Source: Candidatus Rifleibacteriota bacterium (GTDB taxonomy: Bacteria; Muiribacteriota; Ozemobacteria; Ozemobacterales; Ozemobacteraceae). Taken from it: a stretch of 64,000 bases of DNA. The translations under genes were made by a program, and so were the position numbers. Below are positions 1-64,000 of the stretch, piece by piece; position 1 is the first letter of the stretch; the number at the start of each line of letters is the position of its first letter. The notes below the pieces were generated by a model that was not told where the DNA came from, did not search any database, and was given only the letters and a program-made list of their open reading frames with translations. The stretch is from positions 64,001-128,000 of the forward strand of contig JADFZL010000003.1 of NCBI GenBank assembly GCA_015232575.1, given 5' to 3'.

Positions 1-189
1 GCAAAAATATTCTTTTTCCGATCAGGTGATAAAAGTTCCCTTTCCGAGGCCATTACAACTTTCTTTTCAAGTGATATCAATGCTTCTTTTAAGGAAGAAC
101 TAAGAAGATCCGCAGAAAAGGTTTTTGGAATAAAAAATATGGTTGAATGTACATTGAATTATTATCAGCATCAGGTTAATAATAATGCC
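1..189 (+). CDS. 3' end of an upstream gene (partial, about 62 codons); product unknown, possibly glycosyltransferase-like
   Basis: Open frame from window start to TGA at 187-189, overlapping the next start by ATGA; only the C-terminal tail is visible. Confidence 0.35.
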
Positions 190-1252
190 TGAAAGATCAA
201 TTCCTGTACTCTATTATCACAGAATCGGAACATCTGATTCAGAGCACCTTAGCACTTCAGCTGCCATGTTTGAGAAGCAAATGCGTTTCATGCATTCTCA
301 TGGATATAAAACCATTGGCCTTGATAAGCTTTTAGGCATTTGTTCCGGCAGGGATTCGTGTTCAGAAAAGTATTTTATGATTACTTTTGACGATGGTTTC
401 TATGATAACCTTGCAAACGCCCATGAAATCCTGAATAAATTTTCCTTCAAAGGGATTGTCTTTGCCTGTTCTGGCCTTGTAAGACCAGAAAATCAGCGAC
501 CATCGACTGAAATATCATTTAACGAAGCACACAAAAATACCAGAAAGGGTGATTTTTCAGCATTTTTGTCCGAAAAAGAAATTTCGGAAATGTATAAAAG
601 TGGTGTATGGGATTTTTATTCGCATACGCATAGCCACAATCAGGTTTTTACTAGTTCAAAAATTGTATCAGTCTTTCCTGATAAAGAAGATCACTGGGGC
701 ATTATTTCTGCTTATAATGCATCTTCAGACAATGTGTCGAATGAATTAGTTTCATTAATGAAGAATAAGGCGTCTCTGCCAGTTTTTGAAAGAAAGCCTG
801 GATTGCTGGCAGAAGCATTTTTTCCGAAAATTTCGGAAATTTCAAAATCTTTTTCATCTAATTCTTCCGAAAAAATCTTTTCTCTCTTGAATACTAAAAT
901 TGATGAAAAGCGTTACTTTTTCCGTGAAACCAATGAAGATTACTTTTCACGTGTAAATAATGAACTTACTTGTTCGCGAAATTTTTTCAAAAAGTATCAC
1001 TCTTCAAAGTCAGATTCCATCTGCTGGCCATGGGGAAAATATCATTTCATGCTTACCGAAATGGCTGATAAAGCTGGTTTTGATAGTGCGTTTTCAACAA
1101 AATCTGGAGCAAATTCATTCGGCACAAATCCTTTTGAAATTTGCAGATTTCCAGTAAAAAAAAATTCCCTTTTTCGTTTTTCAATTGGAATATTGTTAAG
1201 AAGCTATTGTTTATCAGCTAAACTTTATGGTTTTTTTCATGGAAAAATTTGA
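185..1252 (+). CDS. polysaccharide deacetylase (NodB/CE4-like) family protein
   Basis: 355-aa ORF with NodB-type motif 'ITFDDGFYDN' and later 'HTHSH'; typical CE4 layout. Confidence 0.6.
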   Translation: MPERSIPVLYYHRIGTSDSEHLSTSAAMFEKQMRFMHSHGYKTIGLDKLLGICSGRDSCSEKYFMITFDDGFYDNLANAHEILNKFSFKGIVFACSGLVRPENQRPSTEISFNEAHKNTRKGDFSAFLSEKEISEMYKSGVWDFYSHTHSHNQVFTSSKIVSVFPDKEDHWGIISAYNASSDNVSNELVSLMKNKASLPVFERKPGLLAEAFFPKISEISKSFSSNSSEKIFSLLNTKIDEKRYFFRETNEDYFSRVNNELTCSRNFFKKYHSSKSDSICWPWGKYHFMLTEMADKAGFDSAFSTKSGANSFGTNPFEICRFPVKKNSLFRFSIGILLRSYCLSAKLYGFFHGKI

Positions 1253-1294
1253 ATAAACTATGCTGCATAATGACTTGATCGGTGATATAATTAA

Positions 1295-2134
1295 TTGATG
1301 ATAATTTCACCAGAAGATATTATCCGTAAAGCACAGAAGTTTCTTAAAGAGGGAAATAAGCCGCAAAGCGCATTTACAGCTCTTGGTATGGCTTATTTCG
1401 AAAAAGGTCTGCTTGATAAAGCGGTATTTTATTATTCGAAAGCGCTTGAAAGTGATTCTCAGTTTGCTCCAGCCTATGCCGGTCTTGGAATAGTATTTGG
1501 AAAAAAAGGTCTTGTTAAAGAATCAGTATTTAATTTAAAAGAAGCAATCAAACTCTCGCCCAATTGTGCTCTTCTTTACAATTGGCTTGCAGATGCATAT
1601 TTTGATCAGGGTAAAATAGAGGATGCAATTCGTGAATATTCCAAGGCAACAGAACTGGATTCTCTCGATTCAAATGCTCACAATGATTTGGCAGACGCCT
1701 ATCGTATTAAAGGTGATTTCCAAAGTGCGCTGAATTATTACAGGAAGACCCTTGAAATTGATCCAGACGATTCAAATGCAAAAATAGAAATGGCACAGGT
1801 CCTGATTCAGATGAAAGAATGTGAAGAGGCAAAAAAAATTCTAAACTCAGTTATTAACGATCACCCATTATCCGAAGACTGCAGAACCAGTAAGGTTATT
1901 CTGGCATCACTCCTTATACGAGAAGGTGACTATCCGGCTGCCAGAAATCTTTTGACTGAAATCAGTGATTGTTTCCCATTTAATCCGACCATTCATTTTC
2001 ATCTAGCCTTGTGTCAGATTATTCTTGAAGAGCCTCAAAAAGCGATGGAGAATTTAAATAAAACCCTTGATCTTGACCCGAATCATGCCAGAGCACGCAG
2101 ATTGATTCAACAAATAAGTGTAAAAAGGAAATAG
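1295..2134 (+). CDS. TPR-repeat protein
   Basis: Repeated 34-aa TPR-like units (AxxxxGxxYxxxGxxxxAxxxYxKAL pattern occurs at least six times). Confidence 0.75.
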   Translation: MMIISPEDIIRKAQKFLKEGNKPQSAFTALGMAYFEKGLLDKAVFYYSKALESDSQFAPAYAGLGIVFGKKGLVKESVFNLKEAIKLSPNCALLYNWLADAYFDQGKIEDAIREYSKATELDSLDSNAHNDLADAYRIKGDFQSALNYYRKTLEIDPDDSNAKIEMAQVLIQMKECEEAKKILNSVINDHPLSEDCRTSKVILASLLIREGDYPAARNLLTEISDCFPFNPTIHFHLALCQIILEEPQKAMENLNKTLDLDPNHARARRLIQQISVKRK

Positions 2135-2137
2135 AAT

Positions 2138-4477
2138 ATGCAATATTCTATACAGAAAAAACATTCCGGAATGATACTCCTGATAGTAATTGGATGCCTC
2201 GTTTTTACAACTATCGTTTTTTCTTCAATGATTAACAGAGTGAGGCATGAAAGTGGTCTTACAGCAAGAAACTCAATAAATGAAGATCTTTATCAGCTTG
2301 CGCTTGCCATTGGCAGGCTTACTGTGCGTAAGTTGTCAAAAGAAATTCAGAATAAAAATGTTGATCAGAAAGATATTTACGACGCCATTTTTAATGGCAC
2401 GCCGGTAAAAGACAAGGCATATACCAGTATTGATTATCTTGATGTAATGGCTAAACTTCGTACTCGTTACATTGATCTGAAATCAGAGGTTACCCTGTCT
2501 GTAGAATTTGATCCTCAGGGTTTTAACACCACATCAACAACTCCTGGAACTACTTCAATTCCAGATTTGACTCAGCCTACCCTGGAAAGAAAAGGTTCTA
2601 TTACAGTTAAAGTAACTGTTACTGCAAAAAAACATAAAAAAAGCTGTAAACTGATTAAGCAGTTTTTTGTAGTCAGGCTTTTGCCAGCACCATTTCATAA
2701 GTTTACATTGTATTGTACTTACGGAGCTGATCTGAAGCAGTCTGAAGTTAACAGACTTCAAAAATTTGCCGACGATGGAAAACTTTCTGATGCCGATCCT
2801 CCACTGGTTCTTTTTAACAGACCAATCGATCTCTCAAAAGGTGAATTTGATTTTACAAATCTTTCATCTTTCCGAGGTAATTTTAAACCAAAAGACCTCC
2901 CGCAATCAGGTTGGGTTTATCTTGGCGGAGATGGTCAGTCGAAAATCAGCAGTTCTAACCCTGACAAATACCTTGTACTGAATATCTGTTCTGGAGAAAA
3001 AAGTGGTGGAACTATTTCACAGAAGTATTTTGGTGAAGCGTTTCATTTTTTCTATGAAGATGGCTCCAAGGGATGGCTTGGTACACCAGAGTGGAGCACA
3101 TGGATGGCTTCAACAAAACCAACTTTAAACGGAAAAATGATTATGACGTTTGTTGATTATGGTTTATATGAAGACATGTTTACAAATAAAACGGCTTTTA
3201 ATGGACAGCCTCTTTTTACTTATGCGCTTGAAGTCTATAAAACATCAAGTAATCCGGTTTTTCAGGGTCAGGTCTGGGACAAGACTAATGCGCTTCATTT
3301 ATTTGGAGTTCCAACTGCGGTAACACCAACACTTGTTTTTGGTCAGGTCAAACGCAGATATATGCGGACTTTTGCCTTCTATTTTGCGGATATTTCAAAA
3401 GTATATCCGATCAGATGGGATATGGCTGTCAGATATTGGGCTCCAAGTGCGGCAGATTCATTTTATAACAAGGAATTATTGCCCTATTTGACTGCAAGAG
3501 GCTCTTCAATGGCGAATCCACCACTGAATGCTGATGTTGACGATCTTTTAAGTAAAATTTCTTACAAAAACTTTGGTATTCCGGATACTGGCAACAGAAG
3601 CCCAATAGGTCCCAACTTTAATCAGCATGAATCATACATGGAGGCTTTGAAAAACATAGCAAGTCCTGATGATCCGACTAAAACCGTTGAAAGCTTGCTG
3701 CCTGATGTCATGTCAAATTATCCGAAAGATAAAATCGGCAAAAAAGATTTTCAGTTTTCCAACGATAAGCAGTTGCTTTATAACGGCCGAATCGATAGTC
3801 TGGCAAATTTCCCTACGAACTATCTTGGCCCAAAAATCAGCTATTTTATCAAAGAACCATCTAAAACACTTAATATTGTCAGCCCAACAGCATCAAACAT
3901 TGAACCGCCGTATCAGTTCCTCTTAGATAAGCAGATTTTATCAGCAGATCCATCCGGAAATCGGCTTATAATGTATCTTGACCAGATAATTAAAGTAGAG
4001 GGAGATATAAATATTAAATATCCAATACGTGTTCAGCGTGGTGGAATAATAATCTGTGATGGAAAAATTACTCTCTATGAACCAATACACAGTCTTTTCA
4101 AAGCTGATACAAGCATTAAACTGAATAATGATGATTATGGTCTTGTAACCCTTATTGCAAAAGGTGGAATAGTAATAAATTCTAAAAGTTTCAAGGAAAA
4201 ACTTCCTAATGAAGTTTACCCTGAAGTTCATGCAATCATGATAAGCCTTAATAGCGGAACTGGAAATATTGAAGTCGATGGTCCTGTGCATATAAAGGGC
4301 GCGGTAGCAATCGACCGGCTTGATCGTCCGACAGGCAACAATCTTCTGGCCAAAGGTGGAATCATAGAATGGGGGTTTGATCCAGCTGAATTTGTTTCGG
4401 GTGATCCGATTGATTCCAAGAGCTATTATGGCTTTGCAATGGGTCCGCGCGATTACGAAATTGTTGAAAGTGAATAA
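2138..4477 (+). CDS. large N-terminally membrane-anchored hypothetical protein (779 aa), probably extracytoplasmic
   Basis: Long uninterrupted ORF with an N-terminal hydrophobic helix (ILLIVIGCLVFTTIVFSS); no recognisable catalytic motif; stop is 4 nt after the TPR gene. Confidence 0.55.
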   Translation: MQYSIQKKHSGMILLIVIGCLVFTTIVFSSMINRVRHESGLTARNSINEDLYQLALAIGRLTVRKLSKEIQNKNVDQKDIYDAIFNGTPVKDKAYTSIDYLDVMAKLRTRYIDLKSEVTLSVEFDPQGFNTTSTTPGTTSIPDLTQPTLERKGSITVKVTVTAKKHKKSCKLIKQFFVVRLLPAPFHKFTLYCTYGADLKQSEVNRLQKFADDGKLSDADPPLVLFNRPIDLSKGEFDFTNLSSFRGNFKPKDLPQSGWVYLGGDGQSKISSSNPDKYLVLNICSGEKSGGTISQKYFGEAFHFFYEDGSKGWLGTPEWSTWMASTKPTLNGKMIMTFVDYGLYEDMFTNKTAFNGQPLFTYALEVYKTSSNPVFQGQVWDKTNALHLFGVPTAVTPTLVFGQVKRRYMRTFAFYFADISKVYPIRWDMAVRYWAPSAADSFYNKELLPYLTARGSSMANPPLNADVDDLLSKISYKNFGIPDTGNRSPIGPNFNQHESYMEALKNIASPDDPTKTVESLLPDVMSNYPKDKIGKKDFQFSNDKQLLYNGRIDSLANFPTNYLGPKISYFIKEPSKTLNIVSPTASNIEPPYQFLLDKQILSADPSGNRLIMYLDQIIKVEGDINIKYPIRVQRGGIIICDGKITLYEPIHSLFKADTSIKLNNDDYGLVTLIAKGGIVINSKSFKEKLPNEVYPEVHAIMISLNSGTGNIEVDGPVHIKGAVAIDRLDRPTGNNLLAKGGIIEWGFDPAEFVSGDPIDSKSYYGFAMGPRDYEIVESE

Positions 4478-4568
4478 ATCATAGCTTTCAGATAATTATA
4501 TTTCCCTTTTTAAACTTGAATTTTCTGATAATAAAAAAAACTTATTCTGGGGACAACGGTATTAATAA

Positions 4569-5150
4569 ATGAGTACAGATTCAATTAATGAAGACAAGAA
4601 TCTTATTCTGAAGATACTTGACGGTGAAGGCTCTTTGTACTCTGTTATTGTAACAAAGTATGAAAGGCTGGTTTATAGTTATCTTCTTCCGCAGCTGAGA
4701 ACATTGCAGGAAGTAGAAGATCTTTCTCAGGAAACATTTCTTAAGGCCTACAGGCATCTTGGATCATTTGATGTAGAGAAGAAATTTTCTTCATGGTTGA
4801 TGAAAATAGCCAAAAACCTGCTTATAGACTATAACAGGAAGAAATCATTACTACCAAATACAAATAATACAACAGAAAATTATGAAGATAGTTCGGAAAA
4901 ATTCAAAAACTCAGAAACTTTTTCCCCTTATCAACGTATAGAATTAAAAGAGGAGTTCAAGTCTACTTTCAAAGATATACTTTTGTTACCGGAAGAAATT
5001 CGTATTCCTTTCCTTCTAAGGGTTATCCAGGAACTTAGTTACGAAGAAATCGCTGAAATACTTGATATACCCCTGCAGACGGTGAAAAATCGTATTTTTA
5101 AAGCTCGACAGGCTTTAAAGGAAAAGAGGAAAAGCAATCATGAAATGTAA
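4569..5150 (+). CDS. ECF-type RNA polymerase sigma-70 factor
   Basis: Sigma region 2 ('ETFLKAYRHLGSFD') and region 4 helix-turn-helix ('QELSYEEIAEILDIPLQTVKNRIFKARQAL'). Confidence 0.85.
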   Translation: MSTDSINEDKNLILKILDGEGSLYSVIVTKYERLVYSYLLPQLRTLQEVEDLSQETFLKAYRHLGSFDVEKKFSSWLMKIAKNLLIDYNRKKSLLPNTNNTTENYEDSSEKFKNSETFSPYQRIELKEEFKSTFKDILLLPEEIRIPFLLRVIQELSYEEIAEILDIPLQTVKNRIFKARQALKEKRKSNHEM

Positions 5151-6156
5151 TCTTGATGAAAAGCTTTATCGATTTCATGATGGCGACCTTTCTTCACAGG
5201 AAGGTGCTGAATTTCAGAACCATCTCGGAAAATGCAATTTCTGCCAGAAAGAACTCTACGAAATCCAGGAACAGGAAAGACAGTTCAGGGAAGTTGTTGC
5301 GAGAGTTTTTCCCTCCGGGCAAATGGCTGACTCTGTCATGAGGCGCATAGCTCAGGAGATGCCGATGTTGTACCCAACACCCAGAAAGTCTTTTGACTGG
5401 TTCCAATGGTTTAAATTTCTGGTTCCAGCCATGGCGCTGGTTTTTGGAATGCTTGTTTTCAATAATTTATCTCAAAAACACGTATTTGCTGTGCCCAGGT
5501 CATTTATCTCGATAGAATCATTGAGAAATGACTGTCAATTGAATGGATCACATTTTTCCAAAGGTGATCAGAAAGTCTCTGAATTAAATAAAGAATTTGA
5601 TTTCGAGGGAATTCTTGAATTTGCAATAACCCGCGGAATCGCGAAAAGTCCTGATGCAAGCTGTTATGGCGATTTTGAATCTGTTGAGAAGCTTCAGAAA
5701 ATTACAATAGATGGAAATGGAAAATTTAAGCTTTTTTCTGATTCCCTGGTCTGGGTAAGCGGTGATGCTGAACTTGATTTCAAATTAACGAAACCAATCA
5801 TTGTCAAAGCTGGAAATGCTGATTTTGAAATTACCGGGACGAGGTTGAAAATTTCCGGATCTTCTGAAAATGATCTTTCTGTGACCCTTATTGAAGGTAC
5901 AGTGTTATGGACAGTTGCAAATGAAAAAAAATCTGGTATACTTATTAAAGGGATTCCTTTGAAAAGAAAGGGTGATTCATGGAGTTATAGTTTTACCAGC
6001 CCCTCTTCACAGCCTTCTTCTTTGAACTCGTCACCTTCGAATTTTCCTGAAACGCCCAAATATGAACCAGGGGAAATAACCGGCACATCTGTAAAAGATA
6101 ATCCATTTGAAGAAAATGATGTTGCACCAGATTTTAAAAACAAGGATATGAAATGA
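5140..6156 (+). CDS. anti-sigma factor (zf-HC2 type) with a transmembrane segment and an extracytoplasmic domain
   Basis: Start overlaps the sigma gene stop; N-terminal 'HLGKCNFCQKE' zinc-finger anti-sigma motif; central hydrophobic helix (FKFLVPAMALVFGMLVF). Confidence 0.6.
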   Translation: MKCNLDEKLYRFHDGDLSSQEGAEFQNHLGKCNFCQKELYEIQEQERQFREVVARVFPSGQMADSVMRRIAQEMPMLYPTPRKSFDWFQWFKFLVPAMALVFGMLVFNNLSQKHVFAVPRSFISIESLRNDCQLNGSHFSKGDQKVSELNKEFDFEGILEFAITRGIAKSPDASCYGDFESVEKLQKITIDGNGKFKLFSDSLVWVSGDAELDFKLTKPIIVKAGNADFEITGTRLKISGSSENDLSVTLIEGTVLWTVANEKKSGILIKGIPLKRKGDSWSYSFTSPSSQPSSLNSSPSNFPETPKYEPGEITGTSVKDNPFEENDVAPDFKNKDMK

Positions 6157-6683
6157 AGTTTTCAGGTAGAATAGCATTTTCGATGATTGAGTTACTTGTT
6201 GCCATTTTATTTATTTCTTTTGCCTTTCTTCCGATTTATAATCTTTTCAGGTTTGGGCAAAGGGGCACTTGGAGTAACGAAAAAGAAATTATTGCAACGA
6301 ACTATGCAGGTGATCTGATAAATTTTATGAAGGAACTTAATGTAACGAGTCTTGATAAAATATTTCTCCCAGATGCAGAATCCAAAGAGTTGAAAATGAC
6401 AGAGCAGGAGTTTAAAGGTCGTTTAAGCAAGATTAAATTGGCGCCGCCAGTATCTACTGTGGTTGATCCGACACAATTTGTTCGATCGGTTACAGTTCAG
6501 AAATTTGATGGAAGGCCAAAATCGTCGAGTGTTATCGGAACAGTTGTTGGATGGGTGAAAGAGCTATGGAACAAAAGAGTTGGTGTTCAACATTATCTGG
6601 TAACTGTCACTGTTGACTATCACAAGGAAGGGATGAGCATGGGGCAGGATATTGTTACGCTGTCAACACTTGTAATGGAATAA
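6153..6683 (+). CDS. prepilin-type N-terminal cleavage/methylation-domain protein (pseudopilin-like)
   Basis: N-terminus 'GRIAFSMIELLVAILFISFAF' is a class-III signal-like motif (xFxxIELLVxI); ATGA overlap with the preceding gene. Confidence 0.6.
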   Translation: MKFSGRIAFSMIELLVAILFISFAFLPIYNLFRFGQRGTWSNEKEIIATNYAGDLINFMKELNVTSLDKIFLPDAESKELKMTEQEFKGRLSKIKLAPPVSTVVDPTQFVRSVTVQKFDGRPKSSSVIGTVVGWVKELWNKRVGVQHYLVTVTVDYHKEGMSMGQDIVTLSTLVME

Positions 6684-6687
6684 GGAA

Positions 6688-7260
6688 ATGGTTTTCAGAA
6701 AAAGGGCTTTTACTTTAATAGAAGTGATTTCGCTATTTATCATCGTGACTATGGTCATGGGGGTTTTGTACAAGATATTTTCTGGAACATGGATGAACTT
6801 TTTTAAGACTCAAACCAAATTGACGAATTTGCGTTCAGCCTGTTTACTTCTGGAATATCTGAAACATGATATCAGGTTATCAGACAGAACAGGTGATTAT
6901 AAGTTAGCTACACAGCCATGGGATTTCAACTTTTCGATCCGGGATTCAAAGGGAAATTTGAAAAAGGTGATTTATGACTTTGATGGCAAGGTTATAAAAA
7001 GAAATGAAGGCGGTGGAGCGAAGATAATAAGTCAGGCAAAAGTTGCAAAGTTCGATATGGCAACTACAGCAATTGGAAGCCAAACGTGCTTAAACATCAT
7101 AATTGAGGTTGATGCAGAAAAAGGCGAAGTTGCTGAAGCCAATAGAACAAATTCTTCAAAAGGGAATAAAATGACTCTTTCGGCGAGCCTCTTTCCACCG
7201 TTTTTGCAGAAGAGCAGCATGGATAAGGAAGAGGAATATTGGTATAATGCCAGAAAATAG
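6688..7260 (+). CDS. prepilin-type N-terminal cleavage/methylation-domain protein (pseudopilin-like)
   Basis: N-terminus 'KRAFTLIEVISLFIIVTMV' matches the prepilin motif; begins 5 nt after the previous gene. Confidence 0.6.
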   Translation: MVFRKRAFTLIEVISLFIIVTMVMGVLYKIFSGTWMNFFKTQTKLTNLRSACLLLEYLKHDIRLSDRTGDYKLATQPWDFNFSIRDSKGNLKKVIYDFDGKVIKRNEGGGAKIISQAKVAKFDMATTAIGSQTCLNIIIEVDAEKGEVAEANRTNSSKGNKMTLSASLFPPFLQKSSMDKEEEYWYNARK

Positions 7261-7278
7261 AATTCAGGGGGTGAAGGG

Positions 7279-7770
7279 ATGTTAGGAGCTGAGAAAAAGT
7301 TTGTTGCCTGTCTTTCTCTGGTTGTTGTTTTTTCTATTTTTATTGGAATTCCAGCATGGGCCATGAAAGTACATATCATGGTGGCCGGTGATACCCTCTG
7401 GGAGCTATCTCAGCTGTACTACGGAGAGCCAACACTTTATCAAGTTTTTCTTAAAGTCAACCGTATTACCAATCCGCGTACAATTCCTATCGGAACGCGT
7501 ATTAAAGTGCCAGGTTTTGACCAAATGAAAAAGCTTGCTGCGATGGTAGACCCTAAGGAGATTGATGATTATATCAGTAAGCTTAACGGAGAGCAGGCAT
7601 CTCAAGATACCTCTGGAAATACCTCGGGTTCTGGAAATTCAGGAAATACCTCCCAAGGTAGTAGTTCTATGAAGCAAGTAGACAGAAGTGGTATGAGTTT
7701 CCGGAAAGTTCTTGAGGGACCAGAAACATCTGCAAGCTTGGCAACTGTTTCCAGTTTTATTAAAGAATAA
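7279..7770 (+). CDS. LysM-domain secreted protein with a low-complexity S/G/N tail
   Basis: Signal-like N-terminus; LysM consensus 'HIMVAGDTLWELSQLYYGEPTLYQVFLKVNRITNPRTIPIGTRIKVP'; RBS GGGGGTGAAGGG before the ATG. Confidence 0.7.
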   Translation: MLGAEKKFVACLSLVVVFSIFIGIPAWAMKVHIMVAGDTLWELSQLYYGEPTLYQVFLKVNRITNPRTIPIGTRIKVPGFDQMKKLAAMVDPKEIDDYISKLNGEQASQDTSGNTSGSGNSGNTSQGSSSMKQVDRSGMSFRKVLEGPETSASLATVSSFIKE

Positions 7771-7784
7771 TTATTGTTGTGCAA

Positions 7785-7842
7785 TCAAAAGCTCTGCCGG
7801 AGCAAAGAATAAATATGTTGCTCCGGCAGAGCTTTTGATTTG
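7785..7842. terminator. perfect 21-bp inverted repeat (TCAAAAGCTCTGCCGGAGCAA / TTGCTCCGGCAGAGCTTTTGA) with 12-nt loop, followed by TTTGG; rho-independent terminator or palindromic operator
   Basis: Read directly from sequence, 15 nt after the LysM gene stop. Confidence 0.7.
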
Positions 7843-8017
7843 GTGCGTTCCTGAAATATGTAGTTTTTTGTAACTGATGTGCAGTCATTTCCCCCAAATA
7901 ATTGAGCAGTTACACTGTTTCTTTGAATATCTTCTTGACATTGTACAATAAAAGAGCTATAAGTATTAAGTTATGCTGTTTTTTTCCGACCTATTGTATG
8001 AGTGGTAAGTATTAATT

Positions 8018-8135
8018 ATGTATTGAGTATCGGTTTATTTAGTATCAGTAATTGTATATTGTTTTTCTGTTCTTTGTTTATCAGGTATTTAGTTTTAGAG
8101 TATCGGTGTTATAAGATCATAAGGAGTATTGAGTA
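8018..8135 (+). promoter_or_regulatory. AT-rich promoter region with direct repeats of (T/A)GAGTATCGGT (8023, 8096) and ATTGAGTATG (8123) upstream of the M14 peptidase gene
   Basis: Repeated decamers seen in sequence; AAGGAG RBS at 8114. Confidence 0.4.
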
Positions 8136-9601
8136 TGAAGAAAAGTCTGTACCGGTATTATTTTTCAGTATCTGTTTTTTCAGTTTTTATTATACTTTTT
8201 TCCTTGCCAGTTTCGGCAGAAAAAAGCCTCGTCCGATTCGACAATCTCACTCAGGACCAAATTGCTTTTTTTCATGAAAACGGCTTTGATGTCCCCAAAA
8301 CAGGCAGAGATTATGTTGAAGTTGTTGTTGATTATTCCGATGAATCGCTCAACGGAAGCAAATTACCAGGAAAAAGCAGTGTAATTATACCCGACCTTGA
8401 TGAATATGTTTCCAATATTTTGTCAAGTCAAACCAGAGAAAGAGCCTATTTCTCATTCGAAACTATGACCGCACGTCTCCAGGAGTGGTCAGAACAATAC
8501 AGCGAAATTGCATCGCTTTCTTCCATTGGCAAATCATGCGAAGGAAGAGACATCTGGGCGCTGAAAATCAGCGACAACCCTAAAGTTGACGAGAAAGAGC
8601 CATCTGCACTCATCGTTGGCGGTACACATGCCCGTGAGTGGATATCAGTTGAAGTTCCAATGGAGTCAATAAAAAGGCTTCTTGAAAGTTATGGAAAAGA
8701 TGAAAAACTCACCTCTCTTGTAAATGACAGGGAAATCTGGTTTGTTCCAATGCTTAATCCAGACGGACTTGTTTTTTCTCAGACAAAGAGTAAATACTGG
8801 CGAAAAAACCGAAGAAAAATTGATTCATCATCTGCTTATGGGGTCGATTTAAATCGCAACTACGGCTATAAATGGGGCGAATCTGGTGCAAGCACATCCC
8901 CGTCAGCAGACACTTACATGGGAACAGCTCCCTTTTCTGAACCTGAAACTTGTGCAATTAAAGCCCTTACAGCAAGAGAACATTTCCAGGCAAGTATTTC
9001 GTTCCACAGTTATTCTGAATTGATTTTATATCCATACAGTTACGCCAAAAATATTTCCTGCCCGGATAATACAACATTTGTTAAATTGTCAGGCGAGATG
9101 GCAAAATTTAATTCTTATACCCCTCAAAACAGTGCTGATCTTTATCCAGCTGCTGGTGAATCAGATGATTTTATATATTCAGAACACAAAACTCTTGCTT
9201 TTACTTTCGAGCTTGCTACAACTTTTATTCCTGCTGTTACCCAGATTGAAAACATCTGCAATCAAAATGTCCCGGCAGTTTTTCACCTCATCGAGAAAGC
9301 CGGAACTTATGCTCTTACCACACCAAGCGGAGATATAGATATTTGCAGAAATCTTGATTCAAAAACAGCTTTTCAGGCGCTTTGCGATGGAAAAGAGTTG
9401 TCTGAATCGTTGCCATTCGAATTGAAATATCTTTGCCAGGAAAGAATGAGTGTAATAGAAGACAGACTTGCCTCTCTTTCCGCTGATTCCTCTTCAGACT
9501 TCAGTGAATCGTTGCAGGCAGTCATTTCAGAATCTGCAGGCTTTGAAAGCCTCAAGAAAAAAATCTCAGACTCCAGGAAATTTGCATCATTACACAGATA
9601 A
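8129..9601 (+). CDS. secreted zinc carboxypeptidase, peptidase M14 family
   Basis: Signal peptide; M14 zinc-ligand motif 'GGTHAREWIS' (HxxE) and downstream 'SFHSYSELILYPY'. Confidence 0.8.
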   Translation: MSMKKSLYRYYFSVSVFSVFIILFSLPVSAEKSLVRFDNLTQDQIAFFHENGFDVPKTGRDYVEVVVDYSDESLNGSKLPGKSSVIIPDLDEYVSNILSSQTRERAYFSFETMTARLQEWSEQYSEIASLSSIGKSCEGRDIWALKISDNPKVDEKEPSALIVGGTHAREWISVEVPMESIKRLLESYGKDEKLTSLVNDREIWFVPMLNPDGLVFSQTKSKYWRKNRRKIDSSSAYGVDLNRNYGYKWGESGASTSPSADTYMGTAPFSEPETCAIKALTAREHFQASISFHSYSELILYPYSYAKNISCPDNTTFVKLSGEMAKFNSYTPQNSADLYPAAGESDDFIYSEHKTLAFTFELATTFIPAVTQIENICNQNVPAVFHLIEKAGTYALTTPSGDIDICRNLDSKTAFQALCDGKELSESLPFELKYLCQERMSVIEDRLASLSADSSSDFSESLQAVISESAGFESLKKKISDSRKFASLHR

Positions 9602-9646
9602 AGAAAAGGCTTCGTAAAACACCACTAATAGCTTTGCAGTGAAAGT

Positions 9647-9694
9647 GAAATCCTCTCTCAAATTATTATTTTGAGGGAGGATTTCATTTTTTTG
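9647..9694 (+). terminator. rho-independent terminator (GAAATCCTCTCTCAAA-loop-TTGAGGGAGGATTTC followed by T-run)
   Basis: 15-bp stem with one G-T wobble, T7 tract. Confidence 0.7.
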
Positions 9695-9811
9695 TCTTTT
9701 GTGATAAGCTGACGAAGTAATACGCTTCCCGAAAAGTTATTTGGTGTATTTCTACTGTGTGTATTATTATTTCGGGGTTGTTAGATATACTCAACGGGAG
9801 ATGATCAACAC

Positions 9812-11260
9812 ATGAAGAGTGTATTTTCAGAAAAACATTATCGTGATTTTCTGAAACCAAGGCGAGATCTATGGGAAGAGGTTTATTCTTCTCAGACAGA
9901 CCATAAGCGATGGAGCAGATACTATCACAAGCGCCTGGAATCAGTTTTTGCTTTTCTTGTTCCACCAGGGCAAAAAGTACTCGAGCTTGGATGTGGAGAG
10001 GGCGATTTATTAAATTCTGTCAGACCATCATTTGGTGTCGGAATTGATTTTTCTCAGAATGCAATAAACAAAGCAAAGAAAAAGCACCACAATCTTTCAT
10101 TTGTAGTTGCTAACGTTGAGCGTTTGCCTGTAAAAGGTACTTTTGATTATATCATCGTATCAGATATTCTTAACGACCTCTGGGATATAGAAAAACTCTT
10201 CAGAGCCTGTAGAAAGCTTTGTTCAAGAGATACAAGAATAATCATCAACTGCTACAGCAGGTTATGGCAGATTCCGCTTATGATTGCAAGAAAATTTGGA
10301 TTGGCCCAGCCGCTGATGAATCAGAACTGGGTTACATCAGAAGATGTTCAGAATCTTCTATACCTTTCAGAATTTGAAACAATTCGAACCTGGAGCGAAG
10401 TTCTCTGTCCTCTCGAAATGAATAAAGCCTCACATTTTTTAAATTCATTTCTTGTCAGAATGCCTTTTTTCAACCAGGGAGCTTTAACAAATTTTGTTAT
10501 TGCAAGACCCCATTTTTCATCAGAAATATCGAGTTGTGAGAAGCCTTCAGTTTCAATTCTTATTCCTGCACGAAATGAAGCTGGAAATATCCGCGAAATA
10601 CTTGAAAGAACTCCTAACCTTGGAAGCAGTACTGAAATCATTTTTGTTGAAGGAAATTCTACCGACGAGACATATTCAACTATTGAGAAGGAAATCAGCA
10701 ATTTTCCAGGTAGAAAAATTCTATTATTTAAACAAACCGGAAAGGGAAAGGGTGATGCTGTCAGACTTGGCTTCTCAAAAGCCTCCGGAGATATTCTAAT
10801 GATACTTGATGCCGATATGACGGTTGCTCCTGAAGACTTGCCAAGGTTCTATGAAGCACTTGTTTCTGGTAAAGGTGATTTTATCAATGGTATCAGGCTT
10901 GTTTATCCTATGGAAAACAATGCAATGAGATTTTTTAACCTTATCGGCAATAAATTTTTCAGCATGGCTTTTTCTGCGATATTAGGGCAGAACATCAAGG
11001 ATACGCTTTGTGGAACAAAGGTGCTTTGGCGAAAAGATTATGAAAAAATTTCATCAAATCGTTCATTCTTTGGCGATTTTGACCCATTTGGCGATTTTGA
11101 CTTGCTTTTTGGAGCGGCAAAATTGAATTTGAAAATTATTGACATGCCAATCAGATATAAAGAACGAAAATATGGTGAGACAAATATTGAGCGCTGGAAG
11201 CATGGTTGGATGCTGTTGCAGATGGTTATCTTTGCTGCACGTAAACTTAAATTCAGGTAA
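9812..11260 (+). CDS. bifunctional class-I SAM methyltransferase / family-2 glycosyltransferase (DPM1-like) fusion
   Basis: N-terminal methyltransferase motif 'VLELGCGEGDLL'; C-terminal GT2 motifs 'VSILIPARNEAGNI' and 'ILDADMTVAPEDL'. Confidence 0.7.
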   Translation: MKSVFSEKHYRDFLKPRRDLWEEVYSSQTDHKRWSRYYHKRLESVFAFLVPPGQKVLELGCGEGDLLNSVRPSFGVGIDFSQNAINKAKKKHHNLSFVVANVERLPVKGTFDYIIVSDILNDLWDIEKLFRACRKLCSRDTRIIINCYSRLWQIPLMIARKFGLAQPLMNQNWVTSEDVQNLLYLSEFETIRTWSEVLCPLEMNKASHFLNSFLVRMPFFNQGALTNFVIARPHFSSEISSCEKPSVSILIPARNEAGNIREILERTPNLGSSTEIIFVEGNSTDETYSTIEKEISNFPGRKILLFKQTGKGKGDAVRLGFSKASGDILMILDADMTVAPEDLPRFYEALVSGKGDFINGIRLVYPMENNAMRFFNLIGNKFFSMAFSAILGQNIKDTLCGTKVLWRKDYEKISSNRSFFGDFDPFGDFDLLFGAAKLNLKIIDMPIRYKERKYGETNIERWKHGWMLLQMVIFAARKLKFR

Positions 11261-11336
11261 AATTCAGGTAAACCTCAATTTACAATTGGTGAATTAATAT
11301 AGAGCAGTAAAGAGCAGTTTAAAAGAGGACAGAAAT

Positions 11337-12209
11337 TTGCGATCACCTCAAAAAAGTGCAGATACCAGGTCTCTTTCAACAGAATATTCCTTTATTCAGA
11401 AAGTGAAAGAATACCTGGAACATCCGCTTACACGCGGAAAATCGATTGACGATCCTTCCACTTCTGAGTTGCGCAAAGAAATTATCAAAAGTAAACCCTT
11501 TCTTTATTCGCTGTATCGTGAGTGGTACAAATTATTGATCAATAGCCTTCCTGAAATAAACGGTAAGATTCTTGAACTCGGTTCCGGGGGAGGGTTTTTG
11601 GCAGAATTGATTCCGGATTTGATTGCATCGGACATTATTTTTCTTAATAAACTGTCTCTTATATGTGATGCCAGGTCTCTTCCTTTTGTAGGTGATTCAT
11701 TTAAAGCAATTGTAATGGTAAATGTTCTTCATCATATACCATGTATTGATAGTTTTTTTAAATCAGCATCAAGAGTTTTAAAACGTGGTGGAAGAATAAT
11801 AATGATTGAGCCATGGTTGACAAAAACATCCAAATTGATATACAAAAACATGCATCATGAATTGTTTGATGAGAAGCAAAAAGCGTGGCAGCTTTCCACA
11901 GATTCACCGCTTTCTTCTGCAAATGGTGCTCTTCCATGGATAGTTCTGCAGAGAGATATAAGAAAGTTTGAAGCGCTTTTTTCTGAATTTAAAATATTAA
12001 AAATTCACAAGATGATGCCGCTTTCATATTTATTATCAGGTGGTGTATCAATGCGATCTCTTATTCCGGGCTTTTTATATTCTCCCATAAGATTTATTGA
12101 AAATATTCTTGAAAAGAATTTTACCAGCACTGGCATGTTTGCATTGGCAATACTGGAAAAGAACGCTGAGTCTGGCAAATTCGTTCAGCGAAATATTAGA
12201 AAACAATAA
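11337..12209 (+). CDS. class-I SAM-dependent methyltransferase
   Basis: Motif I 'ILELGSGGGFLAELIP' and motif 'IVMVNVLHHIP'. Confidence 0.6.
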   Translation: MRSPQKSADTRSLSTEYSFIQKVKEYLEHPLTRGKSIDDPSTSELRKEIIKSKPFLYSLYREWYKLLINSLPEINGKILELGSGGGFLAELIPDLIASDIIFLNKLSLICDARSLPFVGDSFKAIVMVNVLHHIPCIDSFFKSASRVLKRGGRIIMIEPWLTKTSKLIYKNMHHELFDEKQKAWQLSTDSPLSSANGALPWIVLQRDIRKFEALFSEFKILKIHKMMPLSYLLSGGVSMRSLIPGFLYSPIRFIENILEKNFTSTGMFALAILEKNAESGKFVQRNIRKQ

Positions 12210-12225
12210 AATTTAGAGAATAAAT

Positions 12226-13185
12226 ATGATTTTAGATAATTCTACAAATGATTTTGAATATCTCCGAATTTCTCTGACAGATCGATGTAATCTCAGATGT
12301 TTGTACTGTATGCCTCCTGGTGGTGTAAAGAAGATATCTCACTCAAGCATTATCAGTTACGAAGAAATTCTGAAAATTGTCAGAGCTTCTGTTAAAAATG
12401 GTGTTTTCAGAGTCAGAGTGACTGGTGGTGAGCCGCTGGTGCGAAAAGGTGTTGAGAATTTTATTTCACGATTACGTGAAATTCCGGAAATAAAAGACCT
12501 TTCGCTTACAACTAACGGAGTTTTCCTTATGGAGAAGGCATCTGATTTGGTATCATCAGGATTGATGAGAGTAAATATAAGCCTTGATTCGCTGAATCCT
12601 GATACGTATAAAAAGATTACCAGGTGTGGTGAATTGAGTGAAGTATTGATTGGAATATTCAGAGCTCTGGAAGTTGGTTTGAATCCGGTTAAAATTAATG
12701 TTGTACTTATTCCGGGAATGAATGATTCTGAGATCCTTGACTTTGCTGATTTTGCTTTCAAGAATTCTGTTCACGTTCGATTTATCGAAAAAATGCCTTT
12801 TGCCGGAAGCAATAAAAACGATTTTATAAGCCAATCTGAAATTATAAATACAATAAGTACCAAATATTTTCTTTTTCCTGAAAGCAATTATATTGGTGGT
12901 GGACCAGCCAAGTTGTTCTCCATCGAAAATGGCAGAGGGAAGATCGGCTTTATAAGTTCACATACTCAACCTTTCTGCAGCACATGCAAGAGATTGCGGC
13001 TTTCTGCAGAAGGTTTTCTCATGCCTTGTCTTGATGCTCGCTCTGGTGTTTTTACCAGAGGTAAAACAGAAGAAGAATTAACTGGAATTATCAGAGAACT
13101 TGGAATTCAGAAAAGATATCTGTCTAAAAAATGTGCAGAGTTTCATGATGCGGGATGCTTTTCTCTCTCATCAATTGGCGGTTAG
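12226..13185 (+). CDS. moaA: GTP 3',8-cyclase MoaA (radical SAM)
   Basis: 'YLRISLTDRCNLRCLYCMP' CxxxCxxC radical-SAM motif identical in layout to MoaA; C-terminal second-cluster motif 'FCSTCKRLRLSAEGFLMPCL'. Confidence 0.85.
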   Translation: MILDNSTNDFEYLRISLTDRCNLRCLYCMPPGGVKKISHSSIISYEEILKIVRASVKNGVFRVRVTGGEPLVRKGVENFISRLREIPEIKDLSLTTNGVFLMEKASDLVSSGLMRVNISLDSLNPDTYKKITRCGELSEVLIGIFRALEVGLNPVKINVVLIPGMNDSEILDFADFAFKNSVHVRFIEKMPFAGSNKNDFISQSEIINTISTKYFLFPESNYIGGGPAKLFSIENGRGKIGFISSHTQPFCSTCKRLRLSAEGFLMPCLDARSGVFTRGKTEEELTGIIRELGIQKRYLSKKCAEFHDAGCFSLSSIGG

Positions 13186-13204
13186 TTTTTACATGGAGAA
13201 AAAT

Positions 13205-14161
13205 ATGACTAATGACAAAACTGGTTTATATTCAGTTGGAATTGATCTTGGCGGTACCAAGATTGCTGTCGGTCTTTGTTCTGAAGGAATCATCAGAAAA
13301 AAAGTGCTTAAACCAACAAATGCTGAAAAAGGTCCTATCGAAGTCATTAAAGTTATGTCAGATGCCGTTAAAGAAGCATGTGAAGGAGTTCCGGCTGAAA
13401 AAATTTCCGGAGTTGGCGTTGGAGCAGCTGGTCAGATAGATGCTGTAACAGGTAAAGTGATATACGCCCCGAACTTAGGATGGGAAAATGTTCATCTGGC
13501 AGAAGTTCTGAAAAAAAATCTTTCCATGAATATTAAAGTAACGAATGATGTCAGAGCTGCTACCATTGCTGAATTATATTATGGCGCGGGAAAAGGCTTG
13601 ACTGATTTTCTTAATATTTTTGTCGGAACTGGCATTGGTTCAGGATTTGTAATTAATGGTAAAATTATTGAGGGAGTTACAAACACTGCCGGCGAAATTG
13701 GACATACTTGCCTTGACCCCGAAGGTCCACTTTGCGGATGTGGCAAGCAAGGCTGCTTCGAAGCTTTCTCATCTGGAAGGGCAATTGAAAATTTCGTTAA
13801 AAGCAAACTTTTGTATGGCTATAAAAGTGAAATAATGAAACTTGCCGATGAAAATCTGAATAAAGTTTCATGCAGAATTATCGGCCAGGCTGCCAGAAAT
13901 GGTGATTCTCTGGCACTTTCTTCGCTTGAAAGGGCTGGCATGTATATTGGACTTGTCATTGCAAACATACATACAATGTTGAATCCGCAAACGGTCATTC
14001 TGGGCGGTGGAGTAATGGGATTAAAGGAGTTCATCGTTCCGGCAATAGAAAAGGCTGTAGAGAAATTTGTGCTTCCGGTTTCGAAAAGAGACAATTTCTT
14101 TACTATGGCTCTCTGCGAAAATGATGCCGGAATTCTTGGCAGTGCTGCGCTCTTTATCTGA
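13205..14161 (+). CDS. ROK-family sugar kinase (glucokinase-like)
   Basis: 'VGIDLGGTKIAVGL' ATP-binding motif; ROK zinc motif 'CGCGKQGCFE'; likely start ATG 13205 (RBS GGAGAAA); the track ORF from 13100 overlaps moaA. Confidence 0.8.
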   Translation: MTNDKTGLYSVGIDLGGTKIAVGLCSEGIIRKKVLKPTNAEKGPIEVIKVMSDAVKEACEGVPAEKISGVGVGAAGQIDAVTGKVIYAPNLGWENVHLAEVLKKNLSMNIKVTNDVRAATIAELYYGAGKGLTDFLNIFVGTGIGSGFVINGKIIEGVTNTAGEIGHTCLDPEGPLCGCGKQGCFEAFSSGRAIENFVKSKLLYGYKSEIMKLADENLNKVSCRIIGQAARNGDSLALSSLERAGMYIGLVIANIHTMLNPQTVILGGGVMGLKEFIVPAIEKAVEKFVLPVSKRDNFFTMALCENDAGILGSAALFI

Positions 14162-14180
14162 CAGACATTCAGGAGCAATA

Positions 14181-15146
14181 ATGAAGCCAATAAGGCCCTG
14201 TATTTTTAATGGTTCAGCAGAAAAACTTCCAAATCCGTTCCTGCCATTGGAAGATGGCTTAAGGCTTATTTCTTTTCTTGTACAGACAGCACGAAATTTT
14301 CCTTCATTACTACTTGCTTTTTCTGCAAAAAAAGGTGCAAGATCTGCTTCATGGGAAATAGCTGAATTCTTTGCCCAGCTTGGTTTGAATGTTTTTATTT
14401 CCAAAAATCCAGTTCCAATAAGCGCTTTGTCACTTTCTCTTATTAAGAGAAATATTCCAATGGGTGTTTATATTGATTGTGATAAGAATGATAACTGGAC
14501 GATCTTTCCTATTGGCGTAAATGGTGGTCCGGCGCTTATTTCCTCAGATAATACTTATCCTCTGATCGAAAAACTTCCTTTCTCAGGCGTGGTAGGTGAA
14601 ACCGATCTTATCGAAGTTTATGTAAAGTCCCTTGAATGCTTGACTGATCTTTCATATATTACTGAATCGTATATAAAAGAACTGGTTTTCCCTTTTTCAG
14701 CAGTGATGGAAAAAATTAAGGAAAATGTTTGTTTTAAAAATCTTTCTTCCGATAATTTAAAAGGAATGACTGCTATTGTCAGCAATGATGGACAGATTCT
14801 TGAATTATTTCTTCCAAATGGAGAAAAAGTTTCTGACGAGACAATAATTAAAGTTCTTGCAAATTATCTAATCGGGGTTAGGGAAAGCCGCGGTACAGTT
14901 TTTATTTCCTCGAAAAATTCTGAGGATATTAAATTCAATGGATTATCAATTAAGAATGCAGAGATTCAAAGGGTGGGGGACGACACAGTAGAATTAGCCC
15001 ATAGAAGTGGCTACAGCGACCTTCTCATAGGTTGTTGTCCTCCCGGACATTTTATTCATCAAGGTCATACACCCTTTGGAGATGGCCTTTTAACTCTTTT
15101 TTATCTCCTTGAAGCCTGGGATTGGGAAGAATCGAATCTTCCATAA
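14181..15146 (+). CDS. hypothetical protein, possibly a degenerate alpha-D-phosphohexomutase-like protein
   Basis: RBS AGGAG before ATG 14181; weak resemblance to the PGM/PMM metal loop ('GVYIDCDKNDN' vs DGDGDR) with no intact TASHNP serine motif; function uncertain. Confidence 0.35.
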   Translation: MKPIRPCIFNGSAEKLPNPFLPLEDGLRLISFLVQTARNFPSLLLAFSAKKGARSASWEIAEFFAQLGLNVFISKNPVPISALSLSLIKRNIPMGVYIDCDKNDNWTIFPIGVNGGPALISSDNTYPLIEKLPFSGVVGETDLIEVYVKSLECLTDLSYITESYIKELVFPFSAVMEKIKENVCFKNLSSDNLKGMTAIVSNDGQILELFLPNGEKVSDETIIKVLANYLIGVRESRGTVFISSKNSEDIKFNGLSIKNAEIQRVGDDTVELAHRSGYSDLLIGCCPPGHFIHQGHTPFGDGLLTLFYLLEAWDWEESNLP

Positions 15147-15258
15147 TAATTAAAAATATAGTATAATTAGCCTGAAGCAATCTTTTCAATAAACTGAGAA
15201 TGATATTCTTTTATTTTACGCACTGAACAAGCAAAAAAGCGTCTCCTGAGGAACAAAA

Positions 15259-16449
15259 ATGAAATCTCTTTCCCTGAAAGATGGTCGAACTGTCACTATA
15301 AAATCTGCAGGACATGAAGATATTGATCAGATAATGAAGCTTTATGATCGGGTATATTCGGGCAGTTACCCTTTAAAGGATGTCACAGATCCACAACAGA
15401 TAAAAAAAAGGATTGAAGACACCAATTATTTCTGGCCCCTTGCATATCATGGGAAGGATTTAATCGCTTCTGTACTTTTTACCGTTGATCAGGTTAACAA
15501 ACTTGGGAAAGTCTATGCTGCAGTTGTGAGAGACGATTTCCGCGGTCACGATGTCATGCATGAGGTTTCAACGCTTGGCATTGAAAGACTTACTAAAATA
15601 ACCAGATCCTGCGATGTTATATACGGAACCGCCCGAACAGTTTCACTTGCCCCACAGGTTATTCTTGAACATCTGGGTTTTCTTCCCATGGGTGTTTTTC
15701 CGAATGTCAGAAAAGTTCAGTCATTTGAAACTCATGGTCTTGAAATCTATTTCAGGGAAGATTCCCTGAAGCTTCGAAAAAAACAGCCCCAGCTTGTGCC
15801 AGAAGTCAGGGAATTTTATCACATAGTACAATCAATCATTCATCTTGAAGACTTTAAGGAGATAATCCTTCCAGTTTTTGACCCAAAGGATATGGGCAGT
15901 CCAATTAATTTTATTATAAATCATGACGAAGCTGACGTTCATCAGAAATTTGAATTATATCAAAACAAAGATTATATGGAAAAAGTTTTTTTTCCATTTG
16001 CAGAGCCAAATATGCTTTTTGTATCTGAAAATGGTGACGCAGAAATTTTTGTTAACCTATGTGAGACAGACGGCAATGGAACAATTTTAGGTTATAGAAT
16101 TCAAAACACCGATTTGAGAAGAGTTCTGTTGTGGTTTTGCGAGGCTGCTTCAAAAGAAAAAATGAGGTATCTTGAACTTCTTGTAAATGCTTACAAGCCA
16201 GAGCTTCAAAGAATTGCCCTAGATGCTAAATTTCTTCCATGTGCATATTTTCCGGCAGCAAAAATGAATGAAAACGGTGAGCGCGAAGATTACGTAGTAT
16301 TTTCAAGGTCGTTTGAAAGTCTTGATTTTATGGATATGAAACTTGGACAGACAAATCGCAGATTTCTTGATGCGTTTATGAAGTGCTGGTATGAAATGCT
16401 GCTGAGATGCCAACCCAGCTTTGATGGCGAGGAGTGGCGAATTGTCTGA
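15259..16449 (+). CDS. GNAT-like acyltransferase-domain protein with a ~250-aa C-terminal extension of unknown function
   Basis: N-terminus 'VTIKSAGHEDIDQIMKLYDRVY' typical of GNAT starts; end overlaps the downstream LuxE-like gene. Confidence 0.45.
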   Translation: MKSLSLKDGRTVTIKSAGHEDIDQIMKLYDRVYSGSYPLKDVTDPQQIKKRIEDTNYFWPLAYHGKDLIASVLFTVDQVNKLGKVYAAVVRDDFRGHDVMHEVSTLGIERLTKITRSCDVIYGTARTVSLAPQVILEHLGFLPMGVFPNVRKVQSFETHGLEIYFREDSLKLRKKQPQLVPEVREFYHIVQSIIHLEDFKEIILPVFDPKDMGSPINFIINHDEADVHQKFELYQNKDYMEKVFFPFAEPNMLFVSENGDAEIFVNLCETDGNGTILGYRIQNTDLRRVLLWFCEAASKEKMRYLELLVNAYKPELQRIALDAKFLPCAYFPAAKMNENGEREDYVVFSRSFESLDFMDMKLGQTNRRFLDAFMKCWYEMLLRCQPSFDGEEWRIV

Positions 16450-17593
16450 GGCAATTAAGCGTTTTCCCTTATCTGAAAAACTGTTCAGTAATCCCATGGC
16501 GTTTCAGCATGATTCGCTATCAGACATTCTTTTTGAAAATTCAATGAAAGAAGCGCTTATCTGGCATTACCTGAATTGTCGGGGTTTTGCTGCTTTCATG
16601 TCTATTCAGGGCTTTAATTCGCTTAAATCACTTGATTCAATAGATAAATGCGAGAAGATTCCACCGCTTTTTGTAAATGTATTTAAGGAATTCAGATTAA
16701 TTTCAATTCCCGAAGAAAAAATTAAACTTGAGTTGACATCATCTGGAACCGGAGGGAAAAAAAGCGCTGTTGTTCTTGATGAAATCTCATATAACAGAAT
16801 TCTGAAAGCTGTATCGGGAGTATTTTCAAGCCTTGGATTAAGAAATGACGAAGAAGAAGTAAACTATATCTGTTTCGCTTATGATCCGAAATATGCTGCA
16901 GACAAAGGAACAACTTTTTCTGATAAACAGCTTACTTATTTGACAAAACGAAAAGATGTGTATTACGCCATAAGATGGAATAAAGAAAAGTCTGATTTCG
17001 AATTCAACCCTGACCAGACTGTAAAAAAACTTTTAAAATTCTCTGTTGACGGTCCTGTCAGATTACTTGGTTTTCCGGCGTATTTGTGGCAGATATGTGA
17101 AATACTTGAAAAGAAGGGAATTCGCCTTCATTTAGGCGACCGCTCTTTTATAATTACAGGCGGTGGCTGGAAAGTTTTCAAAAACAGGGAAGTCCGCAAA
17201 GAAGTTTTCAAAGAAAAAATCGAAGAGATTCTTGGCATTCCACAAAAGAATATCCGTGACAGCTATGGACTTGTTGAACATGGAATACCTTATCTTGAGT
17301 GTGAGCACGGACGAATGCATGTTCCCATATATTCAAGAGCGCGGGTGGTTGATCCTGAGACTTTATTTCCGTTCCCCGATGGAACAGAGGGTTTGCTTCA
17401 TCTTATGACACCATTCCTGACAAGTTATCCTTCATTATCTGTTCTTACTACCGATAAAGCGATATTAGAAAATAATTGTCCATGCGGTCTGGCTGGAAAA
17501 ACTCTAAAAATAACTGGTAGAGCTGGTTTGTCGAAAAATAAGGGGTGTGCAATTTCAGCACTGGAATATATAAAAAAATATGACGGAAAATAA
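16421..17593 (+). CDS. LuxE-family acyl-protein synthetase-like adenylating enzyme
   Basis: 'ELTSSGTGGKKSAVVLDE' P-loop-like adenylation motif and overall LuxE/PaaK-like organisation; overlaps neighbours on both sides (operonic). Confidence 0.65.
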   Translation: MMARSGELSEAIKRFPLSEKLFSNPMAFQHDSLSDILFENSMKEALIWHYLNCRGFAAFMSIQGFNSLKSLDSIDKCEKIPPLFVNVFKEFRLISIPEEKIKLELTSSGTGGKKSAVVLDEISYNRILKAVSGVFSSLGLRNDEEEVNYICFAYDPKYAADKGTTFSDKQLTYLTKRKDVYYAIRWNKEKSDFEFNPDQTVKKLLKFSVDGPVRLLGFPAYLWQICEILEKKGIRLHLGDRSFIITGGGWKVFKNREVRKEVFKEKIEEILGIPQKNIRDSYGLVEHGIPYLECEHGRMHVPIYSRARVVDPETLFPFPDGTEGLLHLMTPFLTSYPSLSVLTTDKAILENNCPCGLAGKTLKITGRAGLSKNKGCAISALEYIKKYDGK

Positions 17594-20186
17594 TAAATAC
17601 TACATTTTTGGTGAGTCTGTACCAGTTGAAAATCTTGATTTCAGATTGATTTTATCTTTTATTAAAAAAGCGTCAGATCTTAAAAACATTTTTTCTCAAA
17701 CTCCGATTGAGCGAATTCTTGATGTTTTGGAAAAAGTTTCAAAAATATGGTCTGATAAAGAGCATCCCTTTGTAAAAAAAGCCCTTCAACTACTTCCGGA
17801 AATGATTGGTTTCAGCCGGGAAATGGTATTGCTGGGAATTGAAGCTGTCTCAGAAATATGTTGCAGAACAAATCTTGAAAAACGGCTGGATTGCGAACTT
17901 GGCAACAGAAAATACACAGACTCATGGGTGTATGATGAAAAAAGAGGCATTGAATTAAAAACGGTTCCGCATGGAGTTCTGCTCCATATCTCAGCGGGAA
18001 ATGTCTTTGTTGGTGCTATTGACAGTCTCATTTCCGGAATTGTCACTAAAAATGTGAATATTCTTAAAATGAGCAGTGCTGACACTCTTTTTCCTGTTCT
18101 TTTTCTTGAAAGCATTCGGGAATCAGACCCTGAAAATATTATCTGGCCATTTCAATGTCTTATCAACTGGCGTGGTGGTGACTCTGATTTTGAAGAAATT
18201 CTTTTTGATTCTTCTCTGACAGTTGTTTTCTGGGGTGGCAAAGAAGCGCTTAAATCGATAAGAGCGAAGTGTGGTGAAAATATCAGATTTGTTGAAAATG
18301 GTCCAAGATTTTCTTTTGCTGTTGGAGATGGAAATTACCTGAAATATTTTTCTACCGATTCTTTTATAAGGGGCCTTGCAAAAGACATTTCAACCTGGGA
18401 TCAGCATGCCTGTTCATCACCTCATCTTGTTTATCTGTTAAACTCAGATGAAAAAACAACAGATAGTTTTATTGAAAATCTTTTCAATGAAATGAAATTC
18501 TTTTCAGAAAATCTTCCTCAGGGAAAACTTGACTTTGACCAGAAGGTTGAGATTCGCAAAATTCGCTCAATTGCTGAGATGAGTTCGGTATATGATTCAA
18601 CAAAGCTTTTCTGTCCGGATGATTTCTCTTTTTCAATTATACGTGAGCCGAAAAAGGAATTCAGAATTTCAAGTCTGAACAGAGTCATTTATGTTAAAAA
18701 CCTTGATTCTGCAGCCGAATTGAAAGAATTTATTTTTCCTTTATCTGCATATCTTCAGACTGTCGGAATATGTCTTTCCCCTGAATTACGTCACGAAGTT
18801 ACAGAAATTCTGGAAAAGCTTGGAGTAAAGCGTTTCACCGAATGGGGTGGGATGTCATCAGGAAAAACGGGAGCTCCTCATGAAGGTTCTTTCTTTCTTA
18901 CAAAATTGGTTGATTTCATTGTAAGGGAGCCTTCTGATTTTAACAGCTATAAACTCGAAGATTTATTTCGTGAGTTAAAAAAGTCGCCGTATTATGCAAA
19001 AATATTGAATGAAATACCGCCTGGTTTGCCGGTTCACGAAGTATTATCGAGATTTCCCGTAATGACAAGAGATATCTTTTATCGAATTTCTCCACCGACA
19101 TCCACCGAAATATTAACTGGACCGCTTGCCGACGCCTATGTCTTTGCCTCTGGCGGTACAACAGGAACTCCGAAATATGCATTTTATTCTAACCAGGAAT
19201 TTCTCTTCACTGCCCAGAAACAGGCTTTTATTTTTTCAAAAGCTGGAATGGAAAGCACTGATAGAACGGCAAATCTTTTTCTGGCAGGGAATCTCTGGAT
19301 GAGCTACACGATAGTTAATCGTGCCATTGAGCTTATAGGATGCCTGAATTTGCCAGTAGCTGCAAATTCAAGCATTGAAAACATTTTCCAATATCTGGAA
19401 TCTCTCAAAGCTTCTGTAGTTGTAGGTTTGCCATCAATGATTGTGCGGCTGGCAGAAGAGGCAAAAAAGAGAAATATATCTCTGAAAATAAAGAAAATAT
19501 TTTATGCTGGTGAACACATGCATCCGGCAATGAAAGAGTTTTTGAAAGAAGTCTTTCAAGCTGAAATAATAAATTCAGCAGGCTATGCCTGTGTTGACAC
19601 CGGGGCAATTGGATATCAATGCCGCTTCCTCACCGGATCTCAACACCATGTTCTTGATGACTTGCAGTATGTTGAAATTTTAGATGAAAATCAGAAACCT
19701 GTTGGCGTTGATTTCCCAGGTGAGATTATTGTTACAAATCTTTATCGTCAGTTAATGCCGATTGTGAGGTATAAGACCGGAGACCTTGGAAAATGGATTG
19801 AAAACACAGGCTGTCAATGTGGCTGTGTCGGAAGAACTTTTGAACTTCTCGGACGATGTGATGATCTTATGGTTATCGGAGGGATAACGCTTCTGCCGGG
19901 CGATGTTGCGAAAGTATTGGCACCCTTCCCGGAAGCACTTTGTTTTCAGATTTCAGCCAGAAAAAATAATCAGAAAGATGTTCTTATTCTTAAAATTGAA
20001 TCAGAAAAATATATTTCAGAAAAACTGATTATTCAGTCCATGCACAATAATTCGTTTAAGTTGAAAGAAGCAATTGATGAGAATTGGCTTGAAATTGACA
20101 TTCAAATGTTAAAACCCGGCTCAATTGAGCGCAATTCAAGAACGGGTAAAGTTCGCCAGGTGATTGACGATAGAAGTAAAGTGTGA
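17580..20186 (+). CDS. fusion protein: LuxC-family acyl-CoA reductase (N-terminal) + PaaK/LuxE-like adenylate-forming domain (C-terminal)
   Basis: N-terminal half has the LuxC-like 'TWDQHACSSPHLVYL' catalytic-Cys motif; C-terminal half has 'VFASGGTTGTPKYAFY' (AMP-binding SGGTTGxPK) and a cysteine cluster 'CQCGC'. Confidence 0.7.
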   Translation: MTENNKYYIFGESVPVENLDFRLILSFIKKASDLKNIFSQTPIERILDVLEKVSKIWSDKEHPFVKKALQLLPEMIGFSREMVLLGIEAVSEICCRTNLEKRLDCELGNRKYTDSWVYDEKRGIELKTVPHGVLLHISAGNVFVGAIDSLISGIVTKNVNILKMSSADTLFPVLFLESIRESDPENIIWPFQCLINWRGGDSDFEEILFDSSLTVVFWGGKEALKSIRAKCGENIRFVENGPRFSFAVGDGNYLKYFSTDSFIRGLAKDISTWDQHACSSPHLVYLLNSDEKTTDSFIENLFNEMKFFSENLPQGKLDFDQKVEIRKIRSIAEMSSVYDSTKLFCPDDFSFSIIREPKKEFRISSLNRVIYVKNLDSAAELKEFIFPLSAYLQTVGICLSPELRHEVTEILEKLGVKRFTEWGGMSSGKTGAPHEGSFFLTKLVDFIVREPSDFNSYKLEDLFRELKKSPYYAKILNEIPPGLPVHEVLSRFPVMTRDIFYRISPPTSTEILTGPLADAYVFASGGTTGTPKYAFYSNQEFLFTAQKQAFIFSKAGMESTDRTANLFLAGNLWMSYTIVNRAIELIGCLNLPVAANSSIENIFQYLESLKASVVVGLPSMIVRLAEEAKKRNISLKIKKIFYAGEHMHPAMKEFLKEVFQAEIINSAGYACVDTGAIGYQCRFLTGSQHHVLDDLQYVEILDENQKPVGVDFPGEIIVTNLYRQLMPIVRYKTGDLGKWIENTGCQCGCVGRTFELLGRCDDLMVIGGITLLPGDVAKVLAPFPEALCFQISARKNNQKDVLILKIESEKYISEKLIIQSMHNNSFKLKEAIDENWLEIDIQMLKPGSIERNSRTGKVRQVIDDRSKV

Positions 20187-20270
20187 TTTTTAAAATTTAT
20201 TGTTGCAAAGTATTGAGTTCTATGCGTATAATTCTTGTTAAATAAACCGAAACCAACCGGAGGAAAGCTG

Positions 20271-20723
20271 ATGCAACTGGTGGAATATTTCAAGGAAAAC
20301 TTGATCCTTCTTGATTTTGCTGCAAAAAATAAGGACGAAGCGCTTGAAGCAATGGTCAAAACGTTTGAGGCAGCGGGCGGCGTTGAAGATGTCAATGGAT
20401 TGCGAACTGCATTAATTGAACGAGAAAAACTGGGCACGACCGGAATTGGCGGAGGTATTGCGATTCCTCATGCCAGATGTGCTGCAGTTAAGGAAATAAT
20501 TGTTGGTTTCTTTCGATCCAAGGAAGGAATCCAATTTCAGGCAATAGATAACTTGCCGGTTAACATGATATTTTTGCTGGTTGCTCCAATTGCATCTGGC
20601 GGAGCATATTTGAAACTGCTTGCAAAAGTTTCACGACTTTTCCGATCTGATGAATTCAGAAATTCACTTATGGAAGCCAAAACACCGGCAGAAGTGATGG
20701 AAATTATCAAGCAGAGCGAGTAA
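20271..20723 (+). CDS. PTS EIIA (fructose/nitrogen-regulatory PtsN-type) domain protein, stand-alone
   Basis: 'GIGGGIAIPHARC' active-site His motif of PTS IIA-2; likely start ATG 20271 after GGAGGAAAG. Confidence 0.75.
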   Translation: MQLVEYFKENLILLDFAAKNKDEALEAMVKTFEAAGGVEDVNGLRTALIEREKLGTTGIGGGIAIPHARCAAVKEIIVGFFRSKEGIQFQAIDNLPVNMIFLLVAPIASGGAYLKLLAKVSRLFRSDEFRNSLMEAKTPAEVMEIIKQSE

Positions 20724-20724
20724 G

Positions 20725-21234
20725 GTGTTTAAAAATATCAGGCTTTCATTTTCAGTACTTCAATTTCCGGTTGTTTTTTTCTTTTTTTCTTTGTGCCTGA
20801 TTTTTTCACCTGATATCTGCGACGCCAAGAGTGAAGAAAAAGGTACTGCAAGCAGACTCGATAAGGCTTCAGCGAAGAAAAAGAGAGAAATAGGCCGTGA
20901 TAAGAAAGCCAAAAAGAAAGGTGACAAATCTGAGAAAGATGATTCAAAGAAGTCAGAAAAAACTGACGATGAAGAAAATCTCTTTTTAAAAGAAAAAGAA
21001 GAAACTCAGAGTTATCTTCCAGATTTGTTTCGCTGTCCAGAGTGTGGTTACGAGCAGGATGAAGCTGGAACTTGCCCAGATCATTCTGAAGTTGAGCTGA
21101 TTAATGTAAGGTCAAAAGGCAAAAATCCTCTCGAACCACAGGAATATGATGGAAATGAAGACATCCTGGTTGATGTTCAGCTTGATGATCTTCAATTCAA
21201 GAAGAAAGCTCCTGAAGCCGCCCCTGCCAATTAG
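20725..21234 (+). CDS. secreted K/E/D-rich protein with a C-terminal CPxCG...CPDH zinc-ribbon-like motif
   Basis: Hydrophobic signal-like N-terminus, highly charged low-complexity middle, 'CPECGYEQDEAGTCPDH' motif. Confidence 0.45.
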   Translation: MFKNIRLSFSVLQFPVVFFFFSLCLIFSPDICDAKSEEKGTASRLDKASAKKKREIGRDKKAKKKGDKSEKDDSKKSEKTDDEENLFLKEKEETQSYLPDLFRCPECGYEQDEAGTCPDHSEVELINVRSKGKNPLEPQEYDGNEDILVDVQLDDLQFKKKAPEAAPAN

Positions 21235-21266
21235 TCCGAAAAAAAAATCAGGATATGCATAATGGA

Positions 21267-23723
21267 CTAAGAATGGCCGTTTTCTTTTTTTAGAATCCGA
21301 GTTACCACGTTTTGCATTTCCTGAATGGTATAGGGTTTCGGGAGAATACCTTTGAAACCATAAGCTTTAAAGTTTGCCATTACGGGATCGTCAGCATACC
21401 CGCTGGAAACTATTACCCGTGTCTTCGGATCTATTGAGAGAATTTCCTTGATGGCTTCTTTTCCCCCAATTCCGCCCGGAACGGTCAAGTCCATGATTAT
21501 GACGGAAAATGCTTTCCCTTCATCAATAGCCTGTTTAAACTTATTTATCACTTCTCTTCCATCACTTGCGGTTTCCGCCATGTATCCTATTTTCCTCAGC
21601 ATATTTGAACCAAGGTTGCGTATCATTTCTTCGTCATCCATCAATAGTATTCTGGCAATTTGATTTATTGTGCAACTTTCAGATGAAAGTTCCTGTTCTG
21701 ATGATGATTTATTTGAATCTGAAGTGGGAAGATAAACAGTAAAGGTCGCTCCCTGGCCAAGTTTAGATTCTACTGTTATTGTTCCTTCGTGTTTATTTAT
21801 TATTGAGTGAGAAGTCGCAAGGCCAAGACCACTACCACATTTTTTTGTTGTGAAATACGGGTCGAATATCTGGTCAAGATTTTTCTGATCTATTCCGGGT
21901 CCTTCGTCTTTTATGGTAATTTTGATGTAGTTTCCCGTGGAAAGGTTGAGCAGAGAATTTTCTTCGATTTTTATATTTTCCAGAGTCACATACAAACGCC
22001 CGCCATTAGGCATGGCTTGTTTGGCATTGATAGTGATATTGGAAAGTACCTGTTGAATTTGTCCCTTGTCCACTTTGGTTGACCAAAGATCTTCTGGCTG
22101 CTTAAAAATCAGCATTACATTACTTCCTGAAAGGTCGAAGCGCACAGTTTCCTCAACGAGACTTCCAATACGGATGTTTTCTTTGACAGGTTCTCCACCT
22201 TTTGCAAATGTAAGTAATTGTTTCGTAAGAGACGTAGCCCGATCCATGGATTTTTCTGCATTTTCAAGAAAGCTAAATGCGGGATGTTCAGGGGAAATCT
22301 CTATTTTTGCCAGGGAAATATTTCCATACATTCCAGTCAGGAAATTGTTGAAATCATGAGCAATTCCGCCGGCCAAATTGCCGACACTTTGAAGTTTCTG
22401 AATTTTAAGGCGTTCCTCTTCGATTCGCTTTCGTTCGGTTATATCACGCACGATGGCCCACATATAGATTCCCAGGCCTTGTGTATCACGCAATAAAAAG
22501 GTCTTCAGTTCAACCGGGAAAACCGTTCCATCTTTTTTAATGTATTCTTTCTGATAAACATCGGAATAACCTCTAACAAGAATTTGCGTTTCTACAAGTT
22601 TTTTTTCAAGTTCATGCCAATGTTTAGGTGTTATATCCTGATAAGTGAGAGAAAGCGCTTCTTCTCTTGTATAGCCAATCAAATCAAGAAAGGATTTGTT
22701 TAAATCAACAATTTTTCCCGACATGGTTGTCTGTACAAAACAATCATTCATACTTTCATGGAGACGACGATACTTGATTTCACTTTCCCGCAACACATCT
22801 TCTGCCGAATAGCGTTTTTCCAGGAACTGCGTAATAACATAACCGGCCAGGAAACCTGAGTTTATAATGACTACCAGGGCTGTTATTTCATACGGTGAAA
22901 TGTGAAAAAAAGTTGAAAAAGAAAAATCTTCTTCCAGAAAAATCCTGTTGAAGGCCAATAATAAAAAACAGACAGCAAAAGAACTCAGTATGGTAGCTAT
23001 AAAAATAAGACCATTGTTTCTGGTCTCGGGTTTAACAGAAAATCCCAGCCTCGATTGAACTTCAGGAGTCAGGAGAATAAATGCGGAAAACAGTGTCATA
23101 AAATACATGATCACCGGACTTTTGAAGGCAATTCCACTGATGATCGTTGACGGCATGGAAATCTGAGAAAGAGGTGCCCATGAAGGCGGATTGTAAGAAA
23201 AAGCTACGGGATAGAAGAAATAAATCATCGCTGCGTAAAAAAAAGAAAAGGGAATCTGAACGATGAGAGGATTGTTCCATATACTCTGACAAATCTTGCG
23301 CTTTCTGGCGAAGTATCCCTGCCAGATGTAGAACATTAGATAACCCAGAGAAGTTACAACATTTGCCCATCCGTTATTTGACCAAATAAAAAAAGGGAAT
23401 AAAGCACCAAGTCCAATGGTTCCAGCTATGAAACCATATTTTTCACCATAGGCCAATGAAGCTATTAGAGGAAAGGCCTGTGACCAAACTATTGAGATCG
23501 AAAACTTTCCCTGAGCGAAATGAAGCGAATAGAAGGCACCACAAAAACCCATCAGCCCAAGAAAAAAAGAAACAGCCGTCTTTTTTAGTGTCGAAGGTGC
23601 TTGATCAAAGTCTGTTCTTGAAAAGGATTTTTCACTTGTTTGATTCAATATCAGGTAGTCCGGTCCTTCCGCATTCCATCTAACCCATAACAACTCAAAT
23701 TTTCCAGGACAACTTCGGAACAA
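21267..23723 (-). CDS. hybrid sensor histidine kinase (polytopic membrane domain, PAS, HisKA, HATPase_c, C-terminal receiver)
   Basis: Multiple TM helices; PAS region; H-box 'AHDFNNFLTGM'; G2-box 'GSGLGLA'; receiver 'VIIMDLTVPGG'. The true start may be downstream of the annotated one. Confidence 0.85.
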   Translation of the reverse strand: MFRSCPGKFELLWVRWNAEGPDYLILNQTSEKSFSRTDFDQAPSTLKKTAVSFFLGLMGFCGAFYSLHFAQGKFSISIVWSQAFPLIASLAYGEKYGFIAGTIGLGALFPFFIWSNNGWANVVTSLGYLMFYIWQGYFARKRKICQSIWNNPLIVQIPFSFFYAAMIYFFYPVAFSYNPPSWAPLSQISMPSTIISGIAFKSPVIMYFMTLFSAFILLTPEVQSRLGFSVKPETRNNGLIFIATILSSFAVCFLLLAFNRIFLEEDFSFSTFFHISPYEITALVVIINSGFLAGYVITQFLEKRYSAEDVLRESEIKYRRLHESMNDCFVQTTMSGKIVDLNKSFLDLIGYTREEALSLTYQDITPKHWHELEKKLVETQILVRGYSDVYQKEYIKKDGTVFPVELKTFLLRDTQGLGIYMWAIVRDITERKRIEEERLKIQKLQSVGNLAGGIAHDFNNFLTGMYGNISLAKIEISPEHPAFSFLENAEKSMDRATSLTKQLLTFAKGGEPVKENIRIGSLVEETVRFDLSGSNVMLIFKQPEDLWSTKVDKGQIQQVLSNITINAKQAMPNGGRLYVTLENIKIEENSLLNLSTGNYIKITIKDEGPGIDQKNLDQIFDPYFTTKKCGSGLGLATSHSIINKHEGTITVESKLGQGATFTVYLPTSDSNKSSSEQELSSESCTINQIARILLMDDEEMIRNLGSNMLRKIGYMAETASDGREVINKFKQAIDEGKAFSVIIMDLTVPGGIGGKEAIKEILSIDPKTRVIVSSGYADDPVMANFKAYGFKGILPKPYTIQEMQNVVTRILKKENGHS

Positions 23724-23874
23724 CGCTTGTATAAATTCCTATCCCTGACAAAGAAACTCAGGGTGATCAAGATGGCGGCGAATAAGTCGTTCTACAATTA
23801 CCTTGATAAGAAAATTGAATAATATAATTACTATATAGCACACTAATAATTTCTTGACAATATTTTTTGATTCT

Positions 23875-25266
23875 TTATAATCCAAGTTGAAGCATCAAGA
23901 TCTGTGATACTCCGTTTCTTACGATATTGAATATCAACTTCCCTTTTGGAGTAATCTTTTCCATTACCTTTGAGAAAGTTTGTACATTTCCGGTTGGAAA
24001 TCCGTTTATTTCACGAATTATATCTCCTGGTTGAAGACCGATGCTTGCAGCAAGTGTCCGGCTCTTGATTGCAGTTATTACAACGCCTTCGATTAATGGT
24101 ATTCCATAGTATTCGCACAATTCTTCGCTGACATTTTGTACAACGACTCCAAGAAAATTCTTTTCGGATTTTTCAACATTTCTGGCAGGTGTGAAATCTT
24201 GTACAGACACTTTTACGGTTGAGGTCTTTCCTTTTCTTCTTACTTCAAGCAGCATAAATTCCCCTTCGCTGCGTTTGTTCTGCTGTTCCATAAATTCAGA
24301 AACTTTACTTAGCTTCTTCCCATCAGCTGAAAGCAGGACATCGCCGGGAGATATTCCACTCTTCATACCTGTACTGTTTTCTTTAACTTCTGTTACCAGC
24401 AATCCTTCCATTGGAATCTGTAAGTACTCAGCAAGAGCTTCATTTAATTCCTGAACAGATATTCCAGTGCCTGTTTGTCTGACAGTACCGAATGACAGCA
24501 GATCTTTAATAATTTTTTTCGCCGAACTAACTGGAATGGCAAAACCTATGCCTTGTCCATAAGGAATAATAGCTGTATTAATTCCGATTACTTCACCATT
24601 TGTACTTAGAAGCGGCCCGCCAGAATTGCCCGGATTAATTGAAGCGTCTGTCTGAATGAAGTTTCTGAAAGTGCGATTTCTGTCGATTGATAATTCTCTT
24701 CCTTTGGCTGAAATGACTCCAGCAGTGACGGTTATTCCAAGTCCAAATGGATTTCCAATTGCAGCGACCCATTCACCAACTCTGATTTTATCTGAGTCAC
24801 CAAGAACGGCATAAGGAAAACTTTCAGTTGATTCGATTTTCAAAACAGCCAGGTCACTCTCTTTGTCCTGTCCAACCACAGATGCTTTGTATTTTTTTCC
24901 ATCCTGGAGTGTAACCTGAATTTCATCGGCATCTGAAATTACGTGTTGATTTGTCAGAAGGTTGCCGGTGGCGTCAATAATTACACCTGAACCACTGCCG
25001 CGCTTTGGAATAACATTGTTTCTGAATGAATCAGATTCGCTGTCAAAAAAATGTTCGAAAAGACGGTCAAAAAATGGATCCTGAAAACCCTGAAAACGCC
25101 TGGTTCTGACATATTGTACTGATTCGATTGATACTACAGCCGGACTCACCTTTTCAGCAACATCAGCAATAAGTGACGTTCCAAAAAGGTCAGCCGGGGC
25201 AGAATAAATTTGCGAGGAAAAGACAAAGACTATTAATATGCTGGTTAAAATGAGCTTTTTAATCAT
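23875..25266 (-). CDS. HtrA/DegP-family periplasmic serine endoprotease with two PDZ domains
   Basis: Signal peptide; trypsin-like triad motifs 'TNQHVI', 'DLAVLKI', 'GNSGGPL'; two C-terminal PDZ domains. Confidence 0.9.
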   Translation of the reverse strand: MIKKLILTSILIVFVFSSQIYSAPADLFGTSLIADVAEKVSPAVVSIESVQYVRTRRFQGFQDPFFDRLFEHFFDSESDSFRNNVIPKRGSGSGVIIDATGNLLTNQHVISDADEIQVTLQDGKKYKASVVGQDKESDLAVLKIESTESFPYAVLGDSDKIRVGEWVAAIGNPFGLGITVTAGVISAKGRELSIDRNRTFRNFIQTDASINPGNSGGPLLSTNGEVIGINTAIIPYGQGIGFAIPVSSAKKIIKDLLSFGTVRQTGTGISVQELNEALAEYLQIPMEGLLVTEVKENSTGMKSGISPGDVLLSADGKKLSKVSEFMEQQNKRSEGEFMLLEVRRKGKTSTVKVSVQDFTPARNVEKSEKNFLGVVVQNVSEELCEYYGIPLIEGVVITAIKSRTLAASIGLQPGDIIREINGFPTGNVQTFSKVMEKITPKGKLIFNIVRNGVSQILMLQLGL

Positions 25267-25296
25267 ATTATTACTCCGGAATAAAATTGTGTCAGG

Positions 25297-25926
25297 CTAT
25301 TGGTTAGATCTGCTGAATCTTACCACAGCTCCTTCTATTTTCTTTCTCGAATTTTGCTGGGCTTCTGGATGCATTCGGTTAAAGAAGTCAAGCTTTTTTC
25401 TGAAATCTGAAATTTCCTGAGTAGTAAGTGTGACAAGTTCAGATGACTCAGTTAAAAGACTATCTGATACTTTCTCTTTCAAAACAGGGTGCTTGGAAGA
25501 ATTAGAAGAACTGCTGATAGACTTTGCCATCAGTGCCTTACTTTTATGAAAATCGGTCGAAATCCCATCGCGACTTCCTGAAAATCCGGCAAAAAATATC
25601 AATGCTATACCGGCAGTTGCAAAACCGTATTCAAGGGGCTTCAGCAATCTGTCAAAAATTGATTCAGGAATCGAATCATTTTCTTTTTCTATTTCTTCTG
25701 TTGTTTGAATATTTGCTGAAATCAGGCTGGCAAGTATTTCTGGAGTATCTACCGGTGAAATTTCAGTAATGGCGTGATTAATTTCACAACGAACTTTCAG
25801 AACTTCCCTGCAACTCTGGCAATGTTGAACATGTGCTGAAATAGACAAATCAAAGCATTGTTCAATATTTTCTATATCATCTGGTTCATTCTCTTCAAGC
25901 CAGTCGAGTAATCGATTACACTTCAT
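25297..25926 (-). CDS. anti-sigma factor, zf-HC2 type
   Basis: 'HVQHCQSCRE' zinc-finger motif; start overlaps the sigma-factor stop; central TM helix. Confidence 0.6.
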   Translation of the reverse strand: MKCNRLLDWLEENEPDDIENIEQCFDLSISAHVQHCQSCREVLKVRCEINHAITEISPVDTPEILASLISANIQTTEEIEKENDSIPESIFDRLLKPLEYGFATAGIALIFFAGFSGSRDGISTDFHKSKALMAKSISSSSNSSKHPVLKEKVSDSLLTESSELVTLTTQEISDFRKKLDFFNRMHPEAQQNSRKKIEGAVVRFSRSNQ

Positions 25927-26558
25927 ACGCTGTACCTCTTCTTATAAAAACTTTCCAGTGATTCATGAAGCAAACGCCTTCCGCGATTAATTCGTGACTT
26001 AACAGTACCTTCTTTCAGATCAAGCACTTCTGCAATCTGGTCAATACTCATTCCTTCAATATCTTTAAGTACAAGTGGGAGTTTATAGACTTCGGGGAGT
26101 TTTGATATTTTTTCTTTTACTACCTCCTGTGCTTCGGCTTTTTTTTCTCTGTCAATAAGAATTTCTTCAGGACCCGGGTTAGAAGGCGACGAAAACCAGT
26201 CAAGAAAATATTGAATTATAGATTTATTTTTTTTACTTTTCTCTGCTGCCAACGAAGAACATGTGTTTGCAGTAATCTTGAGCAGCCACGTTTTGAGAGA
26301 TGATCGACCTTCAAAACCTTTGAGTGCTCTGAACGCTTTTACAAAAACTTCCTGAGACACATCCATTGCATCTTCCTGATTGTTGAAATACCTGTAAGCC
26401 AATCTATAGACGTGCTGCTGGTATTTTTGCACAATCTGGTCAAAAGCTTTTGCGTTCCCATTTTTCGCAGATTCAAGAACTTCCAGTTCATTCAGCATAT
26501 CCTGACCGTTTTTATCTTTTATTGAATTAGACAATTGATTATTTTGAAAAGTTCCCAT
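25923..26558 (-). CDS. ECF-type RNA polymerase sigma-70 factor (sigma-E-like, upstream of anti-sigma and htrA)
   Basis: Region 2 'VFVKAFRALKGFEG', region 4 'EGMSIDQIAEVLDLKEGTVKSRINRGRRLL'. Confidence 0.85.
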   Translation of the reverse strand: MGTFQNNQLSNSIKDKNGQDMLNELEVLESAKNGNAKAFDQIVQKYQQHVYRLAYRYFNNQEDAMDVSQEVFVKAFRALKGFEGRSSLKTWLLKITANTCSSLAAEKSKKNKSIIQYFLDWFSSPSNPGPEEILIDREKKAEAQEVVKEKISKLPEVYKLPLVLKDIEGMSIDQIAEVLDLKEGTVKSRINRGRRLLHESLESFYKKRYSV

Positions 26559-26564
26559 TTTTTT

Positions 26565-27101
26565 TTACCAGACGAAAAAAGGAATTGTAACGGAATGTTT
26601 TGTTGTTTTTCCAGGTGAAACGTGTATCTGAAATGTTTTTGATTTCCATTTAATGTCTCTGGAAATGAATCCTTCACAGAAACATTTGACAGTAATGAAA
26701 TGATAACCCGGCGGAAGAGGAATTTTTTGAAAGCAGAATTTCCTCATGCGAAAAAGCTCTAATACGCCGGGGTCACCTTTATTCAGGCATGCCAGAGGGT
26801 CATCTGACGCCCATATTTCAGTTCTTATAGCCATTTTTGAAAAGTTATTAACCGTTTTTTCGAGAAGAGTGTCTACTGTTACTTCAAAGTATCCCAGATT
26901 ACAATCGTCGTTGGAAATAGGCGAATTTTTATCAGCGTCCCCGACATTTGAGATCACGGGCGCCAGAGAGCCGACCGCAGCCGATAATCCTGAATTTATC
27001 AGGTCAGAGATTGGATTATTTATTTCTTCAGATGCAGAAAGAATTGAAGAAGAAAATGTCAGAGCAAGAATAATCAAATAAACAAAAGTTTTGACAGACA
27101 C
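26565..27101 (-). CDS. hypothetical secreted protein
   Basis: Signal peptide-like N-terminus; tight spacing with the HD-GYP and sigma genes. Confidence 0.45.
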   Translation of the reverse strand: MSVKTFVYLIILALTFSSSILSASEEINNPISDLINSGLSAAVGSLAPVISNVGDADKNSPISNDDCNLGYFEVTVDTLLEKTVNNFSKMAIRTEIWASDDPLACLNKGDPGVLELFRMRKFCFQKIPLPPGYHFITVKCFCEGFISRDIKWKSKTFQIHVSPGKTTKHSVTIPFFVW

Positions 27102-27103
27102 GA

Positions 27104-28366
27104 TTATGAAAGAAACTGCCTTTTAAGTGATGATTTACTGAGGCTTTCAACACTTGCCGGACCCAGAATATAAAGATCTTTTTCATTCATGAGATTCACA
27201 ACTTCTCTTTTCTTCAGAATATGTCCGTCAGATGATTTTAGAACTTTTACTGTTGGTCTTAACACACTTTTCGAATTTGACTTTATGACGAGGGCAACAG
27301 AGTTATTATTTAAATGAACGAGGCTGCCTGATGGAAAAAGAGAGAATCTCCTGATAAAGGCTTTGAGAACTGTCGGATTAAAGTGGGTTTCTACCTGACT
27401 CAGAATGCTTTTTATTGCTGTATAAGGTGGCATTGCATTTCGATATGGACGGTCTGTTGTGAGAGCATCATAGACATCTGCAATCGCTGTAATTCTTGAA
27501 AACAGTGATATTTCGTCACCTTTCAGGTTATGTGGATAACCATGCCCTCCGTGCTTTTCATGATGCTGTAATGAAATTTGTTTGACAATTTCCGGAAAAT
27601 TCTGTGACATTGAAAGGATTTCGTATCCAAGATTTGAATGGCTCTTAATAAGATTGAATTCGCTGTCAGTGAGTTTTCCATCTTTATTGATAATTTCGAG
27701 TGGAATCTTAAGTTTTCCAATGTCATGCATCATTGCGCCAAGCGCAAGGTTTAATAGACTTTCCTCGTTTAGACCAAGCTCCTGACCAATTATTACAGCC
27801 AGAGTGGAAACGTTTATATTGTGAGTGAATGTATAGTCGTCAAAAGATTTTATGTCCAGCAGATTAGTAACGGCATCGGGATGCCTTGTAATGTCATAAA
27901 CAAATTTTTCTGCAATGTTACGCGCAGCAGAAGCATTAATTTCGAGTCCATTCTGAATGTTCGAAATAACACCGCTCATTACTTCAAATGCTTCGATGTG
28001 ATTCCGCTTATCGATTACAACTTCTTCGTCCTGAATGAAATTTTTTATTTCAGGAAAACTTCCGCTGAGGATTTCAAGGGAATCAGCTGTTCCAGCTACG
28101 TTTTCAGAGTCTTCGATATCGGTGATCTGGAAATTAGTTAAAAGGAAATCACGGGAATCGGCCGTTCTAAGAAAAAGATCTTTTCTTATCAGAAGTGCTT
28201 CCACATCATACATGCACTCAAGTCCCTTCATTACAAAACTTGAGCCGCTTGCATTGCTCTGAAGAGTTGCAGAAGGAACCCATGCAAAGCTGGCGCATGT
28301 TCCAATCATTGAATAACCGGTAAAAATTGAAACACCTTCAATTGTCAGAGATTCCAGAATTTCCAT
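27104..28366 (-). CDS. HD-GYP domain c-di-GMP phosphodiesterase-like protein with an N-terminal unknown sensor domain
   Basis: 'MHDIGKL' HD motif and 'HHEKHGGHGYPHNLKG...DVYDALTTDRPYR' HD-GYP signature. Confidence 0.85.
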   Translation of the reverse strand: MEILESLTIEGVSIFTGYSMIGTCASFAWVPSATLQSNASGSSFVMKGLECMYDVEALLIRKDLFLRTADSRDFLLTNFQITDIEDSENVAGTADSLEILSGSFPEIKNFIQDEEVVIDKRNHIEAFEVMSGVISNIQNGLEINASAARNIAEKFVYDITRHPDAVTNLLDIKSFDDYTFTHNINVSTLAVIIGQELGLNEESLLNLALGAMMHDIGKLKIPLEIINKDGKLTDSEFNLIKSHSNLGYEILSMSQNFPEIVKQISLQHHEKHGGHGYPHNLKGDEISLFSRITAIADVYDALTTDRPYRNAMPPYTAIKSILSQVETHFNPTVLKAFIRRFSLFPSGSLVHLNNNSVALVIKSNSKSVLRPTVKVLKSSDGHILKKREVVNLMNEKDLYILGPASVESLSKSSLKRQFLS

Positions 28367-28610
28367 AAGACCACCTTTCCGCGGCTAGTATATCAGGTAA
28401 TCGGTGAATGTGTCAAAGCCATAATCTGATGTTTTTTAAGCATTATCAAGTTTCTATATCAATGTTGATTGAAGAATTCCAATTCTTAATGACATTACAT
28501 TATTGATTCAAGTGAATTCAAAATATACAAAATATGATAATTGTGATAACATATTTTTTGAAATCTTTTCATGTACAATGATTGTAATAATGAATTCGAG
28601 GGAAGTCGAA

Positions 28611-29081
28611 ATGAATGATTTGATGACAATAATTGAATGGTGGGTTGTACCAATTCTTCTTTTTTATTATCTTCTTTTTCTTTTGTTTTTCACTCCGCCT
28701 GAAAATGCAAATGAATTAATAAAAGTGTCATCAAAATACGGAAAAAGTGCCGGTTTTGTAATTCTTGCTTTTTTTATTATCAGTCGAAAATCTTCACAAG
28801 ATGTTTTTTCTTTTCAGATTCCATCGTATCAGTTCGAATATTTTTCTACTTTTGCTGCTACTTTGATAGGTTTTCTATTATTTTTCTCGTTCAGAAAGTT
28901 TCAGGAAACAAGACTGATGGGATTAATTTCTTTTATTCTGACTTCTGCTGTTACAATAACGATTTATTGTTACTTCTTTATCAATGAAACTCGTAGTACA
29001 ATAGTTTTCTGGGCGCTGGGAATAACCCTTGGAAATATGCTTAAGAAAATGACCTTCCCAGAAGTCGATACAGTTAAATAG
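28611..29081 (+). CDS. small polytopic membrane protein (hypothetical)
   Basis: Several hydrophobic helices; start chosen at ATG 28611 (MNDLMTIIEWW); the upstream part of the track ORF looks non-coding. Confidence 0.4.
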   Translation: MNDLMTIIEWWVVPILLFYYLLFLLFFTPPENANELIKVSSKYGKSAGFVILAFFIISRKSSQDVFSFQIPSYQFEYFSTFAATLIGFLLFFSFRKFQETRLMGLISFILTSAVTITIYCYFFINETRSTIVFWALGITLGNMLKKMTFPEVDTVK

Positions 29082-29172
29082 GACTTTTTCTGCAATTTGC
29101 ATAAGTATTTTGTTGATGTTATAGTAGAATAATCGGTTTTTCTAATAATTTTCTAAAAATTGGAGGGATTGG

Positions 29173-30297
29173 ATGAAAAGAAGCGTTTCCTTTAAACTGT
29201 TGGTTTGTTTTTTTCTGGTCATTTCGTTCATGGCAGGTGCTGAACCCAGTGCTTTTGTTAATGATCCACGCGATTTACAATTGATTGATTTGGCTGGAGT
29301 CGCCAAATATCTTGAAAAAGACCTTGATCTCGACAAGGGCATTGTTGATCTTATCGGCAAGGAAGTAATTAACAGCAAGTTCAGACAGGCTGGAATTCCT
29401 GATCCTGCAAAAGAAAGCCTGAGCTATGGAATCGTAGCGCGTGAAGGTTCCACAGAAAATCTAAGTTTAGTTTTCATTCTCAAGGGAAACGTTGACCAGG
29501 CAAAATTTCTGAAATTTGCAGAAAAGCGCTATCAGAAATATTTTGAAACACTTAAATCTCAGAATATTATTGATAAAGAGAAATATTCCTGTACTATCAA
29601 TATTGGCGAGAAAAGTGCGAGACTTTTTCCATTTGCTTTCAGAAATAGTGAGGCAGTCGTATTAAGCTTCAATGATTATACGCTCATTGCAACAGTCCCC
29701 CAGGGCGATTATTCTATTTTAAATGATACAATTGCCGTTCTTGAAGGGAAGGTTCAGAAAAATTCAAAGCAACCTGAGCGTTTTGCATTCCTTGCAGCTT
29801 TTTCACCAATTCCACAGGAACGTGAAGAGATTCTCAATTTCGAAAACAGATATGAAGGATTTGCAGCTCGTACAAAAAAAAGATTTTCAAAAATTATTAA
29901 TCCACAGAAATTTGAAGACACCGTTTCACATGAAAATCTCGAAAAGAATCTGAAATCAGCTTTGTCGAAAATTGAGCGTTTCTCTTATGAAGTTTCATCA
30001 AGCCGCAAGGGTGAAGGCTTTGCTTATGAAATTAACCTTCTTTTCAAGTGCTCAGAAAAAAAACAAGCGTCAAAACTTCGCGAAATGTTTCTGGAATGGC
30101 TGCTTAATAACTCTGAAAAGAATGTTTCCACCCAGGATCTTGCTTCATTACGCAAGAATAAAGTTCTTGTACAGGATAACACATGCATATATCAAATTCG
30201 TCTTGGTTCATCAGACGAAGAGCAGTGGCAGTTCTCATCAACTCTCATTTCACTCATGTTTCAGGACAGAAGATTTCACAGTATTTTCAAGGGATAG
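29173..30297 (+). CDS. hypothetical secreted/lipoprotein-like protein
   Basis: RBS GGAGGGATTGG before ATG; signal peptide 'LLVCFFLVISFMAGA'. Confidence 0.5.
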   Translation: MKRSVSFKLLVCFFLVISFMAGAEPSAFVNDPRDLQLIDLAGVAKYLEKDLDLDKGIVDLIGKEVINSKFRQAGIPDPAKESLSYGIVAREGSTENLSLVFILKGNVDQAKFLKFAEKRYQKYFETLKSQNIIDKEKYSCTINIGEKSARLFPFAFRNSEAVVLSFNDYTLIATVPQGDYSILNDTIAVLEGKVQKNSKQPERFAFLAAFSPIPQEREEILNFENRYEGFAARTKKRFSKIINPQKFEDTVSHENLEKNLKSALSKIERFSYEVSSSRKGEGFAYEINLLFKCSEKKQASKLREMFLEWLLNNSEKNVSTQDLASLRKNKVLVQDNTCIYQIRLGSSDEEQWQFSSTLISLMFQDRRFHSIFKG

Positions 30298-30318
30298 TAT
30301 ATTTTTAAACGTGTAATA

Positions 30319-30351
30319 CAATAAAAGCCTGCTTCTTGCAGGCTTTTATTG
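30319..30351. terminator. bidirectional rho-independent terminator (CAATAAAAGCCTGC-TTCTT-GCAGGCTTTTATTG)
   Basis: Perfect 14-bp stem flanked by A/T runs between convergent genes. Confidence 0.8.
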
Positions 30352-30376
30352 TATATCGCACGCTTTTGAAAAAAAA

Positions 30377-31744
30377 TCAGTTTGTTTCGAATGTTTTTTC
30401 CCTGAACATACGATCCTTAGTGTAACTTCCCAGATGTCGTGCATAATAGTTGTATCCAAGATTTGCCGGAATGGCAACCGGAAGCAGGCATCTTGAAAGA
30501 GAAAGACGTTTGAAGACAGAGCGAAGCGAATAGCTTTTCTGCCAGGCGTATATCAGTCCTTCCTGAAGTTGATCCGGAGTCATATTTTTTGGGCGGAAAA
30601 CAACATGCTCAGCATCAAACAGTGACCAGTCCCGCTCAATGATTCTTCCCTCCGATTCCAGTTCCCGGAACACTTCGGTTCCTGGAAACGGTGTTATCAC
30701 TGAAAACTGTGGAAGGTCGATATTTGTTTCATATATAAATTCAACAGTTTTCTTGAATACGTCTATTGAGTCAACATCCAGACCAAAAACAAAACAGGCC
30801 TGAATTCCAATTCCATATTCATGAAAACGCTTGACTGCATCACGATATTTCGAAACCTGATTAAACCCCTTTTTTACAAAGGTAAGAGCGTTTTGTGAAA
30901 CAGATTCAAATCCGATAAGAAGGCCTTTGCATCCGCTTTCAGCAAGAGTTTTCAACAGGACTTCATCGTGTGCTACATCAATTGTAGCGCAGCCAACCCA
31001 CCATTTTTTAAAAGGTGTAATTGCCTGAAATAATTTGACTGCATAATTTCTATCGCAGGTAAGGCTTGGGTCAAGAAAACACAATTCAGAGCCTTCAAGT
31101 GTACTTATTTCTTCAACTATGTCGCTTATCGGGCGGACGTAGTACTTGTTATTCCATGCGCGTGCAACAGCGCAGAATGAGCATTTATGAGCACAACCGC
31201 GCGTTGCTTCTATTGAATTTACTGTTATGTATTTTTTTCGATCAAATATTGATCTGTCGGGAATCGGAGTTTTAGAAACAGAAAGGTCAAATGAGCTGCT
31301 CATTCGATAAAATGGTTTAAGACACCCATTTTTGAAATCTCTGAGGGCTTGTGGCCAGCTTTCTTCTGCAAGACCAGCAATAACACAGTCTGCATGCAGT
31401 TTAGCTTCATCAGGCATAAGAGTTGGATGAATACCGCCAATTATTACTGTTTTTCCATTTTTTCTGAAATGGTCGGCCATTGAATAGGCACGCAGTGCCG
31501 TTCCTGTCATGGCACTTATTCCCACGAGGTCTGCATCTGAATAATCTTCCGGGTTCCAGACATCTGCTCCTTCGTCAATTACCTGAACAGATGCATTAAT
31601 ATCTTTGGGAATCAACGCAACCAGAGTTGCAAGTGTCAAAGGTGCATATCTGAGTGATCTGGCGTATGTTCCCGCGCCCGCACGATGAATCGGACCGTGT
31701 GGAAGAATAAGTAAAATCTTCATAGAAAGAATATTTCCTGTCAC
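30377..31744 (-). CDS. B12-binding-domain radical SAM protein
   Basis: N-terminal cobalamin-binding-like region; 'RGCAHKCSFCAV' CxxxCxxC motif; the start may be the internal ATG at 31723 (MKILLILP). Confidence 0.75.
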   Translation of the reverse strand: MTGNILSMKILLILPHGPIHRAGAGTYARSLRYAPLTLATLVALIPKDINASVQVIDEGADVWNPEDYSDADLVGISAMTGTALRAYSMADHFRKNGKTVIIGGIHPTLMPDEAKLHADCVIAGLAEESWPQALRDFKNGCLKPFYRMSSSFDLSVSKTPIPDRSIFDRKKYITVNSIEATRGCAHKCSFCAVARAWNNKYYVRPISDIVEEISTLEGSELCFLDPSLTCDRNYAVKLFQAITPFKKWWVGCATIDVAHDEVLLKTLAESGCKGLLIGFESVSQNALTFVKKGFNQVSKYRDAVKRFHEYGIGIQACFVFGLDVDSIDVFKKTVEFIYETNIDLPQFSVITPFPGTEVFRELESEGRIIERDWSLFDAEHVVFRPKNMTPDQLQEGLIYAWQKSYSLRSVFKRLSLSRCLLPVAIPANLGYNYYARHLGSYTKDRMFREKTFETN

Positions 31745-32025
31745 TTAAAAAACATTGTCTGAATTTATGAATATCCTACATTATTCCCGCATATTTTTCA
31801 ATACATATAAGGCTCTGTTTTTCAATTGATAATATGTGTACAATTTCCCCAGAGCTTTTCTAAATACGCAAAATCTTAAATAAGGGGGCGTTAAAGAATA
31901 AACTGATCATTTCAGGATTTTATTTGAAAATAATCATTAACGTACCCTCAATTACAGAGAGAAGTAACGCTGATAGTTCGGTACCCTCGAAATAATCATG
32001 TTGTTTCTTAACGACTCCTAAGGGG

Positions 32026-32122
32026 GCAAATTTGCGTGTTAACTTTTGGGTGAGCTGTCAACTCGAACGAATGTGAGAGATTTCTGAAAGTGCGAGATTT
32101 CTCCCTTCGGTCGAAATGACAT
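32026..32122 (-). repeat. copy A of a ~100-bp structured intergenic repeat family (inverted orientation relative to copy C)
   Basis: Reverse complement aligns to 61116-61213 at about 80% identity, including 'ATGTCATTTCGAC' and 'CTCACATTCGTTCGAG(T/A)TGACAG' and 'AAAGTTAACA'. Confidence 0.7.
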
Positions 32123-32358
32123 ACATAAATGGCTCCTTTATTAAGATTTGTAGTATTAAGAGACAAAATAATTTTATATGCTGCTTCAAAACATCATCAT
32201 TTCAGGTTTTCAGCGGTGAGTATTACATGAAATTGAATGAATGAAAAAAGTATGTAATAAAACATTGAAAACAAACGTATTGGTAATTCAGTGTGCGGAA
32301 AAAGTGTCAAGTTTTCATGGCAATACTTCTGCGAAAAAAATCTGGAGGAAAGGTTCTT

Positions 32359-33861
32359 ATGCGAAGTTTTGGTCGTTTTGCTTTGGTTTTAACAGCCGTG
32401 GCTTTTATTTCTTCTGTCAGTTGGGGTTCTGACAGTGTTTCGAATCGCTGGATTGTAAAGTTCCGAGCTAAGAGTACAATTTCAAAAGTGAAATTCGGAA
32501 AACCATCACAGATTATCAGTTATCTGCAGAGTGAATTGGCAGAAAACATTGAAAAAACAGGAAATCGTGATTTATTCAGAAACACATCACCTCTCTGGAT
32601 ATCGAATGCAATAGCAATTACTTCGAATCCTGATGAAATCAAGCGTATTTCTTCAATGGAAAATGTTGAATCTGTTTTTCCTGTGGAATACAGAAAATGG
32701 ATCTCTGATGAACCTGTTACAAAAAAATCTATAAGAGAAGTCCAGTGGGGAGTGGCAAAGGTCCGTGCTAATGAGGTTTGGCAAAAATTCAGTGTTGATG
32801 GCAGCGGAGTTGTTGTTGGGCATCTTGATACTGGAGTCGATGGAAAACATCCTGCACTTGCCGGAAAGATTCTGAAATTTAAAGATTTCATTTCTTCTTC
32901 AACTGAGCCCATAGATGAAAACGGCCATGGAAGCCATACGGCCGGAACAATATGCGGATCTGAAGGCGTTGGTGTGGCACCTGGTGCAAGGCTTGTTTCT
33001 GCCAGGATATTTGATAACTTCGGCGGAGGAACAGAAGAAGGTATTCTTAAAGCCATGCAATGGGTAATGGATCCGGATGAAAATCCTGAAACAAATGATT
33101 TTCCGCGTCTGGTAAGTAATTCATGGGGTGGCGATACTCCCAACAAGAAGCTCTTTTACGATGCAGTCCAGAGTTGGGTTGCACTCGGAATGTTACCGGT
33201 GTTCTCAGCTGGAAACTCAGGACCAAAAGGTAAAGTCGGAGTTCCTGGTGCATTTCCAAATACATGGGCCATAGGTTCCACAACTGACAAAGATACTCTT
33301 TCCCGCTTCAGCAGTATTGGCCCGTCAACATGGGAAGGTGTAACTTATACAAAGCCAGACGTTACCGCGCCAGGAAGTGAAATCTATTCCTGCGATATGA
33401 ATGGCAAATACTCATATAAAAGCGGAACATCAATGGCGTGTCCTCACGTATCCGGACTTGTCGCAATGATGCTTCAGGTTAACCCGGCACTTACTATTTC
33501 AGAAATCCGTGAAATTGTTGAATCAACGGTAATAGATATTGGTGAGAAGGGAAAGGACATTAAATTTGGTTCAGGAAGAATTGATGCTTTTGCCTGTATT
33601 GAAAAAATTCTACCACAGACGCCGGTTGAAAATGTCGTGCAGGGATATAAAATGTCGCTTGAAATTGAGTCTTGGCTTAATAAAGATTCAAGAGTTTCAC
33701 CACTCGCCGGGCCAATGGCAAATTACCTGATTGAGAGAATCAGACTAATAGATGATAGCGAATTTGCAGTATTAAAAAACTTGTATTTTAATGATGAAGC
33801 TGTTTCGGAAGTATTCAAACAGATTAATTCAGCTAGAAAGTTTAACAGTCTGCAACATTGA
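32359..33861 (+). CDS. secreted subtilisin-like serine protease, peptidase S8 family
   Basis: Signal peptide; catalytic motifs 'GHLDTGVD' (Asp), 'HGSHTAGT' (His), 'GTSMACPHVSG' (Ser); start at ATG 32359 after GGAGGAAAGG. Confidence 0.85.
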   Translation: MRSFGRFALVLTAVAFISSVSWGSDSVSNRWIVKFRAKSTISKVKFGKPSQIISYLQSELAENIEKTGNRDLFRNTSPLWISNAIAITSNPDEIKRISSMENVESVFPVEYRKWISDEPVTKKSIREVQWGVAKVRANEVWQKFSVDGSGVVVGHLDTGVDGKHPALAGKILKFKDFISSSTEPIDENGHGSHTAGTICGSEGVGVAPGARLVSARIFDNFGGGTEEGILKAMQWVMDPDENPETNDFPRLVSNSWGGDTPNKKLFYDAVQSWVALGMLPVFSAGNSGPKGKVGVPGAFPNTWAIGSTTDKDTLSRFSSIGPSTWEGVTYTKPDVTAPGSEIYSCDMNGKYSYKSGTSMACPHVSGLVAMMLQVNPALTISEIREIVESTVIDIGEKGKDIKFGSGRIDAFACIEKILPQTPVENVVQGYKMSLEIESWLNKDSRVSPLAGPMANYLIERIRLIDDSEFAVLKNLYFNDEAVSEVFKQINSARKFNSLQH

Positions 33862-33870
33862 TTGTTTATC

Positions 33871-33900
33871 GGCGAGCGCTTGGTTAATCAAGCGTTCGCC
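33871..33900. terminator. hairpin GGCGAGCGCTT-loop-AAGCGTTCGCC between convergent genes
   Basis: 11-bp stem with one mismatch. Confidence 0.5.
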
Positions 33901-33925
33901 ATTATTTTAAATGCCTGGCAGGCAT

Positions 33926-34570
33926 CTACAGTTTTCCATTCTTTTGTAGAAGTTGTTTAAGATTACATATCTGCTTTTCAGTATTATCGCAGTGAAGTGT
34001 TTGTATTCCAAGCTCAGATGCGGCATTCACATATTCAAAAATATCATCAAGATAGAGAATCTGTTCTGGACTTCCGCCAAATTTGTTTATTGCATCAAGA
34101 AAAATTTCGCGCTGCGGTTTGCGATAGCCGATTTCAAAAGACAGAGTTACCTGATCAAATAAGGGAAAAATGGTATTAACTGAAATCTCTGACTCGTAAT
34201 GTAGAATGTTCGTATTTGAAAGAAGTCCGACATGAAATTTCTTTTCTTTCAGAGATCGGATAAGAGATGTGGTTTCAGTTATTGGGGTGAAATAATCACA
34301 AAACGCCCATTTTAACCATTTTCGCTCGAATCTTTTCCCGAGAATTTTTTCTATTTCTGTTAACAGATCATCTCCGCCAATTTTACCTGATTCAAACTGG
34401 TTCGAAAGTCCTCCAGGATGAAAAAAAATTTCGCTGAATTCCTTCCACTTACTTTGATCTTCGCCTATGATTCGATTAAAAACCACGCTGTTATCAAATC
34501 TTGAAATAACGTTGCCATAGTCAAAGAGAAATAGTTGTATCTTTTCTGTATTTATTCTGCTTGCAATCAT
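33926..34570 (-). CDS. HAD-superfamily hydrolase-like protein
   Basis: N-terminal 'IQLFLFDYGNVIS' resembles HAD motif I; overall size and architecture. Confidence 0.45.
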   Translation of the reverse strand: MIASRINTEKIQLFLFDYGNVISRFDNSVVFNRIIGEDQSKWKEFSEIFFHPGGLSNQFESGKIGGDDLLTEIEKILGKRFERKWLKWAFCDYFTPITETTSLIRSLKEKKFHVGLLSNTNILHYESEISVNTIFPLFDQVTLSFEIGYRKPQREIFLDAINKFGGSPEQILYLDDIFEYVNAASELGIQTLHCDNTEKQICNLKQLLQKNGKL

Positions 34571-34593
34571 TATTTACTCCAATATATTCCGTA

Positions 34594-35004
34594 TTAAGAG
34601 TTCACATCTTCTGCAAATATGTTTAATGTTTCTGATAGAGTGTTCAGTTTCTTTTTCAGATATTGAACAGAGTCGCATTCAAATTGACTCTGGCCATTTT
34701 CTTCAATTTCTTTTAGTCGGTTGGAAATCAACTTTTTTGCTTTTACAATTGCCCTGACAAGAAATGAAAAATTCAGCGGTTTGTCTTTCTTTTGGGAAAT
34801 CTTTTTCCCGGCGATTGCCTTTTTGGGTGATTCTTTAATTGCAGGTGCTTCAGAAGGTATTATTACGGAAACAGACACGCCGACCTGAGCATTCTTTATT
34901 CTGTTCAAAGGAATTTCAATCATACCAGAATTGTCTTCTGGTTGTACAATGGCAATTGTTTCCCGGATTTCTAATATTTTTCCCTTAATTCTGGATATTT
35001 TCAT
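34594..35004 (-). CDS. hypothetical protein
   Basis: 136-aa ORF tightly following the HAD gene; no motif recognised. Confidence 0.4.
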   Translation of the reverse strand: MKISRIKGKILEIRETIAIVQPEDNSGMIEIPLNRIKNAQVGVSVSVIIPSEAPAIKESPKKAIAGKKISQKKDKPLNFSFLVRAIVKAKKLISNRLKEIEENGQSQFECDSVQYLKKKLNTLSETLNIFAEDVNS

Positions 35005-35185
35005 TTATACATTACTCCGATAATTATTCATTAAAACTATGCTTAATGGAAATTCAACAGCCTTCTGATATATAGTTAAATCTAGCACAATATTTTTTAC
35101 TTTTCAAATATTGAGAGATTTGATTATAATTAGCCCGAATGAATTTTGCCGTGATAAATGATGATTATTATTCAGGGAGAGAAAT

Positions 35186-36877
35186 TTGAAAAAATTAAGA
35201 CACTTATTGATATCAGCTATTTTTGCCATATTTCTTCTGGTATTTCCTTATATAATTCAAGCTGAAACCATTGTAGCGAAAGAAAATTCCCCTGGAAAGA
35301 CAGATAATTCTGTTGAAAGTTTTAAAAGAGAAAGTAAAGAAAATCTCGTGAATATGGACATTATTGAACAACTTTTCATTCAATCTGGTGATGACCAGGA
35401 AAAATTCGAGTTGCTGCTTTCCGGATGTGATTTTACGAATATTGAATTTTCTCAGTTGTACTCTTTTTTGTCCAGGCCAGTTAATATTCCGGAAAAATAT
35501 CTTAATAAAGCACCTAATCTTGAAATTCGCAAACTGAAATGTTCTGACAACATTGAAAGACCATTCATTGTCGGAATTCCAAGCATTAATGGTACAGAAA
35601 GCTTTCCATTGATTATTTTTCTGCATGGCGGAGTTTCATGGGAAGAAAAAAATGGTGAGCATTTGATGGAAGAGGCTGAAGAGAATGTTTTCTGGAAACA
35701 CGCGAAAGAAAAGAAATGTTTTTTTCTTTACCCATTTGCACAGGATGGTGCTACGTGGTGGGACAAACGCGGAATGGAGAACATTTCGAGGCAAATCAAA
35801 ATTTTGAAGAAGGATTTTAATATTGATGATAAACGTGTCTGGCTTGGAGGAGTATCAGACGGAGGTTCTGGCACCTTCATTCAGGCAATGTTGAAACCGC
35901 AGGATTATGCCGCATGTTTTTCCCTGATCGGCCATCCCGGACTTGGAAACATCGAAGGTGGGCTTCCAACATATCTTACAAATCTTTCGAATATACCATC
36001 TTTTGTAATAAATACAACAGATGATAATTTTTATCCATCTTCCAGGATGATAAAAATTCTTGAAGTTGCAAAGAAATGCGGAGCTGACATATTATTCCGG
36101 GAATTACCCGGCGGTCATGATACTAATTTTCTGCTGCAGGAAAGCCTGAAAATTATTGATTTTCTTGAATCGAATGTGAGAAATAATTTTCCCTCAAGGA
36201 TAAATTTCGAAACTTCCGATCTTGATTACGGAAAATTCTTATGGTTGAAAATTGAATCTCTGGACCCTTTTCAGAGGAAAGATTGGCATAAAGAAAATAA
36301 TGCAATTCTTCCAGATGAAAAAGTTGAAATGCGCTGGATAATAGAATCTGATTTTTCAAAAGGCGGAGCTTCAATAAAGCGCATATTTATTGATACAATA
36401 CCATCAGCACTAGGCTTGAGAAGCGGAGATATTATTCAGAAAATTGATGAAGTACAAATTACATCCAAACAGGTGTTTGACGAAATTATTTCAAAACTCC
36501 GCAGAGGAAGGGACATTCAGCTTGATATTCTCAGAGATGGAAAATCAGAAAAAATTCTGTCCAGGTTTCCCCAGCCTGTATGGAAATATGTTTTCCAGTA
36601 TGATTCTCCATCTGGTATAGTACATGCCGAATGCATTGGTAACAAGATTGAACTGAAATCTTCAGGTGTTGCTTCTCTCAGCATATTTGTACATCCTGAC
36701 CAGTTTGACATTTCCCGAAAAATATCTGTTTATTCATCTGGAGAGCAGGTTTTTAATGATTATGTGTATCCCGATAAATCATTTATGTTAAGAAACTTTT
36801 TTCGTAACTATGATAAAAGCTTGATTTATATAAATAAGATTTCACTTCAAATAAAATCTAAACCAGAGCCTTTTTAA
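35186..36877 (+). CDS. secreted alpha/beta-hydrolase (esterase/peptidase-like) with a C-terminal PDZ domain
   Basis: Signal peptide; nucleophile elbow 'GGVSDGGSG' (GxSxG); PDZ-like 'GLRSGDIIQKIDEVQI'. Confidence 0.6.
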   Translation: MKKLRHLLISAIFAIFLLVFPYIIQAETIVAKENSPGKTDNSVESFKRESKENLVNMDIIEQLFIQSGDDQEKFELLLSGCDFTNIEFSQLYSFLSRPVNIPEKYLNKAPNLEIRKLKCSDNIERPFIVGIPSINGTESFPLIIFLHGGVSWEEKNGEHLMEEAEENVFWKHAKEKKCFFLYPFAQDGATWWDKRGMENISRQIKILKKDFNIDDKRVWLGGVSDGGSGTFIQAMLKPQDYAACFSLIGHPGLGNIEGGLPTYLTNLSNIPSFVINTTDDNFYPSSRMIKILEVAKKCGADILFRELPGGHDTNFLLQESLKIIDFLESNVRNNFPSRINFETSDLDYGKFLWLKIESLDPFQRKDWHKENNAILPDEKVEMRWIIESDFSKGGASIKRIFIDTIPSALGLRSGDIIQKIDEVQITSKQVFDEIISKLRRGRDIQLDILRDGKSEKILSRFPQPVWKYVFQYDSPSGIVHAECIGNKIELKSSGVASLSIFVHPDQFDISRKISVYSSGEQVFNDYVYPDKSFMLRNFFRNYDKSLIYINKISLQIKSKPEPF

Positions 36878-37711
36878 GTGATAAAAGTAATTTTCCCATT
36901 GATTCTGGCTTTGCTTAGTGCTTTTTGGGCATATTCTGACTTTTCAGAAAATACTCTGCTCATATTAACATTTCACGGTGTTACCGATAATCCGCAGCTT
37001 CCATGGGAAATTTCATATTTAAAGTTGAAAGATTGTGTTGATAAATTCGAAAATTCAGGATACAGGCATATTTCGCCCGATTTGGTCGAAAAATGGCTTT
37101 CTGGAGAAGATCGCAAGGGGAGATTCATTTTCATCACATTTGATGATGGTTTAAAGTCATCTTATCATGCAATGAAAATGTTATATTCAGAAAAGCAGAT
37201 TTTCTCGGGAATTTTTCTAATCACAGATTTTATTGGAAAGCCCGGTTATGTTTCAACGGAAGATATTCTTGAACTGAACTCATCAGGTTTTCATATTTTT
37301 CTCCACGGAAAATCACATGATTCACCGCAGAAGTTGGAAAAGATGAAACTGGTTTCTGACTTAAAGTATGCGTCAAAATTTCTGAGTGAATTAGCGTCTA
37401 CTTCTTTTCGAAGCTGGTATGCATATCCGTATGGTGAATATAATGAAGCATCTGTTGATGCAGTAAAGCTATCAGGTTTGAGATATGCTTTTACGATAGA
37501 TGGAGACAGCATATCGGCACCTCAATCTAACCTTCTTTTGGTGCCAAGAGTTATGTATCTTAAAGCACCAGAAGATTCTTCAGAGTCTGTTTTTCATGAC
37601 TGGCTTCCTCCAGATAATATTCGCACTGGATATTTAAAAATTCTTATATCTTTATTTCTTCTGATGTTTTCTGCATTTTCATTCCTGAAAAGAGGCTCTG
37701 ACAAACAATAA
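36878..37711 (+). CDS. polysaccharide deacetylase (CE4/NodB) family protein
   Basis: 'FITFDDGLKSSY' NodB motif; starts 1 nt after the preceding stop. Confidence 0.7.
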   Translation: MIKVIFPLILALLSAFWAYSDFSENTLLILTFHGVTDNPQLPWEISYLKLKDCVDKFENSGYRHISPDLVEKWLSGEDRKGRFIFITFDDGLKSSYHAMKMLYSEKQIFSGIFLITDFIGKPGYVSTEDILELNSSGFHIFLHGKSHDSPQKLEKMKLVSDLKYASKFLSELASTSFRSWYAYPYGEYNEASVDAVKLSGLRYAFTIDGDSISAPQSNLLLVPRVMYLKAPEDSSESVFHDWLPPDNIRTGYLKILISLFLLMFSAFSFLKRGSDKQ

Positions 37712-37812
37712 TTAAATAATTTATCAATAATACTGCAGTCATGATATTTTGACAATTATCAGTTATTATGCGAAAATTGTCACCGTTAAATTCATCCACA
37801 GGAGACCAAATT

Positions 37813-39237
37813 GTGAAAATCTCTAATCCGCTTGTTTTTAAAGAATATGATATCAGAGGTGTTGTAAAAAAGGATTTGCCCGGCGATCTGGTTTTTGCTA
37901 TCGGAAAAGCATTTGCAAAGTATGTTTTTGAAAAAAAAGGTAATAAATATCCGAAAATGGCTATTGGTAGAGATGTAAGACTTTCAAGCCCCGATCTTTT
38001 CAATCATATCAGCAATGCTTTTATTGAAAGCGGTGTAGAAGTAATAGATCTTGGAATTTGTCCAACACCTCTTGTATATTTTTCATTGTTTCATCTTCCT
38101 GTTGATGGAGCTGTAATGATAACCGGAAGCCATAATCCGGCTGAGTTCAATGGTTTTAAACTTTGTCACAGTAAAACAACTCTTTTTGGAAAACAGATTC
38201 AGGAAATTCGTGAAAGAATTGAAAAAGAAGATTACATAAGTGGCAACGGAAAACTTGAAAAGTTCGATATAATTTCCGCATACAATGAATATCAGAAGAA
38301 ACGTCACAGTAACCTGAAACAAGGTAATCAGAACCTTTCAGTAGTAGTAGATTCGGGAAATGGTACAGCATCGACAGTTGTTCCTCCGCTTTTAAGAGAT
38401 CTCGGGTGCCGTGTCACTGAACTTTTCTGTACTCTTGATGGAAATTTTCCAAATCATCATCCGGATCCAACCATTCCTGAAAATCTCCAGGCACTTATCG
38501 AACGTGTCAGAAGCGAGAAAGCAGATCTTGGAATAGCCTTCGATGGAGATGCCGACCGACTTGGCGTTGTCGATGAAAATGGCAGAATTCTTTGGGGCGA
38601 TGAAATTATGGTTGTTCTTGCAAAAGACATATTGAAAAGGCATCCCGGTGCCTCTATTATTGGCGAAGTAAAATGCAGTCAGAGAATGTACGATGCAATA
38701 AACTCATCAGGCGGAAAAGCTATGATGTGGAAGACAGGACATTCATTGATCAAGAATAAAATGAAAGAGGAAAAAGCTTTACTGGCTGGCGAAATGAGCG
38801 GACACCTCTTTTTTGCAGAAGATTATTTCGGCTATGATGATGCGGTTCATGCAGCGCTTGAAGTTTTGAGAATTCTTTCAGATCACAAGGCAAATAAAGG
38901 AAAAGGGCTTTCTGAACTTCTGTACGGTCTTCCGGATGTGATTGCTACTCCAGAAATCAGAATTGACTGTGATGATACAAAAAAATTTGAGATTGTCAGC
39001 AAAGTTTCAGAATATATGTCAAATCACTTGAAACAACGGCTGACACCAGTAATAAAAAGTATAAACTGTATCGATGGTGTCAGAGCAGAATTTGAAAAAG
39101 GCTGGGGGCTGGTAAGGGCATCCAACACTCAACCAATACTCGTATCAAGATTCGAAGCAATCGCTTCATCAGAACTTGAATCGTATAAAGCACTTTTCAA
39201 TAAAGCAATCGAATTAGCAAAGGTGTCAAATAAATAA
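37813..39237 (+). CDS. phosphomannomutase/phosphoglucomutase (alpha-D-phosphohexomutase)
   Basis: 'FKEYDIRG' N-terminus, active-site 'TGSHNPAEFNGFK', metal loop 'FDGDADR'; the start may be GTG 37813 or the track's 37768. Confidence 0.85.
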   Translation: MKISNPLVFKEYDIRGVVKKDLPGDLVFAIGKAFAKYVFEKKGNKYPKMAIGRDVRLSSPDLFNHISNAFIESGVEVIDLGICPTPLVYFSLFHLPVDGAVMITGSHNPAEFNGFKLCHSKTTLFGKQIQEIRERIEKEDYISGNGKLEKFDIISAYNEYQKKRHSNLKQGNQNLSVVVDSGNGTASTVVPPLLRDLGCRVTELFCTLDGNFPNHHPDPTIPENLQALIERVRSEKADLGIAFDGDADRLGVVDENGRILWGDEIMVVLAKDILKRHPGASIIGEVKCSQRMYDAINSSGGKAMMWKTGHSLIKNKMKEEKALLAGEMSGHLFFAEDYFGYDDAVHAALEVLRILSDHKANKGKGLSELLYGLPDVIATPEIRIDCDDTKKFEIVSKVSEYMSNHLKQRLTPVIKSINCIDGVRAEFEKGWGLVRASNTQPILVSRFEAIASSELESYKALFNKAIELAKVSNK

Positions 39238-39249
39238 GTGTTAAAAGCA

Positions 39250-39287
39250 TTTTCCCTCTCCCTTGTTAACCACAGAGAGAGGGAAAA
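39250..39287. terminator. hairpin TTTTCCCTCTC-loop-GAGAGGGAAAA between convergent genes
   Basis: 11-bp perfect stem, 16-nt loop. Confidence 0.55.
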
Positions 39288-39315
39288 TGTCACGATTTAT
39301 TGAGTTGTTGATGCA

Positions 39316-40563
39316 TTATCTCGGAGGTAGCGGAATTGTGCCTGCGCTGCGTGGGTTGATGTAACTTCCGTTTCTTTTGATGCCCATGTGAAGATGCGGA
39401 CCGGTAGTCCATTGACCAGTATTGTCTGATTTCGCGATTTCCTGACCCATATTAACTCTCTGACCTTCCCTTGCCGAAGTAGATTGAAGATGACAATATA
39501 CTGATTCCAGACCATTGTCGTATCTTACTTTAATGAATCTTCCACCTCCGCTTTCGTAGCCGACATCCGAAACAACACCGTCTCCAAGAGCGTTAAGTCT
39601 TGTACCTGAATTTATTGGAAGATCTATTCCGTAATGGTAGTCGTGTCCGAAAAGATCTCTAGGACCAAACTCTGATGATACTCTTGACGGCATTGGCGTA
39701 CAAGGAGCAGCTCCAAATCTTCCTCTGCCGGCAGTTACCGGGTTGGCATTGGAAGCTGGTGAAGAGTTGGGATTGCGAACCGGGCTTCTGGTGGCCGGAG
39801 TGTTCGGAGTGGTAACATAGTTCTTGTGAACATACGCAAATCCATCGTTAAATTTGATTTTATACCATTCGCCTTCTGTGGCGACAATTTCAACCTTTGC
39901 CCCGTTTTCAAGTTTTCCGCTGATTTCACCCCATGCAGTTTTTCGAACATTGAGATATGTGTTAACTTCAACCATACCTTGAATAATCTGAGCTGGTGCG
40001 GGATTATTATTGCCGGTTAAGTCTGAAGATGGATTTGTACTTGCGTTTTCCGGAAGATCAAGAATCCAGCCAGGGTATATCAGATTCGGATTATTGGACA
40101 AAGATGGATACTTACTCTTGTTGAGTTGTACAAGCTCGGGGTATCTGCTTCCAGAGCCAAGAACACTCTTGGCGATTTTCCAGAGGGTGTCCCCGGGTTG
40201 AACAGTGTATGTTCGACCTGAACTGACTGGACTTTGAATTGGATTAACCGGCGCCTGAATTGTCGATGAGGAAATACTAACAGGGGCCGAAGATGTTAAT
40301 GGAATAACAGCAGTTACTGGGGGAGATATCGGAGGCAGTGTTATGGTTATTGTTACTGAAGAATTGTTTACTGGATTTGTTTGGATTATGGTTGAAACGG
40401 AAGCATTTCCGACCTTTATTGAGACGCTTACATTGTTTTCAGATACTGGTGAAGTTCTGCAGAATGCTATTTGAGAAACAAAAAGAAATACAAAAAGTGA
40501 ATAAAAAGGTGATTTTTTCATTACCTGCCTCGCATTCTTAAGTAAGTTACAAAACTTTCTCAA
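39316..40563 (-). CDS. secreted M23-family metallopeptidase with P/S/T-rich linker, LysM and SH3b domains
   Basis: LysM 'YTVQPGDTLWKIAKSVLG'; SH3b-like 'YLNVRKTAWGEISGKL...WYKIKF'; M23 'HYGIDL' (HxxxD) and 'GPHLHMG' (HxH). Confidence 0.8.
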   Translation of the reverse strand: MRKFCNLLKNARQVMKKSPFYSLFVFLFVSQIAFCRTSPVSENNVSVSIKVGNASVSTIIQTNPVNNSSVTITITLPPISPPVTAVIPLTSSAPVSISSSTIQAPVNPIQSPVSSGRTYTVQPGDTLWKIAKSVLGSGSRYPELVQLNKSKYPSLSNNPNLIYPGWILDLPENASTNPSSDLTGNNNPAPAQIIQGMVEVNTYLNVRKTAWGEISGKLENGAKVEIVATEGEWYKIKFNDGFAYVHKNYVTTPNTPATRSPVRNPNSSPASNANPVTAGRGRFGAAPCTPMPSRVSSEFGPRDLFGHDYHYGIDLPINSGTRLNALGDGVVSDVGYESGGGRFIKVRYDNGLESVYCHLQSTSAREGQRVNMGQEIAKSDNTGQWTTGPHLHMGIKRNGSYINPRSAGTIPLPPR

Positions 40564-40593
40564 GCTATTTCACTCAAAAAGTTTTGTTTTTGC

Positions 40594-40624
40594 TGTCATT
40601 TCGACCTAAGGGAGAAATTTCGTG
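40594..40624 (+). repeat. partial or degenerate copy B of the structured intergenic repeat family (5' arm only)
   Basis: 'TGTCATTTCGACCTAAGGGAGAAATTTCGTG' matches the first ~30 nt of copies A and C. Confidence 0.5.
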
Positions 40625-40749
40625 TCTTCTTCTTGAAAAAGCATTATATTTGACCCTGCGGATATCTCTCCCAAATACTTCACATTCCATTTTTGTGAAA
40701 ATGAGCTTGTTTCCTGACTCTTTCGCAAGAAATCAATATTAATTCTTAG

Positions 40750-41796
40750 TTAGAATCTGTAATATACAAGGCTATAATATTTTTCAGTAACTTCAAATGC
40801 AATTATCTTTCCCTGTGGTGAAACGACTCTGTGTCTTGGTAAATCTGGTGAAATAACTGTTTTTGGGTTAATAAAGTCTATTGATGAGAGAATTTTTCCT
40901 TCAGGGGATACTTTGAAAAATTTGTTGAAATGAATAATACCATCGTTATCGCATGCGGTAATTTCAACATATATGTTCCATAGTGCGTCTGTTCCAAGTA
41001 TTTTTCTGTTCACAATGTGTACATCTTTTGCTGTTGAAGTACCAATGCTGAATGATGCAATCTGAATTTCTGCAGCCGGTGATGCACAGCTGGACTTAAA
41101 CAGAGATGCGCTGGTATCGTTTTCTCCTCTTATTCCATAAGGTAGCCCATTGATGTCAGAGTAAACGGAAAGGTCTTTCTGACCCTGATACAGATCAATT
41201 ATTTCACCCGACGGATTAAATCGGAAAAGCCCACCTTTTATGAGGTTTTTTACTAGAACGTTTCCTCTTTTGTCTCTTCCAATGCAAAGCGAATCATTTA
41301 ATCCCTCTATTTCCACAATAGTCTCTCCAGCGTTTGAAATACGCTTTACCAAGCCATCGAAGGCTGAATATACGTAAAAACCGTTTTGTGGAGCCTGGGC
41401 AAAATCTGCAATCAGAGTTATCTTTTCATCTGTTGCTGTTGCAAGTTGAATTTTTGAAACAAGTGAACCATTTTTAGAAAAAAGTTTAAGCTTTCCGGCA
41501 ATTGAATCCAGTATCCAGGCAGATTCATTTTCAAGAACCATAAATGAGTAGGGAATTCCGTTTGTTATGCGGTCAACGTCCTGTATGTATCCACATACTT
41601 CTGATTCGCCTTCTCCGAAAGGAATTTTCATTAGCAATTCCGGAACCTGAGCTGAGGAAGCAAGAGGAGCAATGTATCTCTGCTGATTTGTCATGGTAAC
41701 TGATATTTTGTCATCTGCTGAAGCAAAACCACAATTAAAAAGACAGAGAAGAAACATTACGGAAACTGATATGCGTTGAGAACCGGAATTAAACAT
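40750..41796 (-). CDS. hypothetical secreted protein (possibly beta-propeller-like)
   Basis: Signal peptide 'MFLLCLFNCGFASA'; flanked by two paralogous M23 genes on the same strand. Confidence 0.5.
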   Translation of the reverse strand: MFNSGSQRISVSVMFLLCLFNCGFASADDKISVTMTNQQRYIAPLASSAQVPELLMKIPFGEGESEVCGYIQDVDRITNGIPYSFMVLENESAWILDSIAGKLKLFSKNGSLVSKIQLATATDEKITLIADFAQAPQNGFYVYSAFDGLVKRISNAGETIVEIEGLNDSLCIGRDKRGNVLVKNLIKGGLFRFNPSGEIIDLYQGQKDLSVYSDINGLPYGIRGENDTSASLFKSSCASPAAEIQIASFSIGTSTAKDVHIVNRKILGTDALWNIYVEITACDNDGIIHFNKFFKVSPEGKILSSIDFINPKTVISPDLPRHRVVSPQGKIIAFEVTEKYYSLVYYRF

Positions 41797-41854
41797 ATTC
41801 CCTCCAGATGGATATAATATTTTAGTTGTATTTCAATAGATGATATGGACATAA

Positions 41855-42784
41855 TTATTTTCCTGGAAGTGGCAAACCAGATACACTTCTTGGATCAACA
41901 TTAGCACCATTTTTCTTCATGCCCATGTGCAAATGCGCGCCAGTTGTCCATTCGCCAGTGTTGTCAGAGGCTGCAATCTGTTCGCCCATTGAAACTCTTC
42001 TTGGCGGGGAAACAAGACTTCTCTGAAGATGACAGCAGAATTGTTCGTAACCATTGTCATATCTGATGCGAACAAAATTTCCGCCGCCTGATTCGAAACC
42101 TGAATCTATAACAGTCCCATCGCCAAGGGCATTCAACCTTGTTCCATTAGGTACCGGAAGATCAATTCCATTGTGAAAGCTGTGTCCGAAAAGAGCTCTT
42201 GGTCCAAATTCAGAGGATGTACTTGAAGGCATGGGTGTGCAGGGTGGGGCACCAAATCTTCCCGATGAATTTCCCGCTGGAGAAGCAGGTGTTTCTTCTG
42301 ATACTGTATCATATCCACCGGAAGAGTTTTTCCTTCGAACCGGAACTCTGCCTGCTGGTTTATCTGGTGTTTCTACGTAATTTTGATGAATTAATGCTAC
42401 TCCACCGTCATATTCTATCTGATACCAGTCATCGTACGTTCCGATAATATTCACAGTGTCGCTTTCCTGAAAAGAACCTATTATTTCGCCCCAGGCGCTT
42501 TTTCGAATGTTCAGTGATGTTGGGACTCTGACTTTTCCAGCTATTACCCGACCGCCGTCTCCCATGCCATTTCCACGAGATATTTGAGAAGAAGCTCCAG
42601 AGGGCTTGGCATCAGTTGAAACTCCAAGGTCATGAGAGTTTAGCGTGGAATCCATGTCCAGTTTTTCTTCAGAAAATGCGTGCAGCATAAAAACGCATCC
42701 GTAAACCATTAAAAATATTATCCAGACAAATATGCCTTTACTCATTTTCCCCTCCTGAATCATTATTGCCTTCAATTTTAACAT
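41855..42784 (-). CDS. secreted M23-family metallopeptidase with SH3b domain (paralogue of 39316-40563)
   Basis: C-terminal ~120 aa about 70% identical to the other M23 ('RFGAPPCTPMPSSTSSEFGPRALFGH...GIDLPVPNGTRLNALGDG...HLHMG'). Confidence 0.8.
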   Translation of the reverse strand: MLKLKAIMIQEGKMSKGIFVWIIFLMVYGCVFMLHAFSEEKLDMDSTLNSHDLGVSTDAKPSGASSQISRGNGMGDGGRVIAGKVRVPTSLNIRKSAWGEIIGSFQESDTVNIIGTYDDWYQIEYDGGVALIHQNYVETPDKPAGRVPVRRKNSSGGYDTVSEETPASPAGNSSGRFGAPPCTPMPSSTSSEFGPRALFGHSFHNGIDLPVPNGTRLNALGDGTVIDSGFESGGGNFVRIRYDNGYEQFCCHLQRSLVSPPRRVSMGEQIAASDNTGEWTTGAHLHMGMKKNGANVDPRSVSGLPLPGK

Positions 42785-42877
42785 ATCTTACCGACTTTTC
42801 TATAATAGGTTTCAAAATTCTTTTTTTTTTGATGAAAATTTGATAGAATTGGGAATTACAGTCACCCGGAGGGAAAA

Positions 42878-43813
42878 ATGAGAATTCTTGTAACAGGCGG
42901 AGCAGGCTTCATCGGCTCACATCTTACAGATAAACTTGTAAGTATGGGGCATAAAGTTCTTGTAGTTGATAATTTTATTACTGGTCGTCGCGAAAATCTT
43001 GAGAAGCACATTGGCAAAGACGACGTTGCGATTATCGAACATGACATCTCCAAGCCTGTGTATTTCGGAGAAAAAATAGATCGGATCTTTCATCTGGCAT
43101 CACCCGCCAGCCCAATAGATTATCAGAAGCATCCGATTCCGACTCTTAAAGTTGGAGGGCTCGGAACACATAACGCTCTTGGAATTGCAAAATTTCACAA
43201 AGCCCGGATTTTAATATCTTCAACCTCAGAAGTCTACGGCGACCCAGAAGAGCATCCACAGAAAGAAACTTACTGGGGGCATGTAAACCCGGTTGGCGAA
43301 AGAAGCTGTTATGATGAATCAAAAAGATTTGCTGAAGCCCTGATGATGGCATATCACAGGTGTCACGGTGTTGATACGAGAATAGCACGAATATTTAACA
43401 CCTATGGTCCAAGGATGCGCCTGAATGATGGTCGGGTGGTGCCGGCGTTTGTTTCTCAAATGCTTCGAAATGAAAAATTGACTGTGTTCGGTGATGGTTC
43501 GCAAACCAGGTCTTTCTGTTACGTTTCTGATATGGTTGATGGCCTTATTGCTCTTATGGAAAAAGGTGATAATCTTCCCGTTAACATTGGTAATCCACAG
43601 GAAATCACGATCCTTGAGTTTGCCCGGAGAATTTCCGAAATCGCACAGATTAAATCAGAAATCAATTTCCAGCCGCTTCCGGCAGATGACCCGAAGAGAA
43701 GGCGCCCCGATATTACCAGGGCAAAAACAATTCTTGGATGGGAGCCGAAAAAAAGCCTCGAAGAAGGTTTGAAAGAAACAATCTCTTGGGCAAAGTCCTT
43801 GAACAGGATTTGA
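42878..43813 (+). CDS. UDP-glucuronate decarboxylase (UDP-xylose synthase)-like NAD-dependent epimerase/dehydratase
   Basis: '[13 protein letters not shown]' Rossmann motif, 'YDESKR' YxxxK catalytic motif, '[12 protein letters not shown]' typical of UXS/ArnA-type SDRs. Confidence 0.75.
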
Positions 43814-43817
43814 AAAT

Positions 43818-44369
43818 ATGCATAATGATATTTCCAGAATATTAATTTCCAATGACCAGATAAAAGAACGTATTAAATCAATCGGTGAACAGATTACTTT
43901 CGACTATTCCGGTGAAGAACTTGTAGTAGTGTGTATTTTAAAGGGAGCTTTCATCTTCGGGGCAGATCTGTGCAGGGAAATTAACCTTCCGCTGAAATTC
44001 GAATTCATGTCGATAAGTTCTTATGGCAACGCCACCACAAGTTCCGGAATTGTAAGAATAATCAAGGATTTGAACGAAAGCATTGAAGGAAAAAACGTTC
44101 TAATCGTTGAAGATATTATTGATACTGGCTTGACAGTAAGCTATCTAGCTTCTTTATTGACAGCCAGAAAACCCAAATCATTAAAAATCTGTTCCCTTTG
44201 CAGCAAGCCTCAATGCCATAAAACTGAGGTTAAAATTGATTATTTCGGTTTCGAATTGCCAAGTGAGTTTGTTGTTGGCTATGGACTTGATTTCAGGGAT
44301 CTTTATCGGAATCTGCCTTACATTGGAGTTTTGAAGTCTGATATTTATACCAGATTTCTTGAAAATTAA
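43818..44369 (+). CDS. hpt: hypoxanthine phosphoribosyltransferase
   Basis: PRPP-binding motif 'VLIVEDIIDTGLT'; size and layout of 6-oxopurine PRTases. Confidence 0.85.
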   Translation: MHNDISRILISNDQIKERIKSIGEQITFDYSGEELVVVCILKGAFIFGADLCREINLPLKFEFMSISSYGNATTSSGIVRIIKDLNESIEGKNVLIVEDIIDTGLTVSYLASLLTARKPKSLKICSLCSKPQCHKTEVKIDYFGFELPSEFVVGYGLDFRDLYRNLPYIGVLKSDIYTRFLEN

Positions 44370-44439
44370 GAAATAATGGATATTAAGAACACCGAATTAT
44401 TCGGGCAAATATGAAACAATAAGAAAAATAAAGAAAATT

Positions 44440-45096
44440 ATGAAAACTTTTAAAGAATTTACTTTTGATAGCTTGCATTGTTTAAGATATGTTCTTGGTC
44501 CGCTTGATGTAAACACTTATCTTGTGTATGACAATGACACAAAAGACGCAATTATCGTTGATCCGGCATGGTATTCTGATTCCCTTCTCGGCGAGATTTC
44601 AAGCAGGCAGGTTAACCTTAAGGGAATTTTTCTCACTCACGGTCACTGCGACCATATTGTTGATATTGACACATTCAGAAAAAATTTCAATTTGAATGTA
44701 CATATATCTGCTGAAGATTCAAAAATGCTGGAAGATGCCACTTTGAATCTGTCATTTTTTATCGGACAGGAAGCAATTTTTTCTCCAGCTGAGAAGTTAC
44801 TGAAATCTGGAGATAAATTTTCAGTCGGAAAAAACGAATTTGAGGCAGTTCTTGTTCCGGGTCACACACCCGGTGGGATGATTTTTGTATTTGAAAAATT
44901 TATTCTGAGCGGTGATACAATATTTGCCGGAGGAATCGGCAGGTCAGATTTTCCGGGAGGAAATCACAAACAGCTTGTAAATGCTATCAAAAAAAACATT
45001 CTTAATTCTGAAAGAGACAAAACATTATTTCCCGGCCATGGCCCCGAATCTACTATACAAACAGAAAAACTGTCCAACCCATTTTTAGATGGGTAA
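44440..45096 (+). CDS. MBL-fold metallo-hydrolase (glyoxalase-II-like)
   Basis: 'LTHGHCDH' HxHxDH zinc motif. Confidence 0.8.
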   Translation: MKTFKEFTFDSLHCLRYVLGPLDVNTYLVYDNDTKDAIIVDPAWYSDSLLGEISSRQVNLKGIFLTHGHCDHIVDIDTFRKNFNLNVHISAEDSKMLEDATLNLSFFIGQEAIFSPAEKLLKSGDKFSVGKNEFEAVLVPGHTPGGMIFVFEKFILSGDTIFAGGIGRSDFPGGNHKQLVNAIKKNILNSERDKTLFPGHGPESTIQTEKLSNPFLDG

Positions 45097-45119
45097 AGCA
45101 AGACAAGATTTTGTCTGCA

Positions 45120-45160
45120 GATTATACAGATTACGCAGATTTTGAATCTTCTCAATAATC
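45120..45160 (+). repeat. copy D of a short repeat family with three tandem 9-bp units (GCAGATTAT ACAGATTAC GCAGATTTT)
   Basis: Aligns to the reverse complement of 55408-55450 over about 45 nt; sits just 3' of a hairpin after the MBL gene stop. Confidence 0.65.
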
Positions 45161-45279
45161 AGGGCTTTGGTATTTGTTTTTCGGGAATTGTTATTGAATA
45201 ATTAAAATTTGACACAGCCTGTCTTATAGTGCTAAGATACTATGATTTTTTTAGTTGACTTATCTTATTAACTTCTGCA

Positions 45280-46431
45280 TTGAAAGGAAAACAAATCTTG
45301 AATCTTGAATTTGATGAAAGAGACAAAGAGTTGTTGGCCTGCTGGCAGGATTTTGCCAAAAATGGTCTGAACAGAATAACTGCTTCGTTAGAAACTGAAT
45401 CTGCAATAACATCAGATTCGCTTCAGGTGCTCAGGGAAGCCGGTCTTCTAAAGTATTTTCTTCCGAAAAACCTCGGGGGAGAGGAACTTGGCTTTACTTC
45501 TCTCGCACTGCTTCTTGAGGAAATAGGACAGATTTCTCCAATTACCGCACTTTTGATTGCAAATCAGGTGATACTCGGTATAAGAGGCTTCCTCAGATAT
45601 TCGAATGACTCTCAGCGTGAAAAATTTGCAGTTGACGCAGCAAATTTTGAAAATATTGTTTCGCTTGCGGTTTCCGAAAATAACGCTGGAAGCGACTTAT
45701 CACTGATAAGCACTTCCTATTTTGATAAAACCGATAAATTCGTAATTTCCGGAAAAAAGGCTTTTGTAAATTTTGCCTGTATTGCAAAATCGGTGCTTGT
45801 TCTCGCAAAGAAAGATTTGCCGGATCAGGGATCTGAAGTATCTATGCTTGCTCTCGCATTGCCAACCGATAAGGTAAAATTCAGCCCTTCTCTTCCAACT
45901 CTCGGTATGAATGGAATGTGTGCTTCGGAAGTAGATCTTTCCGAGGCAGAGGTTTCAAAATCATCAATTTTTGGTGCCACGGGATGCGGAATTGACGTTT
46001 TTAATCGTTTAATGAAAGAATTCAGAATCTGTATTGCGGCCATTGCAACCGGAATTGCCCAGGGGTCTTTCAACCAGGCTGTAAATTATGCAAAAACCCG
46101 GAAGCAGTTTGGGAAGCCAATCGGTTCATTTCAGGGCCTTCAGTGGAGATTTTCTGACCATGCCACCAGAATTGATGCCTCCAGATTACATGTCTGGAAA
46201 GCTATTGAAGAAGTTTCCGAAAAGATCTTTTCAGGTCGTAATTCCGCTATGGCAAAAATTTATTCAACCGAAACTGCCTGCATGGTAACTGATTTTGCAC
46301 TTCAGGTTCTTGGAAGTTCAGGCTATGTAAAGGGTTCGCTGAGTGAAAAACTTTTCAGGGACAGCAGGTTTCTGAGAATGAGTTATGGCTCGTCAGAAAG
46401 ATTAAAAGACTTTTTGACCGATTATTTGTAA
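45280..46431 (+). CDS. acyl-CoA dehydrogenase family protein
   Basis: TTG start; ACAD-like middle and C-terminal domains ('FGKPIGSFQGLQWRFSD'). Confidence 0.7.
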   Translation: MKGKQILNLEFDERDKELLACWQDFAKNGLNRITASLETESAITSDSLQVLREAGLLKYFLPKNLGGEELGFTSLALLLEEIGQISPITALLIANQVILGIRGFLRYSNDSQREKFAVDAANFENIVSLAVSENNAGSDLSLISTSYFDKTDKFVISGKKAFVNFACIAKSVLVLAKKDLPDQGSEVSMLALALPTDKVKFSPSLPTLGMNGMCASEVDLSEAEVSKSSIFGATGCGIDVFNRLMKEFRICIAAIATGIAQGSFNQAVNYAKTRKQFGKPIGSFQGLQWRFSDHATRIDASRLHVWKAIEEVSEKIFSGRNSAMAKIYSTETACMVTDFALQVLGSSGYVKGSLSEKLFRDSRFLRMSYGSSERLKDFLTDYL

Positions 46432-46454
46432 ATTTTTATCGCCAGGTAGAACAG

Positions 46455-47243
46455 ATGAATATTATTGTAACCGTTAAACAGGTTCCGGATACAAATGATG
46501 TCAGAATTGATCCGGAAACAGGAACTTTGATCAGAGAAGGCGTCCCCAGTATCGTCAACCCCGAAGATCGACATGCAGTTGAAATGGCTGTAGAGCTGCG
46601 TGAACGCATCGGCTCAGGAAAAGTGACCGTTATTTCAATGGGTCCGCCGCAGGCCGAAGTGGCTTTGCGCGAAGTCCTGGCTATGGGTGCCGATGAAGCG
46701 ATTTTATTGTCCGACCGGGCTTTTGCAGGTGCTGATACTCTTGCAACTGCATACACGCTTATGCTTGCAGTTCGGAAACTCGGAAAATATGATCTTATAA
46801 TTTGTGGCAGACAGGCTATTGATGGTGACACTGCACAGGTTGGACCGCAATTGGCAGAATTTCTCGGAATTCCGCAGATTACTTATGCTCTTGATGTTGA
46901 AATTGTTGAAGGAAAACTGAGAGCACTTCGTCAGCTTGATGACGGCACTCAAACTCTTGAAACTCCTTTGCCCGCTCTTTTAACGTGCATCAAGGAATCA
47001 AATACGCCGCGTATTCCGACCCTTAAAGGCTGCATAACAGCTTATAGACACAAGACTGTTCAGGTCTGGAATGCTTCTTATGTTCAGGCACCTGCTGAAT
47101 CAATTGGTCTTAAGGGTTCACCAACTCAGGTTAGACGCACTTTTCAGCCGCCTTCACGTGGTGAAGGACTTGTATTAACTGGTGACGTTTCTGACAGTGT
47201 TAATACTGTGATTGGAAAATTAAGAGAAAAGGGTCTATTTTAG
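46455..47243 (+). CDS. etfB: electron transfer flavoprotein beta subunit
   Basis: 'MNIIVTVKQVPDTNDVRIDPETGTLIREGVPSIVNPEDRHAVE' canonical EtfB N-terminus. Confidence 0.9.
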   Translation: MNIIVTVKQVPDTNDVRIDPETGTLIREGVPSIVNPEDRHAVEMAVELRERIGSGKVTVISMGPPQAEVALREVLAMGADEAILLSDRAFAGADTLATAYTLMLAVRKLGKYDLIICGRQAIDGDTAQVGPQLAEFLGIPQITYALDVEIVEGKLRALRQLDDGTQTLETPLPALLTCIKESNTPRIPTLKGCITAYRHKTVQVWNASYVQAPAESIGLKGSPTQVRRTFQPPSRGEGLVLTGDVSDSVNTVIGKLREKGLF

Positions 47244-47253
47244 GGAGCAGATA

Positions 47254-48465
47254 ATGGCAATCGAAATCTCCAGAGAAAAATGTGTAGGATGCGGGCTTTG
47301 TCTAAAGGCTTGCCCCTACGATGCAATAGATCTTACAGAGCGCAAAGCTTCGCTCAACGAAAAATGTGTGCATTGCGGAAGCTGTGTTGACAGTTGTAAA
47401 TTTGCAGCGATTCTTTCTGTTTCAGATGGCACTCAGAAAAGAGATCTATCGGATTTTAAGGGCATTGCTGTTTTCGCAGAAAGAAAAGGCAACGACCTGG
47501 CAAAGGTTACGCTTGAACTTCTCGGTTGTGGAAGGGCACTGGCTGACAAACTTGGCGTTCCGCTCAAAGCGGTTCTTCCATGCGGCAGCGCTGCCGATAT
47601 GCCCCTGAAAATGATTGGATATGGTGCAGATGAAGTTATCGTTGTAGAACATGATGAACTCAATGATTACAGAACAGCACCCTATACCAGAGCATGCGTT
47701 TCTGTACTTGCAGATATAAAGCCGGAGATATTTCTCATCGGAGCCACACCGCAGGGAAGAGATTTGGCCCCGCGTGTTGCAAACAGGCTTCGCACTGGAT
47801 TGACCGCCGACTGTACATCATTGGCAATAGAAGACAATACCGGGTTGCTGATGCAGACCAGACCAGCTTTTGGTGGGAATGTCATGGCAACAATAGTATG
47901 TCCTAATCATCGCCCTCAGATGTCTACCGTTCGGCCGGGCGTAATGAAATCAATTAAGTTCGATCAGGCAAGAAAAGGAATTGTCAGAACACTTCCTGTG
48001 ACATTCAAACCCGTCGATTTGAATGTGCTGATTCTTGAGGTTGTTAATGATACTTGCAGAAAGATTGATATTTCTGAAGCTTCAATAATTGTTGCCGGTG
48101 GCAGAGGTGTTGGAAATCCTGCTGGATTCAGAATGATTGAAGAACTTGCATCATCTCTTGGCGGCCAGGTTGGAGCATCAAGAGCTGCAGTTGAATCAGG
48201 CTGGATAAGCCACGATCATCAGGTTGGACAGACAGGTAAATCTGTCAGCCCGAAACTTTATATCGCCTGCGGAATAAGCGGTGCTATTCAGCATCTCGCT
48301 GGTATTTCAGGTGCAGACTGCATTATTGCTATCAATAAAGACCCGGAATCACCAATGGTAAAAGCAGCTGATTATGCAATAATTGGTGATCTGAACCAGG
48401 TTGTGCCATCATTTACAAAAGAAATCAATAGAATTCGCAAGGAGTCTCAAGGTGATAGAATTTAA
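47254..48465 (+). CDS. etfA: electron transfer flavoprotein alpha subunit with N-terminal 2x[4Fe-4S] ferredoxin domain
   Basis: Two CxxCxxCxxxCP motifs ('CVGCGLCLKACP', 'CVHCGSCVDSC') followed by EtfA FAD-binding domain ('IACGISGAIQHLAG'). Confidence 0.85.
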   Translation: MAIEISREKCVGCGLCLKACPYDAIDLTERKASLNEKCVHCGSCVDSCKFAAILSVSDGTQKRDLSDFKGIAVFAERKGNDLAKVTLELLGCGRALADKLGVPLKAVLPCGSAADMPLKMIGYGADEVIVVEHDELNDYRTAPYTRACVSVLADIKPEIFLIGATPQGRDLAPRVANRLRTGLTADCTSLAIEDNTGLLMQTRPAFGGNVMATIVCPNHRPQMSTVRPGVMKSIKFDQARKGIVRTLPVTFKPVDLNVLILEVVNDTCRKIDISEASIIVAGGRGVGNPAGFRMIEELASSLGGQVGASRAAVESGWISHDHQVGQTGKSVSPKLYIACGISGAIQHLAGISGADCIIAINKDPESPMVKAADYAIIGDLNQVVPSFTKEINRIRKESQGDRI

Positions 48466-49597
48466 ACTTACTCCGGAACAGGAGCTTATAAGAGCCTCTG
48501 CACGCGAATTTGCCGCTAAACACATTGCTCCTTATGCAGCTGAATTAGATGAAAAACAGGAATTCTCATGGGAAATAGCCCGAAAGATGTCTGAACAAGG
48601 TTATTTCGGGATTACAGCCCCTGTAGAATATGGCGGTGCAGGTGCAGATACCCTTACATATTGTCTGATTATTGAGGAAATATCGCGGGCCTGCGCCGGG
48701 CATGGTGTTACCATGTCTCTGACAAATTCTCTTGTCGCTCATCCAATTGCAACTTATGGCTCTGAAGAGATAAAACAGAAGTATCTTGTACCACTTTCTT
48801 CCGGAAAAAAGCTTGGATGCTTTGCATTGACAGAACCAAACGCCGGATCAGATTCAGCTAACCAGGAAACAATAGCAGTTCCAGACGGTGACAGTTGGAT
48901 ATTAAATGGCAGCAAGATATTTATTTCTAATGGCGGTGTTGCTGACTTTGCTGTAGTAATTGCATCTACAAATAAAAAAGCCAGAATACGCGGTTTGACG
49001 GCTTTTATTGTCGATAAAGATTCACCTGGTTTTTCTGTTGGTGTGAAGGAAAATAAGCTTGGAATACGTTCTTCAAATACCTGTGAATTGGTATTTCAAA
49101 ATTGCAGAATTCCCAAAGAAAATATTCTTTCAACACCGGGAAGAGGCTTCAGAATTGCAATGGACACTCTTGACGGCGGAAGAATCGGCGTTGGGGCTCA
49201 GGCAGTTGGAATTGCTGAAGCAGCCTATCAGGCTTCACTGAAATACGCGCATGAAAGAAAACAGTTCGGCAGCTCAATTATCCACTTTCAGGGAATTGCC
49301 CACAAGCTTGTAGAAATGAAAACTGAGATTGAAACTGCCAGATTACTGACCTGGAAAGCTGCATGGCTGAAAGATAATAAAAAGCGATTTGCAAAAGATG
49401 CTGCCATGGCAAAACTGTATGGTTCAGAAATGTCGACAAAAGTCTGCCACCAGGCAATCCAGATTCATGGCGGATATGGTTTCATTAAAGACTATCCGGT
49501 TGAGAGATATTACCGCGATGCCAGAATTACTGAAATTTATGAAGGTACCAGCGAAGTACAGAGAATGGTTATTGCCTCTTATGTTCTGGGCGTTTGA
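48452..49597 (+). CDS. short/butyryl-chain acyl-CoA dehydrogenase
   Basis: GTG start 48452 after AAGGAG (MIEFKLTPEQ...); ACAD signatures 'CFALTEPNAGSD' and 'YEGTSEVQRMVIA'. Confidence 0.85.
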   Translation: MIEFKLTPEQELIRASAREFAAKHIAPYAAELDEKQEFSWEIARKMSEQGYFGITAPVEYGGAGADTLTYCLIIEEISRACAGHGVTMSLTNSLVAHPIATYGSEEIKQKYLVPLSSGKKLGCFALTEPNAGSDSANQETIAVPDGDSWILNGSKIFISNGGVADFAVVIASTNKKARIRGLTAFIVDKDSPGFSVGVKENKLGIRSSNTCELVFQNCRIPKENILSTPGRGFRIAMDTLDGGRIGVGAQAVGIAEAAYQASLKYAHERKQFGSSIIHFQGIAHKLVEMKTEIETARLLTWKAAWLKDNKKRFAKDAAMAKLYGSEMSTKVCHQAIQIHGGYGFIKDYPVERYYRDARITEIYEGTSEVQRMVIASYVLGV

Positions 49598-49618
49598 TAT
49601 ATTTTTCTGGAGAGAGAA

Positions 49619-50539
49619 ATGATTGAGACTGAAAATTTTTTCGATACTCTGTTAGAGCGATCAAAGTGGAAAAGCGTTGTCAGGCTTGCTGTACCTGTTG
49701 CACAGGACGAAGCATGTGCTTCAGCTATAATTAAGGCCGTTAAAGCCGAAATTATTGAAGCTATATTGATTGGAAATCCAGTAGAACTCAAGAATTTCTA
49801 TTCGGAAATTCTTGATTGCAGCGGTGTAAAGATCATATCGTCCATGGAACCTGAGGAAGCTTGTAAAAAGGCTGTTGAACTTGTAAGAAATGATGAAGCT
49901 GATCTGCTGATGAAGGGACTTGTATCAACTTCTACAATATTAAAGGCAGTTCTGAATTCGCAGACTGGAATTAAGAGAAATCCTCTTCTTTCGCATCTCG
50001 CATTCTTTGAACTGAGAAACTACCCCGGCTTGAAACTTCTCACTGATGCTGCAATCAATATTGCTCCAGATGCTGATGCTCTTGGAAAGATTGCCGCAAA
50101 TGCTGTTGAAGCATATAAAAATCTTACCGGAAAAACCCCGAAAGTAGCACTTCTTTCAGCAAATGAAAAAGTATCTGAAAAAGTATCAAGTACTGTTTTA
50201 GCAAAAACAGTATCAGAGAAAATGAGTAGTTTTGAAGGCGCTGTTATTTCCGGACCCGTGTCACTTGATCTTGCAATCAGCCCCGAATCAGTAAAAATTA
50301 AAAAATTCACCGGAAGCATTCAGGGCGATGCTGATATTCTGGTCGCACCCAGAATCGAAACCGGGAATGTTTTGTATAAATCTCTTCAGTATTTTGCCAG
50401 GGCAAAAATGGGCGGTGTCGTTTTTGGTGCAAAATGTCCTGTTGTTCTTACCTCAAGATCTGATAGCAATGAAACAAAATTGAATTCACTTTTGCTCGGA
50501 ATAAGTCTTTTAAGATCAAAAACCGGACCAAGCAAATGA
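49619..50539 (+). CDS. phosphate butyryltransferase / phosphate acyltransferase family
   Basis: Pta/Ptb-type fold: 'ADLLMKGLVST' and 'SANEKVSEKVSSTVLAK' regions; size about 300 aa. Confidence 0.7.
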   Translation: MIETENFFDTLLERSKWKSVVRLAVPVAQDEACASAIIKAVKAEIIEAILIGNPVELKNFYSEILDCSGVKIISSMEPEEACKKAVELVRNDEADLLMKGLVSTSTILKAVLNSQTGIKRNPLLSHLAFFELRNYPGLKLLTDAAINIAPDADALGKIAANAVEAYKNLTGKTPKVALLSANEKVSEKVSSTVLAKTVSEKMSSFEGAVISGPVSLDLAISPESVKIKKFTGSIQGDADILVAPRIETGNVLYKSLQYFARAKMGGVVFGAKCPVVLTSRSDSNETKLNSLLLGISLLRSKTGPSK

Positions 50540-51150
50540 CCTCTGAGATAGCTGTTCCAAATGTTAATCTTGAAGTGTCTTTTGCAAAAGGGCACATCCC
50601 GGAATTACTTCGAAAGCTTGAAATTTTTACCGGTATACCTCTTTCTCTGAGATCAAATTCCGGAGAAGTAGTTTGTAAAACTGACTATTTCTCCGGTCCA
50701 TGCTCATTAATCAGAGGCACTGATGTTGGGCGCGAACGTTGCAGAAAAACATATCATAATATCGAAGAGAAACTTTTTCGACGGAAAGTGCCTTATATTA
50801 ATGTTTGTTATGCAGGCTTTCTGATTTTTGCTGTTCCTCTCGAACTTCGTGGTGAAATGATTGGAACATTGCTTGGTTCACAGATTCTTCCCCAGACTTA
50901 TTCAGGAAAATCTGAAATATCTGGTGCATTTGGAAATCTCCTTGAATCAATTGGAATTAAAGATAACAACTATTTTTATGAAAGCATTATGAAAGTCAAA
51001 ATTCTTGAACCAGATTTTCAAAGAATTAGTTTTATGCAGTTGCTCAATAAGATCGGAGAAAACTTTGTTGAAATGGCATTCAGCGAAAAAACCTGGCCAG
51101 TGTTTTATAAAGAAATCAAAGATGACCTGAAGTCATTTGGAAACGTCTGA
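50536..51150 (+). CDS. stand-alone PocR-like sensory domain protein
   Basis: Cys-containing PocR-like pattern 'CKTDYFSGPCSLIR...CRKTY...CYAGFLIFAVPLELRGEMIGTLLGSQ'; ATGA overlap with the preceding gene. Confidence 0.4.
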   Translation: MTSEIAVPNVNLEVSFAKGHIPELLRKLEIFTGIPLSLRSNSGEVVCKTDYFSGPCSLIRGTDVGRERCRKTYHNIEEKLFRRKVPYINVCYAGFLIFAVPLELRGEMIGTLLGSQILPQTYSGKSEISGAFGNLLESIGIKDNNYFYESIMKVKILEPDFQRISFMQLLNKIGENFVEMAFSEKTWPVFYKEIKDDLKSFGNV

Positions 51151-51266
51151 CAATGCTAAACTCTTATTGAACCTTATTGATGTCCAGAAAAATATAAAAA
51201 TATAGATCTAAAAAATACTAATATGAGAATCTTTAAAGTAATTAAAATGATGAGGAATTGATTACT

Positions 51267-52499
51267 ATGGAAAAATTATTTAAAAACGCCAGGATTCTAT
51301 CTCCTGACTTTTCCATTATTGAGGGGAGTATTTTTGTAACCGGGGAAAAAATTTCAGCCATTTATAAAAAAGGTGAAGAACCATCAACAAAAATTGAACA
51401 TGTTGTTGACCTTGATGGCAAAATCGCTTTTCCTGCATTGATTAACTCACATGATCACCTGTATGACACCTACTGGCCGCCCTTCGCTGATTTAAAATTC
51501 AATAACTGGTATGACTGGGAGCAGGCTTATCAGGATACAGAAAACTTTAAACTCAAACAGAAACTTTCGGCAGCAGACATGTACGCGCTTGGAATGTTCA
51601 AAAATGTTTTCAATGCGACCTGCCTGGTTGTTGATCATTTTCCTTCTGATATCGCTGCAACTTTTTACAACAAATCTCTCATTTCATTGCTGAACCACTT
51701 CTTTCTCGCCCATTCAGCTTCTACAAAAGCCCCTGAATGGGGAGCTGGTTTAAAGGAAGAATTCAGAAGATCACGTGGAGTGCTTCCATTTATACTGCAC
51801 GTTGAAGAGGGTTTTGATTCGGAAGTTTCTCAGGAAGTCGAGACTCTGCACCGAGTCGGTGTATTAGCAGATAACACCGTACTTGTTAATGGTGTAGGAC
51901 TTTCATCTTCTGACCTGGAGATGATTGCTTCAAAAAACGCTTCGGTTGTATGGTGTCCTGTTTCGAACACGACAGTTTTTGGAAAAGATACACCAGTTGA
52001 AAAGATTCTGGACATGGGCATCAGATGCTCCATAGGCACAGATTGTACTTTAAAAGGTTCTGGTGGATTGTTTGACGATATTCGCCGGGCGCGTGAAGTT
52101 TTGTCTTCCATGAATCTGAAAACTAACCCCGATCAGGCAGTTATTCAGATGGTAACATCTTCTCCAGCAGATATTTTTAAAATAAAATCAGAGCGCGGAG
52201 TTCTTTCCGAAGGAAAATATGCTGACCTGCTGATTTTTGAAGATACAGATTCAAATCCTTTTGAAAGTTTTTTCAATCTTTCACCTTCGAAAATATCTCT
52301 CTTCCTTCATAAGGGAAGCCTCGTATACGGAAACGAGGATTACCGATCGCTATGCCTGCTTGACTTTGAGTACTACTCAGAAATCTCTGTTGAAGGAAGG
52401 CCTAAAATCATCTGGGGTCACCCAATGCAACTTCTTTCCAGAATAAATCATAAACTTGGACAAGAAGTTTCTTTCCCATTTTTCCCCGTTTCAGATTAA
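51267..52499 (+). CDS. amidohydrolase-family metal-dependent hydrolase
   Basis: 'ALINSHDHLYDT' HxH metal-binding start of the TIM-barrel amidohydrolase fold; ATG 51267 after GAGGAA. Confidence 0.7.
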   Translation: MEKLFKNARILSPDFSIIEGSIFVTGEKISAIYKKGEEPSTKIEHVVDLDGKIAFPALINSHDHLYDTYWPPFADLKFNNWYDWEQAYQDTENFKLKQKLSAADMYALGMFKNVFNATCLVVDHFPSDIAATFYNKSLISLLNHFFLAHSASTKAPEWGAGLKEEFRRSRGVLPFILHVEEGFDSEVSQEVETLHRVGVLADNTVLVNGVGLSSSDLEMIASKNASVVWCPVSNTTVFGKDTPVEKILDMGIRCSIGTDCTLKGSGGLFDDIRRAREVLSSMNLKTNPDQAVIQMVTSSPADIFKIKSERGVLSEGKYADLLIFEDTDSNPFESFFNLSPSKISLFLHKGSLVYGNEDYRSLCLLDFEYYSEISVEGRPKIIWGHPMQLLSRINHKLGQEVSFPFFPVSD

Positions 52500-52728
52500 A
52501 CCTAAATTTTTCATTAAATCTCAATTTTAAACAGCAAATTGAGATTTAATGAAAAATAGTGAAAGCTGCTTTTTCATAAACAGAAATAGGATATTTTCAG
52601 CAACAGACGTAATGAAAAAGTAGAAGCGGATTCCAGACATTTAAGATAAATGCGGCAAGATGCCGAGTATACTGATGTACCTCGAATTATTCAGAAGATA
52701 CTTGTTCGACAAAATGGAGAAAATTAAA

Positions 52729-55272
52729 ATGGCAATCAGTAGAATTAAAAATTATGATTGGAAACCGCTCATTGTAGAAAAACTTGACAATGGAATTACT
52801 GTTATTGTCAAAGAAGACCATGTGTATCCGCTTGCGGTTTCAGATGTCTGGTTTCGTGTTGGCAGTCGCAACGAGGACGAAAAGAACAATGGTATTGCAC
52901 ATTTTCTTGAACATATTCTTTTTAAAGGTACCACATCTCGCGGACCCGGACAAATAGCCAGAGAAATTGAATGTTTTGGCGGGCGCACCAATGCTGGAAC
53001 TTCAAACGATTTCACTCATTATTATATTTCCTGCGAAAGCAGACACATTGAAAAGGCAATTGAAATTCATGCTGATGTATTTAAGAATTCTCTCCTCGAC
53101 CAGAAAGCAATTGATGAAGAAAGAACTGTCATTCTTGAAGAAATAAAACGCTCAGATGATAATCCCAGTAGTAGAATCTTTGAAACTCTCTTTTCTTCAG
53201 CGTTTCCGGGTCATCCATATTCAAGACGGACTCTTGGTACAAGGGTGAATATTGATTCCGGAATTAAACGGGACGATATCGTTTCTTTTTTTCAAAAATG
53301 GTACACCCCGTCGAATATGTATATAATTGTTTCGGGCGATGTTGACAGTAAAAGAATCATTGAATATCTACGGGGCTTATACAGCGATTTCAACAGACAG
53401 GGTTTTTTATTGCCAGATCAAAAATTTTCAGGTTGTTTTACTCCTGAAATCATAAGAAATCGGATGGATGTCAACAAAGATTACATGCTGATGGCTTTTC
53501 CAACAGTTCCTGCTTCAAATTGGCAGGAAAGTCTGATGCTTGATCTCTTCGGAGTCATAATGGGGCAGGGGCGTTCAAGCAGGTTATCAATGGAACTCAG
53601 GGAACGCAGGAATATAGTAACAAGCGTCGGAGCCGGACAAATTTCAATGCTGGATGCCGGTTTATTTCTTGTGAAAACAGAGTTTGACTCTGCAAATGAG
53701 AAAGCAGTCTCAGAATGTATTAACAAACAGTTGTCCACCATTTTAAATGATGGAGTAAACATTGATGAATTAAATAAAGCAAAAGAATATCTTGCGGGAA
53801 TTTACTGGAAATCAATTGAAACTTGTGAAGGAAAAGCCGAAACACTTGGTTCTGCCTGCGTGAAGAACTTTCTTGAAAGAGAATTTGATTACCTTGAAAG
53901 AATCTGGGCAGTATCAGCAGAATCTGTTCTTGAAGTTGTACGTAAATACATTAACACCGAAAAATCTCTGATAAGTCTTGTCAGTCCGGCTTCTTCCATG
54001 AAAACTTCCAGTTTGAAGGAAAATGTCGGGAAATATGATTTTTCAAATGGTACAAGAATTGTACATCGTCAGGTTAAAGGTACTGGGCTGGTTGGAATTT
54101 GTATTTCTGTCGATGCTGGATCACGCAATGAAGCTCCTGGTTTTTCAGGATTAGCTAATTATACAGCAGAAATGCTTGTTAAAGGAACTAAGAATAGAGA
54201 TGGTCAGAAAATACTCTGGGAACTGGAAAATCTTGGCGCAGGATTTTCACCTGTTGTAGAACCAGACCTTGTAAAATTTATCTGTACAGTTCCTGAAAGT
54301 TCGTTTTCAGACACATTTGAATTGTTTTTTGATATTATTCAAAATCCTTCATTTTCAGATGAATGTTTCGGGAAAGAGAAGATTAAAATTCTAACCCAGC
54401 TGAAGTCCGTTGCAGACAATTCATTTGAAAACACCTGGAGAATTCTCAATAAAGCGCTTTATGGGGTTCATCCGTATTCTCACTATCAGCTTGGAGAGTC
54501 ATCAGATGTTGAAAATATCAACGTCGAAAGCCTCAAGAATTTTCATCGGAGCTACTTCACTCCTTCAAGCACTGTAATTGGTTTAACTGGAGACATTTCT
54601 TCTTCCGCAGCAATTGATATTACAGACAAATTCTTTGGACTGCTTAAAAGAAGCCCTCGGTTATCAAAAGATTCTATATGTAAAGTTCCCCAGGATTTTC
54701 CAGTTCGTGAAAAATTTGAAAGATATTACGACAGAAAAGACAGGGGGCAGACTGTTCTTGCAATTGGCTGGCATGGGGCAAGGTTTTCAGACCCTGATTA
54801 CTGGCAATTAAAGGTTCTCAGCACAATTCTAGGTGCAGGAATGTCATCAAGGCTCTTTGATGTTGTCAGAAACAAAAAGGGACTGGCATATTCCATTTCC
54901 TGTGTTTTTCCAACTCGAATAGACAAAGGAATATTTGCAATAATAGCTGGCACTGATCCGAGGACCGAAAATCAGGTCGTAGAAGCTGCAATGAATGAAA
55001 TTAAGTTTATTCAAAATGGCGAAATCTCAGATGAAGAAATTGAACGTGCAAAGAACTTTATCAATGGTCAGTTTCTTCTTTCACATGGAAGCACTTCTGG
55101 TCTGGCCCAATACCTTGCCTGGTTTGAACTTATCGGCGCCGGATTCGAATTCGACAGAAATTTTTCCGAAAATATCCGCAAAGTTACTAAAACTCAAATT
55201 CAGGAAGCCGCAGCAAAATACCTGAATCCCCAAAGAGCAGCCTTAGCAGTTACAGGACCTGCATTGCCCTAA
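52729..55272 (+). CDS. tandem-domain M16 (pitrilysin/insulinase-like) zinc peptidase
   Basis: Inverted zincin motif 'HFLEHILFKGT' (HxxEH) in the first half; second M16-like half lacks it; probable start ATG 52729 (the track ORF starts at 52660). Confidence 0.8.
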   Translation: MAISRIKNYDWKPLIVEKLDNGITVIVKEDHVYPLAVSDVWFRVGSRNEDEKNNGIAHFLEHILFKGTTSRGPGQIAREIECFGGRTNAGTSNDFTHYYISCESRHIEKAIEIHADVFKNSLLDQKAIDEERTVILEEIKRSDDNPSSRIFETLFSSAFPGHPYSRRTLGTRVNIDSGIKRDDIVSFFQKWYTPSNMYIIVSGDVDSKRIIEYLRGLYSDFNRQGFLLPDQKFSGCFTPEIIRNRMDVNKDYMLMAFPTVPASNWQESLMLDLFGVIMGQGRSSRLSMELRERRNIVTSVGAGQISMLDAGLFLVKTEFDSANEKAVSECINKQLSTILNDGVNIDELNKAKEYLAGIYWKSIETCEGKAETLGSACVKNFLEREFDYLERIWAVSAESVLEVVRKYINTEKSLISLVSPASSMKTSSLKENVGKYDFSNGTRIVHRQVKGTGLVGICISVDAGSRNEAPGFSGLANYTAEMLVKGTKNRDGQKILWELENLGAGFSPVVEPDLVKFICTVPESSFSDTFELFFDIIQNPSFSDECFGKEKIKILTQLKSVADNSFENTWRILNKALYGVHPYSHYQLGESSDVENINVESLKNFHRSYFTPSSTVIGLTGDISSSAAIDITDKFFGLLKRSPRLSKDSICKVPQDFPVREKFERYYDRKDRGQTVLAIGWHGARFSDPDYWQLKVLSTILGAGMSSRLFDVVRNKKGLAYSISCVFPTRIDKGIFAIIAGTDPRTENQVVEAAMNEIKFIQNGEISDEEIERAKNFINGQFLLSHGSTSGLAQYLAWFELIGAGFEFDRNFSENIRKVTKTQIQEAAAKYLNPQRAALAVTGPALP

Positions 55273-55287
55273 TGCATTGCCCTAATT
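55262..55287 (+). repeat. 13-bp perfect tandem duplication (GCATTGCCCTAAT x2) spanning the M16 stop codon
   Basis: Seen directly: the last codons plus stop are repeated immediately 3'. Confidence 0.8.
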
Positions 55288-55323
55288 TCATAAAATATTC
55301 TATCTAATAATCTATAAAAAGAG

Positions 55324-55360
55324 AAACCCTCACCATTGAAGAAATCAATGGTGAGGGTTT
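55324..55360 (+). terminator. rho-independent terminator (AAACCCTCACCATTG-AAGAAAT-CAATGGTGAGGGTTT)
   Basis: Perfect 15-bp stem, then T-rich. Confidence 0.8.
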
Positions 55361-55407
55361 TCTGTCCAATGATTATTGAGTAGATAAATCATCTAATCAC
55401 AAATTTG

Positions 55408-55450
55408 AATCTTGAAAATCTGCGCAATCTGCGTAATCTGCGGACAAAAA
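55408..55450 (-). repeat. copy E of the 9-bp-unit repeat family (reverse complement: GCAGATTAC GCAGATTGC GCAGATTTT)
   Basis: Aligns to 45120-45160; lies between two terminator hairpins. Confidence 0.65.
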
Positions 55451-55461
55451 TCTTTTCTTTC

Positions 55462-55495
55462 AAAACAAAAAGGGGGGCATTTGCCCCCTTTTTAT
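55462..55495. terminator. bidirectional terminator hairpin (A5-GGGGGC-ATTT-GCCCCC-T5) downstream of rpmA
   Basis: GC-rich 6-bp stem flanked by A-run and T-run. Confidence 0.65.
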
Positions 55496-55517
55496 AGATA
55501 AAACAAACAGCGTATTT

Positions 55518-55781
55518 TTACTGTGCTACCGTAATAGGAACAATATCAACCCATCTGCGGTTTCTGCGCTGATCAAACTTCACCATTCCGGCTGCAAGTG
55601 CGAAAAGAGTATCATCTTTTCCAATTCCGACATTTCTTCCCGGATTGATAGGTGTTCCTCTTTGTCTTACGAGGACATTTCCAGCTTTAACTACCTGACC
55701 ATCAAACCTTTTAACGCCAAGGTGCTTGGGATTACTGTCCCGACCATTAACTGCTGAACCTGCACTCTTTTTTGATGCCAT
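55518..55781 (-). CDS. rpmA: 50S ribosomal protein L27
   Basis: '[26 protein letters not shown]...VRQRGT' aligns to L27 from residue 1. Confidence 0.95.
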
Positions 55782-55801
55782 ATCAGACCCCTTTCTCCAA
55801 A

Positions 55802-56116
55802 TTACTTTTCAAGTGAAAGAAAACCGGGATACTCACAGGCAAGTCTTTCAAAACCATACCTGAAGACATCTGAGATCAATTTTAAATGTTTCGATTCCCT
55901 GTTTTCGACTAATACGTTAACGTTACACTCACCGCCACTGATATGACCGGTGATCTTGGCATGAAGCTCCTTTTCCAGACCTCCGAGAAAAGTCAGAACA
56001 AGGGACGATACACCTGCACATACAGGGTCGCTTCCTTTTTCTGAATGTCCCGAATGACCCTCGACAATAAATCTTAAAGAATTATCCGAGGGGTCAGGAA
56101 AACAAACTCTGACCAA
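55802..56116 (-). CDS. prp: ribosomal-processing cysteine protease Prp (DUF464) homologue
   Basis: '[21 protein letters not shown]' matches the Prp catalytic His...Cys region; canonical position between rplU and rpmA. Confidence 0.85.
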
Positions 56117-56428
56117 TTAAGCTTTGATCTCTTCGATCTGGATAGCAGTAAAGTCCTGCCTGTGACCATATTTCCGACGGTAATTGGTCTTGTTTTTGTA
56201 TTTCATACCAACAAGTTTTGCACCTCTACCGTGTGATACGACCCTGGCTTTGACATCTACACCTGAAAGGTATGGCTGTCCGATTTGAACTTTCTGTCCA
56301 TCATTAAGAAGGAGAACCTTCTCAACGCTGAAAAGATCATTTGCTTCGCGTTCCATTTTCTCACAACGAATTTTTGAACCTTTTTCCACGGAAAACTGTT
56401 TTCCGCATACTTCTATGATTGCGTACAT
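56117..56428 (-). CDS. rplU: 50S ribosomal protein L21
   Basis: 'MYAIIEVCGKQFSVEKG' canonical L21 N-terminus. Confidence 0.95.
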   Translation of the reverse strand: MYAIIEVCGKQFSVEKGSKIRCEKMEREANDLFSVEKVLLLNDGQKVQIGQPYLSGVDVKARVVSHGRGAKLVGMKYKNKTNYRRKYGHRQDFTAIQIEEIKA

Positions 56429-56687
56429 TGTACTTACCCCCTGAATATTAACCGTTAGAAAGTCTAATCTATCACAAGAATCTTATTATGTCAAGGTTTA
56501 TGAGTAAATATTTCGTTTTTTTTCGGCAACTTCACAACTATTTTCAATAGGATAGTCCATTGAAAAGCCCAATTAGAGGCTTATTATAAGTTGAATTTAA
56601 TTTTTGTAAAATATTAATAATATAGGATTTAGAATCGAAGGTTTGTGATATAATTATCTCCTGTTGTTATAAAAAAATAGTGGGCAA

Positions 56688-57623
56688 ATGGAGCGAATAT
56701 TCATGCCTGAAAAACATGCACGGGTTGGGGCAGTAATGCTTACCTGGAATCAACGGGAAATGACGCTTGCCGGACTTGAATCACTTTCAAAACTTCATTC
56801 TCCTGTACCTGAAATTCTACTGGTCGATAATGGCAGCTTTGATGGAACAATTGATGCAGTAAAAGAACGTTTTCCACAGGTGAAAATTCTGGGGTTGCCT
56901 GAAAATATAGGATTCTGCGCTGCAAACAATCGTGGTGCAGATCTTTTGCTGAAAAATCCGGAAATTGAATATATTATCTTTCTGAATAATGATATCGAAA
57001 TAGCTCCAAATGCAATAAATCTCCTGACACGTTTTATGGATTCCCGTCCGGAAGCCGCTGTATGCGGGCCTCTGATATACTATCATGAACCTTCTGACAT
57101 AATTTGGGCAGCAGGTGGAAAGATTTACTCAGATCTAATGTGGTTTCCTCCGAATTTGCGAGGGAAGAAGAATCCGGGACTGAGAAAGCCACGACAGGTT
57201 GATTATATTCATGGCTGTTCAATCATGCTAAGGCGCTCTGCAATCCAGGAACACGGTCTTTTTGATGAAAGGCTCTTTATTTACCACGATGAAATTGATT
57301 TATGCCATCGTTTAAAATTGGCCGGGAATGAAATATGGCTGATTCCTGAAAGTGTATTGTTCCACAAGGTATCTCTTGCCGTCGGCCAGCATAGTCCGAT
57401 GATGATATATTACACAGCTCGGAATAAAATTCTTTTCTGGGCAAAACATGGAAAAATTTCAGACCTTCCGAAATTCTATGCTTTTCATCTTCTAAAATTG
57501 ATCAGAATATTTTCTAAAGTCCGTAATATCTGGGCTTATCCAGCTCTCTTCAAAGCACTGTTTGATGCCGTAACATCACGATTTGGCAAAGGGCACCTTG
57601 AAAATCGTCCAAAAACAAAATAA
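56688..57623 (+). CDS. family-2 glycosyltransferase
   Basis: 'AVMLTWNQREMT...LLVDNGSFDGT' GT2 DxD-type N-terminal domain. Confidence 0.8.
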   Translation: MERIFMPEKHARVGAVMLTWNQREMTLAGLESLSKLHSPVPEILLVDNGSFDGTIDAVKERFPQVKILGLPENIGFCAANNRGADLLLKNPEIEYIIFLNNDIEIAPNAINLLTRFMDSRPEAAVCGPLIYYHEPSDIIWAAGGKIYSDLMWFPPNLRGKKNPGLRKPRQVDYIHGCSIMLRRSAIQEHGLFDERLFIYHDEIDLCHRLKLAGNEIWLIPESVLFHKVSLAVGQHSPMMIYYTARNKILFWAKHGKISDLPKFYAFHLLKLIRIFSKVRNIWAYPALFKALFDAVTSRFGKGHLENRPKTK

Positions 57624-58606
57624 TGATATTTGATATTGACCTCGATAAATTTAAAAGAAGCCTCGGATTACGGGAATTATTTCTTAAAACTATTTTGCCG
57701 TTGAAATATCCGATAATTCTTAATATTGAACCAACTAATCGATGCAATCTCTCTTGTACATTCTGTCCAAGAAAAATCAGTAAAAGGAAACTTGCAGATA
57801 TTCAATGGATTGATTTCGAGAAAATAGCTCAGGAAGCAGCAGACAATGGACCTATCTACAAAATATTTCTTCAGAAAGATGGCGAACCATTGCTTCATCC
57901 GAAAATAGTTGAGATGGTTCAATGTCTTAAATCTCTTAATTCCGCGCGCAATGTTACTATAATTTCGAATGGTACACTTCTCAATGGCGATCTTTTCACA
58001 TCTCTGGCAAAAGCCGGATTGAATGACATCATCATCAGTGTTGATGCGGTTGATGCCAGGTCCTATTCAGAATTAAAAGGCAGAGATTGTTACCATACAG
58101 TAAAAAAGAATCTTGAAGAGGCTGCCAGAATAAAGAATATTTCAGGCTTTAAAGGTCCGCGTATAAAAGCCAGAATGGTTGAGAGAAAAGGTCATGAAAT
58201 TGAAAAAGAAGTTTTTTCTCAAATCTGGTCAGGTATTGCTGATTCGGTTGATATCACCCCTTTCCACACCTGGATGAATTCAGTTGAAGATCAACGGACC
58301 TATACTTCCAGTATTGAAAGGTATCCCTGTTCGCTTTTATGGTACACCGGAATAATTAATGCAGATTTGTCAGTTTCTCCCTGTTGTATTGATTATAACT
58401 GTGCAGGAGTAATTGGAAGCCTTGAACATAGTAATTTCTATTCAGTCTGGAACGGGCGTGAATTCAATAATCTGAGAAGAAACCATTTGTTTTCAGAATA
58501 TTCGAATACAAGGATTTGTGGTTCCTGCCAATATTGGCTAATAAAAGAAAATCTCGGGAAATGGTTTAGAAGAAAATACAGAATTCAGAAGGCATCAGGA
58601 AGGTAA
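57623..58606 (+). CDS. radical SAM protein with C-terminal SPASM/twitch cysteine-rich domain
   Basis: 'EPTNRCNLSCTFCP' CxxxCxxC; C-terminal Cys cluster 'CSLLWY...PCCIDYNCAG...CGSCQYW'; ATGA overlap with the GT2 gene. Confidence 0.8.
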   Translation: MIFDIDLDKFKRSLGLRELFLKTILPLKYPIILNIEPTNRCNLSCTFCPRKISKRKLADIQWIDFEKIAQEAADNGPIYKIFLQKDGEPLLHPKIVEMVQCLKSLNSARNVTIISNGTLLNGDLFTSLAKAGLNDIIISVDAVDARSYSELKGRDCYHTVKKNLEEAARIKNISGFKGPRIKARMVERKGHEIEKEVFSQIWSGIADSVDITPFHTWMNSVEDQRTYTSSIERYPCSLLWYTGIINADLSVSPCCIDYNCAGVIGSLEHSNFYSVWNGREFNNLRRNHLFSEYSNTRICGSCQYWLIKENLGKWFRRKYRIQKASGR

Positions 58607-58610
58607 ATAC

Positions 58611-60053
58611 ATGAATACTCCCCGAATAGCTTTTGTCAACCCGCCCTTTCTTCCAAGGTATTCAAGAGGGCAGCGATCCCCAGCCGTGACCAGAAGTGGC
58701 ACATTGTATTATCCAATGTGGCTTGCCTATTCTGCAGCTCACGCCCAGAGACTCGGTTGTGATTACACTTTGATTGATTCGCCAGCATCTTCTTTGTCTT
58801 TTGAGGAAACTATTAAAAAAATTCGGGAATTCGCACCTGATTTAACAATTATTGAAGCAGCGACACCAAGTGTCCTTTCAGACCTGAATTTTGCTTTACG
58901 CATTAAGAATGAGAGAATTTCACCGTATGTTGTTGCAGCCGGAACTCATGTCTCAGCATTGCCCGAAGAAGCTTTTCAGTTTGCTCCCGAGCTTGATGCT
59001 GTCATAGTAGGTGAATACGAGATTCCTCTGGAAGAAATTGTTAATGCACTTCGGAAAGGTTCTGATTTTGAAAATCTTGAAGGTGTTTCAACAAAAAAAC
59101 GTCCGGTTATTACGCGCAGTCGATATTTCGAAAACTTAGATGAACGCCCCTTTGTTTCGGAAATTTACAAAAAATTTCTTCCAATTGATGAATATTTTAA
59201 TCCAAATGCACATCATCCGATGGTTGCAATCATCACCGGACGAGGTTGTCCGCACTTCTGCTCTTTTTGTGTTTTTCCACAGACGCTGACCGGAAGAAGA
59301 TATCGAAAGCGCTCTGTTTCTTCTGTAATTTCCGAATTCTGTTGGATTTCCGAAAATCTTCCACAGGTAAAAGGGATATTTATCGAAGATGATACCTTTA
59401 CTGCTGATAGAAATCGTGTTGAAGATTTCTGCCGTGAACTTGCCAGGATCAATCTTCCAGTTACATGGTCAGCGAATGCAAGAGCGGATGTTGAATCAGA
59501 GACAATTCAACTTATGAAAAAATCGAATCTTCGTGCTTTATGTGTCGGCTTTGAAAGCGGAAATCAGGAAATCCTTGAAAAAATCGGGAAGGGAATTTCC
59601 CTTGAACGCATGAGAAAATTTGCCGAAGATTCGCGCAGCGCTGGAATTCACGTTCATGGCTGCTTTATAGCCGGGTTGCCTGGTGAAACACGCTTAACTC
59701 TTCATAAGACTCTGCAATTTGCCCTTTCACTTCCGCTTGACACTGCACAATTTTATCCGCTTATGGTTTACCCAGGTACTAGAGCTTATGATTATGCAAA
59801 ACAGAATGATCTGATTGCAGTTAAAACCTACCGTGAATGGCTTTCACCCGAGGGACTTCACCGATGTGTTGTTAAGACAGATGATTTCTCTCCTGAACAA
59901 CTTGTTCGTTTCTGTAATTTTGCCAGACGAAGGTTTTATTTGAGAAAGTCATATCTTTTTGAAATGCTCAAAAGAGTTATAACAAAGCCAGATGAGCGTC
60001 ACAGGGCAATTCTTTCTGCCAGAACATTTCTGAAACACCTGTTGAAAGACTGA
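58611..60053 (+). CDS. B12-binding-domain radical SAM protein, HpnJ-like
   Basis: N-terminus 'AFVNPPFLPRYSRGQRSP...YYPMWLAYSAA' resembles the HpnJ family start; 'GRGCPHFCSFCVFP' radical-SAM motif. Confidence 0.75.
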   Translation: MNTPRIAFVNPPFLPRYSRGQRSPAVTRSGTLYYPMWLAYSAAHAQRLGCDYTLIDSPASSLSFEETIKKIREFAPDLTIIEAATPSVLSDLNFALRIKNERISPYVVAAGTHVSALPEEAFQFAPELDAVIVGEYEIPLEEIVNALRKGSDFENLEGVSTKKRPVITRSRYFENLDERPFVSEIYKKFLPIDEYFNPNAHHPMVAIITGRGCPHFCSFCVFPQTLTGRRYRKRSVSSVISEFCWISENLPQVKGIFIEDDTFTADRNRVEDFCRELARINLPVTWSANARADVESETIQLMKKSNLRALCVGFESGNQEILEKIGKGISLERMRKFAEDSRSAGIHVHGCFIAGLPGETRLTLHKTLQFALSLPLDTAQFYPLMVYPGTRAYDYAKQNDLIAVKTYREWLSPEGLHRCVVKTDDFSPEQLVRFCNFARRRFYLRKSYLFEMLKRVITKPDERHRAILSARTFLKHLLKD

Positions 60054-61081
60054 TGATGAACAATAAAAATGTCTATGCATCTGTCGTAATTCCTGTCTAT
60101 AACAGGGCTGATCTTCTTGAAAAGTGTTTAATTGCATTGAGTCAGCAGAAGACTTCCTTTTCCCACGAAGTTATTGTTGTTGATGATTGCTCTGTTGAAG
60201 ATTTGTCAAACGTCAGATACAACTTTGAAAAAGGGGATCTTAAGATAACGTGGCTAAGACTTCCTGAAAATTCAGGTCCGGCAGTTGCACGGAATGCCGG
60301 AATAAAGGTTGCTGAAGGAGAAATCATAGTTTTTACAGACTCTGATTGTGTTCCAATTGATTCCTGGCTTCAGAAAATGCTTGTACCTTTTTCTGATGCT
60401 GCTGTGTCAGGGGTAAAAGGTTCATATAAAACAACTCAGACAGACACCTGGGCAAGACTTTCCCAGGTCGAATTCGAAGAACGTTTCGATTTGCTGGATG
60501 CTGCTTCCAGCGTAGATTTCGTAGATACTTATTCAGGAGCATTCAGAAAAAAGCACCTTATTGAAACAGGCGGCTTCGATACTTCTTTTCCAAAAGCAGA
60601 TAATGAAGACGTTGAATTGTCTTTCAGAATCAAGGCTCTTGCCGGAAATTCTGGCGGAAAATTTGTATTTGTAAGAGACGCAGTTGTTTTTCATCGCCAC
60701 CGCGAAGGTTTCTGGAACTATTTCAGACTGAAATTTAATCGTGGCTACTGGCGAAGTAAAGTATATGAAAAACACCCAAAAATGGCTGGAAAAGAAAGCT
60801 ATACTCCGGCAACCCTGAAGATTCAGTTCTTGCTTATTGTACTATTGCCATTTTTGTTTGTACTGCCCATAAAAAAAAGAAATTCGTCTGCAGTAATATT
60901 TTCTTTATGGCTTGCTTCATGTCATAACATGTTTTTTAATGCATACAACAAAAATAATCAAGATCTGATTCCAGCAATTCCATTTTTTACAGCAGCAAGA
61001 GCAATTGCAATACTTTCCGGAATGTTGTACTCATTCCTTTCATCAGTAAACCATGTCTTACCAGTGAAGATAAAGTGCTGA
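60053..61081 (+). CDS. family-2 glycosyltransferase with C-terminal transmembrane segment
   Basis: 'SVVIPVYNRADLLEKCL' and 'VVDDCSVED', 'FTDSDCVP' DxD motifs; hydrophobic C-terminal helices. Confidence 0.8.
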   Translation: MMNNKNVYASVVIPVYNRADLLEKCLIALSQQKTSFSHEVIVVDDCSVEDLSNVRYNFEKGDLKITWLRLPENSGPAVARNAGIKVAEGEIIVFTDSDCVPIDSWLQKMLVPFSDAAVSGVKGSYKTTQTDTWARLSQVEFEERFDLLDAASSVDFVDTYSGAFRKKHLIETGGFDTSFPKADNEDVELSFRIKALAGNSGGKFVFVRDAVVFHRHREGFWNYFRLKFNRGYWRSKVYEKHPKMAGKESYTPATLKIQFLLIVLLPFLFVLPIKKRNSSAVIFSLWLASCHNMFFNAYNKNNQDLIPAIPFFTAARAIAILSGMLYSFLSSVNHVLPVKIKC

Positions 61082-61115
61082 TAAGACATTAGCATAATAA
61101 AGGGGTCATTAAACA

Positions 61116-61213
61116 ATGTCATTTCGACGAAAAGGAGAAATCCCGCAGTGATGAGACCCTCACATTCGTTCGAGATGACAGTCCAACATAAAGTTAACAT
61201 GACAATTTGTCTT
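61116..61213 (+). repeat. copy C of the ~100-bp structured intergenic repeat family
   Basis: Shares about 80% identity with the reverse complement of 32026-32122; internal arms GTCATTTCGACGAA / TTCGTTCGAGATGAC can pair (about 14 bp) around a ~35-nt loop. Confidence 0.7.
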
Positions 61214-61297
61214 CTTATCTAATTAGAAGCAAAGAAGTTCTTATAATAAAAACAGGGAACGAGTTTTAATCGTTCCCTGTTTTTATTATCAAAAGTG

Positions 61298-62692
61298 CTA
61301 CTTGATGCTTTTTCGGCCGGTTTTGCTTCTTTCTTTGGCTTTTTTCAGTCTGTCAAGTGCTGCCTTTACTGCTGGCGAATCAACCGAATTTTCACCCAGT
61401 GCTTTGTTGTATGCTTTGAATGCTTCGAAATATTCTTCTTCTGCTGAAATCATATCCTGTCCTGCTCCGGTTACAGGCGTATCTAAAAGAGGGCTCTGAT
61501 TATTTTTTGAATCATCAAGAGTCATAAACTTAGTTTCAGAAGGAGCAATTGTTGTTACGCCATCGCCATCAGCATAGTTGGCAGAAAGAGTGCTGTTCAT
61601 GCCTGTGGTACTTTCAGACGGCTGTGAACTTGGGGAAAGACCGGCAAAATCTTCGTCAAATGAGAAGATATTTTTGAAGACTCTTGAAAAGAAACTCTTA
61701 ATCGATGTCCAGAAAGAGCCTGAAAAAACGCTTCCGTTGCTTCCTGTGCCACCTGAATTAGCACGTGAATTTATGTAGTTGTACATGTCCTGATTAACAA
61801 CATTTGATCCGTTATTCACATAATTGAGCAGTTCAGATTGTGAAATCTTCCCTTTGCTGTTACTGTCAAGAATTTGTGCAAGTCTTACCTGGTCCTGGGG
61901 ATACATTGAAAGATAGCCTTTGCAGAAATCTTTCAGACTGTTATGAGGACCTGAGTAAGTTATTGAGTTAAATACTTTTGTCTTGCCATCGCCGCCATTC
62001 TGAAAAAGGTCATTTATTACCTTGGCATTGAACAACTCATTTCTGGACATTTCTTCAAAAGATTTTGCCTGAAGGAAATTCAGAACAGAATTATCATTTA
62101 TGTTAAGAGAGAATATCATTCCATTGTTTTTGTTGGCAGCAAAGGCATTAGCCCAACCTTCTACCCAGGCTGTCTTGTTATTGGGAAGTATTTCATCCAT
62201 GTAATGGGCATTATCAGAACCATAGTCAAGTCCGGAAAAATTATATGAACTCGGGTAAGCATTCAACATGGCAACATGGCCAAGTTCGTGAAGGAAAATG
62301 AATTTCTTACTTTCGGGAGTTGTGTATTGGGTAACGTGTTTGTACAAAGTTATATTATAACCACTTGTATTTTTTGAAGATGTGGAAATCGAGTTTTTAT
62401 CACTGATGGTTAAATTTAACGGCAGAGCCAGAGATGAAGATACATCCAGGGTGTAACCAAGAAGAGTTTTGTTGCCGACCGGTTGATTGAGATAATCTCT
62501 CCATGGACTTCCCACGGGGAGATCATTGACTGATGTAATCTGATATTTCTGCGATCCTATCTGATTTCCGTAATAGTCATAGATTGCTTTTTCATAGAAC
62601 AGGTTCAGAGGTGCAGAATGGGCAATTGTACAAACAGAAACCAGAACAAGCATCAAAACCCATATTTTATTCAATACAGCCACATTTTTCAT
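61298..62692 (-). CDS. secreted protein with an HEXXH zinc-metallopeptidase-like motif (hypothetical)
   Basis: Signal peptide; 'FIFLHELGHVAML' HEXXH; S/N-rich low-complexity C-terminal half. Confidence 0.5.
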   Translation of the reverse strand: MKNVAVLNKIWVLMLVLVSVCTIAHSAPLNLFYEKAIYDYYGNQIGSQKYQITSVNDLPVGSPWRDYLNQPVGNKTLLGYTLDVSSSLALPLNLTISDKNSISTSSKNTSGYNITLYKHVTQYTTPESKKFIFLHELGHVAMLNAYPSSYNFSGLDYGSDNAHYMDEILPNNKTAWVEGWANAFAANKNNGMIFSLNINDNSVLNFLQAKSFEEMSRNELFNAKVINDLFQNGGDGKTKVFNSITYSGPHNSLKDFCKGYLSMYPQDQVRLAQILDSNSKGKISQSELLNYVNNGSNVVNQDMYNYINSRANSGGTGSNGSVFSGSFWTSIKSFFSRVFKNIFSFDEDFAGLSPSSQPSESTTGMNSTLSANYADGDGVTTIAPSETKFMTLDDSKNNQSPLLDTPVTGAGQDMISAEEEYFEAFKAYNKALGENSVDSPAVKAALDRLKKAKERSKTGRKSIK

Positions 62693-62847
62693 AATTCACC
62701 TCTTTTCATGCCGAATACACTTATTATAATCAACAGAAAAAAAAACGTCTACAAAAATACTTTAAAAAAATAACTAAATATTTAACTTTTCTATGACGAT
62801 GAATAACGTGAGATAAAAGATTTATTTCGAAAGGAGGTGAAAAAACA

Positions 62848-64000
62848 TTGAATAATCAGGTAAATAGTCAAATTCAAAATGATTTGTCCGGTTTTTTCGC
62901 AGTACAATCAAAGGGTTTATCCGGCAATTCATCAAGTGGGCAGTCAGGAAGTGCGTTTGCCTCGTTTTTCAAAACTTTCATCAGTGCACAGAATACCACA
63001 GACGATTCTACCAAAGCAAAAGTAGCTTCAATGCAGCGTTTTTCCGCAATTCAGCCGGCACAGATTTCACTGTTTCAGAAAAGTATATCTAATCAGAGGC
63101 CTGTTTCTGAAGTGAAGCAGTATTCAGAAAAAAAATCTGATTCATTGAACTCTGATTTGAAGACATTCAAGGAAAAAATTGCATCTCAGATCAATGCTTC
63201 TCGTAAAAACAGTCCAAGAAGCTCGGTGGTAAAGGCTTTTTCAAATAATGATAAAACTGAAAGCTTGAAAAAAGATGACGTTCAAAGTGCAGAAAGTAAA
63301 GATTCAGCACAAAAATCAGGTGTCAGAAAAGATATTCAATTGCAGGAGAAAGTTTCTGATAATAAACAAGCAGAAAAATCTCCTGAATCAGAAAATAATC
63401 AGACAGATGAGAACAAAATAGTCAAAAGTTCAGAAGAGCTTAATTCTTCAGGAAGTTCCATTAATTCTGGAAATAGCGTCTCTTCATCTGAGAATCAATC
63501 TGATGAAAACCTTGAAGACCCTGAGAGCAAGAATGCAAAAGAGTCTCCTGATACTGTGACGGAAGATGAAAAAGTTATTTTTTCGTTACTGAAAGATGAG
63601 GTTATTAGTTCAAATACCGATGAAGATTACTTCGGTGCAGAAAATCTGTATGAAAAGCTGATTACTGATATAGATAACGAAAAATTAAAACTGGAACTTG
63701 AAAAAATCAAGACCATGCTTCCTGATATGAATCTTGATAATTCTGAAAAGCTCTCTATTCTTACCAGATTGACACTTGATGAAAATGTGGCAAAAACTGA
63801 GAAAACCGTTTCTGATGCTCTTAAATCGGTTGCGAAAAATCTTTCAGAAAATTCAGAAAAATCAAATTCCGGCAAGCTTTTTAAATCTGAATTAACAGTA
63901 AAGGAAGTTAAAAGTTCCGATTCTGAAGAGGTTAAAACTCAGAAAGTTCCTGCTGAATTGACTGAATCTGCAATCTCAAAAGTGCCAGATGAAAGCTCAG
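62848..64000 (+). CDS. 5'-partial-window ORF (runs off the window end) encoding a low-complexity S/E/K/N-rich protein
   Basis: TTG start 7 nt after strong RBS AAGGAGGTGA; open frame for 384 codons to the window end; absent from the ORF track because no stop lies in the window. Confidence 0.6.
   Translation, partial: MNNQVNSQIQNDLSGFFAVQSKGLSGNSSSGQSGSAFASFFKTFISAQNTTDDSTKAKVASMQRFSAIQPAQISLFQKSISNQRPVSEVKQYSEKKSDSLNSDLKTFKEKIASQINASRKNSPRSSVVKAFSNNDKTESLKKDDVQSAESKDSAQKSGVRKDIQLQEKVSDNKQAEKSPESENNQTDENKIVKSSEELNSSGSSINSGNSVSSSENQSDENLEDPESKNAKESPDTVTEDEKVIFSLLKDEVISSNTDEDYFGAENLYEKLITDIDNEKLKLELEKIKTMLPDMNLDNSEKLSILTRLTLDENVAKTEKTVSDALKSVAKNLSENSEKSNSGKLFKSELTVKEVKSSDSEEVKTQKVPAELTESAISKVPDESS

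Follow-up and report, generated by a model that had tools for sequence, protein, structure and literature searches.

LuxE and LuxC of the LuxCDABE system are the sole characterized members of their families (PF04443 and PF05893), and both act on myristate (PMC9157457; bioRxiv 10.1101/2025.08.11.669332). LuxC accepts acyl-LuxE or acyl-CoA, and mutation of PpLuxC C296, Q402, or H442 abolishes activity (PMC9157457). The LuxC-LuxE complex has been solved (PDB 7XC6). The PaaK-family ligases (PaaK1/2, BT_0428, ClxA, AjiA1/NatL2, and 2-hydroxyisobutyryl-CoA ligase) are also related to the module described here. CAR enzymes (adenylation, carrier protein, and SDR reductase) and NRPS terminal reductase domains activate a free acid with ATP and reduce the thioester to an aldehyde with NAD(P)H in one polypeptide or complex. 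Pat/AcuA enzymes target AMP-forming ligases and often combine a sensor domain with a GNAT domain. The tetronate genes rfbK-O of V. cholerae O1 are a nonluminous use of LuxE/LuxC-type proteins for an acyl substituent. The luxE and luxC genes of the Aeromonas flagellin island are another, and their function is also inferred only (PMC7874193).

We analyzed a 64-kb stretch of DNA (the window) from Candidatus Rifleibacteriota. It contains a module of three overlapping + strand genes at 15259-20186. The first two overlap by 29 nt and the last two by 14 nt. The first ATG is preceded, at a distance of about 8 nt, by a GAGGA Shine-Dalgarno sequence. The trio may be one translationally coupled operon, a claim that shares the joint probability given below for the whole carrier-free pathway. 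No luciferase (PF00296, luxAB) and no LuxD-type transferase was found in a Pfam scan of all window ORFs of at least 230 aa, which bears out the absence of luxAB reported in the preliminary description. No riboswitch was found for the module, and a literature search found no publications on it or its family. The features are as follows.

15259-16449, + strand: double-GNAT acyltransferase (GNAT-CTD), 396 aa, from AlphaFold, orthologue Pfam matches, and hhalign
15538-15558, + strand: GNAT-CTD motif FRGHDVM, conserved in the family
15697-15741, + strand: GNAT-CTD motif FPNVRKVQSFETHGL, conserved in the family
16231-16257, + strand: GNAT-CTD motif FLPCAYFPA, conserved in the family
16421-17593, + strand: LuxE-family acyl-protein synthetase, 390 aa, PF04443
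16736-16762, + strand: LuxE P-loop TSSGTGGKK, a sequence motif
17159-17173, + strand: LuxE GGGWK with lysine K251, aligned to PpLuxE K238
17513-17527, + strand: LuxE TGRAG with arginine R367, aligned to PpLuxE R355
17534-17557, + strand: LuxE C-terminal acyl-acceptor motif KNKGCAIS with C376, aligned to PpLuxE C364
17580-20186, + strand: LuxC::PaaK fusion, 868 aa, LuxC-family thioester reductase and PaaK-type adenylate-forming domain
17700-18911, + strand: LuxC domain, fusion residues 41-444, PF05893 (E 5.1e-75, 253 bits)
17991-18026, + strand: LuxC nucleotide-binding-region motif SAGNVFVGAIDS, a sequence motif
18402-18422, + strand: LuxC catalytic C278 in QHACSSP, aligned to PpLuxC C296 (paper numbering)
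Within 18750-18767, + strand: LuxC Q393, aligned to PpLuxC Q402 (paper numbering)
Within 18873-18887, + strand: LuxC H434, aligned to PpLuxC H442 (paper numbering)
18954-20174, + strand: PaaK-type adenylate-forming domain, fusion residues 459-865, PF00501 and PF14535 on 519-865
19149-19175, + strand: PaaK domain P-loop SGGTTGTPK; SGGxxGxPK is invariant in the family alignment
20139-20153, + strand: PaaK domain A10 lysine K857 in RTGKV, invariant in the family alignment

The LuxE protein matches PF04443 (E 3.9e-51, 174.6 bits) over positions 24-385 of the 391-position profile. It aligns to 7xc6_E in phmmer (E 4e-38). The first adenylase is a true LuxE-family protein, as the preliminary description had it. 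It has the P-loop, the Lys/Arg pair, and the C-terminal KGC cysteine of LuxE. PpLuxE C364 sits in a TRxxKGCxLS motif, and its counterpart here is C376. Among the orthologues, the P-loop is kept in 77 of 77 and the cysteine in 76 of 77. The Hippea orthologue is 35% identical over the full length.

The 868-aa fusion matches PF05893, PF00501, and PF14535, and every catalytic motif is invariant in its family alignment (A3). The domain calls and catalytic cysteine given earlier proved correct, and the motifs quoted with them lie at LuxE residues 105-114 (LTSSGTGGKK) and fusion residues 275-281 (QHACSSP) and 524-532 (SGGTTGTPK). The LuxC domain matches 7xc6_A in phmmer (E 7e-35). As judged by alignment, every catalytic residue identified in the solved LuxC-LuxE complex is retained in the module. 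The expected chemistry is that of LuxC-LuxE, from acid to acyl-AMP, acyl-S-LuxE, acyl-S-LuxC, and aldehyde, and a carrier protein is absent from both.

JGI and NCBI pipelines label relatives "phenylacetate-CoA ligase" or "aldehyde dehydrogenase family protein," and some relatives also match PF00171. These labels would fit generic catabolism, with an aldehyde dehydrogenase and the phenylacetate-CoA ligases of aromatic degradation, the alternative that the preliminary description had named against its own proposal. It is effectively refuted. The fusion matches PF05893 at 253 bits and not PF00171. The best structural match of its N-terminal half is LuxC (Foldseek TM of 0.80 to 7xc6_A, against about 0.65 for generic aldehyde dehydrogenases). 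The first adenylase belongs to the LuxE family, and the PaaK equivalogs score 100-124 bits against cut-offs of 646-700. There are no paa or ring-cleavage genes in the window or the related loci.

The retained LuxE and LuxC residues, and the myristate activity of the characterized enzymes, would also suit the fatty-acid reductase complex put forward in the preliminary description. Lipids, waxes, or ether lipids would be built from its long-chain fatty aldehydes or alcohols, and a LuxD-like GNAT would supply or transfer the fatty acyl group. ElbD, a myxobacterial ether-lipid enzyme, uses the same logic of activation, reduction, and acyl transfer. We consider this complex unlikely here. W111 and M114 of the distal hydrophobic cleft of PpLuxC are replaced by Ala and Glu, and both columns vary across the family. 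The NCBIfam equivalog scores fall far short of the cut-offs for LuxE (144 against 550) and LuxC (138 against 750). The conserved neighbors of the module include no luxD, thioesterase, ACP, or fatty-acid gene. In related genomes the module includes an MFS permease closest to EntS/DHA3 efflux pumps. Its best matches are EntS/Mef-type pumps at 109-206 bits; the Hippea MFS also matches LplT/Aas lysophospholipid systems, which would favor lipids, but more weakly (26-61 bits). The second adenylase is PaaK type, and its solved neighbors (PaaK1, ClxA, AjiA1, NatL2, and HCL) take small aryl or short-chain acids as substrates. The fatty-acid substrates first proposed are unsupported, given these small-acid relatives, the two replaced cleft residues, and the link of the GNAT to efflux-type MFS proteins.

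The PaaK domain shares the fold, P-loop, C-x-C-G motif, and A10 lysine of the PaaK-family ligases. It matches 4r1l in phmmer (E 1e-30) and has a Foldseek TM of about 0.8 to BT_0428, PaaK1, ClxA, AjiA1, and NatL2. Unlike these ligases, it is fused to a reductase, has no aromatic-catabolic or benzoxazole context, and falls under every curated family cut-off (PaaK, DVU_1553, FlxY, and F390-synthetase in NCBIfam, 64-124 bits, all far below). Its nucleophile may be CoA, an amine, or a protein thiol. The AlphaFold model of the fusion has a pLDDT of 86 and a pTM of 0.65, so its interdomain geometry is not confidently predicted. A structure search found no solved chain spanning both halves. In contrast to CAR and NRPS enzymes, the module has no phosphopantetheinyl carrier domain, and a protein cysteine would hold the acyl group. 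Its reductase has the ALDH/LuxC fold rather than the SDR fold, and its adenylases are of the PaaK/LuxE type.

The double-GNAT protein has an N-terminal GNAT domain (about residues 1-165) and a second GNAT-like domain (about 215-351). Its AlphaFold model has a pLDDT of 91 and a pTM of 0.89. Its family contains 675 cluster representatives, and its orthologues match PF00583. Its weak NCBIfam matches are all to amino-acid N-acetyltransferases (ablB, 1e-6; PRK07922, 8e-4). Motif A is atypical, with RGHDVM in place of R/Q-x-x-G-x-G/A, and is variable in the long type described below. The use of a CoA thioester is therefore only putative.

The trio is a real, conserved unit. All three genes are present in 68 of 84 nonredundant loci spread over many phyla; of the 16 incomplete loci, 14 run into a contig end. 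The GNAT has no nearby copy in two informative loci (L053 and L082), giving co-occurrence in 68 of 70. This recurrence, the long ORFs, and the strong profile matches indicate that the trio is not a chance arrangement, and the grouping of the three genes as one module in the preliminary description stands. The fusion, called unusual there, is a conserved family present in 177 species-level genomes. Unlike the lux operon, the module lacks luxA, luxB, and luxD, carries an added C-terminal PaaK-type domain on LuxC, and occurs in anaerobes of many phyla rather than in Vibrionaceae. Its obligatory partner is the double-GNAT, not the alpha/beta-hydrolase LuxD.

The module has two forms. The short form, to which the window belongs, consists of the three genes alone. 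The long form adds the EntS-like MFS pump, two more PaaK-family ligases (amp430 and unk450), and an RsbW-like HATPase_c_2 domain on the GNAT. The free-standing amp430 is a paralogue of the PaaK domain of the fusion. The double-GNAT aligns with the HATPase_c_2::GNAT proteins of the long form in hhalign (96% probability, E 3e-9, 309 columns). The parts are linked by three kinds of natural fusion. LuxE::LuxC::PaaK is a single 1314-aa ORF in one locus (L042). MFS::GNAT-CTD occurs in P0266 and P0278, and in L091 it directly follows luxE and luxC::paaK in overlapping genes. HATPase_c_2::GNAT is the third type.

As with Pat/AcuA, the GNAT is genetically coupled to adenylate-forming enzymes, and its long type bears an N-terminal domain of regulatory type. 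Ten long loci have STAS genes no more than 700 bp from the module, SpoIIE genes are also nearby, one family member (P0351) has a cNMP-binding domain, and the PaaK domain keeps its A10 lysine. The GNAT could on these grounds be a Pat/AcuA-type protein lysine acetyltransferase that shuts off the neighboring adenylases through their catalytic lysine, with LuxE and LuxC::PaaK alone converting acid to aldehyde. We find this improbable. The window GNAT has no sensor domain. LuxE lacks the C-terminal subdomain and with it the A10 lysine that would be acetylated. In the fusion, the sequence around A10 (ERNSRTGKVRQ) agrees only in part with what we take to be the published Pat recognition motif. Unlike Pat/AcuA, the GNAT is a tandem with a conserved second domain. 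Its fusion to an MFS permease inside the module is in keeping with an enzyme whose substrate is a transported metabolite, not with a regulator that modifies proteins. The co-occurrence is also tighter than is usual for a regulator.

Just upstream in the window are a methyltransferase::GT2 fusion, a methyltransferase, MoaA, and a ROK kinase. Aeromonas group II flagellin glycosylation islands hold ACP, ketoreductase, AMP-ligase, luxE, and luxC genes beside glycosyltransferases (PMC7874193). By analogy, the module might produce an unusual acyl substituent for a sugar of a surface glycan. We regard this as very improbable. The Aeromonas and V. cholerae loci hold ACP, ketoreductase, and glycosyltransferase genes but no double-GNAT or LuxC::PaaK fusion, whereas the module has no ACP and no conserved glycan context. 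Its flanks differ in L006-L009 and 80 survey loci, and no glycosyltransferase or sugar gene recurs. The conserved extra genes encode ligases, an efflux pump, and components of partner switching. The sugar-linked acyl product suggested earlier is unsupported, since moaA, the ROK kinase gene, and a 359-aa ORF are absent beside the module in the closest relative (L006, 58% identity) and every other genome examined. That ORF had been called a degenerate phosphohexomutase, but searches of Pfam, NCBIfam, and PDB gave no match, and it is not significantly similar to the real phosphoglucomutase of the window.

We favor, with a probability of about 0.4, a self-contained, carrier-protein-independent pathway that activates, N-acylates, and reduces its substrate to a small aldehyde around a LuxE-to-LuxC thioester relay. 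It is read as carrier free because the flanks of the short operons contain neither an ACP gene nor any other conserved small ORF. A small-molecule product is suggested by the EntS/DHA3-like MFS, the small-acid PaaK relatives, and the amino-acid N-acetyltransferase matches of the GNAT. ArgA, ArgB, and ArgC follow a like logic: protect the amine, activate the carboxylate, and reduce it to an aldehyde. Going by the conserved residues, LuxE would use ATP to adenylate a carboxylic acid and move the acyl group to its own C376. Its flexible tail would hand the acyl group to LuxC C278, and NAD(P)H would reduce the thioester to the aldehyde. Less certainly, the PaaK domain may activate a second carboxylate, probably small (aryl, short chain, or amino acid derived), as an acyl-adenylate or CoA thioester. 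The double-GNAT may then N-acylate an amine of the same metabolite, from that donor or from acetyl-CoA, either to make the acid for LuxE or to cap the product. The role of the PaaK domain and the order of steps are guesses.

Several observations count against the pathway. Since LuxE is already there, it is not obvious why reduction should need a second adenylase. Aldehydes are unusual as end products, and no conserved tailoring enzyme was found near the module in the surveyed loci. The atypical GNAT motif A, the two loci without a nearby GNAT, and the uncertain interdomain geometry of the fusion also count against it.

In net terms, the favored pathway would yield a small N-acylated aldehyde (or, after relaxation, the corresponding imine or alcohol) and not a luciferase substrate. 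In the long form, the two extra PaaK-like ligases would add further units, and export of the product would fall to the EntS-like pump, which in some cases is fused to the GNAT. The RsbW-like domain and the nearby STAS and SpoIIE genes may provide partner-switching control. The module is a conserved set of enzymes related to those that make the aldehyde in bacterial bioluminescence, without the genes for light emission itself.

The module lies on the forward strand of the window, which has a GC content of about 38%. It contains three genes.

15259-16449 (+): double-GNAT gene, 396 aa
16421-17593 (+): LuxE gene, 390 aa
17580-20186 (+): LuxC::PaaK fusion gene, 868 aa

The three ORFs overlap, first by 29 nt and then by 14 nt, and a GAGGA Shine-Dalgarno sequence lies upstream of the first ATG. 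A preliminary description had reported three overlapping genes, which these coordinates bear out, and the motifs it quoted were found where it had placed them. Its domain calls agree with Pfam, which returned PF04443 on LuxE and PF05893, PF00501, and PF14535 on the fusion. It had also noted that luxAB are absent. This held in Pfam scans covering every ORF of at least 230 aa in the window, in which there was no luciferase (PF00296) and no LuxD-type match; neither was found in the related loci. PP-binding and NAD_binding_4 domains were absent from the three module proteins (Pfam). Promoter and terminator scans of the window were at chance (18 found versus 14.4 expected and 5 found versus 4.5 expected, respectively). 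Rfam gave no match in the window and rRNA genes only in six related loci; one sub-threshold suhB match upstream was at chance level. No riboswitch was found in the window or these six loci, and PADLOC gave no defense system match.

The LuxE protein matches PF04443 with 174.6 bits (E 3.9e-51; gathering cutoff, 24.9 bits) over profile positions 24-385 of 391. Its P-loop, TSSGTGGKK, is intact. It was aligned to PpLuxE, the Photobacterium LuxE of the solved complex 7XC6. K251 (GGGWK) aligns to K238, R367 (TGRAG) to R355, and C376 to C364, the acyl-acceptor cysteine of the C-terminal TRxxKGCxLS motif. The protein does not contain an ANL C-terminal subdomain and ends in ...TGRAGLSKNKGCAISALEYIKKYDGK. 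The P-loop is present in 77/77 LuxE orthologs and the C-terminal cysteine in 76/77. By inspection, K-x-x-G-C is kept in every ortholog except that of the related locus L009.

Residues 41-444 of the fusion match PF05893 with 253.3 bits (E 5.1e-75; gathering cutoff, 21 bits). The closest structure to this half was 7xc6_A, with a TM of 0.80 (Foldseek, predicted model), and ALDHs were at about 0.65. C278, Q393, and H434 align to C296, Q402, and H442 of PpLuxC from the same complex (paper numbering), where mutation abolishes activity (PMC9157457). None of the three varies in a family alignment of 21 sequences from several phyla. LuxC has a long hydrophobic L-shaped cleft for C14, lined by residues such as L107, W111, M114, and S166. 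By sequence alignment only, L107 is retained in the window protein as L85, and W111, M114, and S166 are replaced by A89, E92, and G145. The columns of W111 and M114 are variable across the fusion family. These replacements, with Gly for S166 and Ala and Glu in variable columns of the distal cleft, hint weakly at an acyl pocket other than the C14 tunnel.

Residues 519-865 of the fusion match PF00501 and PF14535. The SGGTTGTPK P-loop (SGGxxGxPK) and the A10 lysine (TGK857) are invariant in the fusion-family alignment. The predicted model of this PaaK-type half matched 4r1m, 2y27, and 9s45 with a TM of about 0.8 (Foldseek). Its structural neighbors, also at about 0.8, are BT_0428, PaaK1, ClxA, AjiA1, NatL2, and HCL. 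The fusion model had a pLDDT of 86 and a pTM of 0.65, and the structure search retrieved no solved chain spanning both halves.

NCBIfam concurs with the LuxE, LuxC, and PaaK-like identities, with all scores far under the curated equivalog cutoffs. LuxE scored 143.7 bits against the luminescence equivalog NF052244 (cutoff, 550), and the LuxC domain scored 137.6 bits against the lux-operon equivalog NF052251 (cutoff, 750). The PaaK-type half scored 99.9 and 124.2 bits against the PaaK equivalogs TIGR02155 and NF041878 (cutoffs, 646 and 700). The LuxC of NF052251 stands alone and has about 480 aa; in the module, LuxC is joined to an adenylating domain of 410 aa. Because all of these cutoffs were missed widely, the module proteins are not orthologs of the luminescence enzymes or of PaaK. 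The three proteins are members of the LuxE, LuxC, PaaK-type ANL, and GNAT families at the superfamily or Pfam level. Aromatic catabolism, the competing scenario named in the preliminary description, is effectively excluded by the PaaK scores under the equivalog cutoffs and by the absence of paa genes near the module.

NCBI entries from a Candidatus Riflebacteria MAG are 100% identical to the 868-aa and 396-aa proteins of the window; an exact look-up of the fusion protein gave no record. A word-indexed protein search gave 163 matches to the fusion family. A related-locus search with the single fusion protein gave no confirmed relatives; an alignment-based scan found a fusion relative in 177 of 185,579 species-representative genomes. 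Profile HMMs of the components were scanned over all ORFs of 90 sources, comprising the window and 89 loci from other genomes (L-numbers). LuxE and the double-GNAT family (GNAT-CTD) adjoin the fusion in 68 of the 84 nonredundant fusion-bearing loci. Among the 16 incomplete loci, 14 have a contig end within about 2.5 kb. L053 and L082 are the only loci that have room and do not contain the GNAT.

The loci are of two types. The short type (46 loci), to which the window belongs, encodes GNAT-CTD, then LuxE, then LuxC::PaaK. It was found in Riflebacteria/Ozemobacteraceae, Xenobia/Eremiobacterota/Vulcanimicrobiota, Armatimonadota, Chloroflexota, Wallbacteria, UBP9, some Burkholderiales MAGs, and Selenomonadaceae. 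The long type (22 loci) was found in Hippea/Desulfurellales, Rhodopseudomonas, Desulfofustis, Bacteroidales, Acidobacteria, Ignavibacteria, and others. Its GNAT carries an N-terminal RsbW-like HATPase_c_2 domain, and the locus further encodes an EntS/DHA3-like MFS pump and two ligases. One of these, amp430, is a free-standing PaaK-like ligase and a close paralog of the fused one. The other, unk450, is divergent and PaaK-like by hhalign (98.7%, E 2e-16). Three contigs labeled as Avigastranaerophilus, Bacteroidales, and Erysipelotrichia MAGs (L017, L018, and L019) contain Riflebacteria-typical operons of the short type that share about 48% identity with the window. These contigs may be misbinned or laterally transferred.

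Some loci contain further fusions. In L042 (Armatimonadetes MAG; 7069-11013), LuxE::LuxC::PaaK is a single 1,314-aa ORF, and the short-type GNAT gene lies just upstream of it and overlaps it. Two GNAT-family proteins, P0266 and P0278, are MFS::GNAT-CTD fusions of about 800 aa. Loci with such fusions are as follows.

L091, 357-9370: MFS::GNAT-CTD locus
L090, 8001-10412: MFS::GNAT-CTD locus

In L091 the MFS::GNAT-CTD gene directly follows luxE and luxC::paaK, and the genes overlap. A frameshifted amp430 ligase and a second GNAT-CTD paralog, of the long type, are also present in L091; a single locus can thus carry both GNAT types.

The double-GNAT protein has the GNAT fold. Pfam does not contain a model for its second GNAT-like domain, and its weak GNAT matches are all to amino-acid N-acetyltransferases. 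Canonical GNAT motif A, R/Q-x-x-G-x-G/A, binds the CoA pyrophosphate. This region reads R-G-H-D-V-M in the window protein, and RG[QH]D[VIL] occurs in about 31 of 48 short-type proteins; long-type GNATs vary at position 4. The motif varies too much to point to an acyl donor. BLASTP between the window and Hippea GNATs was marginal (E 0.012). Profile-profile comparison settled the matter, showing homology between the short-type and long-type proteins across both domains (hhalign 96%, E 3e-9, 309 columns). The family contains 675 cluster representatives. A more distant member, P0351 (550 aa), contains a cyclic-nucleotide-binding domain at residues 420-503, a domain makeup that recalls cAMP-regulated protein acetyltransferases.

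Two features lie upstream of the module in the window.

9812-14161 (+): four-gene run of a SAM-methyltransferase::GT2 fusion, a methyltransferase, MoaA, and a ROK-family kinase
14067-15146 (+): 359-aa ORF directly upstream of the module, with a 112-nt gap

The GT2 fusion is AglJ/dolichyl-phosphate-hexose-transferase-like. MoaA passes TIGR02666 with 315 bits (cutoff, 284), and there are no other moa genes beside it, which is an odd setting. With its TTG start, the 359-aa ORF would share 95 nt with the 3' end of the ROK gene. It had no Pfam, NCBIfam, PADLOC, or PDB match. The preliminary description had called it a degenerate phosphohexomutase. That call was not upheld, as there is no domain or PDB match and no significant similarity to the genuine four-domain phosphoglucomutase of the window (37768-39237). 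The ORF was also considered as the unk450 ligase of the long type and rejected.

The same description had treated moaA, the ROK kinase, and the 359-aa ORF as context of the module, and they are not coconserved with it in L006 or the other genomes examined. In the closest relative, L006 (58% identity), and these other genomes, the flanks are completely different from those of the window and include flagellar genes, XerC, HslUV, sigma factors, and tRNA synthetases. The 9812-14161 run is not conserved beside the LuxE/LuxC module elsewhere. Clustering of flanking ORFs showed that SpoIIE-type phosphatases alone recur across phyla. The other recurrent clusters were spurious antisense ORFs or Ozemobacteraceae synteny (XerC, HslV, flagellar rod, adenylate cyclase, and M50 peptidase). 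Since the flanks differ in relatives and nothing but SpoIIE recurs, moaA, the ROK kinase, the methyltransferase, GT2, and the 359-aa ORF are accidental neighbors. Glycan decoration has been proposed as the role of luxE/luxC in Aeromonas flagellin islands (PMC7874193). A similar role for the module is weakened by the lack of conserved context.

Other genes of the window were also recorded. A PtsN-like PTS EIIA-2 gene (20235-20723, +) lies 48 nt past the module stop codon. One is also found downstream of the module in L006, in the opposite orientation (13399-13851, -). HtrA, sigma-E/anti-sigma, HD-domain, and M14 peptidase genes are common to the window and L006 in rearranged order. These shared genes, PTS EIIA-2 included, are local synteny and were not seen in more distant carriers. 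A butyrate-type fermentation cluster (45280-50539, +) encodes an acyl-CoA dehydrogenase, EtfB, EtfA with an N-terminal ferredoxin domain, a second acyl-CoA dehydrogenase, and a phosphate butyryl/acetyltransferase. A block at 56688-61081 (+) encodes GT2, radical SAM, B12-binding radical SAM, and GT2 proteins, and another B12-binding radical SAM gene is at 30377-31744 (-). Five ORFs of 338-779 aa had no Pfam match at E 1e-5 (2138-4477, 5140-6156, 29173-30297, and 40750-41796) or, for 61298-62692, at 1e-8.

No ACP, precursor peptide, or conserved small ORF was found beside the short operons. The only recurrent small ORF encodes a STAS protein and lies beside 10 long-type modules. STAS genes are near 7/26 long loci versus 3/48 short loci, and SpoIIE genes are near 8/26 versus 6/48; both enrichments are moderate. 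An RsbV-like STAS gene is at most 700 bp from the module in the long-type loci L002, L047, L058, L063, L066, L070, L071, L088, and L089. In STAS-bearing long loci, a SpoIIE-type phosphatase and stand-alone HATPase_c_2 genes are often nearby. Together, the STAS genes and the RsbW-like domain of the GNAT look like a partner-switching circuit with an enzyme, not a sigma factor, as its output.

We firmly infer a LuxE-to-LuxC thioester relay that would convert an acid to an aldehyde with no carrier protein. The basis for this is conservation of the Cys-to-Cys pair, the LuxE::LuxC::PaaK fusion, and near-obligate co-occurrence. LuxE would adenylate the acid and park it on C376. The acyl group would then pass to C278 of LuxC, and reduction with NAD(P)H would yield the aldehyde. 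The module would work like the LuxCE fatty-acid reductase and CAR. Unlike them, it adds a fused ligase and an obligatory double-GNAT and does not encode LuxD, LuxAB, or a carrier domain. In contrast to CAR/NRPS reductive release, it has no phosphopantetheinyl carrier or SDR-type reductase domain; compared with the LuxCDE complex and the lux system, luxD and luxAB are missing. The V. cholerae tetronate genes (RfbN) presumably resemble the module. Production of fatty aldehydes or alcohols by the LuxE/LuxC part, as the preliminary description had it, is a possible function. However, it fits poorly with the PaaK-type domain and the efflux pump, and there is no conserved lipid gene.

The functions of the other two domains are less firm. 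The PaaK-type domain may activate a second carboxylate. Its solved relatives take small aryl or short-chain acids, and some of them, NatL2 and ClxA, use the adenylate itself to form ester or amide bonds. The double-GNAT may then N-acylate an amine carried by the same metabolite. Two features favor a GNAT that handles a small molecule under transport: the fusion of MFS and GNAT within the module and the EntS-like character of the pump. A regulatory, Pat/AcuA-like GNAT that would acetylate the A10 lysine of AMP-forming ligases is also suggested, in line with the fusions to sensor domains (HATPase_c_2 and, in P0351, cNMP-binding). That role is weakened by the MFS::GNAT fusion and by LuxE, which has no A10 lysine.

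If the GNAT instead N-acylates a metabolite, each conserved domain would have one use. The ligase would make the acyl donor, and the GNAT would make an N-acyl (amino) acid. LuxE would thioesterify this acid, and LuxC would finally release the N-acyl (amino) aldehyde. The scheme parallels the ArgA/B/C logic of protect, activate, and reduce. Long-type loci would extend the molecule through their two further ligases and export the product through the pump, with gating of the pathway by the RsbW-like domain together with STAS/SpoIIE. We tentatively propose, with a probability of roughly one in four, that the three genes form the smallest core of a small-molecule assembly system that had not been recognized before and that works without a carrier protein. 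PaaK-type ligases would add blocks, the double-GNAT at or fused to an efflux pump would N-acylate, and the LuxE-to-LuxC relay would release the aldehyde. The exported N-acyl (amino) aldehyde or cyclic imine would be a signal or an enzyme inhibitor, and in many lineages RsbW/STAS/SpoIIE would gate the acyltransferase rather than a sigma factor.

A search of the accessible literature found no paper describing a LuxE/LuxC-PaaK/double-GNAT cassette, and existing annotations of the relatives are generic pipeline names. LuxC and LuxE have hardly any characterized relatives outside bioluminescence, and one recent study reports LuxC as the sole characterized member of its own sequence cluster (bioRxiv 10.1101/2025.08.11.669332). 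The module is a solid, testable, and moderately interesting gene set. The analysis defines it as conserved and broad in phylogenetic range, with the LuxE-to-LuxC Cys relay reused in nonluminous, mostly anaerobic bacteria. The relay is joined to new partners, namely a double-GNAT and a PaaK-type ligase fused to LuxC; many genomes add an efflux pump and a partner-switching domain. Cultured carriers include Hippea alviniae, Desulfofustis limnaeus, and Rhodopseudomonas palustris/pseudopalustris. If the proposal is true, the module would provide a compact carrier-free route from acid to aldehyde that is of interest for biocatalysis. It would also point to a family of exported metabolites not yet recognized and would be a rare instance of partner-switching control on an enzyme.

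Follow-up and report, generated by a model that had tools for sequence, protein, structure and literature searches.

Three intergenic sites in the window, the 64,000-nt stretch of Riflebacteria DNA analysed here, carry related repeats, and we wanted to establish what these repeats are. The earlier note on this DNA had described two full copies of about 100 nt (copies A and B below) and a third, shorter one (site C), and had offered a MITE-like or REP-like mobile element or a small structured RNA family as possible readings. We consider it quite likely that the repeats are Ssn-related hairpin motifs, i.e. CGTC/TGTC-tagged REPs, present as two decayed inverted heterodimers and one solo unit. Read in this way, three otherwise puzzling intergenic repeats are explained. 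The link between Ssn GIY-YIG nucleases and such repeats is already published (Chenal et al. 2025, Nat Commun 16:2388, PMC11893778); what is new is a widespread subfamily of repeats that escapes the published search motif. The anatomy of the unit and its covariation, the distribution across phyla and the linkage between units and Ssn homologues in other genomes were obtained here. The ssDNA-specific, strand-specific cleavage and the effect on transformation are taken from the literature (PMC11893778).

Repeat units in the window

We scanned the window with the core pattern GTCATTTCGACSNAARGGAGAAAT and obtained three matches with no mismatches, at 32097-32120 on the minus strand and at 40595-40618 and 61118-61141 on the plus strand. 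The number expected by chance was 0.00 (100 dinucleotide-preserving shuffles), so the three repeat sites exist as first placed. Open reading frames and Pfam searches agreed that all three are intergenic. Copy A lies between a divergent radical-SAM/B12 gene and an S8 protease gene. Site C follows the 3' end of an unknown gene (348 aa) and precedes a LysM/SH3/M23 peptidase gene by about 30 nt. Copy B begins 14 nt past the stop codon of a GT2 gene and is followed by a terminator-like inverted repeat at 61233-61299. Within the repeats, the short ORFs start in different frames in copies A and B and, as had been stated earlier, are not conserved.

The identity of the two full copies, first given as about 80%, was found to extend even further, over approximately 125 nt at 80-81% (composite copies in Table 1). 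The alignment consists of two blocks, 59 nt at 80% and 53 nt at 81%. The third site had been described as partial, and it shares only 29 nt (93% identity) with the full copies. Rightward of site C, alignment to the right halves of copies A and B or to the canonical right unit was equalled by 41-44 of 500 shuffles. A decayed dimer at site C was rejected on this ground.

The covariance model R1, run on the window with filters off, identified five units in all; no other match fell below E = 0.8. They make up two inverted heterodimers and one solo unit (Table 1).

Table 1. Composite repeat copies and hairpin units of the window. Unit segments are separated by spaces.
Feature	Positions	Strand	Layout or segments	R1 score (bits)	E
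Composite copy A	32019-32143	-	about 125 nt: 22-nt left flank, inverted heterodimer with 13-nt spacer, 37-nt right flank
Composite copy B	61095-61217	+	about 123 nt: layout as copy A, 10-nt spacer between units
Unit A-left	32096-32121	-	TGTC ATTTC GA CC GAA GG GA GAAAT C	46.3	4e-9
Unit A-right	32056-32082	+	TGTC AACTC GA AC GAAT GT GA GAGAT T	19.9	0.013
Unit B-left	61117-61142	+	TGTC ATTTC GA CG AAA AG GA GAAAT C	33.6	5e-6
Unit B-right	61153-61180	-	TGTC ATCTC GA AC GAAT GT GA GGGTC TC	18.9	0.022
Solo unit C	40594-40619	+	TGTC ATTTC GA CC TAA GG GA GAAAT T	39.5	2e-7

All five units start with TGTC, and defects were observed in four of them. The exception is A-left, the sole fully canonical unit of the window, in which the tag, both helices, both GA dinucleotides and the trailing C are intact; the unit type most often seen in other phyla has the same sequence. 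A-right, of the ATCTC/GAGAT type, is degenerate: one of its outer pairs is broken, and it lacks the trailing C. In B-left one of the two inner pairs is broken, and this non-standard pair was marked in the covariance-model alignment. B-right has mutations in the 3' half of its outer helix. Solo unit C keeps an intact hairpin and has T instead of C after the palindrome. The trailing C is thus present in A-left, B-left and B-right, and T stands in its place in solo unit C and A-right.

The earlier note had proposed that each full copy folds into one long hairpin around a variable loop. The complementary arms are real, but the conserved structure consists of two separate 26-nt hairpin units and not of one hairpin of about 65 nt. 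The supposed variable loop contains the conserved 3' halves of both units, and this part of the proposal has to be abandoned. The fold energy of the long hairpin was ordinary (z = -2.4 and -2.2 as RNA; -0.7 to -1.8 as DNA).

Unit design and covariation across genomes

Further copies elsewhere had been named as the check that would separate a family from a chance local duplication. A one-genome-per-species scan with the left-arm 24-mer pattern gave at least 115 genome stretches, and a metagenome scan with the right-unit 19-mer gave at least 120. In these at least 120 metagenome stretches the canonical right unit TGTCATCTCGAACGAATGTGAGAGATC was often present as the heterodimer of the window, ATTTC+ATCTC. 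We compiled a comparative set of 1.6 Mb of repeat-bearing loci (235 loci), which holds 531 units of one design. The genome matches listed came from Flavobacterium, Mucilaginibacter, Ignavibacteriota, Desulfobacterota, Chloroflexota, Gammaproteobacteria, Binatia, Planctomycetota, Nitrospinota, Dadabacteria, another Riflebacteria MAG and one Bathyarchaeota MAG. Exact 20-24-mers of the window units occur in other phyla and in Riflebacteria, the lineage of the window itself. The canonical dimer gave no DNA match in plasmid or phage collections at the sensitivity used, and units were rare in viral contigs (8 stretches in 2.9 million contigs). The contig binned as Bathyarchaeota (L029) carries a canonical dimer whose units score 46.3 and 39.8 bits with R1; it represents either a transfer to archaea or a binning error.

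The 26-nt unit reads, in order, (T/C)GTC tag, 5-bp helix, GA, 2-bp helix, loop of 3-4 nt, 2-bp partner, GA, 5-bp partner and C. The outer helix was found as ATTTC/GAAAT, ATCTC/GAGAT, ATTCC/GGAAT, ATCCC/GGGAT and ATTGC/GCAAT, the inner one as CC/GG, CT/AG, GC/GC, AC/GT and GT/AC, and both GA dinucleotides are fixed. The reverse complement of the outer 5-mer followed about 11 nt further on at 205 of 232 ATTTC sites, 14 of 22 ATTCC sites, 10 of 14 ATCCC sites and 4 of 7 ATTGC sites. Behind other 5-mers in the same frame the complement almost never follows.

Covariation was assessed on 103 distinct units, picked without requiring pairing. We observed 86 changes on both sides of a pair, compared with 31.7 +/- 4.4 in shuffles, and none of 500 shuffles reached 86. 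The covariation score was 0.309 vs 0.149, and controls with a slid frame gave at most 0.16. Both helices covary. The search for further copies found them in number, with covariation present.

The tag, which is unpaired and gives the repeat its orientation, is conserved: GTC is preceded by T in 458 and by C in 43 of the 531 units (T or C in 501). The base after the palindrome is C in approximately 90% of units. The 3' tails were CTT in 193 units, CTC in 107, CAC in 37, CTA in 35 and CCA in 23.

Dimers were mostly arranged with the tags outward (127, vs 39 pairs with tags inward and 24 tandem pairs). Heterodimers, in which the outer arms mismatch and each unit is internally paired, account for 54 of the 127 tags-outward dimers. 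The commonest is the window combination ATTTC+ATCTC (n = 25). Since so many dimers have mismatched outer arms, selection acts on the 26-nt hairpin and not on the long one.

We also noticed that translations of the repeat (CHFDRREKS, VISTEGRNL, SFRPKGEI, SFRPKREI and similar) cluster as recurrent spurious ORFs (L123, L141, L221, L124, L157, L217). The units are a likely source of false 'hypothetical proteins' in annotation.

The neighbouring nuclease gene and the Ssn system

The initial lead to a partner gene came from two loci in which a unit is directly followed by a GIY-YIG reading frame. We collected the ORFs of the 1.6 Mb that are flanked by units on both sides within 150 nt. The sole cluster that recurred across loci was a GIY-YIG ORF of 97-131 aa, which measures about 95-105 aa from its likely start and matches PF01541 (E ~1e-15). 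With the requirement relaxed to a unit on a single side, just one other family, the very common response regulators, occurred in more than three loci. All six homologues detectable by tblastn in the 235 loci lie within about 80 nt of units, and one is overlapped by a unit. Five of them have units on both sides, and the sixth has a unit on the only side visible before the contig end. RAYT or another transposase as the partner was rejected, as clustering of the ORFs beside units in the 1.6 Mb gave GIY-YIG as the only specific family, in addition to the response regulators and spurious translations of the repeat.

We also performed the reverse test, in which homologues were taken from a protein database independently of the repeats (more than 7,900 matches at E <= 1e-10). 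Units detected with R1 flanked the gene in six of the six distinct genomic contexts examined. The typical layout was unit(+), gene, unit(-), within 20-110 nt, and tandem dimer arrays were present in two of the six. Arrays of this kind beside ssn were seen in Urechidicola croceus (L236:600-2850) and Abyssalbus ytuae (L241:1800-3400), where dimers are repeated with periods of about 147 nt and about 182 nt, respectively; they resemble BIME clusters.

The GIY-YIG protein from Planctomycetota was 43.5% identical to the product of a 94-aa gene of N. gonorrhoeae (E = 3e-10 in a search against 7.3 Gb), and this gene sits among nine exact NTS repeats (NZ_CP119140.1). Pairwise identities between the GIY-YIG proteins and Neisseria SsnA were 40-46%. 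Judged by their sequences, the GIY-YIG proteins beside units in other genomes are Ssn homologues. An AlphaFold model of the nuclease (pLDDT 91) was closest to the UPF0213 protein BH0048, then to Slx1, and then to the catalytic domains of UvrC and I-TevI. These relatives came from the fold search; a search of the nuclease sequence against the PDB gave no match. A homologue in Azospirillum lipoferum (plasmid AZO_p3) is flanked by CGTCATCCCCGCGAAGGCGGGGATCCAG dimers. The gene and its flanking dimers are inserted there between sufB and sufC, inside the suf operon. In the plasmid collection, 2.17-Mb chromosomes of N. gonorrhoeae are labelled as plasmids, and the ssnA locus NZ_CP119140.1 comes from this source.

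Members of the Ssn family are single-domain GIY-YIG proteins of about 94 aa (CDD cd10448). Their target is an oriented hairpin repeat, in Neisseria the NTS CGTCATTCCCGCGMAVGCGGGAATCYRG, which is an oriented form of dRS3, and elsewhere termed SRM (PMC11893778). SRM/NTS repeats are inverted repeats of 20-50 nt that can fold into a hairpin. Ssn binds only ssDNA, and only one strand of it, and cuts a few nucleotides upstream of the repeat; it is inactive on dsDNA, RNA and the reverse strand (PMC11893778). The most important base for binding is the C right after the palindrome, and the gene lies in an NTS-ssnA-NTS layout (PMC11893778). Loss of SsnA leads to approximately five-fold more transformation with NTS-bearing DNA, and SsnA of N. 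meningitidis lowers the integration of transforming DNA that bears the repeat (PMC11893778). An IS-like origin was put forward in the same paper as a hypothesis only.

The dRS3 repeat had been catalogued earlier as a CGTC-tagged REP, a group that includes TGTC variants, stems starting with AT, dimers and heterodimers (Di Nocera, De Gregorio & Rocco 2013, PMC3733652). Besides dRS3 of Neisseria, the group comprises RPE-4 and RPE-6 of Rickettsia, and Bacteroidetes are among its phyla; for the CGTC repeats neither a dedicated enzyme or transposase nor a linked RAYT was reported (PMC3733652). CGTC/TGTC-tagged REPs and NTS/SRM repeats are the same thing. Of the readings first proposed for the window, that of a REP-like element was right: the copies belong to the CGTC/TGTC-tagged REP superfamily (PMC3733652), which equals NTS/SRM (PMC11893778).

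The units described here resemble SRM/NTS in being oriented hairpins (about 26-28 nt) that are preceded directly by (C/T)GTC and, in most units, followed directly by C. Their copies are intergenic and often form inverted pairs. In other genomes, though not in the window, units stand on either side of a gene for a single-domain GIY-YIG protein of about 95-105 aa. They differ in the stem, which is ATTTC/GAAAT or ATCTC/GAGAT with tandem G.A, whereas that of NTS is a perfect ATTCCCGC/GCGGGAAT. Further, they are mostly TGTC-tagged, and their hosts are a candidate phylum and many environmental phyla. With the CGTC REPs they share the terminal CGTC/TGTC, a stem that begins with AT, the position between genes and a prevalence of dimers, many of them heterodimers. 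Read as 8 + 5 + 8 or 9 + 3 + 9 nt, they could correspond to the CGTC REP geometry (stem of 8-9 bp, loop of 4-5 nt, or 3-5 nt in a wider reading), but two stem positions are G.A mismatches. Unlike that of the CGTC REPs, the stem here is interrupted by G.A/A.G. The unpaired 3-nt tail of the CGTC REPs is mostly CCA, in contrast to CTT or CTC here.

The published SRM search sequence, HGTCWYN(0-2)YYVSBRHN(0-5)WNVSBRGN(0-2)RNCYNB, is an operational pattern derived from 29 genomes and not a biological definition. It matched nowhere in the window, and the NTS positive control was matched. It also matched none of 257 ATTTC units and one of 130 ATCTC units, though these flank Ssn homologues. The motif misses them because the tandem G.A puts A where the motif demands C or G. 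As the published motif fails, membership rests on the architecture and on the linkage to the nuclease. We regard the ATTTC/ATCTC tandem-G.A units, as their sequences indicate, as a subfamily of the Ssn system that is uncaptured by the published motif. Such subfamilies are to be expected, since 29% of ssn loci were scored as motif-free (PMC11893778).

In the 64-kb window, a search for an Ssn homologue gave only tblastn noise (E >= 0.26). No ssn gene lies in the window, and a cognate nuclease of this bacterium is therefore putative. By analogy with Neisseria, the window units would be, or would once have been, putative sites at which a cognate Ssn, itself encoded elsewhere in the genome, binds and cuts. 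If the published determinants apply, only A-left looks fully competent, and the other units look like eroding relics.

This reading extends the Ssn/SRM system to Riflebacteria, a candidate phylum, and to many phyla from the environment. The published motif misses a very common subfamily, and therefore surveys based on this motif would undercount pairs of Ssn and repeat. In the search for new enzymes, the subfamily directs attention to Ssn nucleases whose hairpin specificity is different.

Shared flanks, rival explanations and gene context

Copies A and B share about 22 nt and about 37 nt of non-palindromic flank beyond the dimer. These flank motifs and the exact right arm were absent from the 115 other genome loci examined, and the flanks in metagenome loci, read by eye, differ from those of A and B. 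We rejected the possibility that the flanks extend the hairpin, as they pair no better than shuffles (-6.0 vs -6.4 +/- 2.1 and -8.4 vs -7.7 +/- 2.6 kcal/mol). The two-sequence consensus fold of A and B adds 4 pairs only. In the comparative set, 24% of dimers lay within a longer inverted repeat, compared with 4% in shuffled controls (Wilcoxon p = 1e-6). Several lineages carry the same dimer within a longer inverted repeat of their own, e.g. cctcttgcaaaactc...gagttttgcaagagg (L126, L129, L136, L154, L155; also L117/L134, L024, L031). Such lineage-specific flanks could arise when the flank is copied together with the dimer or when dimers insert in particular targets. Binding of a nuclease alone does not explain the flanks shared by A and B.

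One explanation of the flanks, which we put forward tentatively, is that Ssn-type dimers are non-autonomous mobile elements, a GIY-YIG counterpart of REPINs, copied by Ssn together with adjacent sequence. The A/B composite of about 125 nt would then be a copying footprint, and so would the lineage-specific flanks and longer inverted repeats in other phyla. If this were true, ATTTC-GA/ATCTC-GA would be a very widespread recognition class missed by the published SRM motif. Mobility of the MITE-like kind proposed earlier is hypothetical: the check for target-site duplications and terminal inverted repeats revealed nothing convincing at A and B, only a trivial TA at both ends.

A lineage-specific MITE of about 125 nt, in which an ordinary transposase moved the whole composite and the Ssn-type dimer served as its core or as an insertion target, seems unlikely to us. 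MITEs such as the Correia elements of Neisseria are likewise short, non-coding, intergenic and repeated. The flanks common to A and B agree with such an element, as do the conserved lineage-specific flanks round the same dimer elsewhere and the excess of dimers within longer inverted repeats. However, MITEs have terminal inverted repeats that match a parent IS, and target-site duplications, and neither was found at A and B, where the flanks pair not above chance. Only two copies exist in the window, with 80% identity, and no transposase family recurs beside units in the 1.6 Mb.

The REPIN-RAYT systems (Bertels & Rainey 2011; Nunvar 2010) likewise combine a tagged hairpin repeat and inverted dimers with one nuclease gene that has its own repeats on either side. 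They differ in the GTAG tag and in the HUH Y1 fold of the enzyme, which is unrelated to GIY-YIG. A REPIN-type element mobilised by a RAYT (HUH Y1 transposase, IS200/IS605 type) shares the general look of the window copies, i.e. a tagged hairpin in inverted dimers between genes (PMC3733652). The tag here is TGTC and not GTAG, and the literature links no RAYT to CGTC repeats (PMC3733652). In the 1.6 Mb no Y1-transposase cluster was found beside units, and the specific recurrent neighbour was the GIY-YIG gene. We judge this origin to be very improbable. Mobility has been demonstrated for REPINs and not for SRMs.

A small structured or cis-regulatory RNA family acting at the transcript level is hardly more probable. 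In its favour, the hairpin covaries, copy A is 5' intergenic, and copy B is 3' UTR-like, ahead of a terminator-like hairpin. Against this, Rfam gave no match at the gathering score in the whole window and none at E <= 10 at site A (31950-32200). The units occur in both orientations, as inverted dimers and arrays, and their gene contexts are unrelated from phylum to phylum. At all three sites, scans for promoters and terminators gave no signal above chance, and the characterised Ssn acts on ssDNA and is inactive on RNA (PMC11893778). The small-RNA reading of the earlier note is therefore unsupported. The hairpins may have a secondary effect on mRNA stability.

That the window repeats resemble each other by chance, or stem from a single local duplication outside any family, can practically be dismissed. 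The window holds only two full copies in 64 kb, and their fold energies are ordinary. Chance is nevertheless refuted by the expectation of 0.00 matches in shuffles and by the hundreds of copies in other genomes and metagenomes.

If the repeats are Ssn-related motifs, as we prefer, the window would contain predicted oriented ssDNA nuclease sites next to genes whose products are secreted or belong to the cell envelope (S8 protease, LysM/M23 peptidase, GT2 glycosyltransferase). In Neisseria, NTS cluster near surface-protein genes; with three sites, the parallel is an anecdote.

Several minor observations were made in the same stretch of DNA. The closest relative of the GT2 protein outside its own MAG is 53% identical. 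The inverted repeat at 61233-61299, with 30-nt arms that are 87% complementary and a 7-nt gap, sits between the convergent GT2 gene and an unknown gene at 61298-62692. The repeat resembles a bidirectional terminator, though a simple scanner did not call it. Perfect inverted repeats with arms of 23 nt and 22 nt were found at 7783-7840 and 52506-52557, respectively. Two M23 peptidase genes with SH3 domains, at 39316-40563 and 41855-42784, lie on the same strand about 2.5 kb apart. They share 92 nt at 71% DNA identity (39368-39459 vs 41907-41998) and are probably paralogues.

Follow-up and report, generated by a model that had tools for sequence, protein, structure and literature searches.

The rplU-prp-rpmA locus in the 64,000-nucleotide stretch of DNA analyzed here (the window) comes from a Candidatus Riflebacteria genome, in which it forms an ordinary compact ribosomal-protein operon. 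Based on sequence comparison and a structure model, and with a probability of about 0.8, this normal operon belongs to a lineage that combines a short ribosomal protein L27 with a Prp protease that is predicted to be functional. The L27 encoded here is natively of the short type, in which the initiator Met is followed directly by ASKK, and it has no cleavable extension.

As the preliminary description of this DNA had proposed, the open reading frames and their Pfam matches place prp between rplU and rpmA (Table 1). The prp gene starts with a TTG codon that immediately follows the TAA stop codon of rplU, an abutment that is also observed in the related contigs L004 and L009. A 20-nt spacer separates prp from rpmA, and the AAAGGGG Shine-Dalgarno-like element lies 6 nt 5′ of the rpmA ATG. 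Over their full lengths, the window Prp and L27 are 100% identical to the NCBI entries MBF0406796.1 and MBF0406795.1, respectively, both from a Candidatus Riflebacteria MAG. The starts annotated for these entries agree with those read here, and the NCBI annotation already names the products Prp and L27. The promoter-like site of rplU is a pattern match only, with a regional count of such sites that is not above the shuffled expectation.

Table 1 Coordinates of features at the rplU-prp-rpmA locus (window positions) and of a small ORF in related contigs (contig positions)
Feature	Position	Strand	Remarks
rplU (bL21, 103 aa)	56117..56428	-	First operon gene; Pfam PF00829 118.8 bits; TIGR00061 106 bits
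prp (cysteine protease Prp, MEROPS C108 type, 104 aa)	55802..56116	-	Pfam PF04327 57 bits, cut-off 27
rpmA (bL27, 87 aa, short form)	55518..55781	-	Pfam PF01016 123.1 bits; TIGR00062 115 bits
In-frame TGA closing the rpmA frame upstream	55809..55811	-	Inside the prp 3′ end, in another frame
Shine-Dalgarno-like element GGAGAAAGGGG	55788..55798	-	In the prp-rpmA spacer; sequence reading only, function not implied
Promoter-like site TTGACA, 17-nt spacer, TAGATT, with TG	56466..56494	-	Upstream of rplU; consensus scan
Terminator-like GC hairpin GGGGGCAAATGCCCCC plus T-run	55473..55488	-	30 nt past the rpmA stop; pattern match only
Small Cys-rich ORF	L004 3907-4059; L005 3566-3712; L006 3441-3587; L007 4577-4735		
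Small Cys-rich ORF	L008 2404-2550; L009 3569-3721; L010 3532-3678; L011 3507-3692		

Several other features of the window were recorded. The gene that converges on rpmA encodes an 870-aa protein that has two M16 peptidase units (52660-55272, +). Between this gene and rpmA there is an unusually long perfect hairpin (55324-55360) with a 16-bp stem, GAAACCCTCACCATTGA...TCAATGGTGAGGGTTTTC, which is additional to the GC hairpin proximal to rpmA. On the other side of the operon, a four-gene cluster (56688-61081, +) diverges from the rplU promoter region in the order GT2 glycosyltransferase, radical SAM/SPASM protein, B12-binding radical SAM protein and second GT2; its first three genes are found in the same order beside rplU in L004 and L011. 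Elsewhere, the region 16421-20186 (+) encodes two proteins: a LuxE-like acyl-protein synthetase of 390 aa and, after it, a protein of 868 aa in which a LuxC-like acyl-CoA reductase domain is fused to an AMP-binding domain. A 779-aa ORF at 2138-4477 (+) has no Pfam match, and the region 4569-7770 (+) contains an ECF-type sigma factor, three ORFs without a Pfam match (338, 176 and 190 aa) and a LysM protein.

The N-terminus of L27 was read directly from the ORF translation. The protein begins MASKKSAGS, and position 1 of the PF01016 profile falls at residue 2, in agreement with the previous statement that L27 starts at a mature-type N-terminus. Upstream of the ATG, the rpmA frame contains a TGA followed by nine sense codons that translate as KVIWRKGSD. 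The in-frame TGA had been placed eight codons upstream of the ATG; it is indeed present, but it is the 10th codon rather than the eighth. As had also been stated, none of the nine codons between this TGA and the ATG is an alternative ATG, GTG or TTG. An N-terminal extension ending in ...LQ(F/L)F↓A (the arrow marks the cleavage site), which is the strict mark of an L27 matured by Prp, is absent from the window L27 and likewise from the L27 proteins of the whole clade. Because the window L27 has no cleavable leader, Prp is not expected to mature L27 here, and, judged from the encoded sequence, it cannot process L27 in this genome. The earlier conclusion that no L27 propeptide can be encoded, and hence that Prp has no L27 substrate, thus stands, and the same is seen in the relatives.

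Nine related loci were retrieved, eight via L27 homologues and one via a Prp profile (L004-L011 and L014). The closest L27 homologues are 64-86% identical to the window protein, and the names Riflebacteria, Ozemobacter sibiricus, Ozemobacteraceae or Rifleibacteriota are attached to several of them. All of about 22 close homologues are 84-92 aa long and start with MAHKK, MASKK or MATKK, with the exception of one that starts with MEHKK. In each of the nine contigs, the gene for a PF04327 protein (called length, 91-110 aa) follows that for L21 and precedes that for a short L27; with the window included, prp lies between rplU and rpmA in 10/10 Riflebacteria loci. An in-frame stop is found 2-13 codons 5′ of the L27 ATG in 9/9 related contigs. 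Most relatives have a Shine-Dalgarno-like motif of the AAAGGGG/AAGGAG type before this ATG (GGGGG in L007), and none is evident in the 9-nt spacer of L011. Across the sequences compared, the combination of Prp and a short L27 is a phylum-wide trait of Riflebacteria and is not peculiar to the window genome. This comparison of L27 N-termini and prp presence in related genomes had been recommended in the preliminary description, where the locus was viewed as an exception. That view is not upheld, as Prp together with an extension-less L27 proved to be common in the lineage (9/9 contigs). A propeptide in close relatives, which would likewise have spoken against the original reading of L27, was not observed among the roughly 22 homologues or in the nine contigs.

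These data also bear on the idea that an L27 propeptide does exist and is hidden by an assembly error or by a noncanonical start, such as the ATT located seven codons upstream of the ATG. This ATT is the single such codon between the TGA and the rpmA ATG. Initiation at this codon, however, would add (M)WRKGSD, which is unlike any Prp site, and it would overlap the Shine-Dalgarno sequence. In addition, the in-frame stop is only 2 codons from the ATG in L008, L010 and L011, and the L27 proteins of the clade are all 84-92 aa in length. A hidden propeptide can therefore be given almost no weight. Because the upstream stops recur in the nine related contigs and the close L27 proteins are short, an assembly error that conceals an upstream start, the objection foreseen in the preliminary description, is taken to be excluded.

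Two further observations were made in the related contigs. Downstream of rpmA, eight Riflebacteria relatives have a conserved ORF of 48-61 aa (for example, MSAQELMALYRIKAPSCPCCKRIVSRYEKTLRLSPEDRRHLEGCLMQG; Table 1) with a CxxC...H...C pattern. This ORF has no Pfam match, and a tblastn search showed it to be absent from the window, in which rpmA faces the convergent M16 peptidase gene instead. In L014, the 91-aa Prp call (2456-2776) looks too short. The in-frame upstream sequence, VIEIVFRYPTTASLH directly before MSVKGHAG, fits the clade N-terminal consensus MIEIxF; therefore, the true start is probably a GTG 15 codons upstream of the called start.

The window Prp matches PF04327 over residues 1-99 with an E value of 2.3e-15. 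It contains the catalytic residues His21 and Cys33 and an 11-residue flexible loop that spans G20-D30. A profile prepared from nine Riflebacteria Prps was used to search for further clade members and identified about 32 clade-type Prp clusters at E <= 6e-22; other Prps begin at an E value of 1.7e-15, leaving a clear score gap. The clade ORFs are intact, with lengths of 102-110 aa, in these approximately 32 clusters. When 35 clade members were aligned, the columns averaged only 54% identity, and ten of them proved invariant: M1, G20, H21, G28, D30, V32, C33, S37, L39 and G57. The His/Cys dyad, described previously as intact, is present in the window Prp and invariant in all 35 members. The window Prp can be aligned without gaps to Staphylococcus aureus Prp through the active site, with G20, H21, G28, D30, C33 and S37 corresponding to S. 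aureus G21, H22, G29, D31, C34 and S38, respectively. In the S. aureus enzyme, H22 and C34 constitute the catalytic dyad, the clamp loop hinges on G21 and G29, the P3 glutamine of the substrate is hydrogen bonded by G29 and D31, and the G21A, D31A and S38A mutants are inactive (PMC9405229, section 3.4.1). All six of these functional positions are among the ten invariant columns of 104, an outcome with a chance probability of about 1.4e-7 (simple hypergeometric).

To this conservation can be added a confident predicted fold. The AlphaFold2 model of the window Prp has a pLDDT of 92.1 and the secondary structure elements E E H E E H E, and only the clamp loop (residues 20-30) is less confident. 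A Foldseek comparison with the PDB gave 14 hits with E<=1e-3, all of which are Prp structures. The TM values are 0.77 for S. aureus Prp in its substrate-bound form (7JVS/7KLD) and 0.66-0.75 for Thermotoga maritima Prp (1S12), and the Prps of S. mutans and S. pneumoniae were also matched. The NCBIfam PRK14553 equivalog models for Prp score the window protein far below their cut-offs in 11/11 cases (best, NF011133, with 34.5 bits versus 171), and the window protein is therefore a divergent Prp.

Together, these results describe an intact Prp that is predicted to be a catalytically competent C108 cysteine protease under purifying selection. The preliminary description had left room for Prp to be a relic, decaying since L27 lost its extension. 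Prp does evolve faster than its neighbors (nine-locus mean amino-acid identity of 38%, versus 63% for L21 and 73% for L27), and its scores under every NCBIfam equivalog cut-off could be read in the same way. These features are outweighed by the intact ORFs, by the invariance of the functional residues across the clade alignment, by the confident fold and by a Prp dN/dS of 0.19. This last value comes from L005/L008 (L21, 0.23; L27, 0.10), the one usable pair, as nearly all other pairs show saturation at synonymous sites. A decaying Prp is thus very improbable, and the relic option does not hold.

An intact Prp beside a short L27 has precedent. According to Hotinger, Gallagher and May 2022 (PMC9405229), every species with a long L27 encodes Prp, and the converse is untrue: Prp without a long L27 is found in all spirochetes, some Tenericutes and some Thermotogae (sections 3.1-3.2). 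Their Table 2 examples of Prp with a short L27 are Borrelia, Treponema, Leptospira, Brachyspira, M. pneumoniae, T. maritima and T. naphthophila. The premise that lineages with Prp carry an extended L27, from which the preliminary description had started and which is also stated in the abstract of a 2026 preprint, is therefore over-generalized; the spirochetes and some Thermotogae and Tenericutes contradict it (PMC9405229). Riflebacteria are not among the six Prp-encoding phyla given in PMC9405229. The arrangement observed here is thus very probably an already documented configuration, for which Riflebacteria represent a newly seen lineage at the phylum level.

Prps that do not cleave L27 tend to have shorter L2 loops and a more neutral pI (PMC9405229). 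The window and its relatives belong to this class in that each pairs a Prp with a short L27, and the Riflebacteria Prps share the tendency toward a neutral pI. They do not follow the tendency toward a short loop: the G20-D30 loop has 11 residues in 9/9 Riflebacteria Prps measured. Because of this 11-residue loop and a gap-free fit to the Firmicute structures, which is unlike the situation in T. maritima, the predicted architecture is assigned as that of an L27-cleaver-type Prp situated in a short-L27 genome.

Candidate substrates were sought by scanning for the motif L[QNE][FLMHWY]F[AGS]. The scan recovers every positive control (L012, L013, L001 and L002). The first of these, a Firmicute-like rplU-prp-rpmA-obg locus, encodes a 97-aa L27 that starts with MIRMNLQLF↓AHKK. 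In the 64-kb window and about 50 kb of Riflebacteria flanking sequence, the same scan found nothing credible at the N-terminus of plausible ORFs. A looser N-terminal regular expression gave only spurious internal matches. A search of the genome for other proteins with an (F/L)(F/L)A↓SKK-like motif had been suggested in the preliminary description; the scan with the motif given above, which covered the window and the related flanks, yielded no credible candidate.

The other three controls are from phage-like sequences. When genome and metagenome contigs were scanned with the window Prp as a single sequence, the only matches were two prophage loci of Clostridia and a short metagenome contig; a word-indexed protein search with the same query returned only the self match. 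L001 (1277-4700, CAMFFO010000068.1) and L002 (1259-4270, CALYTB010000098.1) are uncultured Clostridia MAG contigs with prophage-like head modules. In both, a portal-sized ORF of roughly 570 aa comes first, then a Prp-like protease (52 bits to PF04327) and then a protein that contains ...NWARLQLF↓AEGAP; a further ORF in L001 starts with MDIFDLQLF↓AEAGN. These loci look like cases of a phage-encoded Prp with its own candidate substrates adjoining. L013 (2501-4420; JGI metagenome 3300029705, Ga0224414_10037507) is a phage head module in which a 97-aa Prp (90.9 bits to phrog_4478) precedes a DUF4355 scaffold protein that starts with MKKHLIDLQMF↓AEGG and, after this, a 305-aa capsid-like protein that starts with MKKTINLQLF↓AAGD; Phage_connect_1 and HK97-gp10-like genes lie further downstream.

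The absence of a leader on L27, together with the conservation of Prp, supports the suggestion made in the preliminary description that Prp acts on another protein, and Prp probably does act on something other than L27. Sequence-specific cleavage of such a protein is suggested because the catalytic residues and the residues that grip the P3 Gln are invariant. In this proposal, the most likely mechanism, Prp would still cut N-termini site-specifically after a hydrophobic ...(L/I)-Q-x-F motif that is followed by a small residue, and it would have at least one target other than L27 whose gene lies outside this locus. Among the targets suggested in the literature, the foremost would be FlhB, a flagellar export protein, which would be cut at its N-terminal extension. 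That prp lies where it does and is co-translated with rplU and rpmA would then be a legacy of the ancestral operon, and may also reflect a nonproteolytic role in L27 delivery or 50S assembly.

FlhB as the Prp substrate in organisms with a short L27 was proposed by Wall, as relayed in PMC9405229. In these lineages, FlhB has an N-terminal extension that ends in an L27-like ...LQ(L/W)F↓A (PMC9405229, Table 3). No experimental demonstration of Prp cutting FlhB was found for any organism in the accessible literature. Neither flhB (judged by the NPTH motif) nor, among ORFs of at least 150 aa, any flagellar Pfam domain is present in the 64-kb window. [quoted passage not shown] By analogy with the other short-L27 lineages, FlhB is tentatively put forward as the substrate. 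A flagellar substrate leaves the strict retention of prp between rplU and rpmA unaccounted for.

Alternatively, Prp may cleave a substrate that is not FlhB, either another host protein or a prophage capsid or scaffold protein with a ...LQxF↓A leader. The nearest non-Riflebacteria relatives found for the window Prp include phage Prps with such substrates adjoining (L001, L002 and L013), the window Prp itself matches phrog_4478, and the P3-binding residues G28 and D30 are conserved. No candidate was found, however, in the 64 kb of the window or the approximately 50 kb of related flanks, and a phage substrate would not account for purifying selection on a host gene throughout the phylum. This alternative is somewhat doubtful.

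The operon position would be explained if Prp were kept for a nonproteolytic job only, as a dedicated chaperone or assembly factor with L27 or a late pre-50S particle as its binding partner. Such a role would account for the location of prp in 10/10 loci and for the direct stop-start junction of rplU and prp in three of them (the window, L004 and L009), and a chaperone role has been suggested for S. aureus Prp (PMC9405229, section 3.3.2). On the other hand, binding needs neither an invariant His/Cys dyad nor the Gly20, Gly28, Asp30 and Ser37 that are retained over 35 divergent sequences, and tight binding in S. aureus requires the cleavage sequence (PMC9405229, section 3.3.2), which the window L27 lacks. 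An exclusively nonproteolytic Prp is therefore unlikely. Chaperone and protease roles are compatible with each other, and a putative chaperone function could accompany the proposed cleavage of a non-L27 protein.

The locus is in itself ordinary. Its wider relevance stems from the pursuit of Prp as an antibiotic target, which is based on the premise that the essential job of the enzyme is L27 maturation. In lineages with a seemingly functional Prp and no L27 leader, the enzyme would have another conserved role. Riflebacteria are a deep-branching, independent example in which the enzyme still looks to be of the L27-cleaving type. Because the full Firmicute-type clamp loop is kept in a short-L27 clade, the Riflebacteria Prp is useful for comparative substrate searches. 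If a conserved ...LQxF↓A-type leader is present on Riflebacteria FlhB or on another protein, a comparison with spirochetes and Thermotogae could reveal a second physiological Prp substrate. It could also tell whether protease and substrate formed an older pair to which the L27 leader was added secondarily. As a cautious proposal, Riflebacteria may be an independent and previously unlisted phylum that has retained a Firmicute-type Prp, with a full clamp loop and invariant catalytic and P3-Gln residues, for a non-L27 substrate.

The best characterized points of comparison are S. aureus Prp (YsxB, C108; 4PEO, 7KLD and 7JVS) and the streptococcal Prps (2G0I and 2IDL), with which the window Prp has the position between rplU and rpmA in common. 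With S. aureus Prp it also shares the fold (the TM of 0.77 to 7JVS/7KLD), the His/Cys dyad, the essential Gly, Asp and Ser residues and an 11-residue L2 clamp loop that is of equal length and aligns without gaps. In contrast, identity to the S. aureus and streptococcal proteins is only 14-24% in the Foldseek alignments. The pI is 5.9 for the window Prp and 5.0-8.8 for nine clade members, compared with about 4.27-4.45 for S. aureus Prp (4.27 computed; PMC9405229). In addition, S. aureus Phe42, which stacks on the P1/P2 Phe residues, falls in a gap in the global pairwise alignment with the window Prp. The cognate L27 of the window is without a leader of the MLKLNLQFF type, and the defining Prp reaction is therefore impossible here.

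The phage Prp-like proteases (phrog_4478; L013, L001 and L002) belong to the same Pfam family as the window Prp, share its active-site motif GHA...KGxDxVC and are among its best-scoring non-Riflebacteria relatives. They differ in context: the phage enzymes are found in head-morphogenesis modules (portal, Prp, scaffold and capsid) with ...LQ(L/M)F↓A substrates adjoining, whereas the window Prp is found in a ribosomal operon and has no such neighbor.

T. maritima TM1457 (PDB ID: 1S12) and the spirochete Prps (Borrelia, Treponema and Leptospira; PMC9405229) likewise pair Prp with an L27 that starts with M-A-(H/T/S)-K-K. Like the window Prp, the Prps of these short-L27 lineages have a more neutral pI than the Firmicute Prps. 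The clamp loop sets the two apart, as T. maritima Prp is missing five L2-loop residues relative to the Riflebacteria profile (GHAP-----DKTLC). With this profile, T. maritima Prp scores 23 bits, compared with gap-free matches of 38-48 bits for three Firmicute structures.

Follow-up and report, generated by a model that had tools for sequence, protein, structure and literature searches.

Genetic work in Burkholderia cenocepacia has assigned to HpnI, HpnK and HpnJ the successive conversion of bacteriohopanetetrol (BHT) to BHT-GlcNAc, BHT-GlcN and the BHT cyclitol ether. A different route to a modified envelope sugar is taken by the ArnC/ArnD/ArnT system and by the Bordetella LgmA/LgmC/LgmB system, in which a family 2 glycosyltransferase (GT2) loads a lipid carrier, a deacylase frees the amine, and a GT-C enzyme passes the product to lipid A/core; we know of no radical SAM step in either. 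Among cobalamin-dependent radical SAM (Cbl-rSAM) enzymes, HpnJ and BchE are counted as non-methylating (PMC9204698). In sequence-similarity networks drawn at a stringent threshold, HpnJ falls into one cluster with the C-methylases Fom3 and MoeK5 (PMC9204698; PMC12931638). The ring contraction proposed for HpnJ is unproven, and rests on genetics and one knockout phenotype (PMC9092360; PMC13459092). Calditol synthase (Cds) of Sulfolobus acidocaldarius is similar in concept, being a radical SAM enzyme that remodels a lipid-linked hexose into a carbocyclic (cyclopentyl calditol) head group, but it comes from an archaeon and its substrates are tetraether lipids, and its mechanism is also just proposed (PMC13459092; PMC9092360).

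The locus described here comes from Candidatus Rifleibacteriota bacterium (GCA_015232575.1, contig JADFZL010000003.1, positions 64,001-128,000, forward strand); this entire 64,000-nt stretch is referred to below as the window. Examination of ORF coordinates, Pfam domains and, for the last gene, hydrophobic segments and a structural model bore out the original prediction that a GT2, a SPASM-type radical SAM enzyme, a B12-binding radical SAM enzyme and a membrane GT2 are encoded by four coupled genes beside the rplU operon. These genes, A to D, are overlapping or near-abutting plus-strand ORFs at 56688-61081, and the features discussed in this report are as follows.

185-1252: NodB-type polysaccharide deacetylase (PF01522), unlinked to the operon
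36878-37711: NodB-type polysaccharide deacetylase (PF01522), unlinked to the operon
56117-56428, minus strand: rplU, upstream of gene A and divergent from it
56429-56687: AT-rich intergenic region between the divergent rplU and gene A, candidate promoter region
56688-57623, plus strand: gene A, soluble GT2, 311 aa (PF00535, 64 bits)
57623-58606, plus strand: gene B, radical SAM enzyme whose C-terminal auxiliary Fe-S domain is SPASM/twitch-type, 327 aa (PF04055, PF13186)
58611-60053, plus strand: gene C, cobalamin-binding (class B) radical SAM enzyme, 480 aa (PF02310, PF04055)
60053-61081, plus strand: gene D, membrane-integrated GT2, 342 aa (PF00535)

Genes A and B overlap by 1 nt (TAATG), as do C and D (TGATG), and a 4-nt gap with GGAAGG just before it separates B from C; because all junctions overlap or lie 4 nt apart, the four genes are probably translationally coupled. 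The Prp protease gene and rpmA, together with rplU, are divergent from the operon and upstream of it, and the surrounding genes (fermentation genes, an M16 peptidase, ribosomal proteins) are unrelated to it. The region at 56429-56687 is likely the operon promoter region; it carries sigma-70-like hexamers on both strands, which are consensus matches only (one example, at 56560-56587 on the plus strand, matches at 10/12 positions), and no conserved small ORF was found within it. Our preferred reading, to which we assign a probability of about 0.45, is that A to D make up a self-contained operon for building the sugar head group of a non-hopanoid envelope glycoconjugate anchored in the membrane, and for tailoring it by radical chemistry. 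The product may be a glycolipid or, alternatively, a glycan that belongs to the LPS core or is linked to a lipid.

The kinship of C with HpnJ is central to this reading. C contains a B12-binding domain (43 bits) and a Radical_SAM domain (84 bits), and matches the HpnJ model TIGR03471 at 367.5 bits (E 1e-109) across model positions 5-467 of 472, so that the predicted likeness extends over nearly the full length. Alignment with PGAP-annotated HpnJ is colinear and full length at 33-36% identity, and the radical SAM cluster motif CxxxCxxC (C213/C217/C220 in C) is common to both. The HpnJ-like N-terminus noted earlier was upheld for YPxWLA, which genuine HpnJ also carries, but not for the stretch NPPF...QRSPAVT, which is specific to the C clade and is replaced in genuine HpnJ by QAPSFDGFDGGAGSRYQ. 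The score of C is below the equivalog cutoff of 577.6 bits, and every clade member tested also fell short of it (339-458 bits). In a neighbour-joining distance tree the C clade was separate from genuine HpnJ with 100% bootstrap support (200/200), and the two grouped together in only 66% of replicates. By sequence, C is thus best placed in an uncharacterised clade that lies outside the HpnJ equivalog, has HpnJ as its closest family, and anchors a conserved module.

The next-best families for C were BchE (128 bits), PhpK (113 bits) and the methylase HpnR (84 bits), and because HpnJ is nearest by such a wide margin (367 bits vs 128 for BchE), C does not appear to be a generic class-B methylase. 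Methylation nevertheless stays a rival, since HpnJ itself co-clusters with Fom3 and MoeK5 (PMC9204698; PMC12931638): the envelope module would be the same, but C would be a class-B radical SAM C-methyltransferase acting on an unactivated carbon of the sugar installed by D, like MoeK5 or GenK. Most characterised Cbl-dependent radical SAM enzymes are methylases, C does score against the PhpK-family and HpnR models, and a Lawsonia locus with a C-clade member is rich in methyltransferases. However, the HpnJ match is about three times that of any methylase model, neither of the two best families of C, HpnJ and BchE, is considered to be a methylase (PMC9204698), and class-I methyltransferases, which lie beside the C-D pair in some loci, could provide O- or N-methylation without C. 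We consider C-methylation somewhat unlikely, although it is the main rival to ring contraction, which is preferred for C by analogy.

Comparison of synteny identified C and D as the conserved core of the module, with A and B found only in Riflebacteria. Relatives of C were found in 571 reference species, and their carriers include Riflebacteria, Fermentibacteria, Nitrospirota, Desulfobulbia, anammox Planctomycetota and Chloroflexota, a taxonomic spread equal to that of the D family. In 58 of 77 loci a D-type GT2 begins directly after C (start between -200 and +400 nt relative to where C ends), and in 66 of 80 one lies somewhere in the flanks that were fetched, which reach at most 10 kb on either side of C. 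A B12-binding radical SAM gene adjoining or overlapping a membrane GT2 gene is also seen in hpn loci: Paraburkholderia has overlapping hpnJ and hpnI in the same order as C and D, and in Mycetohabitans the order is hpnI-hpnJ-hpnK.

Outside Riflebacteria, the pair sits amid LPS and envelope-glycan genes. The gene order in Electrothrix is LpxL-like, GT9, DUF362, C, D, FabZ, LpxA, LpxI, that in Nitrospirota is LpxL-like, Wzy_C, GT9, DUF362, C, D, and in Planctomycetota C and D occur with Bac_transf and a flippase. Fermentibacteria loci hold a Wzm/Wzt-like ABC transporter (assigned by eye from sequence, without a profile scan), two ArnT-like PMT_2 genes, YdjC, GT9, C, D, Bac_transf and a WecA-like gene. 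A heptosyltransferase-like GT9 gene was present in the fetched flanks of 49 of 80 loci, and on a Lawsonia plasmid the C homolog lies among SIS, HAD-IIIA and GHMP-kinase sugar-nucleotide genes and GT2s. The YdjC deacetylase of Fermentibacteria has HpnK as its best NCBIfam match (99 bits), and with the GT2 and the radical SAM enzyme it makes a trio parallel to HpnI/K/J; an in-operon deacetylase is restricted to this lineage (22 of 80 loci). With D, YdjC and two PMT_2 genes, these operons also match the logic of the Arn and Lgm systems, but the ArnC model gives D no more than 25 bits (cutoff 529) and the window has no ArnT-like gene. The occurrence of the pair in LPS-type loci of many anaerobic phyla indicates a probable role in tailoring an envelope glycolipid other than a hopanoid. 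For Riflebacteria this context is borrowed from the other phyla, because no GT9, LpxL, YdjC, ArnT-like or Bac_transf gene lies anywhere in the 64-kb window.

These neighbourhoods also bear on ordinary hopanoid side-chain synthesis, in which C would be a divergent HpnJ making the BHT cyclitol ether, with shc/hpn genes elsewhere in the genome. HpnJ is the best family of C, the close homolog P0020 is named HpnJ by its source, and the clade carriers Kuenenia and Brocadia (anammox) are known SHC-bearing hopanoid producers (supplement of bioRxiv 10.1101/2025.07.29.667474). However, P0020 scores only 377 bits against the HpnJ model, and C belongs to the fully supported separate clade, all tested members of which lie under the cutoff. 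The parallel with HpnI failed, in that neither GT2 is HpnI-like: D reaches 12.7 bits where the cutoff is 310 (BLASTP E 0.016) and has nothing in common with HpnI except the GT2 fold, and an HpnI-like gene occurred in 0 of about 90 loci. No squalene-hopene cyclase (SHC)-like ORF was found in the window, as first reported, or in the loci, and the window likewise lacks HpnK, HpnH and other hpn genes. The two polysaccharide deacetylases noted earlier are present, but they are NodB-type and not YdjC/HpnK-type, and lie 20 and 55 kb from the operon. Among 62,143 genomes surveyed, HpnJ TIGRFAM domain matches were confined to those with SHC and HpnH. The C-D contexts are LPS/glycan and not hpn. Because the window is without HpnK, SHC or other hpn genes and D is not HpnI, a hopanoid pathway is very unlikely.

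D contains Glycos_transf_2 (PF00535, 102 bits) and barely exceeds the cutoff of PF13506 (GT21, 22.7 bits); its best NCBIfam models, MftF (143 bits, cutoff 280) and EpsD (127 bits), are both below cutoff. It has hydrophobic segments at residues 251-275 and 305-323, and its AlphaFold model (pLDDT about 92; 91.9) places C-terminal helices at 253-332, so that D is modelled as membrane-anchored, its GT-A domain preceding a set of interface and transmembrane helices. Residues D45, D96, D98, E185, D186, R230, W233 and R234 are invariant. The best full-length folds are two membrane GT2s of the same fused architecture, PcManGT of Pyrobaculum calidifontis (PDB 6YV7) and the class I hyaluronan synthase of Chlorella virus, but sequence identity to them is 15-21% and D is shorter than the synthase; GtrB, DPMS and ArnC were absent from its top 50 structural matches. 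These folds raise the alternative of D as a processive synthase, polymerising and exporting an exopolysaccharide, with A, B and C modifying the polymer or its primer and a secreted glycan as product. Superposition on hyaluronan synthase (TMq 0.73-0.74) and on the cellulose-synthase-like PcManGT, the match to the EpsD exopolysaccharide GT model, a D homolog with the source name 'Hyaluronan synthase', and Bac_transf, Wzy_C and flippase genes in some loci are all consistent with it. However, TMt is about 0.5, only about half of the synthase being covered, and D has 342 aa and about three C-terminal helices, too few to build the multi-helix channel that processive synthases have. The Riflebacteria operon has no export, co-polymerase or c-di-GMP components, and the close association with an HpnJ-like enzyme and lipid A/core genes suits a lipid-linked sugar better. 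We regard exopolysaccharide synthesis as improbable.

Genes A and B appear to be Riflebacteria-specific additions to the C-D core. The family of A (family 19) lies upstream of B-C-D in Riflebacteria loci; its best NCBIfam match, the rhamnosyltransferase TIGR01556, scored 75.6 bits against a cutoff of 200, suggesting a soluble GT2 only distantly rhamnosyltransferase-like. No transmembrane segment was predicted in A, and no sequence relative was found in the PDB. B, whose close homologs occur only in Riflebacteria, is the SPASM enzyme rightly said to have no hpn counterpart, and the second GT2 is a further difference from HpnI/K/J. It matches Radical_SAM (69 bits) and SPASM (31 bits) and no NCBIfam family above cutoff, with invariant cysteines at 41/45/48 and four auxiliary cysteines, also invariant, at 236/254/299/302. 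The top structural match of its AlphaFold model (pLDDT 91.7) is BtrN (E 1.4e-13, TMt 0.76), the butirosin 2-deoxy-scyllo-inosamine dehydrogenase, a twitch-domain radical SAM enzyme with an aminocyclitol substrate, which like B is small, has no RRE domain and has one set of four auxiliary-cluster cysteines. In this B resembles radical SAM enzymes that act on small molecules. BtrN differs in having only about 15% identity to B, which carries a Pfam SPASM match, and the assignment is weak because SuiB, BlsE, MoaA and DesII are nearly as good; these and SkfB all match with similar, modest strength.

SPASM radical SAM enzymes commonly mature peptides, and SuiB and SkfB are peptide-modifying enzymes. 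The product could thus be a RiPP or a mycofactocin-like cofactor, with B as SPASM maturase, C as peptide C-methyltransferase, and A and D as peptide or cofactor glycosyltransferases; the mycofactocin glycosyltransferase MftF is the top NCBIfam model for D, and B weakly matches MftC. This reading is scarcely credible, since both matches are far under cutoff (MftF 143 vs 280 bits, MftC 41 vs 265). In addition, a precursor-like ORF, RRE domain, protease and transporter are all absent in and beside the operon, B has no RRE-sized N-terminal extension, and most C-D lineages are without A and B and have LPS/glycan neighbours.

For the preferred envelope glycoconjugate, we infer the acceptor, sugar, order of steps and chemistry of C and B as follows. 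On the cytoplasmic side of the membrane, D, with its minimal synthase-like fold, would use a nucleotide sugar as donor and attach hexose or N-acetylhexosamine to an acceptor embedded there, and C would abstract hydrogen from the lipid-linked sugar and rearrange it, possibly by a pyranose-to-carbocycle ring contraction, by analogy with the HpnJ proposal. In Riflebacteria, B might act like BtrN, with one auxiliary cluster, to oxidise or otherwise alter a sugar or cyclitol carbon that bears a hydroxyl, and A might add a second sugar. The earlier proposal of HpnJ-type chemistry on another acceptor gains from the nearness of C to HpnJ, the LPS/envelope contexts and the Fermentibacteria trio, but ring contraction is unproven even for HpnJ (PMC9092360). 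If correct, the operon would represent envelope glycolipid tailoring by previously undescribed radical chemistry.

PADLOC gave only a partial viperin-core match for B, and a defence role is unsupported. Gene A has an alternative start codon at 56703.

The four forward-strand genes at 56688-61081 carry the domains originally predicted for them, and both their coordinates and their Pfam assignments agree with that description.

Genes of the operon
56688-57623, + strand: gene A, GT2, 311 aa, PF00535
57623-58606, + strand: gene B, radical SAM with SPASM domain, 327 aa, PF04055 and PF13186
58611-60053, + strand: gene C, B12-binding and radical SAM domains, 480 aa, PF02310 and PF04055
60053-61081, + strand: gene D, GT2, 342 aa, PF00535

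A overlaps B at TAATG, C overlaps D at TGATG, and a 4-nt gap after GGAAGG separates B from C, indicating that the genes form one translationally coupled operon. Divergently upstream of A, past a 259-bp AT-rich spacer, lie rplU, a Prp protease gene and rpmA. The remaining genes within approximately 10 kb are unrelated, and encode acyl-CoA dehydrogenases, EtfAB, a phosphate butyryltransferase, a PocR-domain protein, an amidohydrolase, an M16 peptidase and a Pfam-less secreted protein.

Gene C matched PF02310 at 43.2 bits (cutoff 32.1) and PF04055 at 84.1 bits, the cluster cysteines C213/C217/C220 of its CxxxCxxC motif are invariant, and on sequence it is a predicted cobalamin-dependent (class B) radical SAM enzyme. 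Its match to TIGR03471, the NCBIfam equivalog of the hopanoid side-chain radical SAM enzyme HpnJ (367.5 bits, E 1e-109), spans residues 8-477 and model positions 5-467 of 472, and C has the full-length colinear architecture of HpnJ, with an N-terminal B12-binding domain and a radical SAM core; the next NCBIfam families were BchE (128 bits) and the PhpK type (113 bits). The score lies below the curated HpnJ cutoff of 577.6 bits, which excludes C from the HpnJ equivalog. Scores against the same model were 339-458 bits for ten homologs drawn from Riflebacteria, Nitrospirota, Planctomycetota and Desulfobulbia, all below the cutoff, and 376 bits for the homolog from Lawsonia. C showed 32-36% identity to a reference HpnJ set made up of PGAP-annotated hpnJ from Burkholderiaceae replicons and one unannotated Methylobacterium match, which was counted as HpnJ on similarity alone. 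Colinear alignment revealed that C and HpnJ share YPxWLA, the CxxxCxxC cluster motif and many core residues. The HpnJ-like N-terminus originally noted for C thus holds for YPxWLA, but not for the NPPF part, as the signature NPPF...QRSPAVT(K/R)SGT is confined to the relatives of C (the C clade).

In a neighbour-joining tree of 131 B12-binding radical SAM sequences, all of the cluster-anchoring proteins formed one clade adjoining HpnJ (the C clade, 79 sequences), and other B12-binding paralogs from the same loci fell outside it. The C clade and the HpnJ clade were each recovered in 200/200 bootstrap replicates (100%), and the two grouped together in 133/200 (66%); mean identity fell from 50% among C-clade members to 35% against HpnJ and 25% against the paralogs. 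C lies outside the clade of annotated, hpn-linked HpnJ, and on this point both the HMM score and the tree come out against the original prediction by the refuting condition set out with it. A PDB sequence search found no close relatives, the best match of C being AprD4 (78 bits, core only). Homologs of C carry generic or misleading names, including 'HpnJ' (P0020), BchE-type cyclase and coproporphyrinogen oxidase, and such automatic annotations would wrongly suggest hopanoid or tetrapyrrole metabolism. The window also has a second B12-binding radical SAM gene (30377-31744, - strand, 455 aa), which is outside the C clade and matched the HpnJ model at 92 bits over the radical SAM core only.

The other hopanoid side-chain genes gave little indication of an ordinary hopanoid pathway. 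HpnI-like genes had no match at E<=1e-5 in the window or in approximately 90 homolog loci, and HpnK-like matches in the same set were found in Fermentibacteria operons only. A DxDDTA/QW motif screen, which is a weak test, detected no squalene-hopene cyclase (SHC) ORF in the window or the approximately 90 loci, in agreement with the earlier observation that the window has no visible cyclase. Ordinary hopanoid biosynthesis therefore appears improbable, considering the sub-threshold HpnJ score, the separate clade, the lack of HpnI, HpnK and SHC at the loci (apart from the HpnK-like matches of Fermentibacteria) and the non-hpn gene contexts. Literature searches returned nothing that links Riflebacteria to hopanoids, and the hopanoid survey supplements do not include Riflebacteria, Fermentibacteria or Electrothrix. 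The two polysaccharide deacetylases reported for the window are real, but they are of the NodB type (PF01522) rather than YdjC/HpnK and lie far from the operon; HpnK and YdjC queries had no tblastn match in the window.

Polysaccharide deacetylases of the window
185-1252: NodB-type, PF01522, 55 kb from the operon
36878-37711, + strand: NodB-type, PF01522, 20 kb from the operon

Directly 3' of the second deacetylase is a GlmM-like gene of the phosphoglucomutase/phosphomannomutase family (37768-39237, + strand), and the two genes at 36878-39237 constitute a separate amino-sugar-related pair with no linkage to the operon.

Both A (64.3 bits) and D (102 bits) scored above the PF00535 gathering score (cutoff 23.3) and meet the definition of GT2 glycosyltransferases. 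D has C-terminal hydrophobic helices in both its sequence and its structural model (pLDDT 91.9), a GT2 fold by Foldseek, and invariant residues D45, D96, D98, E185 and D186; its best structural matches were the membrane mannosyltransferase PcManGT and Chlorella virus hyaluronan synthase. Neither protein can be equated with HpnI, since D scored 12.7 bits against TIGR03472 (cutoff 310) and A had no match to this model even with an E-value limit of 10; BLASTP of D against Paraburkholderia HpnI gave 22 bits (E 0.016). Identity of D as an ArnC-type polyprenyl-phosphate sugar transferase was rejected, as its match to the ArnC model NF007986 reached 25.4 bits over residues 9-104 only (cutoff 529), and GtrB, DPMS and ArnC were not among its top 50 Foldseek matches and gave weak phmmer scores of 30, 23 and 21.5 bits, respectively. 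Judging from the model, a processive exopolysaccharide synthase is also improbable, because D appears too small and aligns to only approximately half of hyaluronan synthase. A had no relative in the PDB sequence search.

Gene B matched PF04055 at 69.3 bits and PF13186 at 30.6 bits (cutoff 21.5), and is predicted to be a radical SAM core with a C-terminal, cysteine-rich auxiliary-cluster domain of the SPASM/twitch type. A full SPASM domain has a seven-cysteine motif and two auxiliary clusters, and a twitch domain has one cluster; among 28 homologs of B, C41/C45/C48 and four auxiliary cysteines (C236/C254/C299/C302) are invariant, and C255 and C260 occur in B without being invariant. The closest fold to the B model (pLDDT 91.7) was the one-cluster aminocyclitol dehydrogenase BtrN, with SuiB, BlsE, MoaA and DesII nearly as good. 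Relatives of B at 53% identity or more were restricted to Riflebacteria, and distant relatives occurred beside cdsA/dxr (L091), next to genes for an epimerase and a NUDIX protein (L092), or between GT9 and a B12-binding radical SAM gene (L093); these inconsistent contexts provide no clear functional lead for the family. A RiPP or mycofactocin system was rejected, since the matches of D to MftF (143 bits, threshold 280) and of B to MftC (41 bits, threshold 265) were far under cutoff, and no mftA/B/D/E neighbours or precursor ORF were found in or beside the operon. The position of the CxxxCxxC motif of B at residues 41-48 also leaves no N-terminus of RRE size. An anti-phage defence system was likewise rejected, its support in the PADLOC screen being limited to a partial viperin-core match of B.

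When each GTDB species, represented by one genome, was scanned with a sequence pattern, 571 species proved to encode a relative of C, and neighbourhoods were taken from the best 80 loci. These loci belong to Riflebacteria/Ozemobacteraceae, Fermentibacteria, Nitrospirota (including magnetotactic lineages), Chloroflexota, Desulfobulbia (including cable bacteria) and Planctomycetota (including Kuenenia and Brocadiaceae). Neighbouring ORFs were clustered and assigned to families with Pfam and NCBIfam, and partners were counted by tblastn, independently of gene callers.

Partners of C homologs among the best 80 loci
D-type GT2 starting -200 to +400 nt from the end of C: 58/77 loci
D-type GT2 within the fetched flanking sequence (at most 10 kb per side): 66/80 loci
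GT9 (heptosyltransferase-like): 49/80 loci
Bac_transf: 27 loci
DUF362-ferredoxin: 25 loci
ArnT-like PMT_2: 24 loci
YdjC: 22 loci
LpxL-like acyltransferase: 20 loci
WecA-like: 18 loci
B-type SPASM radical SAM: 14 loci

Gene orders in four groups
Ca. Electrothrix: LpxL-like, GT9, DUF362, C, D, FabZ, LpxA, LpxI
Nitrospirota: LpxL-like ... Wzy_C ... GT9 ... DUF362, C, D
Planctomycetota: C, D, Bac_transf ... flippase
Fermentibacteria: B12-rSAM, PMT_2, B12-rSAM, YdjC, PMT_2, GT9, C, D, Bac_transf ... WecA-like

These counts and gene orders indicate that the C-D pair is a portable module of envelope-glycoconjugate loci, and in several phyla it is tied specifically to lipid A and inner-core genes. The Riflebacteria version consists of A-B-C-D standing alone, and across the 64-kb window tblastn found no GT9, DUF362, LpxL-like, YdjC, PMT_2, Bac_transf or WecA-like gene; other Riflebacteria loci keep the order, some with an additional gene between B and C.

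Several lineages have elaborations of their own. Seven Fermentibacteria loci (L020, L021, L031, L045, L052, L073 and L074) have a conserved operon of at least 15 genes, at approximately 3-21 kb of each locus, containing three different B12-binding radical SAM genes, two ArnT-like PMT_2 genes, an HpnK-like YdjC (best NCBIfam match HpnK, 99 bits, cutoff 232.6), GT9, C, D, Bac_transf, a WecA-like gene and a 950-aa family-14 protein, with upstream genes assigned from sequence inspection only to a Wzm/Wzt-like ABC transporter. No other version of the system is as rich, and this one offers the best starting point for working out the pathway. The slot taken by B in Riflebacteria, directly upstream of the C homolog, is occupied in Nitrospirota, Desulfobulbia and Planctomycetota by a gene for a DUF362 protein whose C-terminus is a ferredoxin domain (L001/L038, L004, L023, L029, L048, L049, L062 and others), and this protein could be a dedicated redox partner of C. 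The 27-kb plasmid 1 of the pig pathogen Lawsonia intracellularis (L086, NC_008012.1) is largely a surface-glycan locus; at 5151-19753 it encodes a C-clade radical SAM protein (41.5% identity to C), a second radical SAM protein, five class-I methyltransferases, three GT2s, galE, and SIS, HAD-IIIA and GHMP-kinase (heptose-type) genes. An unclassified MAG contig (L093, 1714-9705) has a glycan locus pairing GT9 with several radical SAM enzymes: GT9, a SPASM radical SAM gene (33% identity to B), a B12-binding radical SAM gene (239 bits against HpnJ), a TPR gene and another GT9, with a second B12-binding radical SAM gene on the opposite strand. In Ozemobacteraceae, an extra HpnJ-related B12-binding radical SAM gene (233 bits against HpnJ), absent from the window, lies divergently upstream of A-B-C-D, and in L005 it adjoins an NDP-sugar epimerase/dehydratase gene.

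Extra B12-binding radical SAM genes of Ozemobacteraceae
L005, 5125-6603, - strand
L007, 4183-5682, - strand
L017, 6234-7925, - strand

Taken together, the operon exists, its membrane GT2 is paired with an HpnJ-like cobalamin-dependent radical SAM enzyme, and this pair occurs in envelope-glycan contexts in other phyla. On function, we infer from sequence that an HpnJ-type module may have been co-opted for an envelope glycoconjugate other than a hopanoid, and extended specifically in the Riflebacteria lineage. D would glycosylate a membrane-embedded acceptor, C would remodel the attached sugar by radical chemistry, and B and A would contribute further tailoring in Riflebacteria; candidates for the acceptor are lipid A or core, a polyprenyl-phosphate carrier and some other glycolipid. 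The original prediction of HpnJ-type chemistry on a different acceptor is upheld in part, in that C is nearest to HpnJ and its relatives occur in envelope-glycan loci of other phyla, but C is no HpnJ equivalog and D is not HpnI.

By analogy, we favour a non-methylating rearrangement by C, namely ring contraction to a carbocycle, because its two closest families, HpnJ and BchE, are regarded as the non-methylating members of the cobalamin-dependent class (PMC9204698), and because the Fermentibacteria operons, which bring together a GT2, a deacetylase and a radical SAM enzyme, repeat the logic of HpnI, HpnK and HpnJ. C-methylation by C is a serious rival, since the HpnJ reaction (lipid-linked glucosamine to cyclitol ether) rests on knockout evidence only (PMC9092360, PMC13459092), and HpnJ co-clusters in sequence networks with the C-methylases MoeK5 (sugar) and Fom3 (alkyl) (PMC9204698). 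Extending the ring-contraction reading, we tentatively propose, with a probability of roughly 0.3, that C-D represents a widespread pathway in which a membrane-linked hexosamine becomes a carbocyclic building block of an envelope glycolipid, whether LPS core, lipid A or some other, and that in Riflebacteria the cyclitol would be oxidised by B and glycosylated by A. Such a pathway would range across anaerobic diderm Riflebacteria, Fermentibacteria, Nitrospirota, Desulfobulbia including cable bacteria, anammox Planctomycetota and Lawsonia, and would be a non-hopanoid bacterial counterpart of the BHT cyclitol ether and archaeal calditol.

Literature searches returned nothing describing the C clade, its GT9/LPS association, or an HpnJ-like/GT9/LPS system. 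The carbocyclic pathway, if correct, would be the first enzymatic means of providing bacterial envelope glycoconjugates with carbocyclic sugars. HpnJ is one of the few cobalamin-dependent radical SAM enzymes regarded as non-methylating and, to our knowledge, its chemistry has never been reconstituted. The sister clade is large (relatives in 571 species) and comes with a glycosyltransferase of its own, and it provides many new enzymes, some perhaps easier to handle, in which chemistry of this type could be studied. An acid-stable carbocyclic head group on LPS or an envelope lipid would constitute a new envelope modification in environmentally dominant anaerobes, with cable bacteria, anammox bacteria, magnetotactic Nitrospirota and the pathogen Lawsonia among its carriers. 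Such a head group would matter for how robust the membrane is and how well it resists cationic peptides, and could add lipid biomarkers or confound the attribution of cyclitol-type lipids in anoxic sediments. The system is relevant to both radical-SAM enzymology and envelope or lipid-biomarker research.

No tRNA or Rfam elements were found in the window, and several of its other genes deserve mention. At 17580-20186 (+ strand), an 868-aa fusion protein joins a LuxC-type acyl-CoA reductase (253 bits) to an AMP-binding acyl-activating domain; it could produce fatty aldehydes or alcohols, and may bear on unusual lipids in this organism. A butyrate-type fermentation block (45280-50539, + strand) encodes two acyl-CoA dehydrogenases, EtfB, a phosphate butyryltransferase, and an EtfA that carries a 2x[4Fe-4S] ferredoxin domain at its N-terminus. 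Directly downstream of D, and convergent with it, is a gene for a 464-aa protein (61298-62692, - strand) with a signal-peptide-like N-terminus, an HELGH zinc-metalloprotease motif at residue 135 and no Pfam match. The strong AT skew in the final 2 kb of the window is due to a low-complexity ORF of at least 396 aa (approximately 62810-64000, + strand), which is very rich in Ser, Glu, Lys and Asn and extends past the window end.
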